IMG/VR virus record: IMGVR_UViG_3300025930_000007
Coordinates: 1-64,000 of that record
Reading direction: 5' to 3' (one strand)
DNA: 64,000 nt
The translations under genes and the position numbers were made by a program. The stretch's first letter is position 1, and each line of letters starts with the position of its first letter. This document shows, piece by piece, positions 1 to 64,000 of this stretch. The notes beneath the pieces were generated by a model. It was not told the origin of the DNA. It made no database searches and saw nothing but the letters and a program-made list of their open reading frames with translations.

Positions 1-300
1 GGCTGCTGCCAGATGTTCTTCCTCCCCAACGGCACGCGCATCGTCGCGACGCTGTCGGGGATCCCGACGGGCGCGGGGGCGATCCGGATCAACACCGGCG
101 CCATCCTGGCGAACTACACGACGAAGGCGCGGCAGGGCTGCCTCTTCGGCGTCGGCGCCCTGGATGCCCAGCAGCAGGCCTATCCCGTGACGTACCCCTG
201 CCCGTCGACGTTCGGCGCGGCGCAGGCTCCCACCACGTCCCCGGCGGTCGCGCCGACGGGCGTGAGCTTCGGCCCGGCCTCGGGAGTCTCCGGGTCCTAA
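1..300 (+). CDS. 3' end of a hypothetical (probably structural) protein, open at the window edge
   Basis: Frame 1 is open from base 1 to TAA at 298-300 and is followed by a strong hairpin. Confidence 0.6.
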   Translation, partial: GCCQMFFLPNGTRIVATLSGIPTGAGAIRINTGAILANYTTKARQGCLFGVGALDAQQQAYPVTYPCPSTFGAAQAPTTSPAVAPTGVSFGPASGVSGS

Positions 301-325
301 GCTGATCCCAGCAATCCAGTCGATC

Positions 326-353
326 GGGGGAGGGCTCCTTCGGGAGCCCTCCC
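326..353 (+). terminator. Stable hairpin with C(UUCG)G loop, possible terminator or RNA stabiliser
   Basis: GGGGAGGGCTCC-TTCG-GGAGCCCTCCCC perfect stem; U-tract is weak. Confidence 0.5.
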
Positions 354-389
354 CACGGTCTTAACCCAAAAGCCGGACGGAGGCAGCCC

Positions 390-980
390 TTGGCCGAACT
401 TCCACAGTCCATTCTCTGCTACCCGATGTCCTTGGCGGACTACGCCAAGTACTGCTGCACGGGGCAGCTTCCGGCAAGCGTCAAGCACGCTCTTTCGCAG
501 GCGGCGCAGGATCCGGTTCTCAGGGCCATTCTCTGCGCGATGGAGATCGTCGGAGCGCTTGAACCTCTGTCCGCGACAAGACCAGGCGTTTGCGATCCGG
601 TGGTCTTCTTCACCCGGCAGATCACGCTGCCGGCCGCGACACTCAACCCGGACGGCTCGGTGACGCCGAGCGAAGCTCGAGTCATTTCGTTCTGCGCACC
701 GACCAACCGCGCGCTCGTGATTCAGAAGAGCCGGCTGAGCGCGGCCAACGACATCGCCGCCAATCAACCCGTTCCTCTCCCGATCTACAAGCGCGTCAAT
801 CTGGCGACGTTCGGAGAATGGTGCCTGCCCTTCGAGCCTGATAGCCTGCCGGGCGCCTTCGTGAATGTCGAGCACATCATCGTTCCTGCGGGCGCCGGAT
901 TCAGCATTTATACTCAGAACTGGAATCCCAACGGCGAAGCCGTCTTCTTCTACGAAGCTCGCTTCTGGGCTGCCTGCTGA
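390..980 (+). CDS. Hypothetical beta-rich protein, possible virion component
   Basis: 196-aa ORF, GGAGG upstream of TTG start. Confidence 0.6.
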   Translation: MAELPQSILCYPMSLADYAKYCCTGQLPASVKHALSQAAQDPVLRAILCAMEIVGALEPLSATRPGVCDPVVFFTRQITLPAATLNPDGSVTPSEARVISFCAPTNRALVIQKSRLSAANDIAANQPVPLPIYKRVNLATFGEWCLPFEPDSLPGAFVNVEHIIVPAGAGFSIYTQNWNPNGEAVFFYEARFWAAC

Positions 981-1000
981 TCCAGGCAATACTTTACTTC

Positions 1001-1104
1001 TTGCTACCGAGAGCTCCTTGAAGTAGACTTTGTAAGTCGAAGGTCTCCTCCCCCGGGATCTTCTTGATCCGTTAACGGATGTCCGCCCAAGGGAGAATCC
1101 CTTG
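1001..1104 (+). promoter_or_regulatory. Sigma70-type promoter plus conserved leader element, copy 1
   Basis: TTGCTA-17-TAGACT; hairpin GAAGGTCTC/CTCCCCC/GGGATCTTC; TCCGCCC at 1082-1088; SD and TTG start inside CCAAGGGA-GAA-TCCCTTGG hairpin. Confidence 0.8.
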
Positions 1105-3165
1105 GCCTCTCGCCTCCCAGACGGTTCCATTCAACTCTCCGATGGACGCATCGTCTACGCGAACTCCGTCATTTTGGGCGCTGATCTCTGCGAGATCGTG
1201 CCTCTGTGCGTTCCGCCGCCGGCGTGGCCCTTCGTTTCGGGTGGCGGCGGCGGTGGCGCGGGCCCGCAAGGCCCCGCGGGACCTGCAGGGTCGGGCGGCG
1301 GCGGTGCCGGCACGCAAGGCCAGCAGGGTTTCCAGGGAACAAATCCCGGACCTGCAGGACCGCAGGGTAATAACGGACCTCAGGGCTTCCAGGGCCTGGC
1401 AGGATCTGGAGCCCAGGGCCCTCAAGGTCTGCTTGGAAGCCAGGGAAATCAAGGGACTGCCGGAACCCAAGGCTTCCAGGGCCTGACCGGCGCCGGAGTT
1501 CAAGGCGCTCAGGGAAATCAGGGAACCGCGGGAACTCAGGGCTTCCAGGGCTTTCAAGGCGGCCTGAACCCCGACCTCTTCGCTTCGACCCGCATTGTCA
1601 GTTTGATCCCGGGAGAGGGGACAGATCTCACCATCTCTGCGGCTATCGCGGCATTGCCAGCCGCGGGCGGTGACATTTACGTCAAGCCCGGGACATATCC
1701 GATCGCAGCCTCGCTGGACTTCACCACCAAAGTGGTGAGGATCCGCGGCGCTGGGACCAGCATGAACTTCGCAACCGGACCTACGACACTGGTTCCTGCC
1801 GCAGGAATCTCGCTCTTCAAAAACGGCGCTGCGGGCTGCTCTATCGAGGACATGACCATTGAGGGAGACAACACCTCAGCCCAGGTCCTTTACGAGGGCA
1901 GCACCGATATCCGCTTCACCCGCATAGACTGCCACGATGTTGCGGGCATCATCAAGGGGACGCCTGAAGCCCTCTTCCGCGACTCCTTCGTGAACATCCC
2001 GAGCGGTCCTGCAGTCGGCGACCGGTTCTTCTGGCAGGGCGGCGCGGCCGGCGGGACGCTCATCTGGGACAATCTGGAAGTTTTCATCACCGGGTCGGGA
2101 GCGACCTTGATGAGCGGCGTCACGGCAGGCGCCAACGGTCCGACGTTCAAGGTCGTGAACTCCTACACCGGCGGCGGTGGCGGCGGCGGTGCGACGAACT
2201 TCTGGTTCGCCCAGGTCATCGACTGGGTCAACTTCGATTTCGACAATGGCCAGTTCGAGATCAGTGGCGCCCGGAACAACATCGTCAACTGCAACTTCCT
2301 GGACTGCTCGATCAAGTTCCTCGCCGTCTGGAACTTCGTCTCCAATTCCAACTTCTCCCAGGGCGGAACGAATGGCGGCGGCGGGATCTTCGATGCTCAG
2401 TTGTCCTTTGTCCAAAGCCTTGCCGGATTCCCGATCCAGAGCACCGTGACGGGGTGCAACTTCTACGGAAACGCTGTCTCCAACAAAGGTATCTCGATCA
2501 CGGGTCCCGCCGGTGCCTCGAGCGTTTCGGTGACGATCAGCGGCTGCAACTTCAGCAACCACACGCTGAACGACATCTACATCTCTGCCGGCCTGGACAT
2601 CATGATCACCGGATGCGTCTTCGACCACAGCACGGGAGCGAATGTCGACGCGATCGAGATCGTGGCTGGAGCGTCCTTCTCCGGCAGGGTCAATATCGTC
2701 GGGAATACCTTCGGAAGCGGCTATGCGCTTACCGTCAGTACCGCAGGGTTCAACGGCACCATCGCGAACAATATCAACCTTCTCACCGTATCCGACACAG
2801 GGAACGGCAACATCTGGACGGGCAATACAAATTTCGATCCCAGCGGAATCACCGGCAGCGCGGCATCAGACCTCATCAACGACACCAACGTCATCGGTCC
2901 AGTTGCGGCAGACACTCTTCTGAATCTTTTCTATCGGACTGTTACGGTAGACGCGAGCGGAGCTGCCCGGACCATCACGCTACCCACGGCCGCTTCCGCC
3001 AAGTGGCGGAAGTACATCATCAAGAAGGTCGATGCCTCGGCCAACACGGTTACCGTGGACGCGGACGGCGCCGAAACGATCGATGGCGCTCTGACATACG
3101 TTCTGATCGCGCAGTATCAGAGCGTCGAGATCCAGAGCGACGGTTCGACCTGGTGGATCATCTAG
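1102..3165 (+). CDS. Collagen-stalk fibre protein 1 with pectin-lyase-like beta-helix head
   Basis: Shared N-terminus MASRLPDGSIQ..PPPAWPF, G-X-Q repeats, 'AAIAALPAAGGDIYVKPGTY' tailspike-type motif, C-terminal 'TITLPTAA..KKVDASANTVTV..ETIDG' domain. Confidence 0.85.
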   Translation: MASRLPDGSIQLSDGRIVYANSVILGADLCEIVPLCVPPPAWPFVSGGGGGGAGPQGPAGPAGSGGGGAGTQGQQGFQGTNPGPAGPQGNNGPQGFQGLAGSGAQGPQGLLGSQGNQGTAGTQGFQGLTGAGVQGAQGNQGTAGTQGFQGFQGGLNPDLFASTRIVSLIPGEGTDLTISAAIAALPAAGGDIYVKPGTYPIAASLDFTTKVVRIRGAGTSMNFATGPTTLVPAAGISLFKNGAAGCSIEDMTIEGDNTSAQVLYEGSTDIRFTRIDCHDVAGIIKGTPEALFRDSFVNIPSGPAVGDRFFWQGGAAGGTLIWDNLEVFITGSGATLMSGVTAGANGPTFKVVNSYTGGGGGGGATNFWFAQVIDWVNFDFDNGQFEISGARNNIVNCNFLDCSIKFLAVWNFVSNSNFSQGGTNGGGGIFDAQLSFVQSLAGFPIQSTVTGCNFYGNAVSNKGISITGPAGASSVSVTISGCNFSNHTLNDIYISAGLDIMITGCVFDHSTGANVDAIEIVAGASFSGRVNIVGNTFGSGYALTVSTAGFNGTIANNINLLTVSDTGNGNIWTGNTNFDPSGITGSAASDLINDTNVIGPVAADTLLNLFYRTVTVDASGAARTITLPTAASAKWRKYIIKKVDASANTVTVDADGAETIDGALTYVLIAQYQSVEIQSDGSTWWII

Positions 3166-3175
3166 TGAGCGTGCG

Positions 3176-3955
3176 ATGAGTTTTCTTGAATCGAAGGTTA
3201 AAGGATCGATCGCGGTCGGCCGTGGGGATGGGGTAGGAATCCTTCCGGTTGGACCAGATGGCCAGGTCATTATAGCCGACAGCACTCAGCCTCTGGGAGT
3301 CAAGTACGGTAACAATGCCAGCGCCGTTGCAATGTCCATGGAGTCCCTCGCCCTCACGCAATACTTCTCAAATCTCGGGCTCAAGCCAAGCGTGCAGATC
3401 AAGTCCATGACGGAATCTCTGGACACGTTCGATGGCGTGTCCGGGGCCGGCGTGTTCAGCTATGACGGATCTCGCGCCAAGGAGACCGCCATCGCGTCGA
3501 CGTATGCCCGCTATGGTCTTGGTGCCGCGTACACGAAACTGTTGATGATCGTCGGAATGTTTCGCATGTCCACGGCAAACATGGGCATCTGGATCGCCGA
3601 CACGCTTGCGGCAAACGTACCGCAGGACGGAAATATATTCCTGAACGAGATGAACACCAATCGGACATCTCTTTATAAGCTTCCTGCTTTCTCGAACGTG
3701 ACATCGGATACGGATGTCAGCAGCACCCCGCAAACGTGGGCGCCGTACCCGATGATGGCAATTCACGTTGACCTGTCCCTGGCAACGCGCCGGATTCGCT
3801 GCTACTACCGTTGGAACGCCGAAATGTGGTGGCCTGTTCTCGACGTCGCGGACAATACGAAGATCGCCATTACGCAGATGCAGCACGCAGGCGTGCAGTT
3901 CAATTCGGGTCCAGGATTTGTCGGGTGCCCATTTGGAATTTGGGCTGACCTGTAA
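3176..3955 (+). CDS. Fibre-associated protein
   Basis: N-terminal 'KGSIAV..LPVGPDGQVIIADS' resembles a recurrent phage fibre repeat. Confidence 0.65.
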   Translation: MSFLESKVKGSIAVGRGDGVGILPVGPDGQVIIADSTQPLGVKYGNNASAVAMSMESLALTQYFSNLGLKPSVQIKSMTESLDTFDGVSGAGVFSYDGSRAKETAIASTYARYGLGAAYTKLLMIVGMFRMSTANMGIWIADTLAANVPQDGNIFLNEMNTNRTSLYKLPAFSNVTSDTDVSSTPQTWAPYPMMAIHVDLSLATRRIRCYYRWNAEMWWPVLDVADNTKIAITQMQHAGVQFNSGPGFVGCPFGIWADL

Positions 3956-4002
3956 GAAAATTCTGGTACCGGAACGACAAGATGAAGGCAGTGTTATCTC
4001 GC

Positions 4003-4111
4003 TTGCATTCCATCCGGTCATACACTAGAATTTCCTAGTCGGAGGTCTCCTCCCCCCCCTGAGGCCTCCCTGATTTCGAACTGTCGATCCGCCCCCGACC
4101 GGGGTTTCATG
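4003..4111 (+). promoter_or_regulatory. Promoter plus conserved leader element, copy 2
   Basis: TTGCAT-17-TAGAAT; hairpin GGAGGTCTC/C-rich loop/GAGGCCTCC; TCCGCCC at 4088-4094. Confidence 0.8.
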
Positions 4112-5077
4112 GCGATCAGGCTACCGGACGGCTCCATCCAGATGTCGGATGGGCGTATCATCTACGCCAATTCCATCATTCTCGCAAATGATCTGATCGA
4201 ACTCCTTCCGCTACTCATACCTCCGCCGGCGTGGCCTTTCGTCTCCGGCGGCGGTGGCGGCGGCCCAGGTCCTCAGGGGCCCGCGGGTCCCGCGGGCAGC
4301 GGCGGCGGGGGTGGCGGCGGGAGCCAGGGCACCCAAGGGTTCCAGGGAACAAATCCTGGAGTACAAGGACCTCAAGGGTTTTCCGGCGCGGCTGGAACGC
4401 AAGGCAGTCAGGGAAATCAAGGCTTCACTGGAACCGGCGCTCAAGGATTCCAAGGCCTCGGAGGTCCGCAGGGAAATCAAGGCCTCGTTGGATCTGGAGC
4501 ACAAGGAAACCAAGGCGATGAAGGGCCTCAGGGCAATCAAGGCCCTGGTGGTGCGGCCGGCGGTCCTCAAGGCAATCAAGGTCCTCAAGGCCCTCAAGGC
4601 ATCGCCGGGGTTCAGGGACCCCAGGGCTTCCAAGGATTCCAGGGCACCGGAGTCCAGGGACCACAGGGCATTCTTGGCACTCAGGGGAATCAGGGCTTCC
4701 AGGGAACCAGCGGAGCTGGCGCCGCAGCAATCTTCCAGAATGTCCAGGAAAACACACTTACCACGACGGATGCAACACCCACCGTCATTCTATCCGAGAC
4801 TATTGCGGCCGCGACAGTTGGAACTTTCCGAGTCGTGGTCGATGCTCGCTATGATGACGGATCTCTGCATGCAAGCTTCGTAAAGACAGTGAAGGTCGTG
4901 CGTGAAGGGGCCGGCGCGATTCTCGGAACGGAGAATTCCGACTATACCGACGATGAGAGCCTGGCGCTCACCGCAACGTTCACCGTTTCAGGGAACGACA
5001 TCCAAGTCACGGTGATCGGCGTCGCGGCGACCAGCATTACCTGGAAAGCGAGGATGGGTAGAGTCAATCTACCCTGA
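4109..5077 (+). CDS. Collagen-stalk fibre protein 2 with short beta-rich head
   Basis: Shared N-terminal anchor, long G-X-Q run, about 115-aa C-terminal domain. Confidence 0.85.
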   Translation: MAIRLPDGSIQMSDGRIIYANSIILANDLIELLPLLIPPPAWPFVSGGGGGGPGPQGPAGPAGSGGGGGGGSQGTQGFQGTNPGVQGPQGFSGAAGTQGSQGNQGFTGTGAQGFQGLGGPQGNQGLVGSGAQGNQGDEGPQGNQGPGGAAGGPQGNQGPQGPQGIAGVQGPQGFQGFQGTGVQGPQGILGTQGNQGFQGTSGAGAAAIFQNVQENTLTTTDATPTVILSETIAAATVGTFRVVVDARYDDGSLHASFVKTVKVVREGAGAILGTENSDYTDDESLALTATFTVSGNDIQVTVIGVAATSITWKARMGRVNLP

Positions 5078-5083
5078 TGAAAT

Positions 5084-5326
5084 ATGGCAGTAATCGCACA
5101 GATCACGATCGGGCACATCCGCATTCTGGATGTAAACGCAAACCCGAATGGATCCGTGTCCGCGCCTAAAGGTAGCCTTGCTTCCGATGAGGTTGCAGCA
5201 ATCCTTTACATCAACACCGACGGAGCAATGGCCTGGTCACAGGTTTCTGGGGCATCCTCTCTGGATCCTCGGGATGTCTTCCGCTTCAGCATGTTCCATA
5301 ACGTCGGCGTGACGGGAGGCGGCTAA
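5084..5326 (+). CDS. Small fibre-associated protein
   Basis: 'PNGSVSAPKGSLA..LYINTDG..W' motif; tightly coupled to neighbours. Confidence 0.6.
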   Translation: MAVIAQITIGHIRILDVNANPNGSVSAPKGSLASDEVAAILYINTDGAMAWSQVSGASSLDPRDVFRFSMFHNVGVTGGG

Positions 5327-5655
5327 TGCCTATAGTTGCTCTTAATCTTACTCCTGGCCTTCTAGGGACAGCAGAGACAAATCTGTTCGCCGCGATCCCG
5401 GTGGGCCATGAGTACGATCTACCCGTGATCCGTTTCGTGAACAATGACCCGTTGAACTCGCACCAGCTCAGAATCTGGAACAAAGTGGGTGCTGGCGCGG
5501 GGACGAACGCGGACATCGAGTCGATGCTGTCGATCCAGCCGCAGTCGACCTACGAACACGGGCCGCTCGCGCTTCCGGCCGGCCGCGTGATTTCGGTTGC
5601 TGCGGATGAGGCCGGATTCATTAGTTGCCGTCCTACGGGCTGGGATATCACGTAA
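5326..5655 (+). CDS. Small beta-rich structural protein
   Basis: TAATG overlap with the upstream gene, GGAGG SD. Confidence 0.65.
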   Translation: MPIVALNLTPGLLGTAETNLFAAIPVGHEYDLPVIRFVNNDPLNSHQLRIWNKVGAGAGTNADIESMLSIQPQSTYEHGPLALPAGRVISVAADEAGFISCRPTGWDIT

Positions 5656-5670
5656 GGAAGGGGAAATTAG

Positions 5671-5973
5671 ATGGGATTCAAACTTTATTCGGACCAGTTC
5701 TCGGATCTGCCGATGCTGGCCTGCGATGTCTGCGGGGAGAGAATCATCGACATCTGGAATGACCAGGCGACGGGATCTCCCGGACGCGACGGCCAGACGA
5801 CGGATGTCGTCATTCATCATGCAAGCCATGTGGTTACAGGCACGGTCACTATGGCCCTGGTCGATTTCATCCGTCTTTTCATCATCCAGAGTAGACCGGG
5901 CAACCTCGGCTCGGATGGCCAGCACGACCATGTGGACGTGCAATATCCGATGGGAGGGAGGTTCGAAGCATGA
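5671..5973 (+). CDS. Hypothetical protein with CxxC
   Basis: SD present; CDVC motif. Confidence 0.6.
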   Translation: MGFKLYSDQFSDLPMLACDVCGERIIDIWNDQATGSPGRDGQTTDVVIHHASHVVTGTVTMALVDFIRLFIIQSRPGNLGSDGQHDHVDVQYPMGGRFEA

Positions 5974-6086
5974 GCACGATGATCATCAGTCCAATCGTCA
6001 TCATCGATACTTCCTCGGCAAATCCTCAGATCGTCGAGCAGAGCGCTGGAACAGTCGGGGTGGCGATCTCCGTGATGGTGGTGTAG
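5970..6086 (+). CDS. Very small hypothetical protein (38 aa)
   Basis: ATGA overlap with upstream stop, GGGAGG SD, fills the gap exactly. Confidence 0.4.
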   Translation: MSTMIISPIVIIDTSSANPQIVEQSAGTVGVAISVMVV

Positions 6087-6087
6087 G

Positions 6088-6441
6088 ATGAGTAAATTCG
6101 TTCCGGATCCACAGATTCAGTCGCTCAAGGCGATGCGAGCCGGAGATATCGCCATCGCACTACCGACGCCATTGATAATGACGATCGGGACATCGGCTGT
6201 AGCGAGTCCGCAGCCTGTCCAGAACACTTCAATTACCGTGGTGCCCGCGGTGCCAAGCACGGAGGCCCTTGCAGGGACGCCGTCGGAAAGCCCGGTGGTA
6301 TCCAGCGCTTTCGCGACTGTTCTTTCAGCAGACCAAACTCAATCGGTAAGCGCAAGCGCAGTCGATTCTCTGGAAACGCTGGCCGGCACCCCTTCGGAGT
6401 CTCCCGTGGTTGGCGTCGCAACTGGAACTTCAGTCGTCTAA
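6088..6441 (+). CDS. Ser/Thr/Pro/Val-rich protein with an internal repeat (LAGTPSESPVV twice)
   Basis: Repeat visible in the translation. Confidence 0.6.
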   Translation: MSKFVPDPQIQSLKAMRAGDIAIALPTPLIMTIGTSAVASPQPVQNTSITVVPAVPSTEALAGTPSESPVVSSAFATVLSADQTQSVSASAVDSLETLAGTPSESPVVGVATGTSVV

Positions 6442-6454
6442 GGAGGAATTGATC

Positions 6455-7174
6455 ATGTCGACCGTCTATCTGAGGCAGTTTCCCGGGAAACGGCGCTTCC
6501 AGCGTGTCACGAAAGATGACTGGGATGCCCCGCTCCCTCACAAAGACATCGCAGGATTCGGACACATCCTGCGTCTCGAAGCAGACGTGCGTGTCTGGTC
6601 GCCTGACGGCGAACTCCAGATCGCCAGGAAGTGGCCTTCCAAGTCGTATATCCGGAATTTCGCCCGCATCCTGCGTAACACGTTCGGAGAAAATGTTCAG
6701 TTGGTGGACCGTACCGGGGGTGTTCGTACGGTCGCGCTCAACAACAACCCTGGCGTCGGAGCCGTAGGCCTGATCCCGCAGATCCTCCAGGAAACAGTGA
6801 GTGCCGGATCTTCGGGGAATCCGGACGACGCCGGCGCTGCGATGGCGATCGGCAACGGGGTCGCCGCTGAAGTTCATACGCGCAATGATCTTGTGAGCCG
6901 GGTTGGCGGGATTTATGGTGCTCGTCAGAACCTGGTCACCACGGTACTCAATACGGCGACCACGACCCTCCAGGTGACCACGGGCATCACGAATGGCACG
7001 GCGGCCTCCGTCAACATCACGGAAATCGGGATGTTCCTCTTCGCGATGACGACGGGCGTGGCCGCCTCCGTCGTTCCTTTCTCGACGCTGCTCGCCTATG
7101 ACGGTATCACGAGCACCCCGGTCGCGGCCGGCGGTGTGATCGCGCCGCGGTACACCATGGACTTCCCGATGTAA
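6455..7174 (+). CDS. Structural protein resembling phage tail-collar/baseplate fibre-attachment domains
   Basis: AAGGAGG SD before ATG 6455; 'MAIGNG..TEIGMF' pattern; paralog of the next gene. Confidence 0.65.
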   Translation: MSTVYLRQFPGKRRFQRVTKDDWDAPLPHKDIAGFGHILRLEADVRVWSPDGELQIARKWPSKSYIRNFARILRNTFGENVQLVDRTGGVRTVALNNNPGVGAVGLIPQILQETVSAGSSGNPDDAGAAMAIGNGVAAEVHTRNDLVSRVGGIYGARQNLVTTVLNTATTTLQVTTGITNGTAASVNITEIGMFLFAMTTGVAASVVPFSTLLAYDGITSTPVAAGGVIAPRYTMDFPM

Positions 7175-7201
7175 GTCTTTGAAATAAAGAGGAAGAAAAC
7201 A

Positions 7202-7954
7202 ATGAACAGCAAAAATGTGATCTTGAAGCCCGAGAAGGCGATCATCATGCCGGAGGACATTCCTCTGAAGGAAGCGATCCACCTGGGTCTGGCGACCCCG
7301 GCACGCCGGTCTGGCAGGAAGATGATTCCCGCTACACCAGCAGGAATGGGCGTCTTCGCGAAGTTCGCGATCCAGGTCCTGGACAAGAATGGCAAGGCTG
7401 TTGCCTTCCGTCATCCCGTCACCGGGAAGATGGTCAAGAAGATGGAACGGCCGGTCCATTCCTTCAATCGGAACTTCGGATTCTGGATCCGCGGCTTTCT
7501 CCAAAACGTCGACAGCGCACTCAATCTGAACGAAACGCTGACCGACGACGCCGGTGCTTCCTTCCTCTGCCGACTGAAGTCGGGTCTAACCAGCGGTTCT
7601 CAGTCGATCCTCACGGGCGCGGCGAAGATCAAGTTCGGGAACTCGAATGCTGCGCTGCTGACCACTCAGTTCAACCTTCAGGGCACGCTCCTGGGGGCTG
7701 TGACTGAAGCCGCTGTCGTGACGGCTCTCGTCGTCGAGGACTCGGTGCAGACGATCTTTACCTGCACCGGGCAGATCACCAATACGACCGGCGGAAGCTT
7801 CACGGTCCAGGAAATGGGCCTTTTCCCAGAGCTGAACGGATCGACGGGAACGACGAACAACACGACGATGATGCTGCGCGACCTCACCGGCGCGGTGGTC
7901 GTGAACAACGGCCAGACGATCATCGGCACCTATACCTTCACGATCGCGGTTTAA
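7202..7954 (+). CDS. Paralog of the preceding structural protein
   Basis: 'SFNRNF..IKFGNS..QEMGLF' aligns with 'SYIRNF..MAIGNG..TEIGMF'. Confidence 0.65.
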   Translation: MNSKNVILKPEKAIIMPEDIPLKEAIHLGLATPARRSGRKMIPATPAGMGVFAKFAIQVLDKNGKAVAFRHPVTGKMVKKMERPVHSFNRNFGFWIRGFLQNVDSALNLNETLTDDAGASFLCRLKSGLTSGSQSILTGAAKIKFGNSNAALLTTQFNLQGTLLGAVTEAAVVTALVVEDSVQTIFTCTGQITNTTGGSFTVQEMGLFPELNGSTGTTNNTTMMLRDLTGAVVVNNGQTIIGTYTFTIAV

Positions 7955-7994
7955 GCTAGAAGGAGGGGGCGGCATTTCCGCCCCCTCCTTTAGC
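7955..7994 (+). terminator. Long hairpin, probable terminator
   Basis: GCTAGAAGGAGGGGGCGG..CCGCCCCCTCCTTTAGC inverted repeat right after the stop. Confidence 0.6.
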
Positions 7995-8008
7995 TCACAT
8001 TATTCCTC

Positions 8009-8113
8009 TTGCTGTAAAGCTTGATGCCCTGTAGAATCTCCTAGTCGGAGGTCTCCTCCCCCGGGACCTTCTGGATCCTGTAAACGGACGTCCGCCCAAG
8101 GGAGATTCCCTTG
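8009..8113 (+). promoter_or_regulatory. Promoter plus conserved leader element, copy 3
   Basis: TTGCTG-17-TAGAAT; GGAGGTCTC/CTCCCCC/GGGACCTTC; TCCGCCC at 8091-8097; SD and TTG in a hairpin. Confidence 0.8.
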
Positions 8114-10156
8114 GCTTCTCGTCTACCAGACGGCTCAATTCAGCTCTCCGACGGCCGCATCGTCTACGCCAACTCTCTCATCCTTGGCGCTGATCTCTGC
8201 GAGATCGTGCCTCTGTGCGTTCCGCCGCCGGCGTGGCCCTTCGTCTCGGGCGGCGGCGGCGGCGGCGCGGGCCCGCAAGGCCCTGCGGGACCTGCAGGAT
8301 CTGGCGGCGGCGGTGCCGGAACTCAAGGGCAACAGGGCTTCCAGGGGACGAATCCTGGACCTGCAGGTCCGCAGGGAAATAATGGGCCTCAGGGCTTTCA
8401 AGGCTTGGCAGGATCTGGAACCCAGGGCTTCCAGGGAAGCAGTGGGCTTCAGGGAAATCAGGGAAACCAAGGTCTCACTGGAAGTCAGGGAAACCAGGGG
8501 AACCAGGGGAATGCCGGCGCTCAGGGCAATCAGGGAAATCAAGGAACCGCGGGAACCCAGGGCTTCCAGGGATTCCAAGGCCCATCGAATGCTGGTGCCG
8601 ATATCTTCGCAGCCACTCGCGTGGTCAGTCTCATTCCTGGCGATGGAACGGATCTGACCATTGCCGCGGCGATCGCGGCGCTGCCGGCTGAAGGCGGCTA
8701 CATCTACGTCAAGCAGGGGACCTATCCACAGGCCGCGACGTTGACGATGCCGGACAAACCCGTCATCATCAGGGGCTCGGGCGATGGCACCGTCATCTCT
8801 CTCGGCGCGAACGCCATCCCGGCGTTCACGATTCCCACTGGCTTGAGCGTCCGGCGCGACTATGTGTTCGAAAACATGCTCGTCACTGGCACCTCGGTTG
8901 CCAATCAAAAGATCTGGAGCATCGAGGATGCCAATGGCTTCGGTGTGGTCAGGGCGAGCCATGTAAACTCCACGGAAATCCAGTTCCCCATCCACATCAC
9001 GGACGGCTTCGGAACCGAGATTACGACCGTCTGCCTGGACGACTGCCACTTCCGCTTGCTGGCCGATGGATCGAGCATCCTGGTCAATCAACCAGCGCTC
9101 ACGGCCGTGCCCACGAACGTGTGGATGCAGCGCGTCTGGTTCTATACCGAATACTCCGATGCGATCACTGGAGCGCTTACCAGCGATGCTGTCTTTGCCA
9201 CAAGCATCAACTTCCTGGGAGAAGATTGCGTTCTGGCCATCGGCACGAGCTCGATTGTCGGGTGCTTGAATCTTACGGACAGCCATATCTTCAACTTCGG
9301 CCCGGGCGCGAACCCGGTCATCTCAGTATTTGGCGATGACTTCGGCATCATCCCCGACTGCCTCGTAGGCTGCAGCGGTCAGTTCGTCAACTTCAGCTTG
9401 GAAGGAAACGGCTGCGCCGTGATTGGCGGCAGGTATCGCTCCTGCAGTTTCACGGATGGAGCGATCAGCTTCTTCACGGACATATTCTTCTTCACTGATC
9501 TTACGGTGGAGTCGGCCGTCATCATCGGCACCGGCAATACATTCATCAAAGGCTGCGAGTTCACGAACAAGGGCACAACCTTCGTCCTGGACGGGAACTT
9601 TGCATCCATCGTCGGTTGCGAGTTCTCTCTGATCAGCTATGTCGGGCTGACCTCCGTCATCCGGACTACGAATGGTACCGCGAAGATCGCCGACAACCGC
9701 TTCGTGGCGAACACGGTGCCGGCGATCCTGGAAGCTGGTGCCATCTCCACGAACAATATCGACAATAACCGGTGGGCTACCAATCCGACGCTTCTGAATG
9801 ATTCCGACGCGGTCGTGAACGGCTTCAAGCGGAAGAACATCACTGGCGGCGCGACCGTAGATGCCTTGACGGCGGTCTTTACGCACGTAAATGACAAAGG
9901 TTTGGCCGGGGCAGGAAGCCTCAAGAACACTGGCGCGAATGACCTGACGGTCAGACGGACCGTGACCGACGGTTACGGAACGACCGACTTCCAGGAAGAT
10001 GTGGTTCTGTCGGGCGCGTCGATTCAATGGCCCATGGACACCGCCATCGGGACGGCGTTCTCAGCGTATGTGTCCTTCACGATCTCCGTCAAGTCGACCA
10101 CGCCGGGGAGTCCGACGACCTATGATCTCAGGCACTCTTCGACGGGAGCATACTGA
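8111..10156 (+). CDS. Collagen-stalk fibre protein 3, beta-helix head plus C-terminal 'KNTGAN' domain
   Basis: Shared anchor, G-X-Q repeats, 'IYVKQGTY' motif. Confidence 0.85.
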   Translation: MASRLPDGSIQLSDGRIVYANSLILGADLCEIVPLCVPPPAWPFVSGGGGGGAGPQGPAGPAGSGGGGAGTQGQQGFQGTNPGPAGPQGNNGPQGFQGLAGSGTQGFQGSSGLQGNQGNQGLTGSQGNQGNQGNAGAQGNQGNQGTAGTQGFQGFQGPSNAGADIFAATRVVSLIPGDGTDLTIAAAIAALPAEGGYIYVKQGTYPQAATLTMPDKPVIIRGSGDGTVISLGANAIPAFTIPTGLSVRRDYVFENMLVTGTSVANQKIWSIEDANGFGVVRASHVNSTEIQFPIHITDGFGTEITTVCLDDCHFRLLADGSSILVNQPALTAVPTNVWMQRVWFYTEYSDAITGALTSDAVFATSINFLGEDCVLAIGTSSIVGCLNLTDSHIFNFGPGANPVISVFGDDFGIIPDCLVGCSGQFVNFSLEGNGCAVIGGRYRSCSFTDGAISFFTDIFFFTDLTVESAVIIGTGNTFIKGCEFTNKGTTFVLDGNFASIVGCEFSLISYVGLTSVIRTTNGTAKIADNRFVANTVPAILEAGAISTNNIDNNRWATNPTLLNDSDAVVNGFKRKNITGGATVDALTAVFTHVNDKGLAGAGSLKNTGANDLTVRRTVTDGYGTTDFQEDVVLSGASIQWPMDTAIGTAFSAYVSFTISVKSTTPGSPTTYDLRHSSTGAY

Positions 10157-10362
10157 TGCCTTATCCTCAGGATCCGTTCGCCCTGAAAATCACGTCGGGC
10201 TATAAGTGCCCGACTTGCCAGAATCGTCCACTCATCCGCGAAACAAAAGATCAGCAATCTTCTTTCCTGGGACAGGTTCGTTGCGAAAGCTGCGGATTTG
10301 TTTCCGACGCGGCGTCGATGAGAACGGCTCAGACGGCCGCGAGGGTAAAAGCTAAGTCATGA
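10156..10362 (+). CDS. Small Zn-ribbon protein (CxxC..CxxC)
   Basis: CPTC and CESC; paralog of 14653-14859. Confidence 0.7.
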   Translation: MPYPQDPFALKITSGYKCPTCQNRPLIRETKDQQSSFLGQVRCESCGFVSDAASMRTAQTAARVKAKS

Positions 10363-10379
10363 GGAAGAGATAGCCTCGT

Positions 10380-12071
10380 ATGACGATACAATATAACGCT
10401 GTTCCGGACCGCGCGGCGACTATCGTGGTCCATCCCACGCCTGGTATCGGCGACGCGACGACCATTGCCGATGGCCTCAGGTTGCTTCCCGCAGGCGGCG
10501 GGGACATTTTCGTGCGCGAAGGGACGTATCCGATCTCTGCCACGATCACGTTGCCGGTGGGTAAGCCGGTCGCGATCCGCGGCGTGGGAAATGCTGCGAT
10601 CATCGATCTCGGTGCCAACGCGATCCCGGCCTTCACGATTCCTGACGGGGCGACCGTAAACACTCCCGTCATCTTCGATGGCTTCAAAGTCACCGGGAAT
10701 GAGACGGCTGGACAAAAATTGCTCGTTTACGGAGACAACAGCGGCCTGGTCGAAGTCTACATGGAGAACATCGTCACGACTGGAGTCGAGACGACGATCG
10801 ATTCCACGAGCAACGCCTCGGCATCCTCTACCCCGGGCCAGGATGATCCGCGCTTCCATCTCCTCCGGTGCCGGATCCGTCCCTGCGCCACCAACAACAG
10901 CGTCATCCTCCACAATACCGGCTTCGGCCTTCCGCGCGCCTGGCTGACCGAAGTCGAGTTCATCGGGGACTCCCTCTTCGCCATTCCTGCGCTCCGGACA
11001 GCCCCGCTCTTCGGCAGGTTGGCCGATGACAGTTGGTTCGGCGACTGCTACCTGGACAGTTGCGAGATGTCGATCGGGACGGACGAAAGCGACTTCGCGA
11101 CGTTCGAGTGCTTCAATAGCACTCTCTGGAACAATGACAACGTCAATCTGACCGTCACCTACTTCCTGTTCGGCAGCTTTGAGGGCTTGAACCCGGGCAC
11201 CGTCCGCGACTCGGCCTGCCGCGGCATCTACTTCGAGGCTGAAGAAGCCGGGTCGAACTTCTTTTCGAACTGGCTCCAGGACTGCCCCATCGGGATCTTC
11301 GGCGCTGGTGTCGTGGTCGGTGACAACCAGATCATCGAAGTGCGGAATCCATGGCCTGTCGCTCATCCCTTCGGCATCCAGATTCAGAATGAGCAGGCGG
11401 TAATCCGAAACAACCGGTTCCGGTTCCGGCAGACGACTCCCCAGCAGATCATTGATGTCGAGGTCTCCACAAGAATTCTCGGAAACGATTTCTCCGAGTG
11501 CTTCCCCCCTGTAAACGGGACGATCCTGCTCAATAGCGGCGAGAACATCATCACCGACAACTATTTCACATTCGCGCCGACCACGGGACCGAACGTCAAC
11601 GAGACAGGCGGCGGTGGTGCGAGCTATTACGACAACAACAACCGCCTCTTCACGAACAAGACGGGCGGCGGCCCCATCGTGGATCCGATCCTCCCTCATG
11701 GAAACGGGTCGACTATTCAGGGGACCACTGGCGTAGCTGGGAACAGTTCCGTGGGCGGGACGGCCACAAACAGCATCATCGTCTGGTATAGGAATCCCTA
11801 TGGCCTGGCGATGGTGAAGGGATATATCCAGAACACGGGCGCGAACAATATTACCGTCCAGGAGACCTTCCGCCTCGATACCTTAGGCACATTCACGAAG
11901 TCTACGGTAGTAGCCCCGGGTGCTAAGCTGACGCTCGACCCGTATGACTTCGCGGGAACAGCTATCCCGGCGGGTTCATTCCAGTGCTACGACTACCGAG
12001 CGGACGTTTCAGGTACTACGATTTCCTGGTATACGTTCTTCCCGATGCCTGGCGGCGTGCTCGGAACCTAA
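10380..12071 (+). CDS. Beta-helix fibre/spike head lacking the anchor and collagen
   Basis: 'GDIFVREGTYP' motif; C-terminal 'IQNTGANN' domain. Confidence 0.8.
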   Translation: MTIQYNAVPDRAATIVVHPTPGIGDATTIADGLRLLPAGGGDIFVREGTYPISATITLPVGKPVAIRGVGNAAIIDLGANAIPAFTIPDGATVNTPVIFDGFKVTGNETAGQKLLVYGDNSGLVEVYMENIVTTGVETTIDSTSNASASSTPGQDDPRFHLLRCRIRPCATNNSVILHNTGFGLPRAWLTEVEFIGDSLFAIPALRTAPLFGRLADDSWFGDCYLDSCEMSIGTDESDFATFECFNSTLWNNDNVNLTVTYFLFGSFEGLNPGTVRDSACRGIYFEAEEAGSNFFSNWLQDCPIGIFGAGVVVGDNQIIEVRNPWPVAHPFGIQIQNEQAVIRNNRFRFRQTTPQQIIDVEVSTRILGNDFSECFPPVNGTILLNSGENIITDNYFTFAPTTGPNVNETGGGGASYYDNNNRLFTNKTGGGPIVDPILPHGNGSTIQGTTGVAGNSSVGGTATNSIIVWYRNPYGLAMVKGYIQNTGANNITVQETFRLDTLGTFTKSTVVAPGAKLTLDPYDFAGTAIPAGSFQCYDYRADVSGTTISWYTFFPMPGGVLGT

Positions 12072-12080
12072 GGGGGAGCC

Positions 12081-12302
12081 ATGCTAGTTGCCTACTGTGC
12101 CGAGTGCCTTCCACAGAAAGTGGTCCTTGGATATAACGACCGAATCTGTGAGCTCCGGACTCCGCACAACGCACACCCACAGACCAAGAAGAACGGCTAC
12201 TTCCCGATCTCCTACAATGGATGGAAGCAGGTCTTCGTCGAAGGGGACGAAACTCAAACCAAGGCCAATATCGTCGCACAGTTTGGCGGAGAGTTCGTCT
12301 AA
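12081..12302 (+). CDS. Small Cys/His protein
   Basis: CAEC..C..H..H; GGGGGAG SD. Confidence 0.6.
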   Translation: MLVAYCAECLPQKVVLGYNDRICELRTPHNAHPQTKKNGYFPISYNGWKQVFVEGDETQTKANIVAQFGGEFV

Positions 12303-14645
12303 ATGGCTATTCGGCTTCCAGACGGCTCGATCCAGATGGCGGACGGGCGTATTCTCTACGCCAACTCCGTCATCCTCGCAGCCGATCTGATCGAGATCCT
12401 TCCGCTCCTCACGCCTCCGCCGGCGTGGCCTTTCGTCTCGGGCGGCGGCGGCGGCGGCGCGGGCCCGCAAGGCCCCGCGGGACCTGCAGGATCGGGCGGC
12501 GGCGGCGCCGGCACGCAAGGCCAGCAGGGTTTCCAGGGAACGAATCCCGGACCTGTAGGACCGCAGGGCAATAACGGACCTCAGGGCTTCCAGGGCCTGG
12601 CGGGATCCGGAGCTCAGGGCTTCCAGGGAAGCAATGGGCCTCAGGGAAATCAGGGGACTGCCGGAACTCAGGGCTTCCAGGGTCTTACGGGGGCTGGAGT
12701 TCAAGGAAACCAGGGAAATCAGGGCATTGCCGGAGCTGGAACTCAAGGGTTTCAGGGTAATCAGGGCCTGACCGGTGCAGGAGTTCAGGGAAACCAAGGC
12801 AATCAAGGATTGCAAGGGTTCCAAGGTCTAACAGGTGCAGGGACTCAAGGTCCCCAAGGGCCTCAGGGTCTACAGGGGAGTCAAGGTTTCCAAGGCATCA
12901 CAGGAGCTGGAGTCCAGGGCGCGCAGGGACTCCAAGGCCCATCCAGTGCGGGCGCTGACATCTTCGCCGCGACACGCGTCGTCAGCCTGATCGCTGGCGA
13001 CGGCACCGATCTGACGGTAGCCGCCGCGATTGCTGCACTTCCGGCCGAGGGCGGCCGGATCTACGTGAAACAGGGGACGTACACGCTCGCCGCGACGAAC
13101 TCGCTGCCGGACAAGCCGGTCGACATCATCGGCTCCGGCGACGGCACGATCTTCGACCTGACCACGAGCGCCATCGCCGCCTTCACGATCCCGGACATTC
13201 TCACGGAGCGTCGATCCTACACCTTCCAGAACTTCAAGGTGATCGGGAACTCGACAGCCAGCCAGAACGTCGTCGAAATCGCGGATTCCCAATTCTTCGC
13301 GGTCACGAGCATCAAGCGCGTGAACACCGAGGGCATCAAATTCCCCGTCGAGATCACGGGCGGCGGCTTCTCCGCGACCGAGGCCACCCAGATCGAAATC
13401 GAAGACTCCTGGTTCGTCCCCGTTGCGGCTGGTGACGGCGCCCTCGCCAATAACAGCGGGTTCACGAGCTCAGTAGCGGTCACGTGCCGGAACGTGAACT
13501 TCTACGATCCGAACGATAATACGATCGGCGGCACGATCAACAACGACAACTTCTCGAGCCTGGACATCGTCTTCTACGACTGCAACATCTCCTACACCGG
13601 GGAAGACGGCCTCAATACGATCCGGGCTGAGAACAGCAGGATCTTCAACTATCTCGGTCAGGGCGTCGCCACGAACCCGAACTCGATCTTTCTGGGCGGC
13701 CTTGGCGTAGACGACAATAACATCCACCCCTCGTGCTCCTTCGTGAACTGCAACGTCGTGGGAATGTCCTGGATCTTCGGCGAGCAGGTCACCGCCACCG
13801 GTGGCTGGTGGGATTCGAACGTCGTCCAGGCAGAAGTTGTAAACGGGAAATGTACTTTTGATGGGGTTGTCTTCCGCTGCGCCGCGGACGTTCCGCAGTT
13901 CCCGCACTTCGGGACGGACCCCACCGCATATATTCGGGACGGCGGCGAGCTCAATATCATCGGGTGCCGCTTTACGAACCCTGGCGGCCTCGTGAACCGC
14001 TACATCGAAGCTGCGGACTCGATGTACATCGCCTTCTGTGCCTTCGCCAACCAGGCGGCCGGGGCGAATAATTGCGGCATCCATGTAACGGGCCCGAACA
14101 ACATCATCGTCGGCTGCGACTTCGATGCTCTTTGGGCGGCTCCTCCGATCAAGGAGGAAGGTGCCAATGCCGTCGCGAACAACTATACCGACTGCATTGG
14201 CTTGAACGGCAACGGCGGCACGGAGTCGGTCTACGTGACGCCATCGAATATCAGCCCCTCGACCTTCAACGGTTCGGCGCTCTTCCACGCGACAGGGTCG
14301 ACCACCGACGCCCTTGTTGTGATCAAAATGACCCTCTCCGGCCTGGGCACGTCGGACTCCGGCACGAGGATCAACCCGGCTGGCCTGACCGGGCAAGGCA
14401 CGATCAAGAACACGGGTGCCCAGTCCATGGACGTGAAGGAAACGGTTACGGATGCCTTCGGGGTTACCGATAGCGTGACTACGACAGTCACTGCAGGAAA
14501 CGACCTCCTCCTTACGATGGCCGTGAATATAAACACGGCGCGGCCACCCTATGTGTCCTATAAGATCGAGGTAAAGAGCACTGCGGCTGGCGTTCCTACG
14601 ACCTACAGCTACCAGCACACCATGAACTCCGAGGTGACTTGGTGA
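12303..14645 (+). CDS. Collagen-stalk fibre protein 4, beta-helix head plus 'KNTGAQ' domain
   Basis: Shared anchor, G-X-Q repeats; head N- and C-termini homologous to fibre 3. Confidence 0.85.
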   Translation: MAIRLPDGSIQMADGRILYANSVILAADLIEILPLLTPPPAWPFVSGGGGGGAGPQGPAGPAGSGGGGAGTQGQQGFQGTNPGPVGPQGNNGPQGFQGLAGSGAQGFQGSNGPQGNQGTAGTQGFQGLTGAGVQGNQGNQGIAGAGTQGFQGNQGLTGAGVQGNQGNQGLQGFQGLTGAGTQGPQGPQGLQGSQGFQGITGAGVQGAQGLQGPSSAGADIFAATRVVSLIAGDGTDLTVAAAIAALPAEGGRIYVKQGTYTLAATNSLPDKPVDIIGSGDGTIFDLTTSAIAAFTIPDILTERRSYTFQNFKVIGNSTASQNVVEIADSQFFAVTSIKRVNTEGIKFPVEITGGGFSATEATQIEIEDSWFVPVAAGDGALANNSGFTSSVAVTCRNVNFYDPNDNTIGGTINNDNFSSLDIVFYDCNISYTGEDGLNTIRAENSRIFNYLGQGVATNPNSIFLGGLGVDDNNIHPSCSFVNCNVVGMSWIFGEQVTATGGWWDSNVVQAEVVNGKCTFDGVVFRCAADVPQFPHFGTDPTAYIRDGGELNIIGCRFTNPGGLVNRYIEAADSMYIAFCAFANQAAGANNCGIHVTGPNNIIVGCDFDALWAAPPIKEEGANAVANNYTDCIGLNGNGGTESVYVTPSNISPSTFNGSALFHATGSTTDALVVIKMTLSGLGTSDSGTRINPAGLTGQGTIKNTGAQSMDVKETVTDAFGVTDSVTTTVTAGNDLLLTMAVNINTARPPYVSYKIEVKSTAAGVPTTYSYQHTMNSEVTW

Positions 14646-14652
14646 GGATTAA

Positions 14653-14859
14653 ATGAAGCCGTTGCCGCCTGAAGCGCTCTCCGTTAGGGGCCGACTGCTC
14701 AATCGCATGGCCGACTGCCCTGGATGTCAGGTCCACGGGTTGATCTGGACAACGAAGGACGCCAATAGCCCCTACTTGGGCCAGGTCCTATGTCCCTCCT
14801 GCGGCTGGACCAAGACGAAGGAAGAGTTCATGGTCATCTGGAAGGATGCGAATAGCTAA
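14653..14859 (+). CDS. Small Zn-ribbon protein
   Basis: CPGC..'YLGQVLCPSCG' matches 10156-10362. Confidence 0.7.
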   Translation: MKPLPPEALSVRGRLLNRMADCPGCQVHGLIWTTKDANSPYLGQVLCPSCGWTKTKEEFMVIWKDANS

Positions 14860-14862
14860 CCA

Positions 14863-15681
14863 ATGACCGCAACGGCGAGAGCTAATCCTGGAACTACCGC
14901 CCAATTCGTCCAGAACCCCACCGGGTTTGTGGATGGGATCCTATCGGGCGAAATTCTCGCCCAGGCGGTCCCGGCGATGAGCGTTCGGACCGTGAGCTTG
15001 GTCGTCATGCGGAACGGTCTCCAGGAGTCCATTCCCGATCAGACCCTGACGATTACTGCGGCGCCTGCTGCAGGCTTGGTCCGTTGCGATATGGTTCAGT
15101 GGAATGGGACCACGATCAACGTCAAGAATGGCACCGCGGCGGCGATCTCTTCGGCAGACGCACCTACGCCGGACTCTGGCTTCATCCCCCTCGCTCTTAC
15201 GATGGTGTTCAACGGCGACACCACCGTCAGGGATATGGGCAAGCTCGACAGCACATCGTCGAGCAAGGGTCGTATTTATGCCTATTATTTCGCGCGCCGC
15301 GGTATCTTCGCCTCTTCCCAGGCAGCGCAGGACACGACGACGAGCGGCGACGACGTGGAAGTCGCGCTGCCGCTCTACCATCCCAGAAGCAGCGTGATTC
15401 ATATCAAGGGAGCAGGCTCCGCGACTCAAAACTCGAACTTGTCCGGTCTTCAGGTGATCTTGAGACTGGACGGCACACTCATCACGCGATCCCAGGCCAA
15501 GAATCAGTGGAACAGCAATACCGGTTCCATCGGCGACACGGGCAACCAGGATACCGTTGAGACCGAGATGCCGCGCGCCGGCGTGGCCTCCGGAACTCAT
15601 CGCTGGGTGGTCAACTGGACCTTCCGCGCCGCCGGACAAACGCTGACCTATCGGCTTCTGCAGTTGCAGGAAGTCCTGTAA
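14863..15681 (+). CDS. Structural/fibre protein, tandem paralog A
   Basis: First 29 aa identical to the next gene; 'RCDMVQW..KNGTAAA..APTP..IPLA' motif. Confidence 0.75.
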   Translation: MTATARANPGTTAQFVQNPTGFVDGILSGEILAQAVPAMSVRTVSLVVMRNGLQESIPDQTLTITAAPAAGLVRCDMVQWNGTTINVKNGTAAAISSADAPTPDSGFIPLALTMVFNGDTTVRDMGKLDSTSSSKGRIYAYYFARRGIFASSQAAQDTTTSGDDVEVALPLYHPRSSVIHIKGAGSATQNSNLSGLQVILRLDGTLITRSQAKNQWNSNTGSIGDTGNQDTVETEMPRAGVASGTHRWVVNWTFRAAGQTLTYRLLQLQEVL

Positions 15682-15690
15682 GGCGAAACT

Positions 15691-16518
15691 ATGACCGCGA
15701 CAGCGAGAGCTAACCCTGGAACCACCGCCCAATTCGTCCAGAACCCCACCGGGTTTGTGGATGGGATTCTCAGCGGTGTGATCCAGGCTGGTGCTGGCGC
15801 GATGCAGGTCAATTCCTCGAGCCTGATCGTCATGAGGAACGGCATTCAGGAAACCGTTCCTGACACGACGCTCAACGTCACGGCCGCCGACGCTACGAAC
15901 CCTCGCGTGGACATGGTCCAATGGAACGGCACCACGCTTTCCATGAAGAACGGGACAGCGGCGGCGATCGCCACCATGAATGCCCCGACGCCCGATGTAG
16001 GCAACATTCCGCTGGCGCTGATCTTCATCTACGCGAACGGGACGACGATCAAGAACCTCGGTCAGCAGGATGCGACCGGACAGTTTAATGCCATCTTCGC
16101 GTATTATTATGCGCGCCGCGGCCTCTATGCATGCCTCCTTTCGAGGCAGTCGTCGTCGGGACCCTTCGGTGGTACTGCCGACCCGATCGTGGCTCTGCCG
16201 GTGTACAACGCTCGTTCCGGCATCTATCGATTCGAGTACACCGGAAACCTCACGGTAGCAGATGGAAGCACCGTGTGCAGGCTCCAGGTCATTGTAGCCT
16301 TGGATGGGACTCAGTTTACTGGAGCCGGCGGCCCGAACACGACGGTATCTCAGGTCGACACAGCGGCCAGCACCAGCAGTGGTTCGTGCAATGCTCATGT
16401 GAACTACTCTCGAGGGATCATCAGTTCTGGTGTTCACCGCTGGAATCCCTTCATCACGGGGGGAGGCAATACACAGAGTCTGGGCTACCGCCAGGCGGAG
16501 CTCCAGGAGATCCTCTAA
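15691..16518 (+). CDS. Structural/fibre protein, tandem paralog B
   Basis: 'ADATNPRVDMVQW..APTP..IPLA' phage fibre-type motif. Confidence 0.75.
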   Translation: MTATARANPGTTAQFVQNPTGFVDGILSGVIQAGAGAMQVNSSSLIVMRNGIQETVPDTTLNVTAADATNPRVDMVQWNGTTLSMKNGTAAAIATMNAPTPDVGNIPLALIFIYANGTTIKNLGQQDATGQFNAIFAYYYARRGLYACLLSRQSSSGPFGGTADPIVALPVYNARSGIYRFEYTGNLTVADGSTVCRLQVIVALDGTQFTGAGGPNTTVSQVDTAASTSSGSCNAHVNYSRGIISSGVHRWNPFITGGGNTQSLGYRQAELQEIL

Positions 16519-17709
16519 ATGGCTACGCGGCTTTCAGACGGCTCGATCCAGATGGCGGATGGGCGTATCCTGTACGCCAACTCCGTCATCCTCGCAGCCG
16601 ATCTGATCGAGATCCTTCCGCTCCTCATTCCGCCTCCGGCATGGCCTTTCATTTCCGGTGGCGGCGGAGGCGGCGCTGGAACTCCTGGAGCGCGCGGTGC
16701 AGACGGAGCTCCTGGAGCGAATGGCCCTCAAGGCTTCCAGGGACAGAATGGTGCCTTCGGCGGCCCCCAAGGCTCGCAGGGCTTCCAAGGCATGGATGGG
16801 GGTGAGGGGTTCCAAGGCAATCAGGGCTTCCAGGGAACGGGTGCTCAGGGTCCTCAGGGAACGAATCCTGGCGCTCAGGGGCCGCAAGGAAACTTTGGAG
16901 CCCAAGGCTTTCAGGGCTTTCAGGGCATCGATGGGACTCAAGGTACCCAGGGCATTCAAGGGCTGCAGGGAACCAATCCTGGCGTTCAAGGCCCGCAGGG
17001 CAACGACGGGATGCAGGGGATCAACGGTACGCAGGGCCTTCAGGGTTTCCAAGGCAATGAAGGCCTTCAGGGCCTGCAGGGAACGAACCCGGGCGTCCAA
17101 GGGCCTCAGGGCAACCAAGGCTTCCAAGGGATGAACGGAGTCGACGGACCGCAGGGTTTCCAGGGCATTCAGGGCCTGCAGGGAACGAATCCCGGCGTTC
17201 AAGGGCCTCAGGGCAACCAAGGGTTTCAGGGAACGGGAGCGCAAGGCCTGCAGGGTTTCCAAGGCTCCGGCGGCCTTCTCGGGTTTCAAGCACAGGATGC
17301 CGGCACTCTAAGTATCAGCGCGGCTAGTGGAGTCACGGATCTGCCGTCATCCACGCTCAGCTTCACCTTGGCCGCCACCACGCGCGTCGAGTTTTTTGCG
17401 ACCATTTTCAGCAATCAGATGTCACAAGGCCAGCCGGACTCCGGATTCTCCGGCCGTACGCTCCTGCGCGACGTCGGGAACGCGATCACCTACGATCTGG
17501 TTCAGCATGTGAATGCTGGCGCTACCGGTGGAGCTGGCTCATGGACCGGGACAATCGATGCGGGCGTTAGCGGTCGCCGTCTTTTGACGCTTGCTGCCGG
17601 GTCATACACCTTCAAGCTCCAAGCCGTCTGCGACAGCGGTACGGGACTGGACACATTGAATTACACATATCCGCTCGTCTTTACGGTCAAGGACTACGGG
17701 CCGCCGTAA
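16519..17709 (+). CDS. Collagen-stalk fibre protein 5
   Basis: Shared anchor, about 200 aa of G-X-Q, beta-sandwich-like head. Confidence 0.85.
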   Translation: MATRLSDGSIQMADGRILYANSVILAADLIEILPLLIPPPAWPFISGGGGGGAGTPGARGADGAPGANGPQGFQGQNGAFGGPQGSQGFQGMDGGEGFQGNQGFQGTGAQGPQGTNPGAQGPQGNFGAQGFQGFQGIDGTQGTQGIQGLQGTNPGVQGPQGNDGMQGINGTQGLQGFQGNEGLQGLQGTNPGVQGPQGNQGFQGMNGVDGPQGFQGIQGLQGTNPGVQGPQGNQGFQGTGAQGLQGFQGSGGLLGFQAQDAGTLSISAASGVTDLPSSTLSFTLAATTRVEFFATIFSNQMSQGQPDSGFSGRTLLRDVGNAITYDLVQHVNAGATGGAGSWTGTIDAGVSGRRLLTLAAGSYTFKLQAVCDSGTGLDTLNYTYPLVFTVKDYGPP

Positions 17710-17782
17710 TTGAAGGCTAAGAGGCCGTTCGGGATGAAAATTGACGATCCTTCCGTTCCCTCGTTCAAAGTATAAGTCCAGC

Positions 17783-17906
17783 TTGCTTCCTCGGCTCCTT
17801 AAGCGTAAACTTCTAGTACGTCCCGGGCCTCCCCCGGCCTTGGGCTGAGCATTCCAGAGCGTCTTTTCCGCCCAATCTTGGATTATGTCATGAGGCGGAA
17901 TTGATG
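17783..17906 (+). promoter_or_regulatory. Promoter plus conserved leader element, copy 4
   Basis: TTGCTT-17-TAAACT; CCCGGGCC/TCCCCC/GGCCTTGGG; TCCGCCC at 17867-17873 can pair with GGCGGA just before the start. Confidence 0.75.
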
Positions 17907-18560
17907 GCCGATCCAGGCGCCGTCCTCAAGTTTCCCGGGGGAAAGCCTCCTCCTGCTGAAACGCCCCTGCCGCTGACCAGCAAAGGCACGACTGTTCCCA
18001 AACTGAGCTCGTACGACTACGACGAGACCGTAAACCTCTATCAGATCGCCACTTCCGTTAAGAAGAAGGCTGAGGATCTCATTCTGTTCGTAGAACAGAA
18101 TAGATCGGTCGCGCGCCAGGCTGGAATCGAAATGCTGGCCGTGCAGCTCACGTCGATTCTTGAAGGAGAGAAATTCCAAAGAGTAGTCGATTCCCTCGAG
18201 GACTCGGTTTATCGACGCATCCCGGTTGCCTTGACTCAGGCGGGCGTCGATAAAGTCCATCGCATGGAACGGCTCATCGCGGACGCCGATCACGTCATCG
18301 TCAATTACATGAACGGCCGCAAGGTCGAACCGATGATGGGACAGAGTTCGGGTCCTTCCTATTCTCAGATGCCCTTCCCGGTCTATGCCAATTCTGGATC
18401 GAGCGATGCCGGAACCTGGATCCCGGTCGTCATCATCGGGATCGCCGGCATCATAGGAGTGATCGCCATCATTGCGCTCACTAATCGTCCTCGCGAAGCC
18501 GCCCCTGTGGCGCCGGCACCGGCGCTGGCATCGGTGAAAGCCAAGTCGAGAAAAACCTGA
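17904..18560 (+). CDS. Helical protein with C-terminal TM anchor and internal MMGQ motif
   Basis: Hydrophobic 'WIPVVIIGIAGIIGVIAIIAL' followed by a basic tail. Confidence 0.75.
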   Translation: MADPGAVLKFPGGKPPPAETPLPLTSKGTTVPKLSSYDYDETVNLYQIATSVKKKAEDLILFVEQNRSVARQAGIEMLAVQLTSILEGEKFQRVVDSLEDSVYRRIPVALTQAGVDKVHRMERLIADADHVIVNYMNGRKVEPMMGQSSGPSYSQMPFPVYANSGSSDAGTWIPVVIIGIAGIIGVIAIIALTNRPREAAPVAPAPALASVKAKSRKT

Positions 18561-18566
18561 GCTCAA

Positions 18567-20918
18567 ATGAGCGACCTCGACAAGGACATGCAGGGCGGCC
18601 GACTCCGTCGAGTCGGAAAGCCCGAGGACCCGGATGACGCAGTTCGACTTCGCGATATCGCAGGAATCGCGAAGATCGAAGCGCAGAAATGCATTCCTGC
18701 GGCATTCCCGACTGGAATGGGCGGTGGCCGCGGCGATCGCGGAGAGCGCGGGCCACAGGGCCCTGCAGGATCTGGCAGCGGCGGCGGGGGATTCCAGGGA
18801 AATCAGGGCAATCAAGGAAACCAGGGCCCGAGTGGTGCGTTTGGTGGGCCGCAGGGAAATCAAGGATTCCAGGGACAGACAGGACCTCAGGGAAACCAAG
18901 GCAATCTTGGAGCTCAGGGATCCCAAGGATTTCAAGGCTTGCAGGGAAGCGGTGTCCAGGGAAATCAGGGACTTCAGGGCACTTTGGGCCTACAAGGGCC
19001 GCAGGGCTTCCAAGGGACCGGGGCCCAGGGAAATCAGGGTCTACAGGGCTTTCAGGGCCTACAAGGGCCACAGGGCTTTCAGGGAAGCGGATTCCAGGGT
19101 GCTCAAGGTCTGCAGGGACTTCAGGGTATCGATGGAACTCAAGGGTTCCAGGGCTTCCAAGGAACCGGGGCTCAAGGAAATCAGGGCCTGCAGGGCTTTC
19201 AGGGGTTCCAGGGATTCCAGGGATTCCAGGGAACTGCGAACGGCGGAGCTCAAGGGTTCCAGGGATTCCAGGGACCTCAGGGTCTACAAGGTCTCCAGGG
19301 CCTTCAGGGAAATCAGGGCTGGCAGGGTCTACAAGGTCTCCAGGGCCCTCAAGGATTCCAAGGGGCCGACGGGCCGCAAGGTCCTCAGGGCCCCCAAGGA
19401 TTCCAGGGACTTCAAGGAGCTCAGGGAAACCAGGGCTGGCAAGGTCTGCAAGGCCTTCAGGGTCCTCAAGGATTCCAAGGGAACGATGGCCCTCAGGGAA
19501 ACCAGGGGCTGCAGGGACTTCAAGGTCTTCAGGGACCTCAAGGCTTCCAAGGCCTAACCGGGCCTCAGGGAAACCAGGGGCTACAAGGACTTCAGGGGCC
19601 CCAGGGATTCCAAGGACTCACTGGGCCTCAAGGCAATCAAGGTCTCCAAGGCCTTCAGGGTCTGCAAGGGCCTCAAGGGCTGCAGGGACCTCAGGGCTTC
19701 CAAGGATTCCAGGGACCATCCAGTGGATTCTCTGCGGGAGTCTCGACCGGCGGCAATACAGCCGGCAGCACGGGAACAGTTTCCGCGCAGGTCGTGTTTG
19801 CCGGCGGCAATAACATCACGCTCTCGCAGTCAACCCTCGCTGGCGGCCTTGCGACAATCACGATCTCGGGTCGCGATGCTGTTTTTGGTCTCGGCGTATC
19901 GACTGGCGGAAACACTTCGGGCAATACGGGAACGACGAATGGCACCGTTGTTCTAGAGGGAATCGGAGCTGTAACTCTCTCTCAGTCTACTGATGCCGGA
20001 AGTCAAGCGACCATCAGGATTTCCGTAGCGAATGGCATTTTCGGTGCCGGCGTCTCTACGGGCGGCAATACTTCCGGAACGACTGGAACCGTCACAGGCA
20101 CGCTGGTCTTGGCCGGTGGAAACAATATTACTCTCTCGCAATCGACTGATACCGGCGGCGCGACGATCACGATCTCTGGCGCCAATGGCTTCGGCGCCGG
20201 CGTCTCGACGGGCGGCAACACTTCCGGGACGACAGGAACAAATGGCGGGACGCTGGTGCTTGTTGGGGGCAATGGAGTTACGCTCTCTCAAGCAACCGGC
20301 ACCGGCGGTAACACTATCACGATCTCCGGCGATGCTACCAACCTTCGGATCTTGTCCCACAATGCCGAATGGGTCTCCAACTGGACGGTGTTGAACCAGA
20401 CGCTCAGCCTAGTCCGGATCACGGTGCCACGCCTTGTCGTCGGGACGCGCATGGAATTCGTGATCGATCTGACGGGCAACTCGAACTCATCCGGCGCGTT
20501 CACGATCTCGGCCGGCTTCTATACGATGTCGGGATCGACTGCATCTCTCGCTACGAGCGGTTCCAGGCAAATCTCCTGGAGCTCCGGCAGCGCCACCAGC
20601 GTCTCAACCATCTATGGCGGCAATTCCGGAACGAGATTCCGGACATTGGCTATCAATGCCACTCTGACTCCGGGCGATTACCTTGTCGGCCTGAACTTCC
20701 AGACTTCCAATAACGGGACATGGAGGATATTCGGACGGCAGGGAATGTCGATCGTCGGGGCTCTGGACACCAATGAAACAAATATCTTCCTGGATGGAAC
20801 GTCAGTGTCTTCGACAGGCGCGTTCCCGGTCTCCATCAACGTCACGGACACGAACTACGCGCGCACGGGAGGAAGTGCCCTCAGGCAGCCAGGGTTCATC
20901 GTGGCAGGCACGTTGTAA
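18567..20918 (+). CDS. Long collagen fibre with GVSTGGNT(S/A)G repeats
   Basis: About 310 aa of G-X-Q, four roughly 52-aa repeats, C-terminal head. Confidence 0.85.
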
Positions 20919-20927
20919 CGAGGAATT

Positions 20928-22052
20928 ATGGCCGGCGATAACTTTCAGGACAATGTAAAGCTCGACAGCCTGACAAGGCTCGTCAACGAAGGACCGGCCG
21001 TCGTTATCGGCACCGATCCCGGCGCAAAGAGCGTCATCCTCAAGAACGATCTCGGCGAAATGCACGTCGTCGGCAACCCGACCACGAACCGGACGGTTGT
21101 CCTTCCCGACTCCGATGGAACGCTGATCTTTTCAGGTCAGGCTGTTCAAGGGCTCGGAGTCTCAACGGGCGGAAATACCGCAGGCAGCACGGGCACAACG
21201 ATTGGCACCATCGTGTTTGCTGGCATGGGGGGCGTGACGCTCTCGCAATCGACGGCAGCAGGCTCGCTTGCCACAATCACCATCAGTGCTAATCCTGGGG
21301 CGAACGTTAACGCCATCGGCGTTTCCACTGGGGGGAATACCGCAGGAACCACGGGCACGACCATCGGGACCGTCGTGCTCGTCGGAATCGGAAACGTGAC
21401 CCTCAGCCAGTCGACCGCAGCCGGCTCGAACGCGACGATCACGATCAGCGGGGGAGACGCGACACTTAAGAGCTACTCGTATCCCGATCAGCCAGCCGGA
21501 TCCTTCGGATCCTCGAACGGCGGTCTTTCGCTCATGCCGGTTCAGATCCCGGTCAATGTCAACGCGACCAAGGTTGTCTTCCTTGGGCACCTGACGGCAG
21601 CCACAAACTCGACCGGCTCGGTGATTTTCAGCCTTGGCGTCTATACGCTATCGGGATCCACGGCGAGCCTGGCGAGCTCCACGGTACGTCAGTTCTCCTG
21701 GACTACCGGAACCACGAATTCCACAGCGACGACGGCTCTCGGTGGACAGAGCGGAACGCGTTACCGGAGCTTCGATTTGGGAGGCACCTGGGCATTTACG
21801 CCAGGCAACTATCTCTTTGCCTTCTATGGCCGAACCTCGAACGCTGGGAGCTGGACCTTCTGGGGGATGGATCAGACGCTCTCCATCGCGGGTGGCGGCG
21901 AAGCCAACGATACCCAGTTCTTCTACCCTGGCTTCTCAACCTCAAGCTTTACGACCGCAATGCCGGCTTCGATCAACGTGACGGATACAAACTATGTTCG
22001 CACTGGTATCAGTGCCTTCCGGCAAATAGGTTATTGGTTGATAGGGCCGTAA
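20928..22052 (+). CDS. Fibre protein with [10 protein letters not shown] repeats, head paralogous to the previous gene
   Basis: Shared '[35 protein letters not shown]'. Confidence 0.8.
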   Translation: MAGDNFQDNVKLDSLTRLVNEGPAVVIGTDPGAKSVILKNDLGEMHVVGNPTTNRTVVLPDSDGTLIFSGQAVQGLGVSTGGNTAGSTGTTIGTIVFAGMGGVTLSQSTAAGSLATITISANPGANVNAIGVSTGGNTAGTTGTTIGTVVLVGIGNVTLSQSTAAGSNATITISGGDATLKSYSYPDQPAGSFGSSNGGLSLMPVQIPVNVNATKVVFLGHLTAATNSTGSVIFSLGVYTLSGSTASLASSTVRQFSWTTGTTNSTATTALGGQSGTRYRSFDLGGTWAFTPGNYLFAFYGRTSNAGSWTFWGMDQTLSIAGGGEANDTQFFYPGFSTSSFTTAMPASINVTDTNYVRTGISAFRQIGYWLIGP

Positions 22053-22053
22053 A

Positions 22054-22383
22054 ATGCCTTTTACCGTTTCCGGCGTCACGATCAACGGTTTCGTCCAGGT
22101 TGCCCAAGTGGATGGAGGCGACCAGGGACTTTGCTTCTTCGGTTCGATCGTCAATACAGGAGCGAATGGTCTTTCCCTAAGAATCACGGTAACGGACTAT
22201 TATGGAAATACGGATGTCTTTACGCCGGCGACAATAGCAGCGGGAGCGTCCGCAAAGTTCGATAGTATTTCCTTTTCGTTTGGGCCCAATACGAAGCCGC
22301 CGTTTAGGAACATCAAGCTGGAGGTAGCGGCGGCGACCAACAACCAACAAACCACCTTCACGTTCGTCGTCACGCAATTTTAA
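22054..22383 (+). CDS. Stand-alone 'NTGAN' domain protein
   Basis: 'GSIVNTGANGLSLRITVTDYYGNTD' matches the C-termini of fibres 3 and 4. Confidence 0.7.
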   Translation: MPFTVSGVTINGFVQVAQVDGGDQGLCFFGSIVNTGANGLSLRITVTDYYGNTDVFTPATIAAGASAKFDSISFSFGPNTKPPFRNIKLEVAAATNNQQTTFTFVVTQF

Positions 22384-22449
22384 CCCTATTCGTGTTGAGG
22401 GTTTACTTCGGTGGCCTATAATCAATCTTGCCGATGAGGAGATAAAAGG

Positions 22450-23019
22450 ATGTTCATAACGAATAGCGGCGATTACATGACCGGCGGCAAGTTCGTGTTT
22501 GCCGGCCAAGTGGCTCCTTCCGTGGCGGTATCCAGCATTACGTTTTCTGGACTCAATGGTGACAATGATCGGCTCTATGGGGTGAGCTTCCTTTGGAGGA
22601 ATCCAATCACTGGGGCCAGGAAGCTCAAGTTCCAGCCCAATGGGTCGGCAGTACCCTCGGGCTCTTCTATGCGAGTCGATGAGTTCGAAATCCTGGGCGT
22701 CGTAGCAACTCAGCAGAACGACTCGGATTTCGGATGCGCTCAACTGACCGCTGCGGGGGCGGACACTTTCGTTCAGGGAACGGCGTTCTTCGCATGTCAG
22801 TCGATCAACGCAGACGGATCCCCGGTTGGCCGCGCCTACGAAGGCAGAGGCTATGCCGAGGATTCGGCGGCCATCGTCGGCGTCCGGCGCCGCCACTTCT
22901 ACAGGAGTGGCTTCTGGAAGGATGTCAATGACGTGATCGAGTCGATCACCATCATCGCAGATCCGTCAGCCAATGCGATCGATGCGGGTTCGGACTTCAG
23001 GCTTTGGAGGGCAGCATAG
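22450..23019 (+). CDS. Hypothetical beta-rich protein resembling a phage fibre tip domain
   Basis: 'VSSITFSGL..IESITI..IDAGSDFRLW'; TATAAT and GAGGAG upstream. Confidence 0.6.
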   Translation: MFITNSGDYMTGGKFVFAGQVAPSVAVSSITFSGLNGDNDRLYGVSFLWRNPITGARKLKFQPNGSAVPSGSSMRVDEFEILGVVATQQNDSDFGCAQLTAAGADTFVQGTAFFACQSINADGSPVGRAYEGRGYAEDSAAIVGVRRRHFYRSGFWKDVNDVIESITIIADPSANAIDAGSDFRLWRAA

Positions 23020-23021
23020 TT

Positions 23022-23213
23022 ATGAAAATAAAGAGATGGAATGGGAATACGCTCGTCGAAGTGCCCAATCCGAAACTCGATGAGTTCGCAAGAGAAGGCC
23101 TTTATGTCGAGAACGCAGACGGAACCCGACACCTGTGGATCTACAACGGACCTGATCCCGTGCCTTCGTCTGCCGTGATCAAACAGAGGATCGAGAAGGA
23201 AGTTCCCCATTAG
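23022..23213 (+). CDS. Small hypothetical protein
   Basis: ATG at 23022 after GGAGG. Confidence 0.5.
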   Translation: MKIKRWNGNTLVEVPNPKLDEFAREGLYVENADGTRHLWIYNGPDPVPSSAVIKQRIEKEVPH

Positions 23214-23264
23214 ACCCTTGAAGTAAACCGCTTCCATGTTACAATCCTGTCCTGGAGAGAAAAC

Positions 23265-24095
23265 ATGGGAGCGCCTTCATCTGACGGGAACAACCTGGTT
23301 TCTTCGGAAGAGGCTCTGAAGTCTTCCGAAGGACTTGGTTTCGAACGGATCGTCACGATCCCGGGGTCGACGTACAAAGATAATTCGACCATCATCATCG
23401 TGCCGATGCGGGGCATCCTCATTCACTCGAATGATCCGGTCTGCAAGAATGGGGACCATCGCTATTGCAAGAAGCCCTTCGCCCATCAGAAGGTCATCTC
23501 GTCCTGGATGAACCTCATCGCCCCCATGAATCAGAAACGGATGCTCATGCAGATCGTGGGGCATGAGGTCGGGGAAGCCTACAACGACGCCATCCGGCAG
23601 ATTCTAGCCAATCCCGAGTGGTCGAAGTGGAAGTACATCATGACCCTCGAGGATGACAACTTACCTCCGCCGGACGCGCATATCCGGCTCCTCGAGAGCA
23701 TCGAATGGGCCGGCTTCGACGCCATGAGTGGACTCTATTTCACGAAGGGCGACTGCGGGATGCCCATGGCCTACGGAGATCCGGACGAATACCGCCGAAC
23801 CGGCAACCTCGACTTCCGGCCGCGCGACGTTAGGGCTGCTCTCCAGCACGGAAATATCATGGAAGTAAACGGCATCGCCATGGGCTGCGCGCTCTGGCGG
23901 CTGGATCTCTTCAGGCAGGTTCCGCCGCCCTGGTTCGTGACCGTCGCCGACGTCGTTCCTGAACGTGGCGGCGCGATCGCGCAGACGCAGGACCTCAACT
24001 TCTGCGAGAAGGGGCGCCGAGTGGGGAAGAAATTCGGCGTTGACTTCCGTGTCCGGGTCGGCCACCTCGATCTCGACAGCGGCGTTGTCTACTAA
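23265..24095 (+). CDS. GT-A/GT2-like glycosyltransferase
   Basis: 'YIMTLEDDNLPPPD' DxD motif, 'GIAMGCALW..F..VPPPWF', 'QDLNFC', 'VGHLD'; promoter TTGAAG-17-TACAAT upstream. Confidence 0.75.
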   Translation: MGAPSSDGNNLVSSEEALKSSEGLGFERIVTIPGSTYKDNSTIIIVPMRGILIHSNDPVCKNGDHRYCKKPFAHQKVISSWMNLIAPMNQKRMLMQIVGHEVGEAYNDAIRQILANPEWSKWKYIMTLEDDNLPPPDAHIRLLESIEWAGFDAMSGLYFTKGDCGMPMAYGDPDEYRRTGNLDFRPRDVRAALQHGNIMEVNGIAMGCALWRLDLFRQVPPPWFVTVADVVPERGGAIAQTQDLNFCEKGRRVGKKFGVDFRVRVGHLDLDSGVVY

Positions 24096-24134
24096 TGTCC
24101 GTCTTTTTCTACCCCCTACATTCCGGAGCCCGCC

Positions 24135-24824
24135 ATGCCTGAAGGAGCCGACCTGGGCCTCAAACTGGCCATTCCCGCGCCACAGGAAGAGAAAGCGCCT
24201 CTCAAAATGGCCGAAGCCACGAAGGGCGTCCGAATCGACCTGGCATGCGGGCAGAGCTGCCGAGATGGGTTCGATGGCGCGGATCTCCTAGCTCCGAACG
24301 TGAAGTACAAAGTCGACCTCATGAAGTTCCCATGGCCATGGAAGGACAACTCCGTGGATGAGCTCCACTCGTCGCACTTCATCGAGCATATCGAGGCCCG
24401 GAATATCGAGGAGCGAGACTTGGACCTCTCGCGCTGCGCGGAGATCGGCATCGCGGAGAGCGTCGTGAAGAAGGACTTCGTCGGTAAGGACATGCTCTTC
24501 GGGTTCTTCGACGAGTGCTACAGGATCCTCAAGCCCAATGGGAAGATGAACGTGATCTGTCCCGCTCTTAGGAGCAACCGGGCATTCCAGGATCCCACGC
24601 ATAGGCGCTTCATCCCGGCAGAGACGTTCCTTTACCTGAATGGCAAGTGGAGGAGCGACAACAAGCTCGACCACTATCGGGCCATCTGCAACTTCGACGT
24701 GAAGTGCGATCCGATCGTACCGATCGAGATGACGACCTACCACCCAGAGGCACAGCAGGTCAAGCTGATGCACTACTGGAACACCATCGTCGACTGGACG
24801 GCGAATCTGATCGCCTTGAAATGA
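24135..24824 (+). CDS. Class I SAM-dependent methyltransferase (type 11-like)
   Basis: 'IDLACG', 'WPWKDNSVDELHSSHFIEHI', 'RILKPNG', 'DPTH'. Confidence 0.85.
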   Translation: MPEGADLGLKLAIPAPQEEKAPLKMAEATKGVRIDLACGQSCRDGFDGADLLAPNVKYKVDLMKFPWPWKDNSVDELHSSHFIEHIEARNIEERDLDLSRCAEIGIAESVVKKDFVGKDMLFGFFDECYRILKPNGKMNVICPALRSNRAFQDPTHRRFIPAETFLYLNGKWRSDNKLDHYRAICNFDVKCDPIVPIEMTTYHPEAQQVKLMHYWNTIVDWTANLIALK

Positions 24825-25111
24825 CGATGGCGATTCCGGGCGAAGGTTACGTCGATCGCGGGAAGCTCCAATACTTCGGTGGCCGACCATTCGTCTCGGA
24901 TGGGGAGTTCAAGGCTCCCGCGGCCCCTTGCGAACACGCCCTGCTGATCGGGAAGGTCAGGGAAGACTCTGAAATGGGAGTCTGGCGCATCCCGCTGACC
25001 TACGTCATCTTCAAGGGGCATCCCGAGGAATATAAGACTGAAGGCTACTGCGTCCATTGCGCGCTGGCCTATTTGATGCGGTCTCAGGGACGCGAAGAAG
25101 GGATCCCTTGA
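24821..25111 (+). CDS. Small hypothetical protein with C..H..CxxC
   Basis: ATGA overlap with the upstream stop. Confidence 0.55.
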   Translation: MTMAIPGEGYVDRGKLQYFGGRPFVSDGEFKAPAAPCEHALLIGKVREDSEMGVWRIPLTYVIFKGHPEEYKTEGYCVHCALAYLMRSQGREEGIP

Positions 25112-25202
25112 AAGTCCTGGCGCTAAGGATTAGACTCTAATTAGCCCGTCCTCCCCAGGCGGGTTTTGTTTCAAGGCTCCGCCCGGTTGAAGGCGCATCG
25201 TG
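25108..25202 (+). promoter_or_regulatory. Promoter plus conserved leader element, copy 5
   Basis: TTGAAA-17-TAGACT; AGCCCGTC/CTCCCCA/GGCGGGTT; TCCGCCC at 25178-25184. Confidence 0.75.
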
Positions 25203-25931
25203 GCCGATCCGCGGATCTTCGAACCCTTTCGGGATGCTTCCTTTAGGGTCATCCTTTCAAGAGCCTTCAAGTCTTTCCCGAAACGGGTTGAGGAGATCCT
25301 GGCTCGCGAAAACTGGAATCATTTCACGGATTTCATGGCAGCCGTCGAAAGATCCGGACGCGTACTGTTCCAGTTCGAAGGAAAACTTAGCCAAAAACTG
25401 ATCGAGATACACGGTCCTGATGCTGCCGTCAAAACGATGTACAACATTGCCAATACGAATGCGATGAATCAGCTTCTGTCAGGAGCCTTCTTCGGGATTC
25501 AAGAGGGAGAAGTTGATCGAAGACTTTCGGGTGCGGCGATGGCCTCTCTGGGCATAGAGTCCTGGTACAACTTTTCAATGCATATACTTCACTGGTCCTT
25601 GGCAGCCTATTCGGAGATGACCGGAGGAAAGACTCCTCTGGATACTGCGCAACCAGACACGCTCTTGTTTATGGGGCTGACGGATAGCGTTCCGACTCCC
25701 GAAACCATGAACAAGGTGATGAAGGCCTTTGGGATGCCAACGGTCGAGCACCTGACGGCAGCATTTTCTGCGTTCCTCCCAGGCGAGCTCACGGTGGAGG
25801 ATCTTGATCGCTCTATTGGAGATCCGGCTCTACTTACCGAGCTCGTCAATCGCTGTCCATCAAATCCCCATAAAGGCATTGTCTTTTCTGCCGTTGATAA
25901 TCCTATGGCTCTCGGATATGCTGGAGTTTAG
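25200..25931 (+). CDS. Hypothetical protein
   Basis: 243-aa ORF directly after the leader element. Confidence 0.7.
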   Translation: MADPRIFEPFRDASFRVILSRAFKSFPKRVEEILARENWNHFTDFMAAVERSGRVLFQFEGKLSQKLIEIHGPDAAVKTMYNIANTNAMNQLLSGAFFGIQEGEVDRRLSGAAMASLGIESWYNFSMHILHWSLAAYSEMTGGKTPLDTAQPDTLLFMGLTDSVPTPETMNKVMKAFGMPTVEHLTAAFSAFLPGELTVEDLDRSIGDPALLTELVNRCPSNPHKGIVFSAVDNPMALGYAGV

Positions 25932-26405
25932 ATGATCTCTCTCTCCGAATGCGCTCCCTGCAAGGCCATGAGAATGCAGGCCGAGGCTGAAGAAGAATTC
26001 CGCAAGCGCTTTGGCGTCGTCAATCCCCGTCCTGCCGGCATGATGGGCTGGCGCCCCTATATGGGCCAGGCTTCAAGCATGTTCTCCACACCGGCCGCGT
26101 CCCCTGGACTGGCACCCAAGCCCTATGCGAGCCAGGTCCAGGAGCGTCTCTTGTGGTTCGCGGCCGGAAACGTCTTCGGGTTTCCTCTGGGAATCCTCTC
26201 GAATGTTGCCTTCAAGAGTCTTCGCCGGTATCGCAGTGAGGCTGCCATGTTCGCCGCAATGGCCGCTGGCGTGGGACTTCTCTCCGCAGTCCTTCCCATC
26301 GAGAGCCCAGTGATGGGCATGATTTCCAAGGTTTCCGGTATCCTCTCGGGTGGAGCGATGGCAGACATCGTCCTTCCGAAGAAACCGGTCCTGCTGCCCG
26401 CATAA
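25932..26405 (+). CDS. Multi-TM protein with 'RPYMGQ' motif
   Basis: Three hydrophobic segments after MGQ. Confidence 0.7.
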   Translation: MISLSECAPCKAMRMQAEAEEEFRKRFGVVNPRPAGMMGWRPYMGQASSMFSTPAASPGLAPKPYASQVQERLLWFAAGNVFGFPLGILSNVAFKSLRRYRSEAAMFAAMAAGVGLLSAVLPIESPVMGMISKVSGILSGGAMADIVLPKKPVLLPA

Positions 26406-26469
26406 AATTCCCTTTCCAGCCATCGGTAAACGCGGTATTATCCCTTCGATAAAATGTCGAGGGGGATAA

Positions 26470-29400
26470 TTGCCGATTGCGGGGATCAAGCTTCTCATCA
26501 TCGGGCCCGCCATCCAGCTTCCGTACGAGTGCAAGGTCATCAGCGACAGCGCAGCGATTCTTCCGACGATTGCACAGTTCCAGCCGGACGTCATCATGAC
26601 GACGGCCTTCATACCGGGATCGCTTAACAGCGCTACCTTCGAACTTAGGAAGCGCTGGATCCATGTACCGGCAAACACGTCGCCGGAGGCCGCAAGGCAG
26701 GCCGTGGAGAACTGCTATCTGTCCAACATCTGGGCTGTTCATCAATACCAGGCCGCCAACCCTCTGATCTCCGTCTATACCGGCACCTATAACACCGGCG
26801 ATTACCTGAGAGATACCTACCAGTCGCTTCGAGACCAGACCTATGCGAACTGGGAGTGGGTCGTTATCGACGATCATTCAAACGATGGGACCTGGGAACG
26901 TCTTGAGGCCTTGGCGAAAGACGACATCCGGGTTCGTCCATATCGTTCAGGAAAACGGCTCGAAAAGATTGGGGCAGTGAAGGACCAGGCCACCCGTCTT
27001 TCGAAGGGCGTTTATCTCGTGGAACTCGACCACGACGACATGCTGACGGATTTCGCTCTCGCTGATATTAGGGATGCCTTCGAAAAGAATCCGGAAGTAG
27101 GCTTCGTCTATTCAAACTCGAGCAACTTCTTCGAGAACGGCCAATTCCATCGGTTCGACGACGAATTCTGGAAGAATCGCTACCGGGAGACCGAGTACCG
27201 CGGGAAGAAATGGCTGGAATGCCTGAATCCGGACATCTACGACCGCTTCGGACCTGACTTCCAACAGCAGTTCGGATGGTTTCTGACGGTCGGTCCCAAT
27301 CACGTCCGGGCCTTCCGGGCGAAGACCCTGTTTGAACTCGGCGGTTATAATCCGAGTCTTCCGGTCGCCGATGACTGGGACCTCTATGCGAGATTCTTCC
27401 TTTATTCGAAGTGCCATCACGTCGACAAGATGCTGTATCTCTACCGTTTCAAGGACAACTGGGCGAACACGACCTTCACAAGGAACAAGGCGATCCAGGA
27501 TCACCTGCAACTCGGCCGTGGTAACTACGCGGCGGCGTTCAAGGCCTTCAACGAGCAGCGCCAGAGATCGGCGTCGACCGGAGGTGGCGAGCTCCTGCTG
27601 ACGGTCATCGTTCCCTCCATCCCATCGCGGATGGAATCCTTGTATGGGGTGCTGAACGATCTCTTTAAGCAGGCGGATGGGAAGCCGGTCGAAATCGTCT
27701 GCCTGCTCGACAACAGGAAGAGCAACCTCAGCGAGAAGCGAAACCAGGCGATCAAGAATGCCAAGGGCAGGTTCATCTCGTTCGTCGATGATGACGACAA
27801 GATCGAGCCGGATTACGTCGATCAGATCCTCGAAGCCATCAAGACCAATCCTAAGGCCGACTGCGTTGTCTTTGACGTTCTGGTTCACGGCTACACGCCG
27901 GAGCCCAAGCTCTGCGCTTACGGGATCGAGTACGAACAGGGGGAAAACGAGACCTCCTATCTCCGGAAGCCGAATCACGTCATGGCCTATCGGACGGAGA
28001 TCTCTCGGAAGCACGAGTACCGGAAGGATCTCTCCGCGATCAGCGAAGACACCGAATGGGCTGAAAGGGCCTCGAAAGACATTCAGTCCCAGGCCAGGAT
28101 TTCGAAGACCCTTTATCACTACTTCTACAACCCGAAGACCACGACGCAGCTCATGCCGGCTCCAGGCCAGAGAACGCTGAAGGATGTCTCGTTCATCGTG
28201 CTCGAGGCCGCCGAGACTGCGCTCACAAAACGCTGCATCCAATCCATCCGGGAGCATGCACCTGGCTCGGAAGTCGTCTACGTCTCAAACGGCGTCATTT
28301 CCTGTCCGGATCGGAAGGCAGACGTCCAGGTCGACTTCAACGTCAATCTGGGGTTTGCGGCTGGATGTAACGCCGGCGCGGCCGCGGCCACGCGCCCAAT
28401 CCTATGCTTCATGAACAATGATGCGGCTTTCGTGGACGATACTCCGGCGAAGCTGCTCGCGGGCCTGTCGGATGCGAATCCGATCACCGCGCCATTCTCC
28501 AATAAGGCAAAACCCCCTCAGGGTGATATTCCCAGGGCAGCCGTCCCTAAGACCGACGTCTTTCCGGATATGGTAGTCGGGCTCTGCATGATGATCCCAA
28601 AGGCGCTCTTCCAGGAGCTCGACGGCTTTGATCCCGATCTTCTCACCTACGAAGACGACGAATTCTGCCGGAAGGCGGCGATCAAGGGCTTCAAGCCCAA
28701 GGTCGTGGCCAATACCTGGGTCGACCATGAACGTCATGAAACCTTCAAAAAGCTGGGCCTCGATGTCGACAAGGTGATGGCCAAGAATGCCCTCATCTAC
28801 CGGAAGAAGAACCCTGTCATCCGCGTGATCGTGATTGCAAAAGACGAGGAAAAGGCGCTGCCCGGCTTCTTCAAGCAGTTCGAGCAGATCACGCGCGACT
28901 GGTGCGTCCTGGACACAGGTTCGAAAGATCGCACGGAGATCCTGGCGAAGGATCTCGGATGTCGCGTGGAGAAAGGGCCTTTCGAGGACTTTGCCTCCGC
29001 GCGGAACGATGCGGTCAGCCGCTTCGGCGCCGGCGCCGACTGGATCATCATGATCGATCCGGATGAAAGGCTGGATGAACATACGCTCAAGCATCTCAAG
29101 GAGCTGCTCTATCGCACGACGGACGACATCCTTTATTCGATGCTCCAGGCGAAATATCCGGATGGGAGCATACGCCGTTTCGTTTCAAAGCCCTTCATCT
29201 GGCGTAACAAGCCGGAAATCAAGTGGGTGTTCAAGGTCCATGAGAAGCTCATTGGATCCAAGCACCAGGCCGTGGTCGTGAACTCCATGAATACGCACCT
29301 GATCGAGCTCCACGAAGATGGACGTCGGCAGGCCGCGAGCGGCTTCTACGACGCGCTCATGAAGGCGGAGCCCTATTTCACGGATCCGGCTTACAAGAGG

Positions 29401-30105
29401 AAGATGATCGAGGAATGGCCGATCCTCGATTACGACCGCATGGAAGATCCTCGCATCCGGGCGATCTATGCTGGACCCCTAGTCTCCGTCGTCATTCCGA
29501 CCTACAAGCGGGCCGAGCTGCTTAATCGAGCCATTTCATCGGCGCTTGCCCAGGATTACGCCAATATCGAAGTGATCGTCGTCGGTGATAAGTGCCCTGA
29601 TCTTGCGGAACTGATACCGCTCGGTCCTCCGCCAGATCGCGTCCGGCTGTTCAATCTGGTCCACAATCATGGCGCCGGCGGTGCCGTTCCGCGCAATCAT
29701 GCGATCGCCGCGGCCGGCGGTTCGCTCATCGCCTACTTGGATGACGACAATGTCTGGAAGTCGGATCACGTCTCATCGCTCTATACGGCGATGATGGAAA
29801 ATGGAGCCTCGTTCGCCTTTTCATCCATGGAAGTGAACGGTACCGACCTCAAATTCTCGGAACCGAAACACGGTAGCATCGACACGTCATGCATCCTCCA
29901 TCGGAAGAACCTCGTGGAGAAGTACGGAGGCTGGAAGGACCGGACGAAGGCAAATTACTATCACGATTGGGAGTTCGTGAGTCGCTGGGTGAATGGTAGC
30001 GAGAGGTGGGTGGCTACCAGGAAGCCGACGCTGATCTATAACGCGGAGACCTGCGGACAGCGTGAATTCCTCGAGGCGCTTGCCTTGTCGAAGGCATCCA
30101 AGTAG
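26470..30105 (+). CDS. Multi-domain glycosyltransferase with five GT2-type modules
   Basis: Five strand-1 plus DxD-type sets: LISVYTGTYN/LDHDD, LTVIVPSIP/FVDDDD, VSFIVL/MNNDA, VIVIAKDEE/IDPDE, VSVVIPTYKR/LDDDN. Confidence 0.85.
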   Translation: MPIAGIKLLIIGPAIQLPYECKVISDSAAILPTIAQFQPDVIMTTAFIPGSLNSATFELRKRWIHVPANTSPEAARQAVENCYLSNIWAVHQYQAANPLISVYTGTYNTGDYLRDTYQSLRDQTYANWEWVVIDDHSNDGTWERLEALAKDDIRVRPYRSGKRLEKIGAVKDQATRLSKGVYLVELDHDDMLTDFALADIRDAFEKNPEVGFVYSNSSNFFENGQFHRFDDEFWKNRYRETEYRGKKWLECLNPDIYDRFGPDFQQQFGWFLTVGPNHVRAFRAKTLFELGGYNPSLPVADDWDLYARFFLYSKCHHVDKMLYLYRFKDNWANTTFTRNKAIQDHLQLGRGNYAAAFKAFNEQRQRSASTGGGELLLTVIVPSIPSRMESLYGVLNDLFKQADGKPVEIVCLLDNRKSNLSEKRNQAIKNAKGRFISFVDDDDKIEPDYVDQILEAIKTNPKADCVVFDVLVHGYTPEPKLCAYGIEYEQGENETSYLRKPNHVMAYRTEISRKHEYRKDLSAISEDTEWAERASKDIQSQARISKTLYHYFYNPKTTTQLMPAPGQRTLKDVSFIVLEAAETALTKRCIQSIREHAPGSEVVYVSNGVISCPDRKADVQVDFNVNLGFAAGCNAGAAAATRPILCFMNNDAAFVDDTPAKLLAGLSDANPITAPFSNKAKPPQGDIPRAAVPKTDVFPDMVVGLCMMIPKALFQELDGFDPDLLTYEDDEFCRKAAIKGFKPKVVANTWVDHERHETFKKLGLDVDKVMAKNALIYRKKNPVIRVIVIAKDEEKALPGFFKQFEQITRDWCVLDTGSKDRTEILAKDLGCRVEKGPFEDFASARNDAVSRFGAGADWIIMIDPDERLDEHTLKHLKELLYRTTDDILYSMLQAKYPDGSIRRFVSKPFIWRNKPEIKWVFKVHEKLIGSKHQAVVVNSMNTHLIELHEDGRRQAASGFYDALMKAEPYFTDPAYKRKMIEEWPILDYDRMEDPRIRAIYAGPLVSVVIPTYKRAELLNRAISSALAQDYANIEVIVVGDKCPDLAELIPLGPPPDRVRLFNLVHNHGAGGAVPRNHAIAAAGGSLIAYLDDDNVWKSDHVSSLYTAMMENGASFAFSSMEVNGTDLKFSEPKHGSIDTSCILHRKNLVEKYGGWKDRTKANYYHDWEFVSRWVNGSERWVATRKPTLIYNAETCGQREFLEALALSKASK

Positions 30106-30185
30106 AATTCTGAGACAGCAGGAAGGTCTCCCCCGACCCGTCCCTGGTGATTTGCTTGGTCCGCCCCCGTCAGCCTATACCCATG
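30080..30185 (+). promoter_or_regulatory. Promoter plus conserved leader element, copy 6
   Basis: TTGCCT-17-TAGAAT (the -10 overlaps the GT stop codon); GGTC/TCCCCC/GACC; TCCGCCC at 30160-30166. Confidence 0.7.
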
Positions 30186-30734
30186 GCTTGGCAACGCTGC
30201 GGAAACCTGCCCTACTATCGCAAGGCCATGGGAAGGACGACGTTCTACGTCAACCCCTTCAACTGGAGCCAGGTCATCGTCTCGGCGGAGAGGCAAGACG
30301 AATGGGCGGGCATCGCCACTATCCTATACCGAAAAGCCTTGAGATATGATTGGGACGCGCTAAAAAGCGGCTCCAGGATCATCGACGAAAAAGACAAGAC
30401 GAACGTTCTCCGGGCTACGCATGAATGGTTTGTCGATCGAATGAAGGCGGAAGAAGCGAAGCTTCCGAGTTCCGAGGTCATTCGACTCTTCAAAAATGCG
30501 CCCAATGATGCCCGAGATTTCGTGCTGGAAGGCGTGGGAGCATTGATCACTGGCCTGGGCGCATCGATCGAAGCTCCCGTCACGCTCATCGCCGTCGAGA
30601 AAGACAGTCCGGCTTACAAGGATATCTCGGATCTACGCGAAGTGTTCAATTATGCCCAGAAGTTCTTCATCGCTCCGACCCTCGACCAGGCGATCAGCGA
30701 GGCTCTCGATTACCTGGGCATCTACGAATGCTAA
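30183..30734 (+). CDS. Hypothetical protein
   Basis: In-frame ATG at 30183 follows the leader element. Confidence 0.65.
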   Translation: MAWQRCGNLPYYRKAMGRTTFYVNPFNWSQVIVSAERQDEWAGIATILYRKALRYDWDALKSGSRIIDEKDKTNVLRATHEWFVDRMKAEEAKLPSSEVIRLFKNAPNDARDFVLEGVGALITGLGASIEAPVTLIAVEKDSPAYKDISDLREVFNYAQKFFIAPTLDQAISEALDYLGIYEC

Positions 30735-30742
30735 AAAGCATC

Positions 30743-30835
30743 TTGCCCATAAGTCATTCTAGCGCTACACTTCGTTAGCCCTTTCCCCAAAGGGTCTTTG
30801 GCATTAGGTATCCGCCCTCGGCCCGTGTGGTGATG
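30743..30835 (+). promoter_or_regulatory. Promoter plus conserved leader element, copy 7
   Basis: TTGCCC-17-TACACT; GCCCTTT/CCCC/AAAGGGT; TCCGCCC at 30811-30817. Confidence 0.75.
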
Positions 30836-31279
30836 GGAAGCGATAACTTCGAGCAGGACCTTGGGGAACTCAGCGGGCAGCTCAAGGCGCTCATGCCTAC
30901 CCTTGAGCGGATGGAGGCCCGGCTTCACCAGGCCCAGATCGATGCTGCGGCCGCAGAAGCACGGAATCAGGCCCTCCGCAAAGAATTCGATGACCTGAAA
31001 ACCAAGGTCTCCAACCGTCTGGCTGATCTTTACAAGAAGGCCCAAGATGCCGTTCTCGAAAACGGCAAAATCAAAAATCAGAACGGGAACCTGAAACGTG
31101 ATATCAAGGAAGCAGTAAATAATGCGGTACAGCCGTTGCTGACGCGCGTTACTGACTTGGAAACCAAGCTCACGGCAATTGAAGAGAAAAAAAAGAGCAT
31201 CTGGAATAAGGCTTGGGAAGTTGCGAAAATTCTGATGGCTGCCGGCGTTGGAGCAGTGGTGACCAAGCTGCTCAAGTAG
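30833..31279 (+). CDS. Coiled-coil protein with C-terminal TM helix
   Basis: Heptad-rich body; 'ILMAAGVGAVVTKLLK' end. Confidence 0.7.
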   Translation: MGSDNFEQDLGELSGQLKALMPTLERMEARLHQAQIDAAAAEARNQALRKEFDDLKTKVSNRLADLYKKAQDAVLENGKIKNQNGNLKRDIKEAVNNAVQPLLTRVTDLETKLTAIEEKKKSIWNKAWEVAKILMAAGVGAVVTKLLK

Positions 31280-31289
31280 GAGATCGACC

Positions 31290-31727
31290 ATGGACAAGAA
31301 GAAGAGGGTCCTGGTTGTCGAGGACGACAATGGAATCCGATTGGCCATCTCCAGCATCTTGGAGCGCCAGGGATACGAAGTGACCAACGTCACCGACGGC
31401 GAGAAGGCAATGGAACAGGTGGACAAGGCCGACGTCGTCCTGCTGGATATCTTTCTGCCCAAGATCACGGGGGACGAGTTCCTGAGACGGATCCGAAACA
31501 AAGGGAATATGGTGCCCGTCGTCCTCATGAGCGCCGCAATGCCGGAGGCTGAAGCAATGGAATGCTTCAAGCCATTCAAAGTGGTCGATTACGTGGCAAA
31601 GCCGTTCCGAACCAAGGAACTGGTCGAGAAGGTCAACAAAGCGGCTTCAATCGCGGACAATCTTTCCGTGGTCAAGAACACGGCGGATCGACTGAAGGGC
31701 TTCATCAGCCGGCAGGCGGCTCTCTGA
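31290..31727 (+). CDS. Single-domain response regulator (CheY-like receiver)
   Basis: 'VLVVEDD', 'LLDIFLPKITG', 'LMSA', 'KPF'. Confidence 0.9.
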   Translation: MDKKKRVLVVEDDNGIRLAISSILERQGYEVTNVTDGEKAMEQVDKADVVLLDIFLPKITGDEFLRRIRNKGNMVPVVLMSAAMPEAEAMECFKPFKVVDYVAKPFRTKELVEKVNKAASIADNLSVVKNTADRLKGFISRQAAL

Positions 31728-31728
31728 G

Positions 31729-32286
31729 ATGAGCTTCGAATCCTACCTTGGCGCCGTTGTGGAAGCGGAAGCCGCCTCCGGCGCATCCCAGAAAGCCCTT
31801 GAAGAGATGATCGCGGAGATCATCGGCATCTTCAAAGATCCCGTCATCCTCTATCCGGGAGGCTGGGAAGACTCCTTGCCTCCTACACTCTGGGAGATGA
31901 TTCGCCTGGAGCGCTTGGTCCAGCAGATGAAGGCGAAGGGCAAGAAGATCGAGGAATCGACCGACGCGGAGGCCATGGCATACCTCTATTCGGCATCGCT
32001 CGTAGCCCCCATGAGCAATGATTGGGCGAGCATCTACATGTGGCTTGGAAGAGATCTGTTGCCGGAGGGCGTTCCCAGAGATCAGTTCGTGCCGAAGGCC
32101 CTCAGCAGCGATCAGCAGCGCCAGCTTGATGACCTGAAGCGCTGGATTTACCGGAAGAAGACTTCTGGAAGAAAGAGCATCAAGCCATATCCCCTGGAAA
32201 AGCCTTCCAGAAAGAAGAAGGCCAGGAAGCTGCAGCCGGCAATCGGCGATCTCTATGGGCCCGAGATCATCGAAGCCGAGTACTAG
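31729..32286 (+). CDS. Conserved-looking hypothetical protein
   Basis: 'TDAEAMAYLYSASLVAPMSNDWASIY' motif; ORF coupled to the upstream gene. Confidence 0.7.
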   Translation: MSFESYLGAVVEAEAASGASQKALEEMIAEIIGIFKDPVILYPGGWEDSLPPTLWEMIRLERLVQQMKAKGKKIEESTDAEAMAYLYSASLVAPMSNDWASIYMWLGRDLLPEGVPRDQFVPKALSSDQQRQLDDLKRWIYRKKTSGRKSIKPYPLEKPSRKKKARKLQPAIGDLYGPEIIEAEY

Positions 32287-32328
32287 TCCCGGCACCCCCG
32301 GGCAAACGTGAAAAAACGCGATCTCCTG

Positions 32329-32460
32329 TTGAATTTCATAGCCCATCCCGTATAATCAAGTCGCCTTCCCCCAAGGCACCTGTAGTGGTCTGGCAGACAA
32401 TTCCGCCCAACGAGACAATATGTCTATTTGCAACTTGAGTGGCGGAGAAAAAAAATCATG
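32329..32460 (+). promoter_or_regulatory. Promoter plus conserved leader element, copy 8
   Basis: TTGAAT-16-TATAAT; GCCTT/CCCCC/AAGGC; TCCGCCC at 32402-32408 can pair with GGCGGAG (the SD) before ATG 32458. Confidence 0.75.
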
Positions 32461-33258
32461 ACGGCTCCGCAAATCTATCCTTTCGTCGTTGATCAGACTC
32501 GCCATGGGGGCACGGGATCGGGCCAACGTCATGGATTCAACCTGATGGCCGGTCCGCGCTGGAAGACGGATCCCAATGCCGCTCCCCAGCAGCAAGCCCA
32601 TGCTCCGGCCCCGGTTCAAGCCATGGTCCGCCAGGAAATCGCGCCTCCTCCCATGAGGCTCGGAGAACTGGGGTACGGACTCATGGCGGCTCCGCAGCTT
32701 ACGGCGGACCAGGTCAAGGCCATTCAGACTGCGGCGGGTCCGCTCGTCGAGGCGATCCGGACGGAGCTCGAGGGCCTCAAGCTTGAAGGAAGAACGCTCA
32801 GTCCTGAGAGCATCCGGGAAAACCCGGATATCTACAAGAGCATCAGCGAACTGGGGCTTTACTTCACGCCGGCCGAGATGCGGACTCAGGTCATCACGGA
32901 TACCAAGGCCTTGATGGGTGAGGCGTCGCGTCTTCTTACGGGCGCGGTAGCGTCCTATCTGACAGAACCCCAGGTGACGGCCCTCAATACGGCTGTCAAT
33001 GATTCCAGGGATCTCATCGCCTATCTTCAGCAGTTCGACATCAGCCCGGTGACGGGCGCAAAGTCGAAGCTGTCGGACGATGAAGTCAAGCAACGCCTTA
33101 CCGCTATCCGCTCCGCGGTCGCGGATACCGAAAAGATGGTCGTCTCACAGGAAGCTCCAAGCGTTCCAGTCGCCGAAGACAGCGGAAGCACGATCGGCAC
33201 GATCATCGCGCTTGGCGTGCTTGCGGCCGTGGGTTGGTATCTGATCGATCAAGGGTAG
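32458..33258 (+). CDS. Helical protein with RLGE leader motif and C-terminal TM
   Basis: 'PPMRLGE'; TM 'IGTIIALGVLAAVGWYL'. Confidence 0.75.
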   Translation: MTAPQIYPFVVDQTRHGGTGSGQRHGFNLMAGPRWKTDPNAAPQQQAHAPAPVQAMVRQEIAPPPMRLGELGYGLMAAPQLTADQVKAIQTAAGPLVEAIRTELEGLKLEGRTLSPESIRENPDIYKSISELGLYFTPAEMRTQVITDTKALMGEASRLLTGAVASYLTEPQVTALNTAVNDSRDLIAYLQQFDISPVTGAKSKLSDDEVKQRLTAIRSAVADTEKMVVSQEAPSVPVAEDSGSTIGTIIALGVLAAVGWYLIDQG

Positions 33259-33269
33259 GAGGGCAGGCA

Positions 33270-33644
33270 ATGGATGGGAACTTCACTCAGTGGGATCTCC
33301 TGACGTATCCAGGGCTGATGGCGGCGGTCATCGCCATCATCGGCGCGATCAAGAAGTTGTTCCCGAGCTGGGCCGTGGACAAGGAACCCTATCTCGGCTT
33401 GGCTTTCTCCTATGTGCTGGGCATCGCGACCAAGCTTTCGATTCCCGGGGCCTTTGCCAAGGTCCACTGGATCGTCTTCCTGGTCTCCCTGCTGTTCGTG
33501 GCGGTGGGTGCCAAGCTCGGTCATGATCACCTTCTGAACGAGGTCATCAAGGGGCATTCGCCGGATAAGAAGCTCGATGAGAAGGTCACCGAGAAGGTCG
33601 AAGAGAAGATCGAAGAGAAGATCGCGGAAATCAAGAAAGCCTAA
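33270..33644 (+). CDS. Three-TM holin-like membrane protein
   Basis: Three hydrophobic helices plus a highly charged C-tail; GGAGG SD. Confidence 0.55.
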   Translation: MDGNFTQWDLLTYPGLMAAVIAIIGAIKKLFPSWAVDKEPYLGLAFSYVLGIATKLSIPGAFAKVHWIVFLVSLLFVAVGAKLGHDHLLNEVIKGHSPDKKLDEKVTEKVEEKIEEKIAEIKKA

Positions 33645-33653
33645 GGAGAACCC

Positions 33654-33896
33654 GTGAAGAAACTGGCCATCGCGCTCCTGTCGTGCGTCCTAGCGCTCTC
33701 GCTCTCCTCCTGCAAGTGCTCGGTTGAGAAGACCGCAGTGACGCAGGTTGAGAACAGCCACAAGCTGATCGCCACCAAGTTGCTCAAATACGTGGATGCG
33801 GATGCATCGCTCGATGCGAAGGCCAAGGATGACTGGCACAAGCTGGTCGAATCCGACCAGCGGAATATCGACGCCCTCAAGAAGGCGATGGAGTAA
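33654..33896 (+). CDS. Small lipoprotein
   Basis: MKK + hydrophobic core + LSSC lipobox. Confidence 0.7.
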   Translation: MKKLAIALLSCVLALSLSSCKCSVEKTAVTQVENSHKLIATKLLKYVDADASLDAKAKDDWHKLVESDQRNIDALKKAME

Positions 33897-33899
33897 GGC

Positions 33900-34250
33900 A
33901 TGGCCATCGACTACGCCAAAATCGTCGAGGACCTGAAGAACTCGATCATCGCCCCGGTCACCGAGGCCGCGAAGAAACTGCTTCGTGACAATCAGGATGC
34001 TGCTCAGTTCCTCGAGGAGCGGGCCAAGCGCGTTGCCGAGCTCGGCGTCGAGTACCTGAAGGCTTCGGACGATGCCGCCCGGGCACAGGTGATCGAACAG
34101 CTCGAGGTGGTCAAGCAGTCGATCCAGAACGAGATCTCTCAGGTCGCGGTGAATGCCTCTGCCGCGGCTCGGGCGACCTTCAAGAACGTGCTGGACGTCG
34201 CGCTGGGCGTTCTGATCAAGGCTCTTCCGATCATCGTATCGGCTCTTTAA
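33900..34250 (+). CDS. Helical hypothetical protein
   Basis: SD present; amphipathic helices. Confidence 0.7.
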   Translation: MAIDYAKIVEDLKNSIIAPVTEAAKKLLRDNQDAAQFLEERAKRVAELGVEYLKASDDAARAQVIEQLEVVKQSIQNEISQVAVNASAAARATFKNVLDVALGVLIKALPIIVSAL

Positions 34251-34261
34251 GGTGGAATGAC

Positions 34262-34432
34262 GTGTTCGATCATTTCGACGATCAGGGGGCCATCCGGTGC
34301 GCGGTGGCGGATATCCTGATCATCGTGTCGAAGAAGAACTGTCCGGATGAGATCAAGAAGGAAATCCGGGCACTTCTGGAGAAGGCTGTGGACGTGGCGC
34401 ACAAGAACAGCATCGAGGAGATGAAAGCGTGA
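34262..34432 (+). CDS. Small hypothetical protein (56 aa, not in the ORF track)
   Basis: GTG..TGA frame MFDHFDDQGAIRC..EEMKA fills the gap and overlaps the next start. Confidence 0.5.
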   Translation: MFDHFDDQGAIRCAVADILIIVSKKNCPDEIKKEIRALLEKAVDVAHKNSIEEMKA

Positions 34433-35130
34433 GCGAGCCTTTCCAGGTCAAGCCGAAGAGCCAGAAGTCGGAGAGTATCCGGCAGTGGTATGGACGTACC
34501 ACATCCGGAGCTAGGAAGGCTCTCTTGATCTTCTCGGCCCTCGCGATCGGCGTGGCCGTTCTCCTCTTCATCTATGCTCCCCAATCGATGCATCAATCGC
34601 TCCAGCAGTTCAACGGCGCTTATGTCATCCCGGTCGCCGGAGGCATCTGGATTGCCGGGTTCCTGTACATCTTCCTCATTCCGCAGCGCGAGGTCGGCTT
34701 CCGTAGCCAGGAGTTCATCGAATCCATGGCGACTGTGGTGAAGGAGACGATCGAGAAGGATATCGTCCCCGCCGCCATCGTTTGGAAACGCCTCGGTGAA
34801 AAACTGGAAGAACAGCTTCCAATCTTCATGAAGAAGCTGGATGAAGGCGTTCTCGAGATCCGCGCGGCCTCCCAGAAGCTTTCGGGAGCCATCGAGAAGA
34901 ACGAAGGACTTGCTGCAGAAGCAAAGCCTGCGATCGAAGCCCTGCGCCGGATCGAGGCGAAAGTCGAAGAAGAAATCAAGGGCGGCTTCTTCGAAAACGT
35001 CAAGGCCACAATGGAATCCGTCCGCGGATTCGCCGGGATCCCCAAGCAGGCCGATGCCGAAGAAGACTTGAGCTACGCCCTGCAGTCCATCCGGAAGAAT
35101 AAGGAGAAGGCTGCCGGGAGGACCTCGTGA
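34429..35130 (+). CDS. Two-TM coiled-coil membrane protein
   Basis: Two N-terminal hydrophobic helices. Confidence 0.7.
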   Translation: MSEPFQVKPKSQKSESIRQWYGRTTSGARKALLIFSALAIGVAVLLFIYAPQSMHQSLQQFNGAYVIPVAGGIWIAGFLYIFLIPQREVGFRSQEFIESMATVVKETIEKDIVPAAIVWKRLGEKLEEQLPIFMKKLDEGVLEIRAASQKLSGAIEKNEGLAAEAKPAIEALRRIEAKVEEEIKGGFFENVKATMESVRGFAGIPKQADAEEDLSYALQSIRKNKEKAAGRTS

Positions 35131-35318
35131 GCCGTCTTCGGTGGGTCCCGGCCAAAGCGAAGCTGGGACAGTCGGAGCCGATGATTTCGGCGCCCATATA
35201 TAGCCAGGAGCAGCCTGCGCCGGCCGACAAGAGGGTGTTTCTTGAAAAAGTCATCTATGGTGGCCTGATTTTGGCAGGTGCCGCGGCCTTCATAACCTTT
35301 GTCTTTGGGAAGGACTAG
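35127..35318 (+). CDS. Small LGQ-leader membrane protein
   Basis: MSRLRWVPAKAKLGQ + C-terminal TM. Confidence 0.7.
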   Translation: MSRLRWVPAKAKLGQSEPMISAPIYSQEQPAPADKRVFLEKVIYGGLILAGAAAFITFVFGKD

Positions 35319-35327
35319 GAGCTTGGC

Positions 35328-35723
35328 ATGAGAAGCATGTTCGTGAACGCGGCCTTCAGCCGATACGATCTGGGGCGTCATGCCCTGGGCGGCGGCGTCG
35401 GCCTACCCAGGCTCCAGCTTGGCGCCGGTTCGCCCGGTCTGCTGTCGCAGATCCAGGCGCTCGCGAGCGAGACGGACAAAGCTGCGCTCAAGAAAAAATA
35501 TGATGAGTGCGAGAGCAAGAGCGGCACGGCGGAGATCGTCTGCTATGCGGGATTGGCTGCTGACATCTACGCTGGCAGGACAGGCACCACCGCCACAACT
35601 CCAGCGCCGATGCCGATGCCGCAGCCTGCGCCGGCCTCGTCTTTCCCAATCGTACCCGTGCTGATCGCGACTTTGGGCGCCGGCGCGCTCATCTATTTCC
35701 TGGTCTCCAGAGGTAAGAAATAG
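35328..35723 (+). CDS. LGA-leader membrane protein
   Basis: 'LPRLQLGA'; C-terminal TM followed by GKK. Confidence 0.75.
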   Translation: MRSMFVNAAFSRYDLGRHALGGGVGLPRLQLGAGSPGLLSQIQALASETDKAALKKKYDECESKSGTAEIVCYAGLAADIYAGRTGTTATTPAPMPMPQPAPASSFPIVPVLIATLGAGALIYFLVSRGKK

Positions 35724-36244
35724 TGTTCGGACAGAGTGGTTTCCGTCCTATGGGATCCCAAGGGCTTCGGATGGCGCCGATGGCTAACGGCCATGGTAGC
35801 GCGGCCCGGATGGGCCAGGCTACTTCTGCCGCGGCCTGGTGGCCGTCTGAAGGATTGGCGACCGTCCAGGCATGGGACGCTCTGCTTGCCCGGACGGCAA
35901 AGCTGGCCGACAAGAATGCCCAGACGCAAATTCTGGACTGGGTCGGACGTTCGGATACTCCCAGCAGCCCGGCCGAACGATACCAGGTCGTCGTCAACGA
36001 CATCAATTCGCAATTCAGCCCCTCGACGGATGCGGAAATTGCGAGCTTGAGACAGCGGCTCGATCAACTTGAGAGTTTTCTTCATCAACTCGAAGCGAAA
36101 GTGAAGGCTGCGGAACAGTCTTCCGGTGCGCTTCCGGCTTCGTCTGAAGCCCGGAGCACGCCGGAACGGGACATGATGATGGAGTGCGTAACCGCGGGCA
36201 TTGCGCTCCTCGGGCTCATCATCCTGCCCTTGGTTCTGGATTGA
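35723..36244 (+). CDS. MGQ-leader helical membrane protein, paralog family A
   Basis: 'AARMGQ'; 'WDALLARTAKLADK..QILDWVG' matches 48894, 49461 and 50037. Confidence 0.75.
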   Translation: MFGQSGFRPMGSQGLRMAPMANGHGSAARMGQATSAAAWWPSEGLATVQAWDALLARTAKLADKNAQTQILDWVGRSDTPSSPAERYQVVVNDINSQFSPSTDAEIASLRQRLDQLESFLHQLEAKVKAAEQSSGALPASSEARSTPERDMMMECVTAGIALLGLIILPLVLD

Positions 36245-36258
36245 CGGAGGGATTTCCG

Positions 36259-36375
36259 ATGATCGTCCGGGTGAAGATGAAGGCGAGCGGTGCGTGCCGG
36301 AAGGGTTCGCGGCACATCAAGGGCCGGAAGGGCTGCTGGCGCAAGACCGGCTCGAGCATGGGGAAGAGGAAGTAG
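36259..36375 (+). CDS. Very small basic protein (38 aa), possibly nucleic-acid binding
   Basis: GGAGG SD; K/R-rich with two Cys. Confidence 0.5.
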   Translation: MIVRVKMKASGACRKGSRHIKGRKGCWRKTGSSMGKRK

Positions 36376-36463
36376 GAAGCTTAGGGGCTTTCGGCCTCCC
36401 CTTCGCCAAGGGAGGCCGAAAAACTCCCTTTTCAGCTTCTACGAATAAAAGGAGAAAAGAACT

Positions 36464-36931
36464 ATGGGCAGCTTGGACAACTTCAAGCCTGCTGGCGGCG
36501 TGCAGGTCAATGCGTATGCCCTGTCCGGACCCTCGGGTCCTCCTCAGGGTGTGCCCATCGGCAAGCCGAACGGCCAGTACACGCAGCCGATCCTGCAGCA
36601 GGGTCAGCAGCAGGTCATTCAGCAGCCGGTGACGGGTGGAACGATGTTCGGCGGCGGCGCTCCTCAGGGAGCTCCCAAGGGCGCGCAGCCCGTTCCGCTG
36701 GCCGGATCTCCGATGATGGCCGGAAACAACGGGCCGAAGCTGCCGCTGTCCCCTCAGGGCCAGCAGGCGCAGGCGGCTCTTCAGGGTCCGAAGGCCCCGT
36801 CGGACAGCGAGGTCCACATCATCAAGGTCGAAGGGAAGGGCTTGGACGGCAAGACGTATATCGCCGAGTTCGAGGCTCTGTTCCCCCGCGGCACGAAGGT
36901 GATGGGCGTCACGGAGGTCGAGCCCGGATAA
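36464..36931 (+). CDS. Pro/Gly/Gln-rich protein with a small C-terminal beta domain
   Basis: AAGGAG SD; preceded by a hairpin at about 36390-36420. Confidence 0.75.
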   Translation: MGSLDNFKPAGGVQVNAYALSGPSGPPQGVPIGKPNGQYTQPILQQGQQQVIQQPVTGGTMFGGGAPQGAPKGAQPVPLAGSPMMAGNNGPKLPLSPQGQQAQAALQGPKAPSDSEVHIIKVEGKGLDGKTYIAEFEALFPRGTKVMGVTEVEPG

Positions 36932-36941
36932 GGAGGCGTCT

Positions 36942-37358
36942 GTGAACCTGCTTCTGGATCCAAGATCTGCGGCTCTGCTGGCTGAAAAGACCGCGCACCT
37001 GATCGTCGCTGGACGTGAGCTTTCGGCATTCGGAGAAGAGGATCCTTCGCTGGCCGGCGAGTGCGGCGTGGAGATCTGTTCTCTGGAGGCGAGGACCATT
37101 CTATCGAGCGGCGCTCCTATTCGCGTAGCTCAGTTGGCAGGAGAAGCAGCCAGATCCAGGCGGCAGGTGAGCGTTTCCTCCCAGGACCTCGAGACGCTGT
37201 CTCGGCTGGAAGCTGTGGTCGCAATGGGATCTTCAAGGATCGGCCTGAAACTGGCGACGCTAGATGCTTCGGCTTCTCAGGAACCGATGGCAAGGCTTGG
37301 AAATCTGATCGGTCTTGCGACCGGAGCAGCCGGTTTGATTCGGAGCCTTCTCTCGTAA
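36942..37358 (+). CDS. Helical protein, paralog family B
   Basis: AAGGAGG SD; 'VSVSSQDLETLSRLEAVV'. Confidence 0.7.
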   Translation: MNLLLDPRSAALLAEKTAHLIVAGRELSAFGEEDPSLAGECGVEICSLEARTILSSGAPIRVAQLAGEAARSRRQVSVSSQDLETLSRLEAVVAMGSSRIGLKLATLDASASQEPMARLGNLIGLATGAAGLIRSLLS

Positions 37359-37368
37359 GAGAATAACC

Positions 37369-38253
37369 ATGGATTCGAACGTAAAGTCCGAAGGTGGGCG
37401 CAAGCTCATCGTTGCTCAGCCAAAGAGCGATGAGAAGTGCGTTCATGGCAAAGAAAAAGGCATGGGCTGCTGCGGCTACGACGAGCTGGCCGTAAAGCCT
37501 GCCACCACCAGGCCGATCACCTTCGGAACGAGCATCCCGAAGGCGAAGCCGAAGGCGGAAGAAAAGCCGGAACCTGAGATGGGCGCGCGTCCGCGTATCC
37601 AGGCGAAGGCCATGCCGGCACCGGACATTCAGCTTCCAATGGCGCCTCAGGGGATTCCTGTTCAGGGCGCCAATGGTGGGCGCATCCCGGATAACAACAT
37701 GGGCATGGGTGCCCAGGCCCGTAGTTTTTTCGATGCTCCAAAAGCTCAGCCTCAGATTCAAGCTGCTCAACAGCGTCCTCGGGTCACCGCCGTTGCGATG
37801 GGTCAGACTCCGGCCCCGGAAGCTCCTGCTCCTACGCCTGCGCCTCCTCCTCCAGCACCGCCAAGCCCTCCCAAGATCGAGGCGATTCTGAAGAGAGAGG
37901 CGACGCCAGAAGGACTGACCAAGGTCGAGGCTCAGGATCTCGCAATGGCTCTCGCTCCAGCCCTGGAAAATTCGGCCCTGGCCTTGGCGGAAGGGGAACA
38001 GTGTTTCGGAATAGACAATTCCACTCTGGTAAAAGCGACCGGCCTTCGGGACGGCCTGACCAAGTTCGCGACGACGGCCGCGGATAATGCGCGTCTGCAG
38101 ATCGAGGTCAAGGACATCACGCTCATGGAACAGGTCCTCGATTGCAGCGCGATCTATCTGAACAAGAAGCAGGCCGATATGGCCAAGACCGTGGCGTTCG
38201 TGGCCGGAGGTCTCCTCGTAGGCGGTGCCATCCTCTGGTGGGTGAATTCATGA
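37369..38253 (+). CDS. Long-leader MGQ membrane protein, family B
   Basis: MGA and MGQ motifs, Pro-rich linker, C-terminal TM. Confidence 0.75.
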   Translation: MDSNVKSEGGRKLIVAQPKSDEKCVHGKEKGMGCCGYDELAVKPATTRPITFGTSIPKAKPKAEEKPEPEMGARPRIQAKAMPAPDIQLPMAPQGIPVQGANGGRIPDNNMGMGAQARSFFDAPKAQPQIQAAQQRPRVTAVAMGQTPAPEAPAPTPAPPPPAPPSPPKIEAILKREATPEGLTKVEAQDLAMALAPALENSALALAEGEQCFGIDNSTLVKATGLRDGLTKFATTAADNARLQIEVKDITLMEQVLDCSAIYLNKKQADMAKTVAFVAGGLLVGGAILWWVNS

Positions 38254-38555
38254 TGGGACCAAGTCGTATTCCTATCGTTCATAATCGGGCTTTCGGCCAC
38301 GTCGCGCTGTTTCCGATGGCGCCGACGATCGCCGGCCGGGGCAATCGGCTGGGCGAACCGCCAGGCCCGACGATCGATGGGAGCACGATCGACTATCAGA
38401 AGACGAAGGACTATTACGAGGGCATTCGCAACAATTACGGCGCGCTGGTTTCGCTGATCGGTGAAGATTCAGCGAAAGCGGCGCTGGATGAAGCGAAACA
38501 GTCTTATGAGGAGGCTCTTCAGGCTTGGACGGCGTCCCAGCCGACGAGGATCTGA
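38250..38555 (+). CDS. LGE-leader small helical protein
   Basis: ATGA overlap; 'GRGNRLGE'. Confidence 0.65.
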   Translation: MMGPSRIPIVHNRAFGHVALFPMAPTIAGRGNRLGEPPGPTIDGSTIDYQKTKDYYEGIRNNYGALVSLIGEDSAKAALDEAKQSYEEALQAWTASQPTRI

Positions 38556-38557
38556 CC

Positions 38558-38899
38558 ATGAGATGGCGCCTGTGTCAGTGCGAGATCAATGGACTCGTTC
38601 GTCCTACGAATGGACCTCTCCGGATCAAATGGACGGACATCAAGGACAAGGATGTCCTCAGGGCTCGGCTATCCGGCCCGCAAGGCGGGACTGCGCACAC
38701 GGTCCGGATCCAGGGCAAGTATTTCTACGTCGGGCCCGACAAGGAGTTTCGGGAGGTCCCGGCGGATACTCTGACCGATGCTCTTCATGCGGGAGTATTC
38801 ATGCGCAATGAAGAGATCAAGGCCAAAAAGAAACTGCCTCACAAGAAGCGGCCGATGCCGCACGTATCCCTCAGCAAACCGAAAAAGAAGAAGGCTTAG
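38558..38899 (+). CDS. Basic hypothetical protein
   Basis: GAGGA SD; Lys-rich tail. Confidence 0.6.
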   Translation: MRWRLCQCEINGLVRPTNGPLRIKWTDIKDKDVLRARLSGPQGGTAHTVRIQGKYFYVGPDKEFREVPADTLTDALHAGVFMRNEEIKAKKKLPHKKRPMPHVSLSKPKKKKA

Positions 38900-38907
38900 G
38901 AGGATCT

Positions 38908-39258
38908 ATGATGACCGTGGTTCCTATTTCGAAGGCGGCCCCGGGCTGGAGCCCGTCGCCTTTCCAGGCGCCTGTGCTGAAGCCCGCCGCGCGGCCGATG
39001 CTGGCTCAGGCGGTCGTGGCCACGCCGTCGACGCCTCCAGGCACGGTCATCGTGAATCCACCGACGACGCCTCCACCTTTCGTGGATAGCGCGTTTGTGA
39101 ACGCGATCGTCGCGGGCCTGGGGACGGTGGCCTGGTACACCATGACGAGGGCGTTCTACAGCGCCGAACGCTACAAGACGGCGATCTTCACGGGCACTCT
39201 GACCGGGCTTCTCGGCATCAAGACTCTGTTTGATATCTGGGATCTGCGTGTGCGATAG
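38908..39258 (+). CDS. Two-TM membrane protein with basic Pro-rich leader (MLAQ variant)
   Basis: AGGAGG SD; two TM segments. Confidence 0.7.
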   Translation: MMTVVPISKAAPGWSPSPFQAPVLKPAARPMLAQAVVATPSTPPGTVIVNPPTTPPPFVDSAFVNAIVAGLGTVAWYTMTRAFYSAERYKTAIFTGTLTGLLGIKTLFDIWDLRVR

Positions 39259-39269
39259 AGGATGAAGCG

Positions 39270-39542
39270 ATGATTGCAAAGCCGAACAAGATGTCCTGGG
39301 CGCCGGCGCCAATGAAGCGCATGCCGATCCCTGCATCCAGACCGAATCTGGGGCAGCAGCCGCCGAAGACGGCCTTGTCGTCCAAGGAAGTCGCGATTGC
39401 GACCGACATGGCGGTGCTGACCGGCTCGGCGCTGATGGTCTGGGCGAACAAGAAGGCCGGAAATGACTGGAGCACCTTCTGGTGGATCGTCAGCGGCGTC
39501 ACGGCAATGAAGATGCTGCACGACTTCTCCAGGCCCTACTAA
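39270..39542 (+). CDS. LGQ-leader two-TM protein
   Basis: 'SRPNLGQ'. Confidence 0.7.
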   Translation: MIAKPNKMSWAPAPMKRMPIPASRPNLGQQPPKTALSSKEVAIATDMAVLTGSALMVWANKKAGNDWSTFWWIVSGVTAMKMLHDFSRPY

Positions 39543-39555
39543 CAGGGGGATCACG

Positions 39556-39822
39556 ATGAAGATCAAGCTCTCGGATCTTCCGGTAGGGAACTGTTTCACC
39601 GGAAAGAACGGTGAAATGAAGAAGAAGATCGGCGATCGGAAGGTCGCGACCGTCGGAGAGATGAGCGGTCGCGTCCGGACCCGCAAGGTGAAGGGTAATC
39701 CCGAAGTCGAGCCTTCGCCGTGTTCGCTCCGGCTGTTCGGAGTCGGATTGCGTCGGCATCCCGACCTGATGGTGGAGATCGGCGACGGTAACCCCCTGAA
39801 GAACAAGAAGAACAGCAAATAG
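39556..39822 (+). CDS. Small basic protein
   Basis: K/R-rich; SD present. Confidence 0.65.
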   Translation: MKIKLSDLPVGNCFTGKNGEMKKKIGDRKVATVGEMSGRVRTRKVKGNPEVEPSPCSLRLFGVGLRRHPDLMVEIGDGNPLKNKKNSK

Positions 39823-39836
39823 ACGAGGGGAAATTT

Positions 39837-40241
39837 ATGAAACTGAAGATTCAGATGGGTGCCCGCGAACTGGTCGAGCTCGGCCGCGGCTGCGGCCCCG
39901 GGCAGATCATGCGCCACGGCTTCACCCGAAAAGACGGCGTATACGTTCCTCCCGGCTGCGTGAAAGATCAAGGCGCTAGGGGCCGGACGCCGGCGTCCAA
40001 GAGGATCCTCCCTCAGCCGAAGGCCGGCATGCTGAAGGGCTGGGAAGCCAAGAAGAGCGCAGAGCAGCGTCATGCCTCTCTCCGCAAGGCCGTCAAGGCG
40101 GAAGGCTGCCGCAACGTCATCAATCGGCTCAGCCTCGAGCGTGGCTTCACGAAGACAACATCTCCCAAGACTGCGGCGACTGCCAAGAAAGATTGGCAGT
40201 GGCTTCGTAAGCAGGGCTTCTGCAAGCTCAAGACCAAATAG
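39837..40241 (+). CDS. Basic protein resembling a conserved giant-virus (NCLDV) hypothetical family
   Basis: 'CGPGQIMRHGFTRKDGV..CVKDQG..RHASLRKAVK..RL..KKDWQWL' pattern recalled from NCLDV proteins; unverified. Confidence 0.65.
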   Translation: MKLKIQMGARELVELGRGCGPGQIMRHGFTRKDGVYVPPGCVKDQGARGRTPASKRILPQPKAGMLKGWEAKKSAEQRHASLRKAVKAEGCRNVINRLSLERGFTKTTSPKTAATAKKDWQWLRKQGFCKLKTK

Positions 40242-40253
40242 TGATCGAGGAAT

Positions 40254-41417
40254 ATGTTGAAGGCGCGTCCTCTCATCCAGAACTCCCTGTTTCCGCTGCG
40301 GCGTGGGCCGTCCTTGGGAGCCGAGATGCTGATCGAGCTCGGCCAAACGGTCGCGTCTCCCAGTGTGCCTCCGCCTACCGCCCCCAGGGTTTCTACTCCT
40401 ACGACGCCTGCAACTAAGACTCCGCAACTGGTTCAGATCTCGGCGGATGAAGGAAACCTCGTCATCAAGACCGTCGAGAACATCGTCAACTTCTCCCAGG
40501 ATTTCCCTATCGAGTTCACTTCCTACTGTCCCACCGACCGCTGGCAGGAGACGCTGACCCAGGTCGGCACCTGGAGCCATGAGGTCGAGCGTCAGATCAA
40601 GGCGGGGGCCCAGACGGTATCGGTTCCGGCGGAGGCGATCTTCCGTCTGGTGGATCTCGAGAAATGCGCCACCGCGGCACGGGAGTCTCGCTTGACGGCG
40701 GCAAAATGGGCCTTCAGCCTGTCCGCCGGCGGGACGATAGCCAACGTCCTCTTCGGGCTGTCATGGATCACGGTACCGACGTACATCGCGGGCCTTGCAA
40801 TTCTCTTCGGAGGCCCGTTGATTGCGAGAATGAGGGCTCAGCCGGAAGATCCCTACAAGCCGTCGATCGGTTGCACGAAATCTCATCAGCTCTCGGGTTG
40901 CGCGGCGCCATACGAGAGCGAAGAAGAGCAAAAGATGATCAAGCTGGTGGAGCGCGTCATTCTGGTCGAACGGCCAGGCCGACGCGAACACTGGTGGGGA
41001 TCGGTCGACTGCAATCCGGGTGGCGCCCAGGCGTCGACGTGTCTCAAGAAGGGACGCCTTCGCGTTCGTATCGAAGGCTGGGAGGGCGACACGGTGAATC
41101 CGGCTCCGGGATGGGAGTTCTCCACGGACTGCGAGGAAGGCTCTCTCAACGTGATCGCCGTCATGGAGACTGGATCCGAAATCCGCGAGACTGGTTTCGG
41201 AGCGGTTCCGGAGAAATCCAGGCACAAGGAAACCTACTGGGTCGAATATATCGGACCGAAGACCGGCGGCATTATCCGTCGCGCCGGTCCCTTCGGCTGT
41301 CCAATGGATACCCGCGATCATGCCATCGATGACGGCGGGATCACGAAGAAGGGCCAGGACGGCGATTACGTGCTTCTCAACATGGAAGGCGAGGAAGTGC
41401 CGGTGCCCAAATCATGA
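40254..41417 (+). CDS. LGA/LGQ-leader membrane protein, family B, with Cys-containing C-terminal domain
   Basis: 'PSLGAEMLIELGQ'; two TM segments. Confidence 0.75.
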   Translation: MLKARPLIQNSLFPLRRGPSLGAEMLIELGQTVASPSVPPPTAPRVSTPTTPATKTPQLVQISADEGNLVIKTVENIVNFSQDFPIEFTSYCPTDRWQETLTQVGTWSHEVERQIKAGAQTVSVPAEAIFRLVDLEKCATAARESRLTAAKWAFSLSAGGTIANVLFGLSWITVPTYIAGLAILFGGPLIARMRAQPEDPYKPSIGCTKSHQLSGCAAPYESEEEQKMIKLVERVILVERPGRREHWWGSVDCNPGGAQASTCLKKGRLRVRIEGWEGDTVNPAPGWEFSTDCEEGSLNVIAVMETGSEIRETGFGAVPEKSRHKETYWVEYIGPKTGGIIRRAGPFGCPMDTRDHAIDDGGITKKGQDGDYVLLNMEGEEVPVPKS

Positions 41418-41917
41418 CGACGTTCGCGAAAGGTCTTGCAAGCGGAACGATTCAGGCTCCGCCGAAGACATCCTGGTGGCCGCGTCATACGCGGACCATG
41501 ATGAGGTACCTGGCGTTGTCCGGGGCAAAGACACCGAATGCGAAGATCGAGATTCAGGGTAATATGCAGAAGGGCGCCCAGGAATGGGAGGCCATGATTC
41601 CAAAGGTCGCCAAGCAAGGGCTGATGATCGAACATGCCGCTCTCGAGATCGCACTGGTTGATGCCGTGCGCCTGAATAAAGAGGCGGATATCGATGGTAT
41701 CGGCAGAAAGCTGCTGGACAATGCCGGTCAGCTTGCGGCGGTCCTGGGGATCGCGGTCAAGGAGTTTCCGGAAGAGCATTTCAGGCGGCTGTTCATGGAT
41801 CACGTAGGTTTGTATGCTGGTAGTGTTCGAAAGAAAATAGAAGGCGTGGTGGTGAACAGCGCCGAAATCGAGTCGAACATGCTGCAGCTTGCGGACTTTA
41901 CCGCAGAGTGGCTTTAG
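41414..41917 (+). CDS. Helical-bundle hypothetical protein
   Basis: ATGA overlap; spaced His residues in helices. Confidence 0.7.
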   Translation: MTTFAKGLASGTIQAPPKTSWWPRHTRTMMRYLALSGAKTPNAKIEIQGNMQKGAQEWEAMIPKVAKQGLMIEHAALEIALVDAVRLNKEADIDGIGRKLLDNAGQLAAVLGIAVKEFPEEHFRRLFMDHVGLYAGSVRKKIEGVVVNSAEIESNMLQLADFTAEWL

Positions 41918-41926
41918 AGGGACGAT

Positions 41927-43651
41927 ATGGCTGAATACTTCATGGGACAAGAGCTCATCCAGGGCGAGCTCCCGGCCAATTCGCCCAAGCCCGCTGCGAC
42001 TCCGCCGGAAGGCGTGATCATGACCGATGTCTCCCGGGACGGATGGAGCCGCCGATACATCTACATCGCCATGGCCGGAGCCGCTCCGGAGGAAATTCTG
42101 ATCTCGGAGACTCCTCCGACCCAGAAAGCTCGCGTTTCCGGCGCCGCGGTGGCGGTCGAAGATGATTTCTCTTCTTCGATGGAAGGCGTTTCGGTACCTG
42201 ACGGCGTGATTCTGCCGGAAGGTGCCGTGCTTCCCGAAAATGCCGTCTTCAGCGGCATCCCTTCTCAGGGCAGGCCCACCATGGGACGGCCGGCGGTTCC
42301 GACTGCTGCTCCTAGAATCGCGGTTCCCGTCCAGGGGCAGAATGTGCCGCTGGTCGCGCGTCAGAATCCGCTGCCGCAGCCTCAGCAGTCTTTCCGCACG
42401 AATATTGCGGTTGCGGCTCCTTCGTCGGTTCCAACGGTGAGCATCCAGAAAGCAGCTCCTCCGGCTCCCGTCATGGTTCAGCCGCAAGGCCCTCTTCCTG
42501 GAGTGGAAGTTCAGGTGCCCTTCATCCAGACGCCGATCGACAAGTCTACAGACATACCGAGCAACGTCAGGATCTCGAATTCCATCGACTCTCTCAGGCC
42601 GGCCGTGGCTCAATCCGTTATGGATTCGCCTCGTCCGGTCCAGCAGGAGCGCCCCGCCATGATGCTCGGGCAGATCTCCAGGCCTCTTCCACTGACCACC
42701 CAGGAGGGCAGGAAGGACACTTATCCGGTCAGCAACCCGATCGCGCCGGCAGGGCCCATGGGCGGAATGAGCCAGATCGGAGGATCTCCGGGCTTGAGCC
42801 AGAATCAGATCCCGCTGCGGCATATGGGTCAGACCCCTGCGCCTGCTCCCGCGCCTGCTCCCGCGCCTGCTTCGACGGGCGGCAAGTGCCCGGGTGCTGT
42901 GGAAATGCCGGATGGCACCACGATCGAGCCGGATCAGTACATCACGCTGGCAGCGCTCTGCGAGCTGATGCCGTTCCTCGCGAGCACGCTCACCGACCTG
43001 CAGGCCAAGAGCCTGGCTCCAGGACAGAAGGTCTCCGTCGTCGGCCAGCAGCCTAATGGCCAGACCGTCGTTCCCACGTCCGCGTCGTTCGGTCCAGCCG
43101 GACAAGGCGGCCCGATGGGCCGTGCCGTGGGTGGCATGGGGAGCTTCGGCGGCGGCGGTGGGTCGCCCGGCCCGGCAGGATCTCAGGGCCCGAGGGGCCT
43201 CACCGGTCCCGCGGGACCGGGCAGCATCACGGAACCTCCCGTCGTCAAGGTGGACGGAGACTTCGTGGCAGGCCCCGGCGCCTTCGTCCCGGTCCCCGGC
43301 ACGGCGGTGCCGTTCTCGATGTCCACGGCAGGGGTCGCCGAAGTCAAGGTCCTGGTCACTCTCGGCACCGGGCCCACACAGCAAGCCGAGAACGTGCAGC
43401 TCGGGATCCGAGTCAACGGAACCGACTACCCGCTTACCGTTCGCCTTCTTCACACGTTCGCGGCCAACGTCGGGGAGTTCGACATCGGCCAGTGCTTCCT
43501 CTTCCCGATCCAGCTCCCGGCCGGCAGCTACACCGCGGAATTGCTGCTCCGTGGTCTCCTGCCGGGGGAATTCGGCGGCGGCACCGGCGCTTCGGCGGCG
43601 GTGAACGCGAATCCGTCGATCCCGCTTATCATCACTGTTTCCCATAACTAG
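41927..43651 (+). CDS. Fibre-like protein: long Pro-rich pro-region with MGQ/LGQ sites, divergent anchor, mini-collagen and head
   Basis: 'EMPDG..LAALCELMPFL' resembles the fibre anchor; GPAGSQGPRGLTGPAGPG. Confidence 0.75.
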   Translation: MAEYFMGQELIQGELPANSPKPAATPPEGVIMTDVSRDGWSRRYIYIAMAGAAPEEILISETPPTQKARVSGAAVAVEDDFSSSMEGVSVPDGVILPEGAVLPENAVFSGIPSQGRPTMGRPAVPTAAPRIAVPVQGQNVPLVARQNPLPQPQQSFRTNIAVAAPSSVPTVSIQKAAPPAPVMVQPQGPLPGVEVQVPFIQTPIDKSTDIPSNVRISNSIDSLRPAVAQSVMDSPRPVQQERPAMMLGQISRPLPLTTQEGRKDTYPVSNPIAPAGPMGGMSQIGGSPGLSQNQIPLRHMGQTPAPAPAPAPAPASTGGKCPGAVEMPDGTTIEPDQYITLAALCELMPFLASTLTDLQAKSLAPGQKVSVVGQQPNGQTVVPTSASFGPAGQGGPMGRAVGGMGSFGGGGGSPGPAGSQGPRGLTGPAGPGSITEPPVVKVDGDFVAGPGAFVPVPGTAVPFSMSTAGVAEVKVLVTLGTGPTQQAENVQLGIRVNGTDYPLTVRLLHTFAANVGEFDIGQCFLFPIQLPAGSYTAELLLRGLLPGEFGGGTGASAAVNANPSIPLIITVSHN

Positions 43652-43659
43652 GAGGCATC

Positions 43660-44091
43660 GTGGCCACGCTCGTTGAGAAGACCGTCCTGGTGAACAGCAA
43701 AGTCCAGGATCTCTGGGGTCTGTTCATGGACCTTCGCCGGGCGGATTTCAAGGTCCGCAACGTGGGCATGGACGTTCGGGGGACTTACGTTCACCTCGAG
43801 CTCAATGAGGAGAAGGATCCGACGCCGATCGTGGAAGCCTGGGTTGGGAAAGAACCGGCAAAAAGTTCTCTCTTGGTGAAAGAGATCCGTCAAAAGGAGC
43901 TCGAAAAGGTGAAGGAAGAAGAGCAGATCCGCCTTCAGGCTCAGATCGAGGCAGAACGAAAGGCAGAAGCAGCGAAGCAGAGATCGCCGGAAATAGTCGT
44001 GAATAGTGCGCCGCCGGAAGTCTCCGTCAAGGAGACGGAAACCGCGGAGAAAGTTGGAATCTTGAAGAGGATCTTCAGGAAATTCTTCTAA
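43660..44091 (+). CDS. Hypothetical protein with coiled coil
   Basis: AGGAGG SD, GTG start. Confidence 0.7.
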   Translation: MATLVEKTVLVNSKVQDLWGLFMDLRRADFKVRNVGMDVRGTYVHLELNEEKDPTPIVEAWVGKEPAKSSLLVKEIRQKELEKVKEEEQIRLQAQIEAERKAEAAKQRSPEIVVNSAPPEVSVKETETAEKVGILKRIFRKFF

Positions 44092-44094
44092 GAA

Positions 44095-44730
44095 ATGCTG
44101 TCGTATAAACCCGTCCTGGCCTCGCGACATCGGCTCGGGCAACTCGAAACGCTGACGAGCGGATTGACGTCCAATTTCGCCAAGCAGATCGTGACCGAGG
44201 CGGAGCCGGTCGTCCGCAAGATCATCAAACAGGAACGGAACAAGTACGCCCAGGCATTGATCGGAGCCATTCCGTTCGGAGTCATCTCCGCACTGGCATA
44301 CGTCGGAACGAAGTACATGATCCCCGATGAGAAGGCGATGGCCAAGACGGTGGGCTATGTCACATCCGCCATCGCCGCTGCGGGCGGCGCTTGGTGGACT
44401 GTTTCGAACCTGACCGAGGATATTCGTCCCGAGCCTTCCAAGGGAGGGCCGACTGCCGCAGATCCTTATGTCCAGCAAGCATCGCAGGCTATTGTGACGG
44501 CTGCGGAACCCAAGGTGCGGGCTATCGTCGACGACGAACGGCGGAAGCTGGCAGAAGCCGGCATTATGGCTCTTCCATTCGCTATCGCGTCGCTGGGGGC
44601 ATTCCTTTCGACCATGTTCCTTGTGGATCCCGAGAACAAGGGGACCAAGGCCATCGGATATGCTGGGAGTGCCCTGCTACTCGGCGCTGGAGCCTGGTTC
44701 GGGCTTCAGAAAGAACTGGAGGCCGCGTGA
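44095..44730 (+). CDS. LGQ-leader four-TM protein with an internal duplication
   Basis: 'RHRLGQ'; 'IVTEAEPVVRKII..ER' and 'IVTAAEPKVRAIV..ER' repeats. Confidence 0.8.
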   Translation: MLSYKPVLASRHRLGQLETLTSGLTSNFAKQIVTEAEPVVRKIIKQERNKYAQALIGAIPFGVISALAYVGTKYMIPDEKAMAKTVGYVTSAIAAAGGAWWTVSNLTEDIRPEPSKGGPTAADPYVQQASQAIVTAAEPKVRAIVDDERRKLAEAGIMALPFAIASLGAFLSTMFLVDPENKGTKAIGYAGSALLLGAGAWFGLQKELEAA

Positions 44731-45137
44731 TCGCGCAGGCTCAAAGAATTCCCAGCCGAGACATCTTTATGGGCGGCGGAGGCCCTTTCGGAAGACAGGG
44801 AGCATCGCTTGGCCAGTGGGGAGAGATCATCAGCATTGCGACCGGACTGCTTCAAGCTACTCCTGCCGTCATCGCGACCTATCAGGCAAAGCGTGCGGCA
44901 GATCGGGCAAAGCAGGACAAGGAAAGGCAAGAGGCTGCTTTGAAGGCCCAGGCTGAGGCAGACGCAGCAAATGCTGAAGCTGCCAAAGCCCAAGCAATGG
45001 CTCAGCAGGGTCTCACGCCGCAGGGAACACCTATTGCGAACCAGAAGCCTTTCGGAGTCGATCCGGTGGTACTGGCTGTCGGCGGCCTCGGAATTCTGGG
45101 CCTTGGTGCGGCTCTCTTTATGGCTTTGAAGAAATAG
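44727..45137 (+). CDS. LGQ-leader Ala-rich membrane protein
   Basis: GTG at 44727 after GGAGG; 'GASLGQ'; C-terminal TM + KK. Confidence 0.7.
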   Translation: MIAQAQRIPSRDIFMGGGGPFGRQGASLGQWGEIISIATGLLQATPAVIATYQAKRAADRAKQDKERQEAALKAQAEADAANAEAAKAQAMAQQGLTPQGTPIANQKPFGVDPVVLAVGGLGILGLGAALFMALKK

Positions 45138-45144
45138 TGATGCT

Positions 45145-45576
45145 ATGAAAACACTCTTCACGACCGGCTTCAGCAGACCCTCCTTCAACCCGATGCTGGG
45201 ACAGGAGATCATCACGTCTTATGATGAAGGCCAGTCTTCGGGAGGGATCCCGAATCTGTATACTTCCGTCGATCAGGGTCCTGCAGCGACAACTGTCCCA
45301 GGGCTTGTGACCGATCGGGATCTTTATAAGTCTCCCAGTTCGACGGCATCCACGGACTTTGGGAAAATCCTTCAGGAGATGGTCAAGGCCGGTTCGGCGA
45401 GCTATGCCGGCTACACGAAGGCTCAGATCGCTGAAGCTGCAGCCAAGCAGAAGGCTGGCCTTCCTACAGGACTTCCGAAAGTGCTTCCGCAACCTTCCGG
45501 CATCAGCCCCAATACGGTATTCTTGGTCGGAGGACTCGCGGCGGCGGTGATCATTGCGGTAATCGCGGCAAGCTAG
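45145..45576 (+). CDS. LGQ-leader membrane protein
   Basis: 'FNPMLGQ'; C-terminal TM. Confidence 0.75.
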   Translation: MKTLFTTGFSRPSFNPMLGQEIITSYDEGQSSGGIPNLYTSVDQGPAATTVPGLVTDRDLYKSPSSTASTDFGKILQEMVKAGSASYAGYTKAQIAEAAAKQKAGLPTGLPKVLPQPSGISPNTVFLVGGLAAAVIIAVIAAS

Positions 45577-45577
45577 G

Positions 45578-46996
45578 ATGCATTCTATCTCTGGACGTCA
45601 CATGTTCTGGCAGGCTCCCGCTCAAGGCGGGAGCCTTCGGACAATCCCATTTCGTCAGGGCGGTCGTTCGGTCATGCTGGGCGGTGGAATGTTCATGGGC
45701 CAGATGCCCATCAACAGGCTCGACCAGGTCAGCATTCCGGCGATCATCGGACGTATCCAGATCGAGCCCGCGGTGCAGCAATATCTCGATGATCTGAATA
45801 AAGAGAATGCGGGCTTGGGCGCGATCTGGGCTGCCAGACCTCAACCAAAGCCGGTACCGAGTTTCCCCCCGATGACCGAAGCGGAAAAACAAATCCTCTT
45901 CGAGATCTCCAAGAATCCGACCGATGAGGAGCTGAAGGACCTGGCAACCATCGACAGTCTCTTCAGCCAGAATTTCCAGGCGGATTATCTTACGACAAAC
46001 GAGGTTTGCTATTACGCGGACAGCGGCAAACTGCCGGGGGTACGCGTGTTTGCCAAGGCGCCAGCTATCATTCCGACTACGGGGCAAGAAGGTGCCGAGT
46101 ACGCTGTTGCCCATTATTTTAATCCCAAACCTATTCCAATGTTCGGTAAATGGGGCGGGAAGAAGCCGCCTCCCCCTCCGGATAAATCCTTTACCAACGA
46201 CAAGTTCTGGTGCCCTGATCCATCCACTACGGAACCGACGCTATTCCTGGATCATGTGCGGCAACTTGGAAAGTTCGGGTCCTTCGCCCAGATGTTCGGG
46301 ATCGATGTGAACAAGACATGGGGGCAGATCAAGTTACAGACAAAGAATGGCTTGATCGTCCTGAACGTGAAATCGTCGTATCCTCTTCCTCCGCCGCTCG
46401 ACATGGCGCCAGATTTTGTCTGGAACATGGCCGCGGTTCCTCATCTTCCGGAGATGGTGAACCTCGGCGTTGTCGTCGATCCGGAGGCCTTCCGCTCCTG
46501 GTATACGATGGCAGTGCTCGAGAAGTACAACGACGCGGCCGATGCTATCATTGCCGAACAGAAGAGGAAGGCGAAGAAAGCAAAACGCAAGGCTATCCTG
46601 AAGGCCGTCGGCTTCGCAATCGCTGGAGTCGTTCTTTCCTTCATCGTTCCAGCCATCATTGCAGCAGCCGTCGCCGCGATCAAAGCGGCCGTGGACGTCT
46701 ACATCCAGGCCAAGCAGCGCGCGGAAGCCGCGAAGGCGATGGCCGAGGCCGCCAAGATGTTCGAGGAGGATGCTCCGGCCTTTGCAGCCGAAGTCCAGAA
46801 GACCGCCGACATGATGGATTATGCCGTGGCGCAGGAAGAGGCGAATGCGCCGCTCACTCAAGAGCAGCTTGATGCGATTCAAGAGGTCAAGGATAACCCT
46901 GAGCCCGGCACCGGCCCCACGACGGGACAGGCCCTCGTGACGGGCGGCGCCGCAGCGGGAATCATCGCGGCGATGATCGCCATCTTTCATCGGTGA
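45578..46996 (+). CDS. Large MGQ-leader membrane protein
   Basis: 'GGMFMGQ'; internal and C-terminal hydrophobic helices. Confidence 0.75.
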   Translation: MHSISGRHMFWQAPAQGGSLRTIPFRQGGRSVMLGGGMFMGQMPINRLDQVSIPAIIGRIQIEPAVQQYLDDLNKENAGLGAIWAARPQPKPVPSFPPMTEAEKQILFEISKNPTDEELKDLATIDSLFSQNFQADYLTTNEVCYYADSGKLPGVRVFAKAPAIIPTTGQEGAEYAVAHYFNPKPIPMFGKWGGKKPPPPPDKSFTNDKFWCPDPSTTEPTLFLDHVRQLGKFGSFAQMFGIDVNKTWGQIKLQTKNGLIVLNVKSSYPLPPPLDMAPDFVWNMAAVPHLPEMVNLGVVVDPEAFRSWYTMAVLEKYNDAADAIIAEQKRKAKKAKRKAILKAVGFAIAGVVLSFIVPAIIAAAVAAIKAAVDVYIQAKQRAEAAKAMAEAAKMFEEDAPAFAAEVQKTADMMDYAVAQEEANAPLTQEQLDAIQEVKDNPEPGTGPTTGQALVTGGAAAGIIAAMIAIFHR

Positions 46997-47637
46997 GGTT
47001 CATGAACACTATTTTTCTCGGCGGAGTTCAGCCGCGATCTGGCTTCCGGATTGGCCAGCGCTTCGTGATGGGACAGACTCTCACGAAAGCGGACCGCGAT
47101 CACTATCTCGTCGCCGTCAATCGCGCCCTCTCGGAAGCGGATGAGATCGATGCGTGGCTGCTCGCCAATCCGCTCGCAAAGCTGAAGCCCACGGAACTGG
47201 AGATGGCCCAGGGTTCCGATGTCGTCATCTCTCCATTCTTCACCAAGTGGATCAACTTCCAAGCTCAGCGGCCGGGCATGGTCGCCTTCCGGGATCGTCT
47301 TCAGAATGAAGACCCCAGCACTTGGGGATCTCTCTCGGATGCCGAGCACAAGATCTTCGGTTGGGTCAACGTAGTCGACCAGATCTATGGTTCATTCAAG
47401 GCGGATCCCAAGAATCTGACTGCTGGAAGATGGGTAGCTGGCGTAAGGCAGCCGGATCCGGTTTCCACGGGTGCCGCGACGACAGCACCTGCCATGCCCC
47501 TCGAGCCCGTCACAGTCCTGGGCTATGAGCTTCCTCCGACGATGTTGGGGATGCCTACGAAAGTAGCCCTGGTAGTGGGGACCATGGGTTTGATCAGTAC
47601 CGGAGTAGCTCTCTGGGCCCTATTCCGGAAGAAGTAA
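46993..47637 (+). CDS. MGQ-leader membrane protein
   Basis: 'RFVMGQ'; C-terminal TM + RKK. Confidence 0.75.
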   Translation: MRFMNTIFLGGVQPRSGFRIGQRFVMGQTLTKADRDHYLVAVNRALSEADEIDAWLLANPLAKLKPTELEMAQGSDVVISPFFTKWINFQAQRPGMVAFRDRLQNEDPSTWGSLSDAEHKIFGWVNVVDQIYGSFKADPKNLTAGRWVAGVRQPDPVSTGAATTAPAMPLEPVTVLGYELPPTMLGMPTKVALVVGTMGLISTGVALWALFRKK

Positions 47638-47642
47638 GGCTC

Positions 47643-48077
47643 ATGGGCTGCAGCCCTGGCGCTATTTCCTTCGGAAAAGAACTCAGCCAATTCCTTTCCA
47701 ACCTCCTCTACATGAAAGAATGGTGGACCCATGGAGGATGTTGGACGCTTGCCCAAGCACTTCACGAATACCTGGGAGACGATCGCACGGAGCTCTGGGG
47801 TATTGGAAGTCCATTTGCCGGAACTGCGTATCACGTGGCAGTGAAGGCGGATGACTGTTTCTTTGATGCGGACGGAGCTTCTACGCTTGAGCAGATTCTG
47901 AAGCGCTGGAAAAAGAAGTTTCCGGGGCAATACTTGATTGCGAGGAAGCTTTCGGACAATGAAAAGAAGACCCTTCTCTGTAAAGATTCCGAAGACTTCG
48001 CTGTCGAGGAAATGGTCGATCAACTGACGTTAAAGCTAGGCCCATCCGAACTCCTCTGGAGGCGATTTTTCTCTTAA
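47643..48077 (+). CDS. Small protein with papain/transglutaminase-like Cys-His-Asp pattern (candidate protease)
   Basis: 'GGCWTLAQALH', 'YHVAV', 'FFDADG'. Confidence 0.6.
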   Translation: MGCSPGAISFGKELSQFLSNLLYMKEWWTHGGCWTLAQALHEYLGDDRTELWGIGSPFAGTAYHVAVKADDCFFDADGASTLEQILKRWKKKFPGQYLIARKLSDNEKKTLLCKDSEDFAVEEMVDQLTLKLGPSELLWRRFFS

Positions 48078-48084
48078 AAAGGGC

Positions 48085-48211
48085 TTTTCTTACAGGCTTC
48101 CCTATAGTAATATTCAGGCAGTTCCCAAGGCGTCCTCCCCCGACGCCGCAAGAGCTGCCTCACGGCAATCTTGCATTGAACTAAATCCGCCCGCGGAGAT
48201 CCTTTGCAATG
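48085..48211 (+). promoter_or_regulatory. Conserved leader element, copy 9 (promoter match weaker)
   Basis: GGCGTC/CTCCCCC/GACGCC; TCCGCCC at 48186-48192; TATAGT/TAATAT upstream. Confidence 0.7.
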
Positions 48212-48673
48212 TTCTGGCGCGGCGGGATGAGCCCAACGGGCTACTTCAATCGTGACGGATGGTATGGTCGCGGTCCGCTTCTAGGAGCGGCCGATACCGA
48301 GTGCAACGGCGATACCTGCGTCATCATTGCTTCTCGTCTCACTCCAGATCAAGCGAAGGCCTCTTACGAGAAGATGAAGTACGCGATGCTCAATAAGACC
48401 GACTGCATCAGCCAGGGAGTCCCTGGAGATGTGAGTGACTCGGTCGCCTCGAAGCTTGAGAAGGCGGTTCTCGGCATCGAGTCGTCCGCGCCTCTCACTA
48501 GGTCCGAAGCGGACTATTTGGCGAAGTTGGAAGCGTGCGTAGGCGTCATCCCGGCTGCAGTAGTGCCTCGGGGACCGATTGCTGCGCTGCCTAATCCTTC
48601 GTCGCCAAGCCCGCTTCTGATTGGAGCGGGGGCGCTGGCTGTCATCGGGGTTCTTGTGGCGCTTGCAAGCTGA
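48209..48673 (+). CDS. LGA-leader membrane protein, family B
   Basis: 'RGPLLGA'; 'PLTRSEADYLAKLEAC'; C-terminal TM. Confidence 0.75.
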   Translation: MFWRGGMSPTGYFNRDGWYGRGPLLGAADTECNGDTCVIIASRLTPDQAKASYEKMKYAMLNKTDCISQGVPGDVSDSVASKLEKAVLGIESSAPLTRSEADYLAKLEACVGVIPAAVVPRGPIAALPNPSSPSPLLIGAGALAVIGVLVALAS

Positions 48674-48683
48674 AGGGAAGGAC

Positions 48684-48887
48684 ATGAACGTTCTCAGGAT
48701 GCCCGGAGCTCCTCGCATGGGTCAGGCGGCCGCTCCTGCTGCTCCTGCTGTTCCGTCCGCAGGGCCGATCGTCGCCGTGGGCCCCGCTGCCGTGGTGGGA
48801 CCAACCGACGGTTACCTCTGGCCGATCGTCATCGGCGCGCTAGTACTGGGCGGAGTCGCCCTGCTGATCAGCGCCTCTAAGAAGTAG
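48684..48887 (+). CDS. Minimal MGQ-leader membrane protein
   Basis: MNVLRMPGAPRMGQ + Ala/Pro linker + TM + KK. Confidence 0.75.
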   Translation: MNVLRMPGAPRMGQAAAPAAPAVPSAGPIVAVGPAAVVGPTDGYLWPIVIGALVLGGVALLISASKK

Positions 48888-48893
48888 GAGCTC

Positions 48894-49460
48894 ATGAATC
48901 TCGGAACTGTGCGCATGATGCCGATCTCGGGTAAGAGCGCCCGGCCTTCTCTGTTCGGCTTTTCGGCCGATCAGTCGAGGGGATTCTTCGGCTTAGGCGC
49001 GATTGAAACCCCCTCCGATTGGTATCAAAGGGCCAAAGAAGGACTGGCAAAATACGATGATCTCTTCGCTCGTGTAGGCCGGATCGCCGATCAGACGGAA
49101 CGCCAGAACATACAGAATTGGCTCGGATCTCCGATCGTCGACGGCACTCCTGCAAACGCCGCTCAGCAGGTGTTGACGGATATCCGGGAAGACGTGGAGT
49201 CGTTCATTCCTGCGAACGTCAATGCCTATCAGGTATCGAGCAGAACGGAGAAGATCCAGAAGCTCGAATCGATCAATCATGATTTCGAGGCGATGGTGGC
49301 CAACGCATCGGCCAAGGCGGGTGTCTTGCCGGTGACCCACGGCATCGTCCCTCCTCCTCAGCCTGATCCCGGTCCGTCATGGCTCCTTCCGGTCGTGGTC
49401 GTCGCCGGAGCCCTGGGGATCGCGACGCTAGTGACCTACGTCTACGGAGGGAAGGCTTAG
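48894..49460 (+). CDS. LGA-leader membrane protein, family A
   Basis: 'WYQRAKEGLAKYDDLFAR..ESFIPANVNAY'. Confidence 0.8.
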   Translation: MNLGTVRMMPISGKSARPSLFGFSADQSRGFFGLGAIETPSDWYQRAKEGLAKYDDLFARVGRIADQTERQNIQNWLGSPIVDGTPANAAQQVLTDIREDVESFIPANVNAYQVSSRTEKIQKLESINHDFEAMVANASAKAGVLPVTHGIVPPPQPDPGPSWLLPVVVVAGALGIATLVTYVYGGKA

Positions 49461-50027
49461 ATGAATCTCTCCGGAGCTCCGATCGGAAGAAACGCCAACA
49501 TGGGCGGCTCCATGTTCCATAGGTCCGGTTTTGCGCCGGTCATATCCTCTCCCGTGCAGAAGCGCCGGCTGGGAGAGGACGAGCAGAAGTGGTTCACCCG
49601 GGCCAAGGCTGCAGTAGCGGCTTATGACGATCTCTGGACTCGCACGCTGCTGATCAACGACAAGACCTATCGCGAACAGCTTGCGGCGAAGTACCACCCG
49701 AAGCCCGAAGATCAGAATGGGGCATTGTATCGCCGCAATTCGGTTGCGTACAAAGTCTCCGAAGCGGAAAGCTTTACGCCGGTCAATTATAAGATCTTCG
49801 AAGACACCCAGCAGCAGGATAAAGTCACCAAGCTGGAAGAGCTGAACTCCGACTTCCGCAAGGACGTCGAGTACGGTGAGAAGACCTACGGTCTTCTTCA
49901 GGCGCCGGCGATTATTGAACAGACGACGACAACTGCTCCGCCGACGGAGGTTCCTGGTTGGCTGATTCCAGCCGGGATCGGTCTTGGAGCTTTGATTATC
50001 GGTGCTCTGCTGTTCGGCGGAGACTAG
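49461..50027 (+). CDS. LGE-leader membrane protein, family A
   Basis: 'WFTRAKAAVAAYDDLWTR..ESFTPVNY..TYGLL'. Confidence 0.8.
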   Translation: MNLSGAPIGRNANMGGSMFHRSGFAPVISSPVQKRRLGEDEQKWFTRAKAAVAAYDDLWTRTLLINDKTYREQLAAKYHPKPEDQNGALYRRNSVAYKVSEAESFTPVNYKIFEDTQQQDKVTKLEELNSDFRKDVEYGEKTYGLLQAPAIIEQTTTTAPPTEVPGWLIPAGIGLGALIIGALLFGGD

Positions 50028-50036
50028 GAGGAATTC

Positions 50037-50621
50037 ATGATCCCATTGCGGATGGCTTCGATCGGTGGTTTCAACGGTCCCCGCGGAACGATGTTCCACG
50101 GCAGCGCGACTGATTCTTTCAGCGTGGGTCGGATCTCCCTGGGCGAATCCGATCTGGGCGTGAACACGACCGGACTGGCTCGCTATGAGCTGGCGAAGAA
50201 GGAACTCGCTCAGTACGACAGTCTGGTCGAGCGGGTCAAGCGTATCGGCAACAAGGCTGCCCGCGAGCAGATCATCGATACCTACGGCCTGAGCGAGCCG
50301 GACAACAAGGACAAGTCGCTCTACGCGCGTAACGTGGTCGCGTCCGACCTCGCGAACGCGGAGAGCTACACGCCCATCAACTATGACATCTACACGGCTC
50401 CTGGACCCGCCAAGAACCGTCCTGGCAGGCTCCAGGATTGGAACTCGAGTTTCGCAAAAGACGTCAAGTACGCGGAAGACACGTACGGCATCCTGCCGGA
50501 ACCCCAGGTGATCGAGCGGACGACCACCGTCAGCCAGGTTCCGGCCTGGGTGATGCCGGTCACGATCGGTGCGCTCGCGGTGGCTGGTCTGGCTGCCTTG
50601 GGAGTCTTCAGCAAAAAGTAA
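50037..50621 (+). CDS. LGE-leader membrane protein, family A
   Basis: 'YELAKKELAQYDSLVER..ESYTPINY..TYGIL'. Confidence 0.8.
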   Translation: MIPLRMASIGGFNGPRGTMFHGSATDSFSVGRISLGESDLGVNTTGLARYELAKKELAQYDSLVERVKRIGNKAAREQIIDTYGLSEPDNKDKSLYARNVVASDLANAESYTPINYDIYTAPGPAKNRPGRLQDWNSSFAKDVKYAEDTYGILPEPQVIERTTTVSQVPAWVMPVTIGALAVAGLAALGVFSKK

Positions 50622-50649
50622 TGGCCTTATTTTTATAAAGGGGAGAAAG

Positions 50650-51021
50650 ATGATTGCCTTCCAGCCGGTTTACTCGCGTGGTCGGTACATGGGTCAGGCG
50701 GCTCCGGCCGCGGCTCCTGCTCCCGCTCCTGCTGCAGCTCCGGCTGCGCCGGCGGCGGCTCCTGTCGTGCCGATGGTGACCACCACGTCCTACACGGGCG
50801 TTCCGGGCTTCCTCGAGACCGTCGCCGTTCTGGGCGTTTCCGCGGCGGCCGCCTGGACCGGCGTCCGCGCGGGCATGAACAAGAGCACGCCGAAGCTTCA
50901 GCGGGCGGCTGGCTGGGTCGGCGGCGTGGGCGGTGCGCTGCTCGGGCTGCTCTATCTCGGCACCAAGACCGGCATCACGCGCTCGATCGCGCTGCCGCAG
51001 ATCCAGGTGAACCCCGCATGA
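50650..51021 (+). CDS. MGQ-leader two-TM protein
   Basis: GGGAG SD before ATG 50650; 'RGRYMGQ'; paralog of the next gene. Confidence 0.75.
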   Translation: MIAFQPVYSRGRYMGQAAPAAAPAPAPAAAPAAPAAAPVVPMVTTTSYTGVPGFLETVAVLGVSAAAAWTGVRAGMNKSTPKLQRAAGWVGGVGGALLGLLYLGTKTGITRSIALPQIQVNPA

Positions 51022-51410
51022 GACCCTTCACGCCGTACAATCGGACGATCGAGCCGGCCAGGATCGGATTGGGCCAGTTCTCTCCATTCATAAATCCGTT
51101 CGAAGTGACTGGAGATCAGACGCCCACGACGACCCCGTCGCCTTCCGTTCAGGCGGCAGGACCTGCATCCGCGATCAAGCCGATCGTGGTACTGACTGGG
51201 CTCATGCTGACGGGGCTATCGGCCGCCACGGCTTATGTCGGGATGTCCTACGGCATGGACAAGAGCAAGAAGGATCTCCAGCGTGCGATCGGCTGGACGG
51301 TCGGCGTAGCCGGTGTGCTGTCCGGCCTGGTCCGACTGGCCGGAACCACTGCCGCACTGCTCATTCCGGCGCCCACTTCAGCGCCCATGGTCATGGCAGG
51401 GAGACGCTAA
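51018..51410 (+). CDS. LGQ-leader two-TM protein
   Basis: 'RIGLGQ'; 'GMDKSKKDLQRAIGW' matches 'GMNKSTPKLQRAAGW'. Confidence 0.75.
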   Translation: MRPFTPYNRTIEPARIGLGQFSPFINPFEVTGDQTPTTTPSPSVQAAGPASAIKPIVVLTGLMLTGLSAATAYVGMSYGMDKSKKDLQRAIGWTVGVAGVLSGLVRLAGTTAALLIPAPTSAPMVMAGRR

Positions 51411-51413
51411 GAG

Positions 51414-51932
51414 ATGCGCTTCGACCTCGTCGCCTTCCTGGGAGGCCTGACTGTTGGAGCCGCGGCTGCGGCTCTATACGGTGCCACACGGAGCACGAAG
51501 CTCGGCTGGAGTGGCGGCGGTGCAGGCGGTGGTCCTGGCGGCGGCGGTAGCTTCGGAGGCAGTCCCAGCGGCTCGGGGGGCTCATCCTATGCCCCCGGTG
51601 GTACAGGAGTCTATTCTGGACCGCCTGGACCCTTCGGTGGAGGGTTCATGGGACCTAGCGTCCTGGAATCGACGCCTTCTGAGGGAGAAGGAGAGATCGG
51701 GCCGATCGTTTCCGTTCCTCCGATCATTCATGACGGAGATGGTAACGGAATATTCGGAGGCTCATTCTTTGGGGTCAACGTGGCCCCTTGGTTCTGGCCT
51801 CTGAACATCGTGCCCCGGAACGACGAGATCATCTGCAAGAAGATTCCAGGCGATCCTGAAGAGACGATGGTATGTAAACGCAGATATCCGGTTCGAGCGG
51901 TGGCTTGGGGGCCACCCGCCGGCTGGCTCTAG
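51414..51932 (+). CDS. N-terminal TM, Gly-rich protein
   Basis: N-terminal hydrophobic helix, 'TKLGW', Gly-rich linker. Confidence 0.7.
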   Translation: MRFDLVAFLGGLTVGAAAAALYGATRSTKLGWSGGGAGGGPGGGGSFGGSPSGSGGSSYAPGGTGVYSGPPGPFGGGFMGPSVLESTPSEGEGEIGPIVSVPPIIHDGDGNGIFGGSFFGVNVAPWFWPLNIVPRNDEIICKKIPGDPEETMVCKRRYPVRAVAWGPPAGWL

Positions 51933-51940
51933 GAGATCTT

Positions 51941-52288
51941 ATGAGAACTCTTTTTGATACATCTTGGGTTCGCGATGCCTGGTCTCCTAATCTGAGCCTC
52001 GGCCAGGCTGGAACAGGAAACGTCTTCGGCGACATTGCCAATGCCGCCGCTACGGGCACGGCAGCGTACTTCCAGGCCGAAAAGGCAAAGGAAGAAGCCG
52101 CCGCCAAAGAAGCGCAGGCGAAGGCTCAGGCCGCCACCGCGGCCGCGCAGGCTCAGGCAGCGGCGGCTGCCGCCTATGCTTCCGGTCAGAATACTATTCT
52201 TGGCATGTCGCCGGGCACGGCAGCGATTGTAGGGTTGCTCGGAGTGGGCGCCATCGTCGCCGTGGTTATGGCTACGAAGAAGAAATAG
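51941..52288 (+). CDS. LGQ-leader Ala-rich membrane protein
   Basis: AGGAG SD; 'NLSLGQ'; TM + KKK. Confidence 0.75.
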   Translation: MRTLFDTSWVRDAWSPNLSLGQAGTGNVFGDIANAAATGTAAYFQAEKAKEEAAAKEAQAKAQAATAAAQAQAAAAAAYASGQNTILGMSPGTAAIVGLLGVGAIVAVVMATKKK

Positions 52289-52297
52289 GAGACGATC

Positions 52298-52567
52298 ATG
52301 TACCAGTACTCCCGCGCTCCACAGCAGATCGCGCCCCGCAACGGCTACGCGCCGTCGAGCCTCGGTCAGCTCCAGATGAGCCCCACGACTCCAGTCGGTC
52401 GTGAGAACCTCATGAAGCTCACCACGGGCGTCGCTCTCGGCGGCGGCGCTGCGTACGCGCTCTACAACATGCCCGGCCAGTCCAAGAAGAACAAGACTGC
52501 CCTGGGCGTGCTGGCTGGCGGCCTGGCCGCGACGGCGATCCTGAGCCTCGTGGACGCGTTCATCTAA
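52298..52567 (+). CDS. LGQ-leader two-TM protein
   Basis: 'APSSLGQ'. Confidence 0.75.
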   Translation: MYQYSRAPQQIAPRNGYAPSSLGQLQMSPTTPVGRENLMKLTTGVALGGGAAYALYNMPGQSKKNKTALGVLAGGLAATAILSLVDAFI

Positions 52568-52596
52568 GAGCCCTACGAACTTGAGGGAAGCTGCCG

Positions 52597-53439
52597 ATGA
52601 TCGGCAGCTTCCCTAGTTCGATCCAGGTCGCGCAAACAGCGGAGATTCGGATGCTGCTTCACTCCGGACCACGGCTTCTGCCTCCGCTACCACTCCGTCC
52701 TAAGCTCAGCCGGCGCATGGGCCAGATGGTCGCTTTCGATCCCAAAGTAGACTTCAACCCGGATGTCAAGGTGCAGGTTCCCGTCAACGTGGAACTGGGC
52801 GGCCTTCCGCTTTCGGTTGGCCTATTCTTGGGTTCCGGCCTTTCCTTTCTGATTCGGCCTCAGCTTCAGGAAGGATTCGCCAAAACAGCGGCATTGGTTC
52901 TTGGGGCGGGCCTGGCGGTCGCAGGCATCACGAATCTGATCTTGCCGAAGGCTCAGGCCTCGGCACCCGCGCCCGCAGCACCGAGCTCGACCCCAACAAC
53001 AGCAGCTCCCTCGGCTCCTGGCGGCGGCGGCGCCGTCAGCGCGCCGGCTGGAGTTGCGGTTTCGGACCAGGGGATCTTTAACGGCATCAGTGGGCAGGTG
53101 ACTTATCCCGGAGAGGGTGAATCGGTCAATATCTGGCCGTTGGCTTCGACCTATCCGATACGGGTTCAGGTCTACAATCCATCTGCAGCCTCGGCGACCT
53201 TCTATCTGCAGATCGTCGCAAACGAATCCCCGTTGCCATTCGGCAACGCGGCCCGCACGACGTTCCCCCTGCAAGTCACCGTCGGACCTGGTCAGACGCG
53301 AGATATCGACATCAATATGCCGATCTCGACGTGGGCCTGGAACGTGAAGTACGTGGACGTCGCTCTATCCGTCTATAAGCAACGTATGGCTGGGGAGAAC
53401 CCAGTGCTGATGGCGCAACGCTATCTTGTCGTTTCATAG
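52597..53439 (+). CDS. MGQ-leader two-TM protein with C-terminal Ig-like beta domain
   Basis: 'LSRRMGQ'; 'IRVQVYNP..VTVGPGQTR'. Confidence 0.75.
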   Translation: MIGSFPSSIQVAQTAEIRMLLHSGPRLLPPLPLRPKLSRRMGQMVAFDPKVDFNPDVKVQVPVNVELGGLPLSVGLFLGSGLSFLIRPQLQEGFAKTAALVLGAGLAVAGITNLILPKAQASAPAPAAPSSTPTTAAPSAPGGGGAVSAPAGVAVSDQGIFNGISGQVTYPGEGESVNIWPLASTYPIRVQVYNPSAASATFYLQIVANESPLPFGNAARTTFPLQVTVGPGQTRDIDINMPISTWAWNVKYVDVALSVYKQRMAGENPVLMAQRYLVVS

Positions 53440-53453
53440 GAGAGATTACGGCG

Positions 53454-53879
53454 ATGACACTGACGAAACCTTCCGGCTGGGCCCCCTATAAGAAGGGGTT
53501 GGGCACTTCTCGCGTGTCCATGGGCGCCATGTCCAATGCCGAGACACAGATGCTCGGAGTCGCGGTGCTGTCGGCGATCTCCATCGCAGGCATCCATTCG
53601 GCGATCTGCCCGAGCTACTTCACGATGAAGACGTTCGCGTCGCAGCCTGAGGCCAAGGCTCGCTCGATGGAAGGTCTCTGGATCTCTCTGGGTGTGTCGG
53701 CCCTGACGTCGGCGTCCCTCTACTGGGTCTTCAAGAGCTGGATGCCCGTGATCTTCGCCGGCGCCACCTCGCTCCTGCTCTTCGGCATCGGCGTTGCGGC
53801 GACGAATTCTGAGCCGCCGAAGAACATCCCGCCGATCGAGAAGCAGAGCGTCGTGACCGAGTCAGCGGGCATTCCTTAG
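53454..53879 (+). CDS. MGA-leader three-TM protein
   Basis: 'RVSMGA'; three hydrophobic helices. Confidence 0.75.
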   Translation: MTLTKPSGWAPYKKGLGTSRVSMGAMSNAETQMLGVAVLSAISIAGIHSAICPSYFTMKTFASQPEAKARSMEGLWISLGVSALTSASLYWVFKSWMPVIFAGATSLLLFGIGVAATNSEPPKNIPPIEKQSVVTESAGIP

Positions 53880-53905
53880 ACGGCCAATGTATAATCAGAG
53901 GCGCG

Positions 53906-54715
53906 ATGAATGCATGGCTCGGTCCGGTGGCTCTCAGCCTAGCTGATCGGAGACCATCACTAGGCGGCTTCCGTCGGCCGATCCAGGGCATTTATCGGCC
54001 TTCGGCTGCACGGTCGCATCTGGGTGCCACACAGTCTTTCCCACAGATCACGGCTACTCCGGAGGCACCCAATACCATCACCGGCTTCTCTCCAGAGAGC
54101 GCCAAAGATGGCGTAGTGATTGGGATCGGAGGAATCGGGTTGGCTCTGGTTTCCAGGTTCATTCCTGGAGTCGGCGAACCTGTTGCCCTGGTCGGCGGCG
54201 TCGGAATGATCGGTCTGGGTCTCTACAAGATCTACGAAGCAGTCACCGGTCGAGGAACTCCTACGGTTCAGAGCTTCATCACGCCTCCGGATCAGCAGGT
54301 TAGCGACATCTCCTTCATTACCGGCAAGATCCTTGAGCCGTCCGATAAGGGCCAGGCAGATGTAGGAGCCGGGTGGCAGGCGGTCTTTGAAGGCAAACGT
54401 ACCTTCAAGATCAAGTTCATGGTGACGAATACCGGTCCGAAGCCGATGACCGTCCTTGTCGAATTCCGGACGGAGCAGACTTCCAGGCCGTGGGTGGGAG
54501 ATCCCGAGGTATCCAACTTCTCGACCAGCTACGTCCTTGAACTTTCGCCTGGAGAAAGTAAGGTCATCCCAGGCTACCAGCCGGCCAAGGTTCTGGAATC
54601 CATGCTGCAGATCCAGTCCTATAGAAGCCAGGACATTACGGCGACTCTGCTCGCTCGGACTTCTTCGAGCGACACGGGAAAGAAGCTCGACCAGATCAGT
54701 TTTACAGCTTGGTAA
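53906..54715 (+). CDS. LGA-leader two-TM protein with Ig-like domain (paralog of 52597)
   Basis: 'RSHLGA'; 'IKFMVTNTG..LELSPGESK'; TATAAT upstream. Confidence 0.75.
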   Translation: MNAWLGPVALSLADRRPSLGGFRRPIQGIYRPSAARSHLGATQSFPQITATPEAPNTITGFSPESAKDGVVIGIGGIGLALVSRFIPGVGEPVALVGGVGMIGLGLYKIYEAVTGRGTPTVQSFITPPDQQVSDISFITGKILEPSDKGQADVGAGWQAVFEGKRTFKIKFMVTNTGPKPMTVLVEFRTEQTSRPWVGDPEVSNFSTSYVLELSPGESKVIPGYQPAKVLESMLQIQSYRSQDITATLLARTSSSDTGKKLDQISFTAW

Positions 54716-55669
54716 GTGATGAACGAATGGCTTGGTCCTGTTTCTTTGAGGCTCGTTGATCGTGGTCCTCTCTTTGGGGGCTTCGGATCTCGTATCCAGG
54801 ACATCCGCCAGCCACAGCCTTTTCTCGGCCAGGCAAGATTGAAGCAGTCCTATGAACTTGGACGGCCGGTCGCGCATCTGGATCAACCTCCGGACTGCTG
54901 CAATAGTCCGGATGGAACCAAATGCTTCGATCACTCGACCGGCGAATGCATCAATACCTGGAACAGCACTGTGGCAACTCCAAATGCTCCTGATTGCGTT
55001 CAGGACACTCGTGGAGAATTGGTTCATCCCTATTGCTATACCCCTCCTGTAGCTCCCACTCGCATGGAAGGAAGAGTTCGTAGAGTTCCTTTCTTCTCTC
55101 TGGGGGCTTGGGTCAACGATAAACCGGCGAAGTGCTGCAATAGGACTCATCCGGATGGAACGGCCTATCTGGAATGCTGCGAACCACTATGGAATGGTCC
55201 GGGATCAGATCCGAGCTTCCCGAGCTGCGACTCTCCGGATAATCCCTGCCCCTCCACGGGAGCCGCCCCGACTCCGACCCCGACCCCGACTCCGACTCCG
55301 ACTCCGACCCCGACTCCGACTCCGACCCCGACTCCGACTCCGACCCCCACCCCAACGCCAACACCGACACCTACACCAAGCCCGACCCCGACGTCTACAA
55401 CTGGTCCAATTCCAACGGATAATACGACCTCGGCTGGCAATGAACCGATACCGGCTACCGGAGGCGGCTCTTTTGTTCCCGTGCTTCCGCCTCGGCAGAG
55501 CATGACGACGGCATCTCCTCCGACCGGAGCCTTCCCTGGTCAACCATTTGCCGCCATGCGCCCTCCTCAGAAGCCTGTTCCGATCGCCAAGGCTCCTGCT
55601 CCACTTCCGCCGCCATGTCCGCTTGGACCGGTCCCTCTTCGTAAGTGGATCGAAGGCTGCATGGGGTAA
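54716..55669 (+). CDS. LGQ-leader Cys-rich protein with a (PT)n stalk
   Basis: Two CCN-containing Cys-rich modules; about 20 PT repeats. Confidence 0.75.
   Translation: MMNEWLGPVSLRLVDRGPLFGGFGSRIQDIRQPQPFLGQARLKQSYELGRPVAHLDQPPDCCNSPDGTKCFDHSTGECINTWNSTVATPNAPDCVQDTRGELVHPYCYTPPVAPTRMEGRVRRVPFFSLGAWVNDKPAKCCNRTHPDGTAYLECCEPLWNGPGSDPSFPSCDSPDNPCPSTGAAPTPTPTPTPTPTPTPTPTPTPTPTPTPTPTPTPTPTPSPTPTSTTGPIPTDNTTSAGNEPIPATGGGSFVPVLPPRQSMTTASPPTGAFPGQPFAAMRPPQKPVPIAKAPAPLPPPCPLGPVPLRKWIEGCMG
55268..55393 (+). repeat. Hexamer tandem repeat (CCGACY)n encoding Pro-Thr
   Basis: Directly visible; degenerate toward the 3' end. Confidence 0.85.
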
Positions 55670-55676
55670 TCGCTTC

Positions 55677-55988
55677 TTGATCTGTTCGAAGTGCCAAGCT
55701 CCCAATCCTCCAGTTCACATGGCCATCAAGGTCGGGAACGCCTACCTCGAGCTGAATTTCTGCGAAGGTTGCGCACCCAATCCCGACATCAAGGTTGAAC
55801 AGATCGCGACGAACATGATTTGCTGCCCGCGCTGCGGCACCCAGGCGAAGGACATCAATACTCGTGGCTTCGGCTGCGCAGACGATTACGAAATCTTTGC
55901 GACTGCGATCGCCAATTGGATTCAGCAATACCATGGGGCCTCCAGGCACGTCGGGAAGAATCCGGCGAAAAAATTATTTTGCGCTTGA
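55677..55988 (+). CDS. McsA-like zinc-finger protein lacking the C-terminal UVR domain
   Basis: CSKC..VH..ELNFCEGCA..CPRCG..GCADDYEIF..HG..HVGKNP follows the McsA layout; TTG start inferred. Confidence 0.7.
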   Translation: MICSKCQAPNPPVHMAIKVGNAYLELNFCEGCAPNPDIKVEQIATNMICCPRCGTQAKDINTRGFGCADDYEIFATAIANWIQQYHGASRHVGKNPAKKLFCA

Positions 55989-56013
55989 CAGCGAACCTTT
56001 TCGCGGGTACCGT
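55985..56013 (+). promoter_or_regulatory. Sigma70-type promoter at the head of the RNA island
   Basis: TTGACA-17-TACCGT. Confidence 0.65.
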
Positions 56014-56019
56014 GTTTAC

Positions 56020-56296
56020 TGTAATAGCTGTTCGAACCGTGGGAAGGAGCTGACCTTCAATGTTCCGCGCGATGGACTCAAGAAAAACGCAAGCAAGGAC
56101 AACCTTGCGGTGCGATCTGAGTCTGTCCGTAGATCGCCCGCACCAGGGTTCGTATCTCCGCACGAATGGGAAGTTCCCCGCGGAGATCGAACGAGCCACC
56201 GTGTGGGGACAAGATGGGCGCGGAGACACGGTGGCGTAAAAAACGAAAAAACCGAAAACCCCGCGCCCGGAAACGGACGCGGGGTTTTTTGTTTTT
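56020..56296 (+). ncRNA. Structured RNA (three long hairpins plus terminator), possibly containing a 59-aa uORF at 56060-56239
   Basis: Tandem stems including GCCACCGTGT/ACACGGTGGC; AAGGAG SD before ATG 56060. Confidence 0.5.
56256..56296 (+). terminator. Intrinsic terminator or attenuator
   Basis: AAAACCCCGCG..CGCGGGGTTTTTTGTTTTT. Confidence 0.8.
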
Positions 56297-56588
56297 CCGG
56301 ATGAAGTAAAAATTTTGGCCCGTCGGAGAAGTCTCCGACGGGCCGTGCTGAGAAGTCCTCAGTAGGAGCGATGGGGTACGCCCCCGTGCCTACCGAGAAG
56401 TGTGCTGCGTGGTTAAGACGCAGCGTTTTGACAATCGGGCTTGAATCTAAAGAGCGAAAGGCCGGGGGCACCGGCCGGGAAAGCTGGTGCCCCCGGACCT
56501 CATTCTATCTCTTCGTCCCAAAACTTCAAGCTGTCACTTGAGCGGGTGGCGGTTTGGCATTTGGCGCCCTGGGCTCAGGGCGCCTTTC

Positions 56589-56948
56589 GGGGCCGAAATA
56601 GTATCGACGGAGATCCAAGACAGGAAAGCTGCGTGTCGTGGACGCCGGTTGGCCACGTAAAACATCCGGTAAAAACCTAACTGGCAAGAGCCAGCTCGCT
56701 CGCGCGGCCTAGCCGTGTCGTCGCCCCTAGTGACGCCGATAGCCTGGGTGCGACGTTAATAATCGGTCGCTACCCGTAAGGTGATTCCTACCTTCCGGGG
56801 ATAAGAATAAGTGGAACGTGAAGCCCGCAAACCTGCTGGTGAGCGAGCGGAGCTTCGAGAGCCGCAAGGCAGAATCATCAGATACACACGTAGATGCCCC
56901 TAGACTGTGATCTTCGGACGGGGGTTGCAAAGCCCCCCGGCTCCACCA
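56589..56948 (+). ncRNA. ssrA: tmRNA with tag peptide (A)GKSQLARAA
   Basis: 5' GGGGCCGAAA..TCGAC and 3' CGGCTCCACCA with G3:U70; TAACT-GGC resume context, tag at 56683-56712. Confidence 0.9.
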
Positions 56949-56949
56949 T

Positions 56950-57023
56950 GCGGTCAAGATGTTACAGTAGCATGCCAGTTTTCCAAACTGGACGCGCGGG
57001 TGCGACTCCCGCTGACCGCACCA
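56950..57023 (+). tRNA. tRNA-Gly(TCC)
   Basis: Cloverleaf; CCAGT-TTTCCAA-ACTGG; CCA end. Confidence 0.9.
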
Positions 57024-57138
57024 ATATTTTTAGAAATAGAATGAGCGGCGCTTTTCGCCTACAATAAGAGGGTACGACCGGGGCTCTCCTCCAGAGGTTG
57101 GCGGAGATCGACATCTTGAAGAATGTCTTGGGGGCCCT

Positions 57139-57396
57139 GTGGTGGAGTTTCCGGAAGACAAGACACTTCAACCCGGATCCTGGTACCTCTGGCGCACCGG
57201 GAAGCAACGCATCTTCATTGCCTGCCCGCTCTGCAGCCAGGTCGTCTCGATCGATCCGGAGGAGATCGAGATTCTGGAGGACGGCAGATTGTCCAAGATC
57301 ATCGACTGTCCCAACATGATCTGCGATTTCACTGATGCAATACGGCTGCAGGGCTGGGGTGAACAGGGATCATCTTCCAGTCTTCCGAAAGTTTAG
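57139..57396 (+). CDS. Small Cys-rich hypothetical protein
   Basis: 'IACPLC..CPNMIC..IRLQGW'; start uncertain. Confidence 0.5.
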   Translation: MVEFPEDKTLQPGSWYLWRTGKQRIFIACPLCSQVVSIDPEEIEILEDGRLSKIIDCPNMICDFTDAIRLQGWGEQGSSSSLPKV

Positions 57397-57398
57397 AT

Positions 57399-57472
57399 CG
57401 GGGCGTGTTGTAGCGGCAGCAAGCGACGTTCCCAACGTTGAGGTGTGGGTTCGACTCCCATCGCCCCGTCCA
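57399..57472 (+). tRNA. tRNA-Gly(CCC)
   Basis: CGACG-TTCCCAA-CGTTG; GTTCGA; CCA. Confidence 0.9.
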
Positions 57473-57480
57473 ATTTTGCT

Positions 57481-57600
57481 GTGAATCAAGACCGTGGGTC
57501 ACCCAAGGGACGCTGCAAGGTGACATCTGGCCCGGCAGCCGTGGAGTCCTCCCGGCCGGGGAATAACTGAGGACCTAGGCGTCCCACTATCTTGATTCAC
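57481..57600 (+). ncRNA. Unidentified end-closed structured RNA
   Basis: GTGAATCAAGA..TCTTGATTCAC terminal stem between tRNAs. Confidence 0.5.
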
Positions 57601-57602
57601 AT

Positions 57603-57673
57603 AGGCCACGATCCAGCGATCAGCTTGGTCTCCAAAACCGAGCAGTGGGGGGCGGCACCCCGGTGGCCTGCCA
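57603..57673 (+). tRNA. tRNA-Trp(CCA), atypical D and T arms
   Basis: AGGCCAC/GTGGCCT acceptor; CTCCAAA loop; CCA. Confidence 0.7.
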
Positions 57674-57681
57674 GAATTCAT

Positions 57682-57755
57682 GGTCCCTGAGTATGTCGGC
57701 AGTACGCTACCTTGTCACGGTAGAAGGACGGGTTCGACTCCCGTAGGGATCGCCA
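57682..57755 (+). tRNA. tRNA-Asp(GTC)
   Basis: CTACC-TTGTCAC-GGTAG. Confidence 0.9.
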
Positions 57756-57763
57756 AAAGAAAA

Positions 57764-57840
57764 CCCCCGGAGGCCGAAGTCGTGGAGGCGCCGGCTTGTC
57801 ACGCCGGAGAAAGCGGGTGCGACTCCCGTCCGGGGGGCCA
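57764..57840 (+). tRNA. tRNA-Asp(GTC), second copy
   Basis: CCGGC-TTGTCAC-GCCGG. Confidence 0.85.
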
Positions 57841-57856
57841 ACCTTAGTCTCGATAC

Positions 57857-57931
57857 TCCCAGATCGTCTAACTGGTAGGACGACAGACTCTGAATCTGTA
57901 AATTGGGGTTCGAATCCCTATCTGGGAACCA
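57857..57931 (+). tRNA. tRNA-Gln(CTG)
   Basis: ACAGA-CTCTGAA-TCTGT. Confidence 0.9.
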
Positions 57932-57934
57932 GTC

Positions 57935-58249
57935 TTATGCGCCGAGATGCTTGGCGATCAGGGCCTCGAGCTGTTCCCTGGTCATCTCGCCTTCAGTCCG
58001 ATGGACCTCCTGGCCCTCCTTGAAGAAGACGAGTGCCGGCAGGCCGTCGATGTCGTAGCCGTTGGCCGACTTCTTGCACTGGTCGATCCGGGCGCCCACG
58101 ATCAGGACGGAATCGTTGTAATCGTTGGCAGCCTGCTCGATCACGGGCTTGAAGTCGACGCAATGGGTGCATTCGGGGTGCCAGAAGTCGACGATCGCGA
58201 GCGGCGCCCCCAGGACTTCGCTGAAGTTCTTGTCCGTCACGGAAAGCAT
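57935..58249 (-). CDS. Thioredoxin family protein
   Basis: 'IVDFWHPECTHC', 'IDGLPALVFFKEG..R..G'; AGGAG SD. Confidence 0.85.
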   Translation of the reverse strand: MLSVTDKNFSEVLGAPLAIVDFWHPECTHCVDFKPVIEQAANDYNDSVLIVGARIDQCKKSANGYDIDGLPALVFFKEGQEVHRTEGEMTREQLEALIAKHLGA

Positions 58250-58281
58250 TCGAATTCTCCTAATCTCCAAGCATTATACAA

Positions 58282-58356
58282 GCCGGTCTAGCTCAGCAGT
58301 AGAGCGCCCGTCTGAAAAGCGGGAGGTGGCGGGTGCGACACCCGCGGCCGGCACCA
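58282..58356 (+). tRNA. tRNA-Phe(GAA)
   Basis: CCCGT-CTGAAAA-GCGGG. Confidence 0.9.
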
Positions 58357-58363
58357 AATATTT

Positions 58364-58438
58364 GGGGGCATCGTCCAATTGGTAGGACACCAGCATGGCA
58401 TGCTGGGGATCGGGGTTCAAGTCCCCGTGCTTCCACCA
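58364..58438 (+). tRNA. tRNA-Ala(GGC)
   Basis: CCAGC-ATGGCAT-GCTGG; G3:U70. Confidence 0.9.
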
Positions 58439-58446
58439 GAAAACTT

Positions 58447-58522
58447 GCGCAGGAGAGGCACGGTGACCTCACCAGTCTCATAAGCTGGGGATAGCGGGTT
58501 CGACTCCCGCCTGTCGCTACCA
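58447..58522 (+). tRNA. tRNA with CAT anticodon (Met or Ile2), bulged acceptor stem
   Basis: CCAGT-CTCATAA-GCTGG; GTTCGA; CCA. Confidence 0.7.
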
Positions 58523-58538
58523 AGATTCCCTTATACGA

Positions 58539-58615
58539 CGCGGGGTGGAGTAGCCCGGTAACTCGCCAGGCTCATAACCTGGAAACCGCAGGTTCAAATC
58601 CTGCCCCCGCAACCA
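58539..58615 (+). tRNA. Initiator tRNA-fMet(CAT)
   Basis: CGCGGGG..CCCCGCAACCA with C1:A72 mismatch. Confidence 0.9.
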
Positions 58616-58622
58616 AAAATTC

Positions 58623-58748
58623 GGAGGCTGACTGACGAGGGTACTTCGCTGGTTCAATTCCAGCCTGCCCGACTAGGGCGCTCGGATCCCGAGCTCCCCA
58701 GCGGGCAGGCGCCCGATGCCTGGGCACCCCTTGTCTCCAATCGCCTCC
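58623..58748 (+). ncRNA. Y-RNA (YrlA)-like RNA 1
   Basis: GGAGGC/GCCTCC closing stem, GAGGGTACTTC, then T arm, acceptor-like stem and D-like arm. Confidence 0.6.
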
Positions 58749-58757
58749 AAAATCTTC

Positions 58758-58887
58758 AGGGGCTGCAGAGCGAGCTTACTTCACCAGACTCTTAATCTGG
58801 AGGACCTGGTTCGAGTCCAGGCTTCGGCCGAAAGGTCGATGTGGTGTATCGGTAGCACACTCAGTGGCTTGTTCGACAATTGCCCCT
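58758..58887 (+). ncRNA. Y-RNA-like RNA 2 containing a circularly permuted tRNA-Lys(CTT)-like module
   Basis: AGGGGC/GCCCCT stem, TTACTTC, anticodon arm, T arm, GAAA-capped acceptor stem, D arm. Confidence 0.65.
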
Positions 58888-58897
58888 ATAAAAATTC

Positions 58898-59082
58898 GCG
58901 GGCTGATGGATCGAGGTTACTTCGCCCTACAAAACCCCCGAAAAGGAAGGTCCGTCGAACCTTCCTCTACCGCGAAAGCGAACGGGTTGAGCGTGAGGTG
59001 CTTGTGGTAACACGCCGGCGCAAGCCGGAGAAGGAGGTTCGACTCCTCCCAAATCGACATGGCCTTGGCCGTAATTGCCCGC
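58898..59082 (+). ncRNA. Y-RNA-like RNA 3
   Basis: GCGGGC/GCCCGC stem, GAGGTTACTTC, D arm + GCAA-capped stem + T arm. Confidence 0.6.
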
Positions 59083-59091
59083 ATAATATTC

Positions 59092-59182
59092 GAGCGCTGA
59101 CTAGCGGCGTTACTTCGGAGCCTGGGCTCGAAGCCCGACACGGCGAAAGCCGTGGGCAAGTCGCTGCTTAATGATTGCGCTC
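59092..59182 (+). ncRNA. Y-RNA-like RNA 4 (short)
   Basis: GAGCGC/GCGCTC stem, GCGTTACTTC, two small hairpins. Confidence 0.55.
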
Positions 59183-59186
59183 ACAA

Positions 59187-59261
59187 GGGGCCATAGCTCA
59201 GCAGGGAGAGCGCCGGTTTCGCATACCGGAGACGCGAGTTCGATTCTCGCTGGTTCCACCA
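59187..59261 (+). tRNA. tRNA-Ala(CGC)
   Basis: CCGGT-TTCGCAT-ACCGG; G3:U70. Confidence 0.9.
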
Positions 59262-59282
59262 AAATTTAGCATCATCAGACCT

Positions 59283-59358
59283 GGGCCGGCATGTACCGTA
59301 GTGGCGACACTGCCTTGCAAGCAGCGTGTGGTGGGTGCGACTCCCATCCGGTCCACCA
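59283..59358 (+). tRNA. tRNA-Ala(TGC)
   Basis: CTGC-CTTGCAA-GCAG; G3:U70. Confidence 0.8.
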
Positions 59359-59365
59359 AATATTC

Positions 59366-59492
59366 GAGAGCTGCAGATTGAGGTTACTTCTCTACCACTT
59401 ACGAGACGTGGTGTAGCGGTCTGCACACCGGCCAAAAGCCGGAGGTGGTCGTCCGACTCGACCCGTTGTTGCCTTGATCATCAATTGCTCTC
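59366..59492 (+). ncRNA. Y-RNA-like RNA 5
   Basis: GAGAGC/GCTCTC stem, GAGGTTACTTC, D arm + anticodon-less stem + T-like arm. Confidence 0.6.
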
Positions 59493-59496
59493 AAAT

Positions 59497-59583
59497 GGGG
59501 TCGCTTGGAGAGAAGGATCTCCACCTGTCTGTAAAACAGGCGTCCGTTTGGACTAAGCGGCGCGATACCGCACGGCCCCACCA
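59497..59583 (+). tRNA. tRNA-Tyr(GTA)
   Basis: CCTGT-CTGTAAA-ACAGG; long variable arm. Confidence 0.8.
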
Positions 59584-59584
59584 C

Positions 59585-59660
59585 TGCCTCGTCTGTCTAA
59601 TTGGTAGGACGCCGGTCTTTGAAGCCGGAGATCTCGGTTCGAATCCGAGCGAGGCAACCA
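59585..59660 (+). tRNA. tRNA-Gln(TTG)
   Basis: CCGGT-CTTTGAA-GCCGG. Confidence 0.9.
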
Positions 59661-59673
59661 AAGCTCTCTAGAT

Positions 59674-59749
59674 GCGGCCGTGGTGTAGCTTGGTAGCACG
59701 AGAACTTGCCATGTTCTAAGCACGGGTTCAAATCCCGTCGGCCGCTCCA
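59674..59749 (+). tRNA. tRNA-Gly(GCC)
   Basis: AGAAC-TTGCCAT-GTTCT. Confidence 0.9.
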
Positions 59750-59760
59750 ATATTTCCCAT

Positions 59761-59834
59761 CGGCTCGTAGTTCAACAGCAGAACGTTCGCTTGATAAGCG
59801 AAAAACGCAGGTGCGACTCCTGCCGGGCCGACCA
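59761..59834 (+). tRNA. tRNA-Ile(GAT)
   Basis: TTCGC-TTGATAA-GCGAA. Confidence 0.85.
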
Positions 59835-59837
59835 TAC

Positions 59838-59913
59838 GGTGGCCGTGGTGTAATGGTTTGCACATCTGGTTGTGGCCCAGAGGGTGCGGGTTCGATCCCC
59901 GTCGGTCACCCCA
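59838..59913 (+). tRNA. tRNA-His(GTG)
   Basis: G-1, TCTGG-TTGTGGC-CCAGA, C73. Confidence 0.9.
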
Positions 59914-59936
59914 AAAAATAATGCTACAATGGCTGG

Positions 59937-60134
59937 GTGCCATATGTAGAACCGTCCTGGCGACAATGGCCTCAGTGGAGATGGCTCTCCCGGACTCTTT
60001 GCTTCTTCGGAAACCATCACTGGATGAGGAGCAAAAGCCTCCAGAATCTTCCGATCGCCTGCGCGGTCTGCTCGAAGAAGACGAAGCATTTCAATACGTA
60101 CATCAAGCTCGCCAAGAAACACGCCGGGCTGTAG
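59937..60134 (+). CDS. Small Cys/His hypothetical protein
   Basis: 'LCFFGNHHW..CAVC'; its stop overlaps the tRNA-Pro 5' end. Confidence 0.5.
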   Translation: MPYVEPSWRQWPQWRWLSRTLCFFGNHHWMRSKSLQNLPIACAVCSKKTKHFNTYIKLAKKHAGL

Positions 60135-60200
60135 GGTAGCGGCCAACCCGCCTGCTTCGGGAGCAGGAAATCGCGAGTTCGAATCTCGCCAGCCCGACCA
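60125..60200 (+). tRNA. tRNA-Pro(CGG)
   Basis: CCTGC-TTCGGGA-GCAGG. Confidence 0.9.
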
Positions 60201-60203
60201 TTC

Positions 60204-60280
60204 CAGGGACATGGGGAGATAGCGCCCCACCTGTTTCGGATACAGGCATAGGCCCGGTGCGAGTCCGGGGTCCCTGACCA
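60204..60280 (+). tRNA. tRNA-Pro(CGG), divergent
   Basis: CCTGT-TTCGGAT-ACAGG (A37). Confidence 0.75.
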
Positions 60281-60289
60281 AAAACTCAT

Positions 60290-60366
60290 CAGGCACAGGG
60301 TCAGATAGCGGGCCGCCTGCCTTGGAAGCAGGAGATAGACTGGTGCAAGTCCAGTGTGCCTGACCA
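60290..60366 (+). tRNA. tRNA-Pro(TGG), divergent
   Basis: CCTGC-CTTGGAA-GCAGG (A37). Confidence 0.75.
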
Positions 60367-60379
60367 ATCTTTTTAATCT

Positions 60380-60455
60380 CGGGCTCAAGGGAAGGTAGCG
60401 TCCCGCCTGTTTGGGGTACAGGAGCAGGCCGGTGCAAGTCCGGCGAGCCCGACCA
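60380..60455 (+). tRNA. tRNA-Pro(GGG)
   Basis: CCTGT-TTGGGGT-ACAGG. Confidence 0.8.
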
Positions 60456-60462
60456 AAATCAT

Positions 60463-60543
60463 CCGGAGGCAGGTCGGCTGACGGCTGGCTGGGTCGCTCC
60501 CAGCATGACAGCCGGTTGGGTTCGGTTCCCGAACTCCGGTCCA
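60463..60543 (+). ncRNA. tRNA-sized CCA-ending RNA without a normal cloverleaf
   Basis: CCGGAG/CTCCGG-T-CCA ends; one long internal hairpin. Confidence 0.4.
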
Positions 60544-60617
60544 CGGCGCGTATTTCAATAGCAGAATATCTGCGTGACATGCAGAAGATGGGGGTGCGAT
60601 TCCCTCCGCGCCGACCA
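60544..60617 (+). tRNA. tRNA-Val(GAC)
   Basis: TCTGC-GTGACAT-GCAGA. Confidence 0.85.
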
Positions 60618-60640
60618 ATCTTGTTTGCTATGATTTCGCC

Positions 60641-60838
60641 ATGGGACCCAACAAAGACGAAATCCTTCGGAACGCCAAGAAGATGGCCGAGGAAGAAAAG
60701 AAGCGACGTGCCAGCATAGCGACGGAGAAGCCCCTTGGGAGAATGCAGTCCAGGATGCCGATCGGCTGCTGGATGTGGATCCTGGCCGCGGCCGCGCTGA
60801 TCATCTGGCTCATCAAAAAGTACGGACCTGGGATATAA
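60641..60838 (+). CDS. Small membrane protein
   Basis: Charged N-terminus plus TM 'WMWILAAAALIIWLI'. Confidence 0.6.
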   Translation: MGPNKDEILRNAKKMAEEEKKRRASIATEKPLGRMQSRMPIGCWMWILAAAALIIWLIKKYGPGI

Positions 60839-60947
60839 TCCTTGCGACGGCTGAGATGGACCCCTAACTCTGGTGGCGGGGTTTCGGGTCGCGCGTCGTG
60901 AGGGTGTGTGCCTTCACGGAGGGTGTTTCGGGGCCCCGCTCCCATTT

Positions 60948-61023
60948 GCCGGCGTAGTTTAGCAGCTCTGAATGCCAGTTCGGTAAACTGGAGGTGTGGG
61001 GGCAGCACCCACCGCCGGCTCCA
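60948..61023 (+). tRNA. tRNA-Thr(GGT), atypical (C33, non-canonical T loop)
   Basis: CCAGT-TCGGTAA-ACTGG. Confidence 0.75.
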
Positions 61024-61194
61024 GAAATAAAAAACCACGGCGACAGGCCGTGGCATTTGAGGGATCGGCGAATCCCGAAATTGGGATTCGTGCGAACAAG
61101 ATACGGGAAACAATAGCGAGGTGTCCAGAAAAGAAAAAGCCCGGGGAACACCCCCGGGCCTCGAGCGGGATTCGGTGCTTGCAGTGTACCACAT

Positions 61195-61269
61195 GCTGGC
61201 ATAGCTCAATAGTAGAGCACCTGTTTTGTAAACAGGCGGTTGCCGGTGCAAGTCCGGCTGCCAGCTCCA
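61195..61269 (+). tRNA. tRNA-Thr(TGT)
   Basis: CCTGT-TTTGTAA-ACAGG. Confidence 0.9.
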
Positions 61270-61281
61270 AATATTCATCAC

Positions 61282-61355
61282 GCCGGCCTAGTTCAACAGT
61301 AGAATGCTCGCTTCATAAGTGAGAGATCCCAGGGCAGCTCTGGGGGCCGGTACCA
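61282..61355 (+). tRNA. tRNA with CAT anticodon (Met or Ile2)
   Basis: CTCGC-TTCATAA-GTGAG. Confidence 0.75.
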
Positions 61356-61387
61356 TTTCATCTACCCAAAGGAAGGATAGGAACACC

Positions 61388-61564
61388 GTGAAGTACATCG
61401 TGGAGGCCCGCGCCGGCGACCGCTGGGTGACGCTGGGCCAGCCGTACATCCTCAAGGAAAAGGCCATGGCGGCCGAGGAAGCGGCTCTGGAAAGCACGCT
61501 CTGGGAAGACGCCAGGATCCTGGTCGTGAACGATCGGCAGCAGATCGTCAAGATCATCGACTGA
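61388..61564 (+). CDS. Small hypothetical protein
   Basis: GTG at 61388 after AGGA. Confidence 0.6.
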   Translation: MKYIVEARAGDRWVTLGQPYILKEKAMAAEEAALESTLWEDARILVVNDRQQIVKIID

Positions 61565-61568
61565 CCTC

Positions 61569-61660
61569 GGAGGGGTTGGTACATAGGCAGGTCCGCTCGT
61601 TTCGAAAACGAGTAGGTCTCGAAAGGGGCCTTGCCGGTTCGACTCCGGTCCCCTCCTCCA
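61569..61660 (+). tRNA. tRNA-Ser(CGA)
   Basis: CTCGT-TTCGAAA-ACGAG; long variable arm. Confidence 0.85.
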
Positions 61661-61721
61661 GAATTCTCGATTGATGCAGCGCCTCGAGGCCGGTATACTT
61701 TCCTTATTGGGGGGTATCAAG

Positions 61722-61973
61722 ATGATCGGTTACCAGGCTCCTGCATATCGTCCGGCGCAGCGGTCTCAAATGGGCGCGATCTCGTCCATGACCGGCACGG
61801 ACTGGTTGCTGCTGCTCGGCGGCGCCGTGGTCGGCGGCGCAGGCATCAATGGGCTCCGGAATCAGTTCACGGGCCCGGAGAAGGCCAATGCGATCGGCGT
61901 GCTCGTCGACCTGGTCCTGACGGGCGTCGGCCTCACGCTCTTCATCCAGAAGGGCTCACAGGCGATCGCGTAA
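61722..61973 (+). CDS. MGA-leader two-TM protein inside the tRNA island
   Basis: MIGYQAPAYRPAQRSQMGA; own promoter TTGATG-17-TATACT at 61671-61699. Confidence 0.75.
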   Translation: MIGYQAPAYRPAQRSQMGAISSMTGTDWLLLLGGAVVGGAGINGLRNQFTGPEKANAIGVLVDLVLTGVGLTLFIQKGSQAIA

Positions 61974-62093
61974 GGCGGCGAGAATCCATCTGCTCATGCG
62001 ACGGAGATTCTCTAAAAAGAAACACCCAGGGCTCTTCGAAGGAAGAGTCCCGGGTGCGAGAGAGGGAAACCTTTCGGTACTGTAATTATACCC

Positions 62094-62184
62094 GGAGATG
62101 AAGGCAGTGGGCATGCCACCACGTCTTGAAAACGTTGGACCCGGGAAACCGGGGCGGTGGGTTCGAGTCCCCCCGTCTCCGCCA
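62094..62184 (+). tRNA. tRNA-Ser(TGA)
   Basis: ACGT-CTTGAAA-ACGT; long variable arm; G73. Confidence 0.8.
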
Positions 62185-62195
62185 AAAATCAGTGC

Positions 62196-62322
62196 AGATC
62201 GATCCGCCGTTGCTCACTGGCAGCACGAGGAATGCGCGAAGCTGGCGTGTGAATCGTGAAGGGCGTGACGGCTTCCGGAGCCTTGGGGTGCAAACACATC
62301 CTCAGCGGCGGGTCAATCTCCA
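62196..62322 (+). ncRNA. Unidentified end-closed structured RNA
   Basis: AGATCGATCCGCCGTTG..CAGCGGCGGGTCAATCT long terminal stem. Confidence 0.45.
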
Positions 62323-62325
62323 TTT

Positions 62326-62416
62326 GGAGGGGTTGGGCATTGGCAGGCCCACCTCGTTGGAAACGAGACAGCCGGCGCAAGCCGGCTTGCAGGTTCGACC
62401 CCTGTCCCCTCCGCCA
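62326..62416 (+). tRNA. tRNA-Ser(GGA)
   Basis: CTCG-TTGGAAA-CGAG; long variable arm. Confidence 0.85.
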
Positions 62417-62419
62417 GAA

Positions 62420-62905
62420 TTACTTGAAGATCGCGTAGAGGATCCCGGCGACCGCAACGGCGCCGATCGCATAAGGCGCGATCTCCTTCGCCGTGGGAGC
62501 GGCTGGCGTCGGTTCCTGAGCGACCAGAACGGTCGTCCGGGGCTGAGGATAGGCCGTCACGGGGAAGAGGTAGGGATACGGATAATAGACATTCCAGGGG
62601 TTCGGCCCAGGCGGGCACGGACCATTTCTCTTCTCGAAGGTGATCACGCCGTCCGTGTTGCACTCGAACATCTGGTAGCAGATGCTGTTCTCCACGAAAG
62701 GCTTCCCAACCGGCTTGCAGGTCTTTACGGGAGGAGGAGGCGGCGGCGGGGGCGGCGGCTCCGGTTCCGGAGCAGGTTCTGGTTCAGGAGCTGGAGGTGG
62801 CTCGGGCATCGGGGCCGGCTCAAGTGGCGCTTCATCGACGCCGAGCCGGAAAGGTGTCCCGAACAGGTATCCGGTTCTACGAAGTGAGACCAGACGCATG
62901 ACCAT
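62420..62905 (-). CDS. LG-leader Pro-rich membrane protein
   Basis: AAGGAGG SD; 'PFRLGV', poly-Pro, Cys module, C-terminal TM. Confidence 0.75.
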   Translation of the reverse strand: MVMRLVSLRRTGYLFGTPFRLGVDEAPLEPAPMPEPPPAPEPEPAPEPEPPPPPPPPPPVKTCKPVGKPFVENSICYQMFECNTDGVITFEKRNGPCPPGPNPWNVYYPYPYLFPVTAYPQPRTTVLVAQEPTPAAPTAKEIAPYAIGAVAVAGILYAIFK

Positions 62906-62982
62906 CCTCCTTTTACCGCGGTGCCGGGGGGGATGGCGACCTTGGTCTTCTTTGAGTATACTGAAACCAGGAAGGAAATAAA

Positions 62983-63714
62983 GTGAGAATTGCGATCATC
63001 TCGGATACCCATCTGAGGCACCGGAAATATCCGATCGATGTTCCTGAATGTGATCTGCTGATCCACTGCGGCGATGCCATGATCGAGGGTACGGCCGCTG
63101 AGGTCAGGATGTTCGCGTCCTGGTTCGAAGCTCTCAAAGCAAAATATAAGGTCTTCGTCGCGGGAAATCACGACTGGCTTTTCGAGAAAGACAATGCCCT
63201 GGCAAGAAGCCTTCTCCCCAAGGGCGTCATCTATCTCCAAGACAGCCAGATCGAGATCGAGGGCCTCAAGATCTACGGAAGTCCCTGGCAGCCGGAGTTC
63301 TGCGAATGGGCTTTCAACCTGAAGCGGGGCTGGCCTCTCCGGAAGAAGTGGGAGCTGATCCCGGCCGGAATCGACATCCTGATCACGCATGGACCGCCGC
63401 TCGGGATCCTGGATTTCAGCAAGTTCGGAGACGAGCATGTCGGCTGCGCGGATCTCCGGCAGGAACTTCAGCGGATCAAGCCGAAGGTGCATTGCTTCGG
63501 CCACATCCACGGAGATTATGGGACGGCCACCTGGGCAAATACGCTCTTCGTGAACGCCTCTCTCTGCGACGAGGCATACGTCGCGAATCATCCTCCGATC
63601 CTGATCGAGATGGAAGCCGGCAAGGCTCCCGTGCTTCTGAAGGCGCCTGGTCTCCCGCCTCCCACGAAGGGAGCCGTTCCCATCAGGGCAACTGGAAAAG
63701 CTCTCTGGACCTAG
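62983..63714 (+). CDS. Calcineurin-like metallophosphoesterase
   Basis: SDTH, HCGD, GNHD, THGPP and FGHIH motifs. Confidence 0.92.
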   Translation: MRIAIISDTHLRHRKYPIDVPECDLLIHCGDAMIEGTAAEVRMFASWFEALKAKYKVFVAGNHDWLFEKDNALARSLLPKGVIYLQDSQIEIEGLKIYGSPWQPEFCEWAFNLKRGWPLRKKWELIPAGIDILITHGPPLGILDFSKFGDEHVGCADLRQELQRIKPKVHCFGHIHGDYGTATWANTLFVNASLCDEAYVANHPPILIEMEAGKAPVLLKAPGLPPPTKGAVPIRATGKALWT

Positions 63715-63715
63715 A

Positions 63716-63853
63716 GAGAGTTCTTCCCAGGCGAATCCAGTGTTGAAGCTCGACGTCCGTCTAGCTAGCGCACGTCGAGGGGAAACAACGCGAATGCCGG
63801 CCGCGATGGCCGGACTGCATGCGCGCGGCTGGGTTCTCCTCGAAAGAACTCTC
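63716..63853 (+). ncRNA. Unidentified end-closed structured RNA
   Basis: GAGAGTTCTT..AAGAACTCTC terminal stem. Confidence 0.45.
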
Positions 63854-63857
63854 AACT

Positions 63858-63954
63858 GGAAGCGACGCGGATAGCAGGTGGCCGCAACGATTTGCTAAAT
63901 CGTCCACCCGGCACAAACCGGGTGTTGCCGGGGCAGCACCGGCCGCTTCCGCCA
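63858..63954 (+). tRNA. tRNA-Ser(GCT)
   Basis: ACGAT-TTGCTAA-ATCGT; long variable arm; G73 CCA. Confidence 0.8.
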
Positions 63955-64000
63955 AAATTTCTGATTCGCTTTTTTGTTCTTGACAGAAAGCGATTCATCC

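Follow-up and report, generated by a model that had tools for sequence, protein, structure and literature searches.

Genes A and B lie next to each other, in the same orientation, within one plus-strand gene run. The virus is uncultivated, has a genome of 266 kb and infects a soil or rhizosphere bacterium; its record, a linear contig, has an estimated completeness of 92%. The window analysed here comprises the first 64,000 nucleotides of this record, and translation used genetic code 11 only. The ATG of B lies 3 nt downstream of the stop codon (TAA) of A. The features of the locus, with their basis in brackets, are:

35328..53879, + strand: gene run upstream of A, 26 further genes, of which 19 encode a short leader at the N-terminus that ends [LM]-G-[QAE]; one to three transmembrane (TM) helices are predicted in most
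53897..53901, + strand: Shine-Dalgarno-like AGAGG, 4 nt upstream of the A ATG (sequence)
53906..54715, + strand: gene A, 269 aa, with leader, linker, helical (two-TM) hairpin and beta-sandwich (ORF; 14 homologues; AF2 model; Fn3/Ig-like fold matches)
53906..53968, + strand: A leader unit 1, residues 1–21, MNAWLGPV...RRPSLGG (alignment with B and 23 homologues; the unit-1 profile also matches thioredoxin leaders)
53969..54028, + strand: A leader unit 2, residues 22–41, ending HLGA and carrying the boundary Leu-Gly (L39 and G40 invariant)
54101..54247, + strand: A helical hairpin, residues 66–114, Gly-rich and hydrophobic (AF2 model, helices 66–85 and 90–114; hydropathy)
54263..54709, + strand: A C-terminal beta-sandwich, residues 120–268 (AF2 model, pLDDT about 75–88; fold matches)
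54719..55669, + strand: gene B, 316 aa, with leader, Cys-rich region, PT linker and conserved Pro-rich C-terminus (ORF; 19 homologues; model mostly disordered)
54719..54832, + strand: B leader, residues 1–38, ending FLGQ, with units 1 and 2 as in A (BLASTP; alignment; profile–profile comparison)
54896..55246, + strand: B Cys-rich region, residues 60–176, 12 Cys (invariant Cys columns)
55250..55393, + strand: B (Pro-Thr)n linker (translation; internal DNA repeat at 55266–55392)
55436..55666, + strand: B conserved Pro-rich C-terminus, with a Cys...Cys loop repeating the leader heptad LGPVPLR (family alignment)

Searches of A, B and their neighbours against Pfam and PHROG returned nothing useful, with A falling in no family of either database, and about three quarters of the individually examined viral proteins have no Pfam or PHROG match. 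Comparison of A, B and a 574-aa neighbour with 50,697 phage records (tblastn) gave no match, relatives were likewise absent from an IMG/VR scan using the A family, and ESM Atlas look-alikes of two neighbours (387 aa and 574 aa) yielded nothing informative. Large ORFs elsewhere in the genome, such as 116923–118689 and 72068–74221, are unassigned.

One leader on two unrelated bodies

The leaders of A and B are homologous, their bodies are unrelated and the boundary between the two lies at Leu-Gly (LG). BLASTP of A against B returned a single significant segment, residues 1–45 (21 of 45 identical, E 2e-8), and profile–profile comparison of the two families aligned columns 1–33 only (probability 96.6%, E 5.6e-10). 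At the DNA level, 62 of 99 positions (63%) are identical over codons 1–33, and identity drops to the random level of 25% in the next 300 nt past the boundary. The earlier note had proposed that the two leaders are homologous, that the similarity ends at LG and that the bodies are unrelated; all three proposals hold, with no alignment past Leu-Gly in protein or DNA and no detectable homology between the hairpin and beta-sandwich of A and the Cys-rich, PT-linked body of B. The beta-sandwich draws generic Fn3/Ig-like structure matches. B contains 14 Cys in total along with its (PT)n linker and Pro-rich C-terminus, and is mostly disordered in the model. The similarly built protein encoded at 52597 was considered as a relative of the A body and discarded for want of sequence similarity.

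The shared leader is about 40 residues long, Arg/Gly/Pro-rich, non-hydrophobic and disordered in models. It consists of two units, each with a Leu-Gly end, with the patterns WLGxVxL...(D/E)R(G)PSLG(G/A) for unit 1 and ...Q(G/D)I(Y/R)(R/Q)P...LG(Q/A) for unit 2. The leader is kept among metagenomic homologues of both families (about 14 for A and 19 for B), and when 25 leaders from the two are aligned, M1, W4 and the final L-G do not vary. Natural deletions respect this end: unit 2 is missing in P0007, P0028 and P0030 with an LG end still present, P0028 and P0030 joining unit 1 straight to the final LG and P0007 lacking the first LG. The most distant A homologue, P0014, has FLGPVRL and no terminal LG. 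A weak second match to the unit-1 profile falls within B itself, at residues 303–309.

Among codons 1–33 of A and B, 8 are identical, 11 differ synonymously and 14 differ non-synonymously. Different codons are thus used at 11 of 19 conserved leader residues, which indicates that the leader evolves at the protein level, and indels between leader homologues are in-frame. Recent gene conversion or a recent DNA repeat is excluded by the low DNA identity. As to the direction of any 'grafting', duplication of a gene start or the exchange of one body for another would give the same picture.

Further carriers and a wider class of leaders

A leader-only profile searched, with no limit on length, against 1.84 billion proteins recovered A-like and B-like proteins only, plus one repeat artefact (P0135), which confines the leader to this virus lineage. 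Within the virus genome, the full-length leader profile found no significant copy besides A and B, and the unit-1 profile gave marginal matches to three genes at 131.5–132.7 kb (E 0.09–0.5). A third cargo with unit 1 is a thioredoxin anchored in the membrane by its C-terminus, its body unrelated to those of A and B. The marginal match of this thioredoxin is strengthened by its relatives, since about 25 thioredoxin homologues retain the leader and match the A/B unit-1 profile at E about 2e-4 (scaled to the six-frame set of one genome). A WLGQVPLVDRPSLGA leader is conserved in the thioredoxin family, whose distant members start ...AWLGQVSL... or ...PWLGQVRV.... Two further small-protein genes, at 132.1 and 132.4 kb, have WLGQ(V/I)PL N-termini with a weaker unit-1 resemblance. 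Unit 1 is also found on non-adjacent genes about 77 kb from A and B.

A short non-hydrophobic leader ending [LM]-G-[QAE] occurs on 21 of the 28 genes at 35.3–55.7 kb (A and B included), compared with 35 of 373 (9%) same-genome genes outside this interval (binomial P 1.6e-16); in 2000 composition-preserving shuffles the count averaged 3.2 and never exceeded 10, against the 21 observed. Virus-wide, the set comprises about 25–30 proteins with leaders of 14–45 residues, most of which resemble one another in nothing but composition and the terminal [LM]-G-[QAE]. TM helices are predicted in 18 of the 21 motif-bearing proteins, and the cargo of the class, 90–570 aa in size, is mostly membrane-anchored and includes thioredoxins (CPHC) and Cys-rich proteins. 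The motif is conserved in orthologues at loci L003, L005 and L006, and in most orthologue groups it is fixed while the preceding part of the leader varies in length and content. Several leaders equal the mature parts in conservation, that of the 48209 protein (85%) being one. Two other proposals of the earlier note, that the leader is a portable module and that LG marks its boundary, are thereby supported: unit 1 stands in front of yet another unrelated body, and orthologues preserve the motif across about 25–30 leaders of the genome.

Possible roles of the Leu-Gly leaders

Comparison with established signal types found several absences. No 19-residue window in residues 1–60 of A or B has a mean hydropathy above 1.5, as a Sec/Tat h-region would (the first such window starts at residue 68 in A, and B has none), and neither leader contains a twin-arginine motif. 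Polar residues follow LG (TQSFPQ in A, ARLKQS in B), unlike in a type IV prepilin-like signal, and no prepilin-like junction of Gly followed by hydrophobic residues was found in the leaders. The final boundary, LG[Q/A], differs from that of a double-glycine (C39) leader, and the genome has no PF03412 match. Leader ends of the T4 or giant-phage form, (L/I)-x-Glu or (A/S/G)-x-Glu, are absent, the boundary here being [L/M]-Gly-[Q/A/E]; a short leader common to unrelated proteins of one virus, as in the T4 type, is present (A, B and the thioredoxin family).

Our leading explanation, to which we give an even chance, is that the LG leaders are cleavable propeptides or assembly-targeting signals; their removal, their targeting role and the choice of protease are inferred. 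The leaders would bring chemically unrelated cargo to a common assembly site or partner, where a single maturation protease may cut them off at the Leu-Gly site, with the tandem LG sites allowing piecewise removal. Their mode of action would resemble that of the T4 capsid-targeting sequence (CTS) and giant-phage propeptides, with a different motif. A processing site is suggested by the fixed motif preceded by leader sequence that varies in length and content.

Other observations sit less well with propeptides. The leaders that match their mature parts in conservation also fit a retained functional N-terminus, and the LGPVxLR heptad at the B C-terminus cannot be a propeptide there. The genome has no recognisable S77, S78, C39 or C48 peptidase: models of the prohead proteases S77 (gp21-like) and S78 (HK97-like) gave no match at E<=1, an absence that the 92% completeness of the record leaves short of proof, and the C39 and C48 models gave none. 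Nor does it have a recognisable capsid or terminase or a clear portal, searches with the Terminase_6N, TerL_ATPase, HK97 capsid and NCLDV capsid models being negative and the only portal match sub-threshold.

Only one protease is recognisable, a zinc peptidase resembling the M9 (collagenase) family (222166–222981 of the genome, G000), with a PF01752 score of 31.5 bits against a cut-off of 26 and an HEFTH...E signature (HEFTH at residue 148). The scissile bond in the test substrates FALGPA (furylacryloyl-Leu-Gly-Pro-Ala) and Pro-Leu-Gly is Leu-Gly, and the LG motif fits such Leu-Gly-based M9 substrates. M9 collagenases hydrolyse both FALGPA and Pro-Leu-Gly peptides (PMC9304777). We name this metallopeptidase as a speculative candidate for the leader protease. 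Two observations weigh against it: its gene lies 170 kb from the leader cluster, and its homologues (33–36% identical) are on contigs sharing few or no other genes with the virus.

A more elaborate scheme, which we regard as doubtful, is a virus-specific sorting and maturation code in which LG leaders would direct at least 25 proteins to a membrane or assembly compartment and the M9-like protease would cut Leu|Gly, in a membrane-containing giant bacterial virus with poxvirus-like maturation. The cargo would be mostly tail-anchored membrane proteins together with membrane-anchored thioredoxins and disulfide-rich proteins, in a 266-kb virus with no recognisable standard capsid, terminase or prohead-protease gene, and the likeness to poxviruses would lie in Gly-site processing and virus-encoded thiol oxidoreductases.

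The leader might instead stay uncut, WLGxVxL/LGPVxLR binding a common partner (a shell, scaffold or membrane-organising protein) and LG forming part of the epitope or serving as a flexible hinge. The recurrence of LGPVPLR at the conserved B C-terminus, the full-length conservation of some leaders and the retention of FLGPVRL without a terminal LG in P0014 speak for retention, but most of the 25–30 leaders have no common epitope beyond their end and composition, and a fixed motif after a variable stretch is the pattern of a processing site; we consider this explanation unlikely, with some weight left to it. A new signal for export across, or insertion into, a host or virus-made membrane, removed at LG by a leader peptidase and serving Cys-rich B, CxxC thioredoxins and tail-anchored proteins, is improbable. 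The cargo does look extracytoplasmic (B with its 14 Cys and PT linker, the CPHC thioredoxins and the 18 of 21 proteins with TM helices), and genes for a fatty-acid desaturase and two DnaJ proteins are present in the genome. The hydrophobic h-region, twin-arginine motif and prepilin-like junction expected of an export signal are nevertheless missing, no transporter or signal peptidase was recognised among the ORFs scanned, and we know of no precedent for such a signal.

There is very little to be said for a neutral relic of tandem duplication of a gene 5' end, with no common leader function. The adjacency and shared orientation of A and B would suit this, as would the restriction of the leader to the virus lineage, but purifying selection acts on the leader in the A and B families alike (about 33 homologues), synonymous changes dominate at its conserved residues and unit 1 also heads the distant genes. 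Hardly credible at all is a DNA or RNA element (promoter, translation-initiation signal or RNA structure), or mis-called starts that would make the leader a 5' UTR. Of the 24 motif [L/M] codons, 7 are ATG and 8 are CTG or TTG, as mis-called starts would allow, but nine are CTC, CTT, CTA or TTA with no Shine-Dalgarno sequence ahead, which excludes a hidden start codon at LG. TAGGAG/GAGG Shine-Dalgarno sites instead precede the upstream ATGs of other leader genes, and these ATGs abut the preceding stop codons. Taken together, the upstream sites and the Leu codons unable to initiate indicate that the leaders are translated. The 11 synonymous substitutions at conserved residues and the in-frame indels also argue against a nucleic-acid element, and a DNA identity of only 63% against a recent repeat.

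If the leaders are indeed targeting propeptides, they would be a sequence tag for the assembled or processed proteome of an entirely uncharacterised lineage of very large soil viruses and would imply a new virus-maturation protease specificity (Leu/Met-Gly). At about 20 residues, they would also be a compact tag that can be moved onto foreign cargo to load it, a use already made of the T4 CTS. The make-up of the cargo, mostly membrane proteins plus membrane-anchored thioredoxins and the 14-Cys B, points to a virion, or a compartment induced by the virus, of an unusual kind.

Relation to known leader systems

Double-glycine (C39) bacteriocin and NHLP leaders are likewise non-hydrophobic and N-terminal and end in Gly-Gly/Ala, and unit 1 of the A/B leader ends SLGG or LFGG. 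They differ in that Gln or Glu follows the Gly of the general motif here, the cargo consists of 90–570-aa proteins, not peptides, and no C39 peptidase/ABC exporter was found. In viruses of eukaryotic hosts, the sites (M/L/I)xGG|x of adenovirus, AG|x of poxviruses and GG|x of African swine fever virus (ASFV) end N-terminal extensions of virion precursors, membrane-associated ones included, and are cut by clan CE cysteine proteases. The Leu position differs from that in our motif, and the one clan CE model searched, C48 (Ulp1), had no match.

BclA-type proteins have an N-terminal motif resembling L-[IV]-G-P-T-L-P-P, followed by a collagen-like region, and attach to the basal-layer protein BxpB/ExsFA. 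WLGPVxL is superficially like this motif, a matter of resemblance only. Collagen-like proteins are numerous in the virus too, which also has genes of the rhamnose pathway or for methyltransferases. The viral leader proteins have no collagen repeats, their cargo being membrane or Cys-rich proteins, and those collagen-like proteins that lie in the window start differently and lack the leader. For BclA and BclB of the Bacillus cereus group, an N-terminal motif common to different surface proteins is reported to be needed for incorporation into the exosporium and to be coupled to N-terminal proteolysis (cited in PMC4674009).

Parallels also come from phages. In the giant phages phiKZ, 201phi2-1 and SPN3US, a propeptide can contain several cleavage motifs and many proteins are cut at one motif, and gp53 and gp54 of SPN3US have identical N-terminal propeptide residues with the remainder diverged (PMC5694885). 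Neighbouring genes with a similar N-terminus, head genes in the giant phages, and multiple motifs per leader recur here; the giant-phage pairs, however, are diverged paralogues (34% identity) with the motif (A/S/G)-x-Glu, whereas the bodies of A and B are unrelated. In phage T4, otherwise diverse internal proteins have a shared N-terminal leader, the CTS (PMC3012670), which on these proteins and Alt is 10–20 aa long, targets the assembly core and is removed at the maturation protease motif (PMC3012670; PMC5694885). In T4 the S77 protease gp21 cuts at (L/I)-x-Glu, whereas the leaders described here end [L/M]-Gly-[Q/A/E] and have no sequence similarity to the CTS; their cargo is mostly membrane proteins, no S77 or S78 protease was found and cleavage is putative. 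What the two systems have in common is a short N-terminal leader on unrelated cargo, ending at a recurring motif.

Genes A and B and their shared leader

The virus record is one linear contig of 266,490 bp (GC 57.7%; 92% complete by CheckV), identical in sequence to JGI contig Ga0207701_10000001 and accompanied by a second, twin contig, Ga0070686_100000008 (236-kb). The initial ~56 kb of the window is mostly a single + strand gene run, and Shine-Dalgarno (SD)-like TAGGAG or GAGG sequences upstream of start codons indicate a prokaryotic host. The run includes genes for collagen-like fibre proteins and glycosyltransferases, and from about 35 kb it continues as a long series of small proteins without a family match.

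Features of the window
1102–3165, 4109–5077, 8111–10156, 12303–14645 and 16519–17709: five collagen-like proteins with a common N-terminal domain
31290–31727, in the + strand run: response-regulator receiver domain protein (Pfam E 1e-24; ORF assigned by N-terminal sequence)
53906–54715, + strand: gene A, 269 aa
54719–55669, + strand: gene B, 316 aa, starting 3 nt past the stop of A
53960–55150, − strand: 396-aa antisense ORF overlapping both A and B
57399–62416, all + strand: array of 21 tRNA genes directly 3′ of gene B

The high-GC antisense ORF is most probably spurious, because homologues and selection favour the + strand genes. ARAGORN also called an unusual 92-nt ‘tRNA’ with an anticodon of four bases at 51634–51725, within the ORF at 51414–51932, which is probably a false positive. 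The collagen-like proteins open with a domain of ~45 residues (MA(S/I/T)RL(P/S)DGSIQ...PPPAWPF), after which come a run of Gly and then G-x-y repeats; the PHROG scan covered two of the five, and both were labelled ‘tail fibres’ on account of their collagen repeats.

An earlier note proposed that A and B carry one leader on two unrelated proteins, with a Leu-Gly (LG) motif as its boundary, and this interpretation stands at the coordinates claimed. BLASTP of A against B gave residues 1–45 as the sole significant segment (21 identities, E 2e-8). The leader is kept in both families of metagenome homologues (14 for A, 19 for B), and profile–profile comparison of the two family alignments matched columns 1–33 only (probability 96.6%, E 5.6e-10), with no alignment between the bodies. 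Met1, Trp4 and the closing Leu-Gly are invariant across 25 aligned leaders. DNA identity is 62/99 over codons 1–33 and 25% past the boundary. Different codons are used at 11 of the 19 conserved leader residues, which shows that selection acts on the leader peptide and excludes recent gene conversion or a DNA repeat as the origin of the similarity.

The bodies are as the earlier note described them, two-TM/Ig-like in A and Cys-rich with a PT stalk in B. The AF2 model of A comprises a disordered leader and linker (residues 1–57), a hydrophobic, Gly-rich helical hairpin (66–114) and a beta-sandwich (120–268; pLDDT about 75–88), and Foldseek matched its fold to generic Fn3/Ig-like sandwiches only. 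B is mostly disordered in its model. It contains a region with 12 Cys, a (PT)n linker and a Pro-rich C-terminus that is strongly conserved and holds a two-Cys loop; the middle of the protein varies among homologues. The C-terminal motif C-P-L-G-P-V-P-L-R-x-W-x-x-G-C (residues about 298–316; 55610–55666) is invariant in all B homologues, so that the leader heptad LGPVxLR recurs within the loop.

Leader units and their other cargo

The leader consists of two LG-ended units: unit 1 (A residues 1–21) reads M-N-x-W-L-G-(P/Q)-V-x-L-x-L-x-(D/E)-R-(G/R)-P-S-L-G-G, and unit 2 (residues 22–41) x4-Q-(G/D)-I-(Y/R)-(R/Q)-P-x3-7-L-G-(Q/A/V). Natural variation among homologues shows the units to be separable, with an LG end almost always retained: the A-family protein P0007 lacks the end of unit 1, and three B-family proteins (P0028, P0030 and P0032) have lost most of unit 2, unit 1 joining the final LG directly. 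The exception is P0014, the most distant A homologue, in which FLGPVRL is present and the terminal LG absent.

Two related contigs, L003 and L006, have the same gene order (genes for a 260-aa and a 145-aa protein, then A-like, B and the tRNAs), so within this lineage the shared leader is old; a third contig (L005) has no A, and two others (L001 and L002) have A without B. A few kb 3′ of B on L003, L005 and the contig of homologue P0024, in the tRNA region or past it, are the gene for a 104-aa thioredoxin, read from the opposite strand, and one for a metallophosphoesterase. Thiol oxidoreductases seem always to accompany the A/B gene cluster.

A leader-only profile search of 1.84 billion representative proteins of any length returned only A-like and B-like proteins, including the divergent A-like P0136, plus one repeat artefact; the leader is thus not a widespread module. 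Its portability is extended by a membrane-anchored thioredoxin family unrelated to A and B that also bears unit 1. The thioredoxin at 131564–132100 begins ...GTWLGMVPLVDRPSLGA and continues with a thioredoxin fold (CPHC) and a TM helix at the C-terminus. This leader is nearly unchanged in about 25 homologues, and more distant ones begin ...AWLGQVSL... or ...PWLGQVRV.... The A/B unit-1 profile matched thioredoxin leaders at E about 2e-4 (scaled to one genome’s six-frame set), always N-terminally. Two small DUF2188-like neighbours, starting near 132105 and 132384, begin PWLGQ(V/I)PL and are marginal matches taken alone. Unit 1 therefore occurs on no fewer than three unrelated kinds of cargo, and probably on four.

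A virus-wide class of LG-ended leaders

We consider a wider class of LG leaders, of which the A/B leader is one member, to be the main result of this analysis. Nearly all genes at 35.3–55.7 kb begin with a non-hydrophobic stretch of 14–45 aa that is rich in Arg, Gly, Pro and aromatic residues and ends in [Leu/Met]-Gly-[Gln/Ala/Glu]. By a strict count requiring the motif within residues 5–50, LG-ended leaders occur in 21 of 28 consecutive + strand genes (35328–55669) versus 35 of 373 predicted genes elsewhere (binomial P 1.6e-16); shuffled N-termini gave a mean of 3.2 motif genes and never more than 10. One to three TM helices, often C-terminal, are predicted in 18 of the 21. Orthologues from three related contigs keep the motif, and in most groups length and content vary upstream of it, the downstream part usually being better conserved. 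What sets A and B apart is only that homology between their leaders can still be recognised. Four paralogues among the motif genes (35723, 48894, 49461 and 50037) have in common a ‘YDDLxxR...IA(D/N)(Q/K)T’ domain, with a TM helix at the C-terminus.

Outside the cluster, motif genes lie at 124.9 kb (one), 131 kb (both thioredoxins), 145.9–147.3 kb (three), 209 kb (one) and 229.7 kb (a Cys-rich protein).

Features of the remainder of the record
65257–66981: Ro60/TROVE plus vWA protein
131009–132680 (7009–8680 in section L010): two thioredoxin paralogues (CPYS, CPHC), both starting with an LG-ended leader and having a TM helix at the C-terminus, then the two DUF2188-like genes
222166–222981 (18166–18981 in section L014), − strand: stand-alone 272-aa M9 (collagenase)-like gluzincin with an HEFTH...E motif, HEFTH being at residue 148

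For a virus of bacteria, the gene set at 64–266 kb is unusual. Among its products are a class-I peptide release factor, NIF phosphatase, Thg1, two RNA ligases, a PolX thumb, ATP-dependent DNA ligase, SNF2 helicase, C5 methylase, tyrosine integrase and enzymes of the GDP-mannose and dTDP-rhamnose pathways, and glycosyltransferase domain family PF12919 was matched weakly (E 1e-5).

Genes for a capsid protein, a terminase or an unambiguous portal protein were not recognised in the 92%-complete record: Terminase_6N, TerL_ATPase, HK97-type capsid and NCLDV capsid models had no match in the whole record, and the one portal match (119016–119228) was sub-threshold. The largest ORFs (717, 599, 588, 574, 563 and 522 aa) matched no Pfam family, and the five of these six scanned against PHROG matched no family there. 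The hallmark genes may have diverged too far for recognition or may fall within the ~8% that the record lacks; alternatively, the particle may be unusual, such as one that contains a membrane. Membrane-anchored proteins dominate the leader cargo, which also includes CxxC thioredoxins and a 14-Cys protein. Other genes of the virus encode a fatty-acid desaturase, two DnaJ proteins, a protein-kinase-like protein and numerous enzymes of sugar pathways.

Proposed processing and known systems

Many dissimilar, disordered N-terminal extensions in this one virus close with the same fixed motif of two to three residues, a pattern characteristic of one shared processing site. We give about even chances to the leaders being targeting propeptides that would be cut off at the LG site, in which case the two units of the A/B leader may allow stepwise removal. 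It is doubtful, though the heptad LGPVPLR at the conserved C-terminus of B speaks for it, that the leader is instead retained as a docking motif. A new export or membrane-insertion signal is unlikely, and we regard a neutral duplication relic as very improbable. Least credible is a nucleic-acid element or a set of mis-called starts with the motif as a hidden start codon: nine motif Leu codons are CTC, CTT, CTA or TTA with no SD before them, and SD sites instead precede the upstream ATGs of the leader genes.

For the propeptide reading, the M9-like zinc peptidase is a candidate leader protease, offered as a lead only. It was the sole Pfam-recognisable protease among the ORFs scanned (at least 130 aa outside the window, main ORFs within it), and S77, S78, C39 and C48 models had no match in the genome. 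In the synthetic test substrates of M9 enzymes, the scissile bond is Leu-Gly. Substrates built around this pair, FALGPA and Pro-Leu-Gly peptides among them, are hydrolysed by M9 enzymes (PMC9304777). Such a specificity would be consistent with P-S-L↓G, P-L-L↓G and W-L↓G-P. The gene is distant from the leader cluster, and its homologues (33–36% identical) are on metagenome contigs with few or no other genes common to the virus.

The propeptide proposal draws on the T4 capsid-targeting sequence and giant-phage propeptides as its closest working models. Conserved across otherwise diverse internal proteins, the T4 sequence brings them to the scaffolding core and is then removed (PMC3012670); the likeness is a common N-terminus on diverse cargo, removal at LG being our inference. 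In phage SPN3US, gp53 and gp54 are neighbouring paralogues with identical N-terminal residues, and a propeptide may carry several cleavage motifs, thought to aid clearance (PMC5694885); A and B likewise have a common N-terminus, and their leader holds two LG motifs that may be cleavage sites, but their bodies are unrelated. The LG leaders are best read as a variation on this propeptide or targeting-sequence principle of T4 and the giant phages, in a lineage without characterised relatives.

What the first reader, a model, noticed from the sequence alone, without database searches (positions are those of the whole stretch)
56950..63954. Half of the tRNAs have a rewired elbow: G55 in the T loop co-occurring with A18 in the D loop
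Seen: about 15 of 29 tRNAs have T loops such as TGCGACT, TGCAAGT or GGCAGCA instead of TTCRA. Most of these also have AG in place of the D-loop GG (Gly-TCC, Phe, Ala-TGC, Ile, three Pro, Val, both Thr, CAT at 61282). tRNAs with TTCRA keep GG. Known: G18:psi55 is a near-universal tertiary pair. Inference: a compensated alternative elbow rather than decay, possibly avoiding host modification enzymes or tRNA-targeting defences.
Basis: partly seen in the sequence, partly recalled or inferred. Interest (0 to 1): 0.6.

Follow-up and report, generated by a model that had tools for sequence, protein, structure and literature searches.

The report
Alternative A18-G55 elbow in tRNAs
Half of this soil phage's tRNA genes replace the near-universal G18-U55 contact that holds the tRNA elbow together with a co-varying A18-G55 pair, and the same swap turns up in hundreds of other phage and bacterial tRNAs, including essential single-copy ones, so it is a working alternative design rather than decay.

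Summary
The window holds 30 tRNA(-like) genes after a tmRNA. Fifteen have G at T-loop position 55. Among unambiguous D loops, 11 are A18G19 with G55, 12 are G18G19 with T55, and none is mixed (p=7e-7). Over the whole 266-kb phage the split is 21/22/0 (p=1e-12). Infernal's tRNA model puts the A under G18 and the G under U55.

Exact-pattern scans of IMG/VR gave at least 118 A18+G55 loci, against 6 each for the two mixed states. In 370 fetched loci, the unique tRNAs outside the seed pattern split 536 : 10 : 17 : 1202.

The class covers all 20 amino acids. Some bacterial arrays use it in every ARAGORN-called tRNA. It also occurs in housekeeping tRNAs: the only Thr-UGU found in a Planctomycete assembly, and the only Trp, Tyr and Cys found in a Saccharibacteria assembly.

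UGCRA plus a donated adenosine matches the T-loop type known from FMN and cobalamin riboswitches. The best reading is functional tRNAs with a compensated alternative elbow. The defence-evasion idea is untested and is weakened by the housekeeping cases. I found no published description.

The parts
56589..56948 (+). tmRNA. Its tRNA-like part shares the change: AG where the family consensus has GG, and an 8-nt T loop UUGCAAAG.
   Evidence: Rfam RF00023, 116 bits; alignment
56950..57023 (+). tRNA-Gly(TCC), variant elbow: D loop TACAGTA, T loop TGCGACT, encoded CCA
57399..57472 (+). tRNA-Gly(CCC), canonical: AGCGGCA / TTCGACT
57603..57673 (+). Trp(CCA)-like gene with a truncated D arm and T loop GGCGGCA. 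Position 18 cannot be assigned.
57682..57755 (+). tRNA-Asp(GTC), canonical: GTCGGCA / TTCGACT
57764..57840 (+). Second Asp(GTC) gene. T loop TGCGACT, but the D loop contains GG, so it is an exception to the rule.
   Evidence: Rfam 46.2 bits
57857..57931 (+). tRNA-Gln(CTG), canonical
58282..58356 (+). tRNA-Phe(GAA), variant: AGCAGTA / TGCGACA
58364..58438 (+). tRNA-Ala(GGC), canonical
58447..58521 (+). CAT-anticodon tRNA, canonical T loop, no clean CCA end
58539..58615 (+). CAT-anticodon tRNA with a 1-72 mismatch (initiator-like), canonical
59187..59261 (+). tRNA-Ala(CGC), canonical: AGCAGGGA / TTCGATT
59283..59358 (+). tRNA-Ala(TGC) with G3:T70, T loop TGCGACT and an irregular D arm containing TAGTG. 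Scored AG by rule, but the numbering is uncertain.
59497..59583 (+). tRNA-Tyr(GTA) with a long variable arm, T loop CGCGATA (C54 G55) and D loop AGAAGGAT (GG). An exception to the rule.
59585..59660 (+). tRNA-Gln(TTG), canonical
59674..59749 (+). tRNA-Gly(GCC), canonical
59761..59834 (+). tRNA-Ile(GAT), variant: AACAGCA / TGCGACT
59839..59913 (+). tRNA-His(GTG), canonical
60125..60200 (+). tRNA-Pro(CGG), canonical: AGCGGCCA / TTCGAAT
60204..60280 (+). tRNA-Pro(CGG), variant: AGATAGCG / TGCGAGT
60290..60366 (+). tRNA-Pro(TGG), variant: AGATAGCG / TGCAAGT
60380..60455 (+). tRNA-Pro(GGG), variant: AGGTAGCG / TGCAAGT
60463..60543 (+). Odd tRNA-like gene: CGC anticodon call, 11-nt variable region, T loop TTCGGTT, no GG in the D loop
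60544..60617 (+). tRNA-Val(GAC), variant: AATAGCA / TGCGATT
60948..61023 (+). tRNA-Thr(GGT), variant with AG in the D loop and T loop GGCAGCA (G54 G55 C56 A57 G58)
   Evidence: Rfam 42.2 bits
61195..61269 (+). tRNA-Thr(TGT), variant: AATAGTA / TGCAAGT. It is 94% identical to the housekeeping Thr-UGU of Planctomycete assemblies.
61282..61355 (+). CAT-anticodon tRNA, variant: AACAGTA / GGCAGCT
61569..61660 (+). tRNA-Ser(CGA), canonical
62094..62184 (+). tRNA-Ser(TGA), canonical
62326..62416 (+). tRNA-Ser(GGA), canonical
63858..63954 (+). tRNA-Ser(GCT) with a long variable arm, T loop GGCAGCA and an 11-nt D loop that holds both AG and GG (ambiguous)

Best explanation
These are working tRNA genes that build the elbow with a different tertiary contact, one that is known from other RNAs.

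In ordinary tRNA the T loop is U54-U55-C56-R57-A58. G18 of the D loop slides between R57 and A58 and bonds to (pseudo)uridine 55. G19 pairs with C56.

In the variant class the T loop is U54-G55-C56-R57-A58, and the D loop offers A18 in place of G18. G19:C56, U54-A58 and everything else in the cloverleaf stay as they are.

UGNRA with a donated, intercalating adenosine that faces the G at loop position 2 is the T-loop type of FMN and cobalamin riboswitches. So the double change moves the elbow from the 'tRNA type' of T loop to the 'riboswitch type'. Either single change alone would mismatch the two partners, which explains why the mixed states are almost absent. A smaller sub-class (GGCRG) also replaces U54-A58 with G54...G58, as in an rRNA T loop of sequence GGAAG.

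Shown here:
- the covariation;
- intact cloverleaves with encoded CCA;
- coverage of all 20 amino acids;
- use of this elbow in housekeeping tRNAs that are the only copy found for their anticodon.

Inferred:
- the hydrogen-bond geometry;
- normal processing, charging and decoding;
- absence of pseudouridine 55 and Gm18.

Why the class is so enriched in phage and mobile tRNA arrays is not explained.
For: Within the phage. Clear cases split 11 AG/G55, 12 GG/T55 and 0 mixed in the window. Genome-wide the split is 21, 22 and 0. Numbering was checked against Infernal RF00005.

Across IMG/VR, with the same 7-nt D-loop context:
- A18+T55: 6 loci;
- G18+G55: 6 loci.

In the 370 fetched loci, unique tRNAs outside the seed pattern split 536 AG/G55, 10 AG/T55, 17 GG/G55 and 1202 GG/T55. 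Many of the 17 are 'AGG' D loops that also fit A18 G19. The class spans 51 anticodons. Its consensus is A14 A15 Y16 A18 G19 Y20 A21 in the D loop and T54 G55 C56 R57 A58 N T60 in the T loop.

Repeated double switches. Near-identical array tRNAs in Myxococcales differ at 18 and 55 together. Leu-GAG in L138 versus L169 differs in the D loop only at position 18. Leu-CAG in L199 versus L137 differs at one stem position.

Function in cells.
- In a 5.6-Mb Planctomycetales assembly, all roughly 40 dispersed tRNAs are canonical except the only Thr(TGT) found, which is A18/G55.
- That gene heads the Thr-Tyr-Gly-Thr-tuf-Trp operon. EF-Tu was confirmed there in a second assembly.
- In a Saccharibacteria assembly, the only Trp, Tyr, Cys and Thr-GGT genes found are A18/G55.
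- Several bacterial arrays had G55 in every tRNA that ARAGORN called, for example 21 of 21 in Geminisphaera colitermitum TAV2.

Structural precedent. FMN/Cbl T loops are UGNRA (YGNRA), whereas tRNA T loops have U at position 2. The intercalating nucleotide is adenosine in 99.96% of cases, and the donated adenosine faces the position-2 nucleotide. An rRNA T loop GGAAG also exists (bioRxiv 10.1101/2022.12.26.521914).
Against: - No structure, charging or expression data exist for any A18/G55 tRNA. The one metatranscriptome that holds the phage has exact contigs only over the tmRNA and near Ser-CGA, and DNA carry-over cannot be excluded.
- In the window, Asp-GTC no. 2 and Tyr have G55 with a GG-containing D loop. 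Three more G55 genes cannot be numbered safely.
- 'Only copy found' rests on metagenome-assembled genomes that may be incomplete.
- The loci were fetched with patterns that select for these tRNAs. Seed tRNAs were removed, but neighbours within an array are related, so the pooled p-value overstates independence.
- Trees built on 52 stem positions are too weak to count switches.
Confidence: 0.8

Rival explanations
1. Adaptive evasion. The A18-G55 elbow is selected in phage and mobile arrays because it makes these tRNAs invisible or resistant to host factors that read G18 or U55. Such factors could be TruB, TrmH, quality control, or toxins that cut the T loop. Alternatively, it lets a phage factor tell its own tRNAs from the host's.
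For: - G55 and A18 cannot receive pseudouridine 55 or Gm18 (chemistry).
- The class is about 2% of tRNAs in phage loci seeded by a canonical tRNA (13 of about 614). It is about 50% in this phage, and every called tRNA in some mobile arrays.
- A toxin that cuts between T54 and pseudouridine 55 (Burkholderia CdiA-CT E479) is known, from my memory of the literature.
- The tmRNA of the phage carries the same change.
Against: - Half of the phage's tRNAs are canonical, and the two classes mostly cover different anticodons.
- The same elbow occurs in housekeeping tRNAs of bacteria, including the probable host phylum.
- No TruB or CCA-adding enzyme gene was found in the phage, and no nuclease was linked to the trait.
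- Phages with a related phosphoesterase gene carry almost wholly canonical arrays.
Confidence: 0.2
2. Neutral bistability with founder effects. Both elbows work equally well. Arrays grow by duplication and anticodon change from a few founder genes, so an array's proportion of A18-G55 genes only reflects its ancestry.
For: - Within the phage, Arg-TCT (68235) and Leu-CAA (70526) share the same acceptor and T arms. Arg-CCT and Arg-TCG are near-duplicates.
- Arrays range from none to all variant.
- The outer G19:C56 face, which RNase P, the ribosome and T-boxes use, is unchanged.
Against: - On trees of the masked stems, the variant label is scattered almost at random within isotypes.
- Close pairs differ in state, so state is not simply inherited.
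- This account does not explain why the trait is rare in core genomes: 3 of 201 genomes of one phylum.
Confidence: 0.35
3. Decay or artefact. The variant genes are pseudogenes or non-translational tRNA-like RNAs, or the A is really position 17 and one G of the GG pair has been lost.
For: - A few members of the window's array are clearly irregular: Trp-like 57603, 60463, and 58447 without CCA.
- Y-RNA-like tRNA mimics lie among the tRNAs.
Against: - The 7-nt D loops align column for column with canonical ones: 99% A and 99% G at columns 4 and 5, against 100% G and 98% G.
- C56 is kept, as expected if G19 is kept.
- Stems are intact, Ala keeps G3:T70 and CCA is encoded.
- Rfam scores are 42-69 bits.
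- The elbow occurs in housekeeping tRNAs that are the only copy found.
Confidence: 0.03

Closest known systems
Canonical tRNA elbow (G18-pseudouridine 55, G19-C56, T54-A58), as reviewed in PMC4810234 and PMC7912444
   Same: Same cloverleaf, same 7-nt T loop and same loop lengths. G19:C56 and T54-A58 are kept. A purine at 18 is available to stack between 57 and 58.
   Different: The 18-55 partners are A and G instead of G and U. Pseudouridine 55 and Gm18 cannot be made. Neither review mentions such tRNAs.
UGNRA-type T loop with a donated adenosine, in FMN and cobalamin riboswitches (bioRxiv 10.1101/2022.12.26.521914)
   Same: Pentamer U-G-N-R-A inside a 7-nt loop. An adenosine intercalates between loop positions 4 and 5 and faces the G at position 2. 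Loop position 3 is free for a long-range pair.
   Different: There the partner is a T-loop receptor within a riboswitch. Here it is the tRNA D loop, with a Watson-Crick G19:C56. The geometry in tRNA is inferred, not observed.
Non-proteinogenic tRNA-Gly of Staphylococcus (PMC4574755)
   Same: Natural bacterial tRNAs that lack U55.
   Different: According to that paper they also lack G18, G19 and C56. They are limited to Gly-UCC and serve cell-wall synthesis. Here G19:C56 is kept and all 20 amino acids are covered.
Yeast mitochondrial tRNA-Asp with G55 (bioRxiv 10.1101/2025.05.09.653160)
   Same: A functional tRNA with G55 that therefore lacks pseudouridine 55.
   Different: A single organellar case. 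No covariation with position 18 is reported in the passage I read.
tRNA array units / L-arrays of mobile elements and phages (PMC4758250, PMC8421152)
   Same: Dense arrays of 20 or more tRNA genes with encoded CCA, on phages, plasmids and islands. This window is one of them.
   Different: My term searches in those two papers found no mention of the elbow. The Anabaena 7120 trn operon has only 1 G55 gene among 24.

Membership tests
tRNA (Rfam RF00005) | Cloverleaf scoring above the family's gathering score | tested here: met
   Variant genes score 42-69 bits against a threshold of 29.
tRNA (Rfam RF00005) | 7-bp acceptor stem, 5-bp T stem, 7-nt T loop, 7-nt anticodon loop | tested here: met
   Cloverleaf parse of 53 genes.
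tRNA (Rfam RF00005) | Tertiary pair G18-U55 | tested here: not met
   A18 and G55 in 11 window genes and 21 genome-wide.
tRNA (Rfam RF00005) | Tertiary pair G19-C56 | tested here: met
   G19 is 99% and C56 is 98% in the variant class.
tRNA (Rfam RF00005) | Aminoacylation and use in translation | not testable with these tools
   Indirect evidence only: housekeeping genes that are the only copy found for their anticodon carry this elbow.
UGNRA-type T loop (FMN/Cbl riboswitch type) | Pentamer Y-G-N-R-A as the first five of seven loop nucleotides | tested here: met
   T54 91%, G55 100%, R57 99%, A58 95%.
UGNRA-type T loop (FMN/Cbl riboswitch type) | Adenosine donated by the partner loop | tested here: met
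   A stands at the D-loop position that intercalates in tRNA, in 99% of 7-nt D loops.
UGNRA-type T loop (FMN/Cbl riboswitch type) | Observed intercalation between loop positions 4 and 5, and contact with the G at position 2 | not testable with these tools
   Needs a structure or chemical probing.
Staphylococcal non-proteinogenic tRNA-Gly | Loss of G18, G19, U55 and C56; Gly-UCC only | tested here: not met
   G19 and C56 are retained, and 51 anticodons are represented.
tRNA array unit (at least 20 tRNA genes, at least 2 per kb; PMC4758250) | Gene number and density | tested here: met
   30 genes in 7.0 kb of the window; 53 genes in 27 kb of the phage.
tRNA pseudogenes | Broken stems and unconstrained drift at conserved positions | tested here: not met
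   Stems are intact and the two positions change together.

The most novel reading that the evidence does not exclude
The A18-G55 elbow marks a horizontally circulating pool of tRNAs and tmRNAs that is selected because it is independent of, or resistant to, host factors that read the canonical G18-pseudouridine 55 elbow. Such factors could be TruB or TrmH-linked quality control, or toxins and defence nucleases that cut the T loop. Phages and stress-induced arrays would use this pool to keep translation running when canonical tRNAs are attacked.
Probability: 0.2. Interest if true: 0.85.

Novelty: new variant of a known kind. Interest (0 to 1): 0.7.

Why it matters
G18-pseudouridine 55 is treated as one of the invariant contacts of tRNA. 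Pseudouridine 55 and Gm18 are among its most conserved modifications. A second, naturally widespread solution has several consequences.
- **Constraint.** It shows that the elbow is held by pairing logic rather than by the identity of the bases.
- **Shared motif.** It links tRNA to the riboswitch class of T loops.
- **Predictions.** Whole sets of natural tRNAs should lack pseudouridine 55 and Gm18.
- **Experimental pairs.** It supplies natural matched pairs for testing what TruB, TrmH, RNase P, EF-Tu and the ribosome really need from the elbow.
- **Annotation.** ARAGORN's default run missed 9 of the 30 tRNA(-like) genes here, including all four with GGCRG loops, so phage tRNA counts are probably too low.
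- **Engineering.** The variant is a possible handle for orthogonal tRNAs.
- **Biology of arrays.** Its strong enrichment in phage and mobile arrays remains an open question.

Tried and rejected
- **Expression.** One search for sequencing runs and one read-laying run. The phage DNA is in at least 12 soil and rhizosphere studies. The single RNA run has exact contigs only at 56603-56786 (tmRNA) and 61596-61859. This says nothing about the variant tRNAs.
- **Related phages.** Loci found through the phosphoesterase gene inside the array (47-54% identity) have almost wholly canonical arrays. They gave no orthologous comparison.
- **BLAST of the phage tRNAs against all fetched loci.** Apart from one canonical CAT gene at 88%, only Thr-TGT has close relatives, namely Planctomycete core genes.
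- **Anabaena 7120 trn operon.** I hoped it would supply published charging data for a variant tRNA. Only 1 of 24 genes has G55.
- **Phylum-wide pattern scan.** 3 of 201 genomes match, all Thr-TGT. The trait is not phylum-wide.
- **Counting independent switches on trees.** The 52 aligned positions gave unresolved trees. Parsimony counts were close to those of shuffled labels.
- **Phage-encoded TruB or CCA-adding enzyme.** None found.
- **Survey of tmRNAs in other loci.** My script read only truncated output. I dropped this step.
- **Literature.** Nine searches found no description of A18-G55 tRNAs. Subscription journals and older tRNA compilations are outside the library.
- **The count of structure pairs.** Not used, because A-G is not one of its standard pairs.

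Full report
**What the window is.** The window is the first 64 kb of a 266,490-bp IMG/VR virus record, which CheckV estimates as 92% complete. A tmRNA lies at 56589-56948 (Rfam, 116 bits). A + strand array of tRNA genes follows it. The array runs to the end of the window and continues to about 84 kb of the record. Small ORFs lie between the tRNAs. Among them are a thioredoxin (57935-58270, minus strand) and a metallophosphoesterase (62983-63714). The phage DNA occurs in at least 12 independent soil and rhizosphere studies.

**Checking the observation.** ARAGORN's default run finds 21 tRNAs in the region and Rfam finds 19 at gathering score. Each misses some variant genes. I therefore built a cloverleaf parse anchored on the encoded CCA, a 7-bp acceptor stem and a 5-bp T stem. 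It yields 30 tRNA(-like) genes in the window and 53 in the phage.

- Fifteen of the 30 have G at position 55.
  - T loops TGCRAnn: Gly-TCC, Asp-GTC no. 2, Phe, Ala-TGC, Ile, three Pro, Val-GAC, Thr-TGT.
  - T loop CGCGATA: Tyr.
  - T loops GGCRGCW: Trp-like, Thr-GGT, CAT at 61282, Ser-GCT.
- Eleven of these have AG at the D-loop place where the others have GG.
- Infernal's alignment to RF00005 places the A under G18 and the G under U55 with high posterior probability. The numbering objection therefore fails.
- Among unambiguous D loops the table is 11 AG/G55, 12 GG/T55 and 0 mixed (p=7.4e-7). With every ambiguous case scored against the hypothesis, p is 0.009. Genome-wide it is 21, 22 and 0 (p=9.5e-13).
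- Exceptions in the window are Asp-GTC no. 2 and Tyr, which have G55 with a GG-containing D loop by eye. Trp-like, Ser-GCT and, less clearly, Ala-TGC cannot be numbered safely.
- The tmRNA shares the change. It has AG where the family consensus has GG in the D-loop analogue, and a T loop UUGCAAAG.

**Is it more than a peculiarity of one genome?** I scanned IMG/VR with four exact patterns that differ only at positions 18 and 55. All four use the same 7-nt D-loop context.

| State | Loci |
|---|---|
| A18 + T55 | 6 |
| G18 + G55 | 6 |

The A18+G55 pattern also hit at least 120 stretches in bacterial and archaeal genome assemblies.

ARAGORN run on the 370 fetched loci gave 2,266 unique tRNAs. After removing all tRNAs that match the seed patterns, the split was 536 AG/G55, 10 AG/T55, 17 GG/G55 and 1,202 GG/T55, an odds ratio of about 3,800. 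Many of the 17 are 'AGG' D loops that fit A18 G19 G20 equally well.

The variant class covers 51 anticodons and all 20 amino acids. Its D-loop consensus is A14 A15 Y16 A18 G19 Y20 A21. Its T-loop consensus is T54 G55 C56 R57 A58 N T60. Position 57 is A in 48% of the class, against 22% in canonical tRNAs.

In loci that were seeded by a canonical tRNA, only about 2% of the other tRNAs are of this class. It is therefore a minority type that concentrates in arrays.

**Where it occurs in cells.** Most bacterial hits are tRNA arrays.

- In several arrays every tRNA that ARAGORN called has G55. Examples are Lacunisphaera (21 of 21 and 18 of 18), Geminisphaera colitermitum TAV2 (21 of 21), and a Planctomycetota contig (25 of 26).
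- Other hits are housekeeping genes. In six Planctomycete assemblies and one Aggregatilineales assembly, the first gene of the conserved Thr-Tyr-Gly-Thr operon is an A18/G55 Thr(TGT), while its neighbours are canonical (two further Planctomycete genomes). In one assembly I confirmed EF-Tu between Thr-GGT and Trp.
- I fetched 68 of the 69 Rfam tRNA hits of one 5.6-Mb Planctomycetales assembly, and ARAGORN called 69 tRNAs in them. About 40 dispersed genes are canonical. The only Thr(TGT) found is A18/G55. Two arrays mix both types.
- In a Saccharibacteria assembly with 39 tRNAs, the only Trp, Tyr, Cys and Thr-GGT genes found, plus one CAT gene, are A18/G55.
- These cases make it very likely that such tRNAs are processed, charged and used. 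The caveat is that metagenome assemblies can be incomplete.
- The trait is rare across the phylum: 3 of 201 sampled genomes match, all with Thr-TGT.

The window's Thr-TGT is 94% identical to the Planctomycete core gene, and the differences sit in paired stem positions. That points to Planctomycetota as the host.

**Independent switches.** Trees built on the 52 stem and anticodon-arm positions scatter the variant label almost at random within isotypes. These trees are weak. Near-identical pairs that differ in state are more telling. Myxococcales Leu-GAG genes (L138 versus L169) differ in the D loop only at position 18 and in the T loop at 55 and 57. Leu-CAG genes (L199 versus L137) differ at one stem position, yet both 18 and 55 have changed. 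The double change has therefore happened repeatedly.

**How it most likely works.** In tRNA, residue 18 intercalates between 57 and 58 and bonds to residue 55, and G19 pairs with C56 (PMC4810234). A study of T loops reports the following (bioRxiv 10.1101/2022.12.26.521914).

- FMN and cobalamin riboswitch T loops are UGNRA (YGNRA), whereas tRNA T loops have U at position 2.
- The nucleotide that intercalates between loop positions 4 and 5 is adenosine in 99.96% of FMN riboswitches.
- The donated adenosine faces the position-2 nucleotide.
- A distinct rRNA T loop of sequence GGAAG exists.

The variant tRNAs are the tRNA counterpart of the UGNRA-plus-adenosine type. The GGCRG sub-class resembles the rRNA type. 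That sub-class is common in Verrucomicrobial and phage arrays, always with A18 G19, and ARAGORN misses it. Positions 54 and 58 also co-vary in the pooled set (T-A, A-T, G-G).

The outer G19:C56 face is unchanged, so the general machinery that docks on it should still fit. That last point is inference from established knowledge. The hydrogen-bond geometry, and the absence of pseudouridine 55 and Gm18, are also inferred.

Avoidance of host modification enzymes or of tRNA-targeting defences remains possible, but three results weaken it.

- Half of the phage's tRNAs are canonical.
- Housekeeping tRNAs of bacteria, including the likely host clade, use the same elbow.
- The phage encodes no TruB or CCA-adding enzyme, and phages with a related gene in their arrays have canonical tRNAs.

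The strong enrichment in mobile arrays is real and unexplained. Founder effects within duplicating arrays are the simplest alternative. Arg-TCT and Leu-CAA of this phage share acceptor and T arms.

**Novelty.**

- Nine full-text searches found no paper describing A18-G55 tRNAs.
- Two reviews of the elbow and T loop do not mention them.
- My term searches in the main tRNA-array papers found no mention of the elbow.
- Isolated G55 cases are known: yeast mitochondrial tRNA-Asp, and staphylococcal cell-wall tRNA-Gly, which also lacks G18, G19 and C56.
- Older compilations outside the library may list single instances.

I rate this a new variant of a known kind.

Noticed in passing
window about 58616-58760, 58893-59085, 59088-59186, 59363-59495; G000 65464-66303: Four repeated elements lie between the tRNAs. 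Each has a conserved 5' motif (TTCG-nGnGC-TGA...GAGGTTACTTCG), a complementary 3' end and an internal tRNA-like module. One gives a weak Rfam hit to YrlA, the Y RNA-like family (30 bits, threshold 69). The phage encodes a TROVE/Ro60 protein just past the window (74 bits). Together they look like a phage Ro60-Y RNA module embedded in the tRNA array.
   Followed up: partly
window 56589-56948: The phage tmRNA has AG in place of the consensus GG in its D-loop analogue, and an 8-nt T loop UUGCAAAG. The elbow change is therefore not limited to tRNAs.
   Followed up: partly
window 57603-57673, 60948-61023, 61282-61355, 63858-63954; many loci: A third T-loop type, GGCRGNN (G54 G55 C56 R57 G58), occurs, nearly always with A18 G19. 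It is common in Verrucomicrobial and phage arrays, and ARAGORN's default run does not call these genes. It resembles an rRNA T loop of sequence GGAAG.
   Followed up: partly
pooled loci; G000 80885-80960: Positions 54 and 58 also co-vary. T-A occurs 2,149 times (T55 and G55 classes together), the swapped A-T 45 times, and G-G a few times. The phage CAT gene at 80885 has GTCGGCA (G54 T55 G58) with a GG D loop. The 54-58 change is therefore separable from the 18-55 change.
   Followed up: no
window 61195-61269 versus L156, L154, L149, L141: The phage Thr-TGT is 92-94% identical to the housekeeping Thr-UGU of Planctomycete assemblies. It is the only phage tRNA with close relatives among the fetched loci, apart from one canonical CAT gene at 88%. 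This suggests a Planctomycetota host and gene exchange in one direction or the other.
   Followed up: partly
L159, L160, L161, L202, L176: In some bacterial tRNA arrays of 18-26 genes, every or nearly every tRNA that ARAGORN called has the A18-G55 elbow. They occur in Lacunisphaera, Geminisphaera colitermitum TAV2 and a Planctomycetota contig.
   Followed up: no
L132, L148, L155, L181, L194, L201, L208, L209, L212, L249: Many Nostoc assemblies carry a conserved tRNA-like gene with a CTA (amber-reading) anticodon, an A18-G55 elbow and a weak acceptor stem.
   Followed up: no
G000 68235-68311 and 70526-70611; 82838-82911 and 83906-83979: Arg-TCT and Leu-CAA share identical acceptor and T arms. 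Arg-CCT and Arg-TCG are near-duplicates. These are signs of duplication with a change of anticodon or identity inside the array.
   Followed up: no
window 57603-57673, 58447-58521, 58762-58829, 60463-60543: Several irregular tRNA-like genes. They are a Trp-like gene with a truncated D arm, a CAT gene without a CCA end, a short Lys-CTT-like gene (Rfam 30.5 bits), and a gene with an 11-nt variable region and T loop TTCGGTT.
   Followed up: no
window 56500-62499 (run X18): A soil run holds a relative at 90-95% identity whose array differs by whole-gene gains and losses. For example, it skips 59583-59658 (Gln-TTG) and 58614-58890 (the first Y-RNA-like element).
   Followed up: no

What the first reader, a model, noticed from the sequence alone, without database searches (positions are those of the whole stretch)
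58623..59492. Five related Y-RNA-like ncRNAs carrying different tRNA fragments, interleaved with tRNAs
Seen: five units (58623, 58758, 58898, 59092, 59366) share a 6-bp closing stem ending GC, an internal loop (5' UG[A/C], 3' [A/G]AU[U/C]), a second stem and a conserved UACUUC linker. Their payloads vary: T arm then D arm (permuted), D-stem-T with the anticodon loop replaced by GCAA or CAAAA, or plain hairpins. Known: bacterial YrlA Y RNAs join a Ro60/Rsr-binding stem to a tRNA-mimic domain and also occur in some phages. Inference: a modular adaptor or decoy RNA family. No Ro60/TROVE gene is in this window.
Basis: partly seen in the sequence, partly recalled or inferred. Interest (0 to 1): 0.8.

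Follow-up and report, generated by a model that had tools for sequence, protein, structure and literature searches.

The report
Phage Y-RNA family beside Ro60
The five units are real members of a family of at least twelve Y-RNA-like genes in a 266-kb soil phage, whose Ro60/Rsr protein gene lies only 1.26 kb past the end of the window; this is the largest set of Y RNAs on one shared scaffold that I could find described.

Summary
Five units (58623-58748, 58758-58887, 58898-59082, 59092-59182, 59366-59492, + strand) share one scaffold: a 6-bp closing stem ending in GC, a loop with 5' UG[A/C] and 3' AU[U/C], an 8-bp second stem with a conserved G·U pair, and then (U/G)UACUUC. Both stems covary.

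The window is the first 64 kb of IMG/VR contig 3300025930_000007 (266,490 bp). The "missing" Ro60 gene is at contig 65257-66981, on the same strand. It has TROVE and Ro60-vWA domains and matches Xenopus Ro60 at E = 1e-20. Seven more units fill the 1.1 kb directly upstream of it, behind a near-consensus promoter that the window end cuts.

Related phages (thioredoxin 59-90% identical) keep this layout with at least 4 to 10 units each. Rsr loci at 33-38% identity carry the same architecture built from different stem sequences.

The payloads are modular:
- YrlA-type permuted tRNA bodies (T arm, capped hairpin, D arm)
- Yrn1-type bodies (D arm, stem, T arm)
- plain hairpins
- no payload at all

Best reading: Y RNAs of a phage Ro60 particle, with a constant protein-binding stem and swappable effector domains. 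Expression and binding were not tested. The kind is known; this is a new, expanded variant.

The parts
58623..58748 (+). U1: Y-RNA-like unit. Scaffold plus T arm (5 bp, loop UUCAAUU), a long capped hairpin and a further hairpin.
   Evidence: Fold z -5.9. CM 43.7 bits, E 7e-8. T arm found. Orthologs in L121, L122 and L124 keep the scaffold and T arm but replace or shorten the long hairpin.
58758..58887 (+). U2: full YrlA-type unit. Scaffold, anticodon-arm-like hairpin (loop CUCUUAA), T arm, GAAA-capped acceptor-like hairpin, D arm.
   Evidence: CM 41.5 bits, E 2.4e-7. Consensus fold of 4 orthologs gives 44 pairs; the anticodon-like loop is the most variable part. The Rfam tRNA hit of 30.5 bits covers only the anticodon-like and T arms.
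58898..59082 (+). U3: scaffold, extra 5' hairpins, then a tRNA body in normal order (D arm, 5-bp stem capped by GCAA, T arm).
   Evidence: CM 27.9 bits, E 5e-4. Rfam tRNA partial alignment at 58992-59057. The L124 ortholog has a compensatory change in the closing stem, GCGGGC/GCCCGC to GCAGGC/GCCTGC. The unit at the same position in L122 carries a different payload.
59092..59182 (+). U4: short unit. Scaffold, degenerate T arm and GAAA-capped hairpin; no D arm.
   Evidence: Rfam YrlA RF02553 matched over the full model, 30.1 bits, E 2.7e-4, below the gathering score of 69. CM 57.1 bits, but U4 was in the training set.
59366..59492 (+). U5: scaffold plus a tRNA body in normal order (D arm, 5-bp stem with CAAAA loop, T arm).
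   Evidence: CM 43.0 bits, E 1e-7. Orthologs in L122 and L124 show compensatory changes in the closing stem (GAGAGC/GCTCTC to GAGGGC/GCCCTC), the second stem and the capped stem. Their T loops are canonical, UUCGACU and UUCAACU.
58539..58615 (+). tRNA-Met (CAU) immediately 5' of U1; part of the same-strand array in which the units are embedded.
   Evidence: ARAGORN; Rfam tRNA 63.8 bits.
59187..59261 (+). tRNA-Ala (CGC) immediately 3' of U4.
   Evidence: ARAGORN; Rfam tRNA 65.9 bits.
59282..59355 (+). tRNA-like gene between tRNA-Ala and U5, ending in CCA; not called by ARAGORN.
   Evidence: Only a weak Rfam tRNA-Sec match, 22.3 bits; sequence read.
57938..58249 (-). Thioredoxin gene inside the tRNA array; used as bait to find related phages.
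   Evidence: Pfam Thioredoxin 5.4e-21. Seventeen relatives at 59-90% identity.
62983..63714 (+). Calcineurin-type metallophosphoesterase between the tRNA array and the Rsr-proximal Y-RNA array; this position is kept in all relatives.
   Evidence: Pfam Metallophos 3.2e-13. PHROG metallo-phosphoesterase 8.8e-17. Synteny.
63980..64000 (+). First part of a near-consensus sigma-70-type promoter (TTGACA, 16 nt, TATACT; contig 63980-64007), cut by the window end. It heads the operon U6-U12 plus rsr. In contig coordinates, which continue the window's: U6 64162-64414, U7 64473-64604, U8 64615-64729, U9 64740-64867, U10 64945-65042, U11 65053-65137, U12 65148-65207, rsr 65257-66981.
   Evidence: Promoter scan, 11 of 12 matches. 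Units. Rsr: TROVE 5.8e-21 and vWA_Ro60 2.5e-11, Xenopus Ro60 1YVP E 1.1e-20.
56589..56948 (+). tmRNA gene at the head of the same-strand tRNA and Y-RNA island.
   Evidence: Rfam RF00023, 116.3 bits; conserved in relatives.

Best explanation
The five units are genes for bacterial-type Y RNAs (YrlA/YrlB/Yrn1-like) that belong to a Ro60/Rsr ribonucleoprotein encoded by a 266-kb soil phage. The phage has at least twelve such genes. Five are embedded in its tRNA array; this is the finding. Seven are in tandem directly upstream of rsr.

Each RNA has a constant module formed by its two ends: a 6-bp stem ending in GC, a loop with 5' UG(A/C) and 3' AU(U/C), an 8-bp stem with an invariant G·U, and a single-stranded (U/G/A)UACUUC. 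By analogy with characterised Y RNAs, this is inferred to be the Rsr-binding site.

Each RNA also has a variable apical module. This can be a permuted tRNA body as in YrlA, a tRNA body in normal order with the anticodon loop replaced by a tetraloop as in Deinococcus Yrn1, non-tRNA hairpins, or nothing.

Inferred mechanism: the units are transcribed with the tRNAs or with rsr as polycistronic precursors. They are cut out at the A/U-rich 10-11-nt spacers and bound by the phage Rsr ring. The variable module then decides what the particle does. It may tether Rsr to a host exoribonuclease such as PNPase or to tRNA-binding enzymes, gate the Rsr cavity, or mimic tRNA.

Shown here: the family, its covarying structure, its genomic linkage to rsr, and its modular evolution. 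Inferred only: expression, processing, Rsr binding, and the partners.
For: 1. The scaffold is real and under structural selection.
2. Compensatory changes occur between orthologs in U3 and U5.
3. An Rsr gene with TROVE and Ro60-vWA domains lies on the same strand 5.8 kb downstream of U5. It aligns over its length with Xenopus and human Ro60, Deinococcus Rsr and Thermus phage phiLo Ro60.
4. Seven further units lie 49-1,095 nt upstream of rsr, behind a near-consensus promoter. A good Shine-Dalgarno sequence precedes rsr.
5. The layout of tmRNA, tRNAs, thioredoxin, units, tRNAs, metallophosphoesterase, units, rsr and DnaJ is kept in every relative with enough sequence. Each has at least 4 to 10 units.
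6. Loci whose Rsr is 60-62% identical (L132, L136) have units directly upstream of rsr.
7. AT-rich loci at 33-38% identity (L127, L149) have two units each in that place. These keep the same architecture and UUACUUC but use unrelated stem sequences.
8. Loci at 35-38% identity (L138, L142, L139, L150) carry YrlA-like RNAs with GAGGCG...YUACUUC next to Rsr.
9. U4 and U7 match Rfam YrlA end to end at 30 bits, like the Bxz1 Y RNA-like sequence at 32.5 bits.
10. The YUAY motif of YrlA is present (PMC4201824).
11. Precedents in the literature: Deinococcus Yrn1 and Yrn2 are made as one precursor with tRNA-Asp, and species carry several Y RNAs with different modules (PMC4201824). Thermus phage phiLo has two Y-like RNAs upstream of its Ro60, which bind it and host PNPase (PMC12135203).
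Against: 1. There is no evidence of expression. The only RNA-labelled runs holding relatives are probably DNA, and their contigs carry no strand or end information.
2. No binding data exist.
3. The published GNCGAAN0-1G motif is not present as such. The corresponding place reads G-N-G-C-U-G-A/C, and a GNCG(A/C/G)GG sits in the second stem.
4. No unit reaches the Rfam YrlA gathering score (30 bits against 69).
5. The Rfam metazoan Y_RNA model gives no hit at E <= 10.
6. My covariance model does not detect the Bxz1 Y RNAs.
7. U1-U5 lie 5.8-6.6 kb from rsr, outside the 4-kb criterion used by Chen et al. 2014.
8. Only 77 kb of the 266-kb contig could be read.
Confidence: 0.75

Rival explanations
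1. The units are tRNA mimics or decoys that work without Rsr. Stable tRNA-like bodies would soak up host tRNA-targeting defence nucleases or tRNA-modifying enzymes. The shared stem would be only a stability or processing cassette, and the neighbouring rsr gene would act on other RNAs.
For: Seven of 12 units carry a canonical T arm and several a D arm. The anticodon-like loop of U2 is the fastest-changing part among orthologs, as expected of an arms race. The neighbourhood looks like a tRNA-maintenance island: tmRNA, at least 35 tRNAs, a metallophosphoesterase, and a polynucleotide-kinase-like P-loop protein among tRNA-Lys genes.
Against: Units with no tRNA-like payload at all (U8, U11, U12) keep the scaffold just as strictly. 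The scaffold follows the Rsr gene down to 33-38% protein identity while its stem sequences change completely. The array abuts rsr in one apparent operon.
Confidence: 0.12
2. The units are cis-acting punctuation for long tRNA and rsr precursors: structured spacers that direct RNase cleavage or protect ends, with no function as free RNAs.
For: Units are separated by very regular A/U-rich spacers of 10-11 nt (for example AUAAAAAUUC) and sit between tRNAs.
Against: Punctuation would not need conserved T and D arms, twelve different payloads, or an invariant single-stranded UACUUC. Seven units in a row with no tRNA between them punctuate nothing. Homologous RNAs in other organisms are stable and protein-bound (PMC4201824).
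Confidence: 0.05
3. The units are decayed tRNA duplicates (pseudogenes) or a selfish repeat that spread within the array.
For: They contain tRNA fragments. Copy number varies between close relatives: a soil variant lacks U1 and U2, and another has a different unit after tRNA-Met.
Against: ARAGORN calls no tRNA in them. The conserved part is the non-tRNA scaffold. That scaffold covaries, is kept at 59-90% marker-protein identity, and is never found away from the rsr neighbourhood in the 77 kb read.
Confidence: 0.03

Closest known systems
YrlA / YrlB Y RNAs of Salmonella Typhimurium, Mycobacterium smegmatis and mycobacteriophages (Chen et al. 2014, PMC4201824; Rfam RF02553)
   Same: Encoded upstream of, and on the same strand as, a Ro60/Rsr gene. 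The ends pair into a long stem with an internal loop. A YUAY motif follows the stem. The effector domain is a permuted tRNA body (optional V hairpin, T arm, capped acceptor-like hairpin, D arm), as in U2, U7 and U9. Hairpin-only Y RNAs accompany it, as YrlB does (U11, U12). U4 and U7 match the Rfam model end to end.
   Different: There are twelve genes rather than one or two. Five of them lie inside a tRNA array 5.8-6.6 kb from rsr. The GNCGAAN0-1G motif is replaced by GC-UG-A/C at that place. (U/G)UACUUC is invariant. Scores are far below the Rfam gathering score. Some payloads are not in the YrlA order at all.
Deinococcus radiodurans Yrn1 / Yrn2 (PMC4201824)
   Same: Yrn1 has its tRNA-like arms in the D, anticodon-like stem, T order with a shortened loop, as in U3 and U5. 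Yrn1 and Yrn2 are made as one precursor with tRNA-Asp, a precedent for Y RNAs embedded among tRNAs.
   Different: Chen et al. argued that Yrn1 and YrlA arose independently. Here both topologies sit on one and the same scaffold in one genome. No sequence similarity to Yrn1 was tested, because no Yrn1 sequence was available from a tool.
Thermus phage phiLo Ro60 with Yrl1 and Yrl2 (PMC12135203; PDB 9KOP, 9L5Y)
   Same: A phage-encoded Ro60 with Y-like RNAs directly upstream. The protein is a detectable homolog of the one here (E 1.8e-16). The published model is that phage Ro60 plus Y RNA capture host PNPase.
   Different: phiLo has two RNAs of stem-bulge-stem form with a CGAA motif. No tRNA-like payloads or tRNA-array context are described.
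Small stable RNAs in the phage T4 tRNA gene cluster (species 1 and 2; recalled from memory, not checked here)
   Same: Non-tRNA stable RNAs co-encoded and co-processed with phage tRNAs.
   Different: T4 has no Ro60 gene, and no sequence or structural relation was tested. This is a lead only.

Membership tests
Bacterial Y RNA, YrlA type (Chen et al. 2014; Rfam RF02553) | Encoded on the same strand as, and within about 4 kb of, a Ro60/Rsr gene | tested here: met
   All 12 units are on the rsr strand. U6-U12 lie 49-1,095 nt upstream of rsr. The five units of the finding lie 5.8-6.6 kb upstream. They miss the 4-kb rule but share the scaffold with U6-U12.
Bacterial Y RNA, YrlA type | 5' and 3' ends pair into a long stem with an internal loop (the Ro60-binding region) | tested here: met
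   Present in all units by MFE. Covariation: 9 of 14 pairs change on both sides, 0 of 500 shuffles reach the observed values.
Bacterial Y RNA, YrlA type | GNCGAAN0-1G motif near the 5' end | tested here: inconclusive
   No exact match. At the aligned place the units read G-N-G-C-U-G-A/C, and the second stem reads GNCG(A/C/G)GG. More distant Rsr-linked RNAs read GAGGCG there, which bridges the two forms.
Bacterial Y RNA, YrlA type | YUAY after the stem, opening the variable region | tested here: met
   UUAC, GUAC or AUAC in 11 of 12 units; AUUC in U6.
Bacterial Y RNA, YrlA type | tRNA-like domain in the order T arm, acceptor-like hairpin, D arm | tested here: inconclusive
   Met in U2, U7 and U9. 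Partial in U1, U4 and U10 (no clear D arm). Reversed order (D, stem, T) in U3 and U5. Absent in U6, U8, U11 and U12.
Bacterial Y RNA, YrlA type | Reaches the Rfam RF02553 gathering score (69 bits) | tested here: not met
   U4 scores 30.1 bits and U7 30.3 bits; the others do not hit. For calibration, the Bxz1 Y RNA-like sequence upstream of Ro scores 32.5 bits, and Rsr-adjacent RNAs in L138 and L142 score 37-40 bits. The cut-off therefore excludes phage members in general.
Bacterial Y RNA, YrlA type | Bound by Rsr and stabilised by it; carries tRNA-type modifications; RNase P or CCA-adding substrate | not testable with these tools
   Needs RIP, EMSA, Northern blots and modification mapping.
Metazoan Y RNA (Rfam RF00019) | Match to the covariance model | tested here: not met
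   No Y_RNA hit at E <= 10 in 56400-62600 or 58600-59600.
tRNA gene or pseudogene | Cloverleaf with a 7-bp acceptor stem formed by the ends, in the order D, anticodon, T | tested here: not met
   ARAGORN calls none of the five. The one Rfam tRNA hit above threshold (U2, 30.5 bits against 29) lacks the D arm and borrows scaffold bases as an acceptor stem.
Ro60 / Rsr protein (partner gene) | TROVE HEAT-repeat ring plus C-terminal vWA domain | tested here: met
   Pfam TROVE 5.8e-21 and vWA_Ro60 2.5e-11. NCBIfam Rsr 2.3e-23, below its equivalog cut-off. PDB 1YVP 1.1e-20 over residues 58-504; also 2NVO and 9KOP.

The most novel reading that the evidence does not exclude
One phage Ro60 ring is served by a library of at least twelve interchangeable adaptor RNAs. 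These include tRNA-body mimics in both known topologies. They would let the phage point a single RNA-surveillance or decay particle at many different host RNA enzymes, or shield its large tRNA set from several tRNA-targeting defence nucleases. New specificities would arise simply by swapping the apical cassette on a fixed protein-binding stem.
Probability: 0.25. Interest if true: 0.85.

Novelty: new variant of a known kind. Interest (0 to 1): 0.6.

Why it matters
It is still unclear what the effector domains of bacterial Y RNAs do, and in particular why they imitate tRNA. Characterised organisms offer two to four Y RNAs each. This phage offers a natural series of twelve on one constant scaffold. 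The series runs from an empty scaffold, through single hairpins, to complete tRNA bodies in two topologies, and close relatives show cassettes gained, lost and swapped.

That makes the question testable. One protein and twelve defined RNAs can be compared for binding, partners and effect on infection. The finding also shows that the YrlA and Yrn1 topologies, thought to have arisen independently, can share one Rsr-binding module.

Current annotation misses such RNAs for two reasons: the Rfam cut-off is too high for phage members, and the search radius around Ro60 has been 4 kb. For phage biology, the finding adds Ro60 particles to the tRNA-maintenance islands of very large phages.

Tried and rejected
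- Megablast and blastn of 58600-59500 against 50,697 phage records found nothing relevant; only tRNA-sized matches appeared.
- An exact-pattern scan of IMG/VR (scaffold 5' motif, gap, AATTGC) returned more than 118 single hits consistent with chance and was not used.
- IMG/VR holds no relative of the thioredoxin or the Rsr other than the source contig itself.
- The genome collection gave one distant Rsr, in a contig binned as a Woesearchaeota MAG. It turned out to be useful.
- Reads could be laid only on Logan contigs of soil runs labelled metatranscriptomic but probably DNA. They show relatives and structural variants, not expression.
- The 150-nt leader between the promoter and U6 is not significantly structured (z = -1.25) and is not counted as a unit.
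- A kink-turn reading of the internal loop was considered and dropped, because the 3' strand has no G·A pair partners.
- Base-pairing of UACUUC with the payload was considered. Partners exist in U3 and U4 but not in general, and in the minimal units the motif lies in the apical loop, so it is treated as single-stranded.
- Two reviews on bacterial Y RNAs and the supplementary tables of Chen et al. 2014 are not held. The statement that twelve exceeds known repertoires therefore rests on the papers I could read.
- Pfam and PHROG scans of ten large window ORFs found collagen repeats and glycosyltransferases, but no RtcB, RNA ligase or PNPase.
Full report
**Where the window comes from.** A thioredoxin gene inside the tRNA array (57938-58249, minus strand) is found in IMG/VR only on contig IMGVR_UViG_3300025930_000007. 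That contig is 266,490 bp long, and the gene sits at the same coordinates as in the window. The window is therefore the first 64 kb of that contig, and contig coordinates simply continue the window's. Nearly identical sequence is present in about 15 rhizosphere and soil metagenome runs. The region from 56.6 kb onward is a same-strand island: a tmRNA (56589-56948, 116 bits), then tRNAs running to at least 76.8 kb. ARAGORN finds 33 tRNAs between 57.4 and 76.8 kb, and Rfam adds a few more.

**The observation.** The five units are at the stated places. Each folds by minimum free energy into the same outer shape, and the folds are more stable than shuffles, with z from -1.9 to -5.9. The shared scaffold, read 5' to 3', is:
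- six paired bases ending in GC
- UG(A/C)
- a purine-rich strand of the type NGGUCGAGG
- (U/G)UACUUC
- the payload
- CCUUGGCC-type strand
- a few bases ending in AU(U/C)
- the six complementary bases starting with GC

The 5' signature alone occurs five times in this 870-bp stretch, against 0.06 expected (the fifth copy has one more spacer base). A descriptor that also requires the 3' closure finds these five, nothing else in the window, and nothing in 50 shuffles. In five related loci, 41 of 42 hits to the 5' signature have a perfect closure.

On an alignment of 13 short units, 90.7% of the cells in the two helices are paired, against 79% after shuffling partners and 46-56% after sliding them. 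Nine of 14 pairs change on both sides. One pair is a G·U in 10 of the 13 aligned units; the three exceptions reflect alignment shifts. A covariance model built from that alignment recovers U1, U2, U3 and U5 at E = 7e-8, 2.4e-7, 5e-4 and 1e-7, with no other hit in the window. U4 was in the training set.

**The missing protein is just outside the window.** The thioredoxin has 17 relatives at 59-90% identity. Every contig with enough flanking sequence shows a gene with TROVE and Ro60-vWA domains a few kb away, on the strand of the tRNA array and beyond a metallophosphoesterase. In our contig the metallophosphoesterase is at window 62983-63714.

The locus fetched around the thioredoxin reaches 68.2 kb and contains a 574-aa ORF at contig 65257-66981 on the + strand. 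Its matches are:
- TROVE 5.8e-21 and vWA_Ro60 2.5e-11
- the NCBIfam Rsr model, 2.3e-23
- the PHROG RNA-binding protein family, 6.9e-42
- Xenopus Ro60 (1YVP, E 1.1e-20, residues 58-504), human RO60, Deinococcus Rsr and Thermus phage phiLo Ro60

**Seven more units in front of rsr.** The 1.5 kb between the metallophosphoesterase and rsr holds a near-consensus promoter (TTGACA, 16 nt, TATACT; contig 63980-64007, cut by the window end). A leader of about 150 nt without significant structure follows. Then come seven units of the same scaffold in tandem:

| Unit | Contig coordinates |
|---|---|
| U6 | 64162-64414 |
| U7 | 64473-64604 |
| U8 | 64615-64729 |
| U9 | 64740-64867 |
| U10 | 64945-65042 |
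| U11 | 65053-65137 |
| U12 | 65148-65207 |

Most are separated by 10-11-nt A/U-rich spacers such as AUAAAAAUUC. U12 ends 49 nt before the rsr start codon, which has a good Shine-Dalgarno sequence. U7 matches Rfam YrlA at 30.3 bits. A strong hairpin follows rsr. No unit is found in the 10 kb after rsr. The phage thus has at least twelve units in the 77 kb I could read.

**Linkage to rsr in other genomes.** The close relatives L121, L122, L124 and L125 keep units both in the tRNA array and in front of rsr, with at least 8, 10, 10 and 4 respectively. A metagenome scan with an Rsr alignment gave 22 loci.
- Where Rsr is 58-62% identical and upstream sequence exists (L132, L136), the model finds units directly upstream on the same strand.
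- Two AT-rich loci at 38% and 33% identity (L127, binned as a Woesearchaeota MAG, and L149) each have two small units in that place. They keep the same order: closing stem, UG, second stem, (U/A)UACUUC, payload, return strands. Their stem sequences are unrelated, for example GGAGAAG/CUUCUCC.
- Loci at 35-38% identity (L138, L142, L139, L150) carry one to three RNAs next to rsr that read GAGGCG...(U/A/C)UACUUC. Three of these (one in L138, two in L142) hit Rfam YrlA at 37-40 bits. In L142 they are again interleaved with tRNAs and a tmRNA.

The scaffold therefore travels with this protein while its paired bases are free to change. That is what a protein-binding module is expected to do.

**Relation to known Y RNAs.** Chen et al. 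2014 (PMC4201824) defined YrlA by the following features:
- location within 4 kb of Ro60 on the same strand
- a GNCGAAN0-1G motif near the 5' end
- a YUAY that opens the variable region
- a permuted tRNA-like domain (V, T, acceptor-like stem AS, D)

They reported YrlA in 254 bacteria and 22 phages. YUAY is present here (UUAC, GUAC, AUAC). The GNCGAA motif is not present as such: at the aligned place the units read GC-UG-A/C, and a GNCG(A/C/G)GG lies in the second stem.

Rfam's gathering score of 69 bits is not reached. It is also not reached by the Y RNA-like sequence upstream of Ro in mycobacteriophage Bxz1 (32.5 bits), a member of the phage group those authors reported. The cut-off therefore says little about phage members. 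My model does not detect the two Bxz1 Y RNAs, so this is a distinct subfamily.

**Payloads.**

| Units | Payload |
|---|---|
| U2, U7, U9 | Complete YrlA order: small or anticodon-arm-like hairpin, T arm with a canonical or near-canonical 7-nt loop, GAAA-capped hairpin, D arm |
| U1, U4, U10 | T arm (degenerate in U4) and a capped hairpin, without a clear D arm |
| U3, U5 | A tRNA body in normal order: D arm, a 5-bp stem whose anticodon loop is replaced by GCAA or CAAAA, then a T arm. This is the topology Chen et al. describe for Deinococcus Yrn1 |
| U8, U11, U6 | Only non-tRNA hairpins; U6 has about 190 nt of them |
| U12 | Bare scaffold closed by a 20-nt loop that begins with AUACUUC |

Chen et al. 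concluded that YrlA and Yrn1 acquired tRNA likeness independently. Here both arrangements sit on one scaffold in one genome.

**Modular evolution.**
- Between orthologs the scaffold and T arms are kept. Meanwhile the long hairpin of U1 is replaced or shortened.
- The unit at the U3 position in L122 has a different payload and a different closing stem.
- The anticodon-like loop of U2 differs in each relative: CUCUUAA, CUCUUGA, CUCAUAA, CUACUAA.
- Soil runs hold 90-95% identical relatives with structural variants. One joins the tRNA-Met end directly to U3, skipping U1 and U2. One skips or replaces 58928-59004 inside U3. One has a different unit, ending in CCUACUUCG, after the tRNA-Met.

**Mechanism.** Shown: a covarying RNA family, its linkage to rsr, and cassette-like payloads. 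From established work:
- Y RNAs bind the outer surface of the Ro60 ring through the stem formed by their ends.
- They can block or gate the central cavity.
- Through the other module they tether Rsr to PNPase in Deinococcus and Salmonella.
- Deinococcus Yrn1 and Yrn2 are cut from a precursor that also contains tRNA-Asp.
- M. smegmatis YrlA is cut by RNase P in vitro.
- Thermus phage phiLo Ro60 binds its two Y-like RNAs and host PNPase.
(PMC4201824, PMC12135203)

I therefore infer that the twelve RNAs are released from the tRNA and rsr precursors at the A/U-rich spacers and are bound by the phage Rsr through the constant module. I further infer that each payload gives the particle a different partner or a different way of mimicking tRNA.

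The neighbourhood fits an RNA-maintenance role. It holds a tmRNA, a near-complete tRNA set, a calcineurin-type phosphoesterase, a P-loop protein that matches phage polynucleotide kinases (3.7e-10) among the tRNA-Lys genes, a peptide deformylase and a DnaJ protein. No RtcB, RNA ligase or PNPase was seen in what I could read.

**Limits.** No expression, processing or binding evidence exists. The RNA-labelled runs are probably DNA and are available only as contigs. Seventy-one per cent of the contig was not readable with these tools. The host is unknown. The claim that twelve exceeds known repertoires rests on the papers held here: vertebrates have two to four, the characterised bacteria at least two, and phiLo two.

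**Verdict.** The kind of system (phage Ro60 with Y RNAs that mimic tRNA) is known. Four things are new:
- a distinct scaffold signature
- the size of the family
- its partial placement inside the tRNA array, beyond the usual search radius
- the coexistence of both tRNA-like topologies, plain hairpins and an empty scaffold on one binding module

Noticed in passing
window 56589-56948: A tmRNA gene (Rfam 116 bits) heads the tRNA island and directly abuts a tRNA at 56950-57020. It is conserved in the relatives.
   Followed up: partly
window 59282-59355 and 59497-59584: Two tRNA-like genes ending in CCA that ARAGORN does not call. The first has a UGC anticodon-like loop. The second has a GUA loop, a long variable arm and an odd T loop. 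They flank U5.
   Followed up: no
window 51634-51725: ARAGORN reports a 'tRNA-???' with a four-base anticodon. It lies inside an ORF (51414-51932) and is probably a false call.
   Followed up: no
window 1102-3165, 8111-10156, 12303-14645, 16519-17709, 18567-20918: Five ORFs with collagen triple-helix repeats, probably fibre proteins. The one at 18567-20918 scores 128 bits.
   Followed up: no
window 26470-30105: A 1,211-aa protein with four family-2 glycosyltransferase domains.
   Followed up: no
window 54716-55669: An ORF with a long Pro-Thr dipeptide repeat. It lies after three ORFs (52597-54715) whose translations look hydrophobic or secreted by eye; no tool was run on them, and they have no family match.
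   Followed up: no
L126:14081-14575 (contig 69337-69831): A P-loop protein (AAA_33; PHROG polynucleotide kinase 3.7e-10) lies between the tRNA-Lys(UUU) and tRNA-Lys(CUU) genes. Together with the metallophosphoesterase at 62983-63714 it could heal broken RNA ends.
   Followed up: partly
L126:16349-21500 (contig 71.6-76.8 kb): A peptide deformylase, a class II ribonucleotide reductase, a GDP-mannose 4,6-dehydratase-family enzyme and a sugar nucleotidyltransferase follow the tRNA island.
   Followed up: no
window 58776-58800 and orthologs (alignment A2): The 7-nt loop of the anticodon-arm-like hairpin of U2 differs in each of four relatives, while the rest of the RNA is nearly invariant. This indicates either no constraint or diversifying selection.
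   Followed up: partly
L142:3270-6000: A contig whose Rsr is only 37% identical also has two YrlA-like RNAs interleaved with tRNAs and a tmRNA upstream of rsr. The Y-RNA, tRNA and tmRNA association therefore recurs in unrelated large phages.
   Followed up: partly
L144:7546-7812: A HEARO RNA (112 bits) lies directly after a 28%-identical Rsr homolog.
   Followed up: no
contigs carrying P0001: In the closest relatives (thioredoxin 90% identical), a 161-aa fragment similar to histidyl-tRNA synthetase sits next to the thioredoxin. The window has only tRNAs at that place.
   Followed up: no
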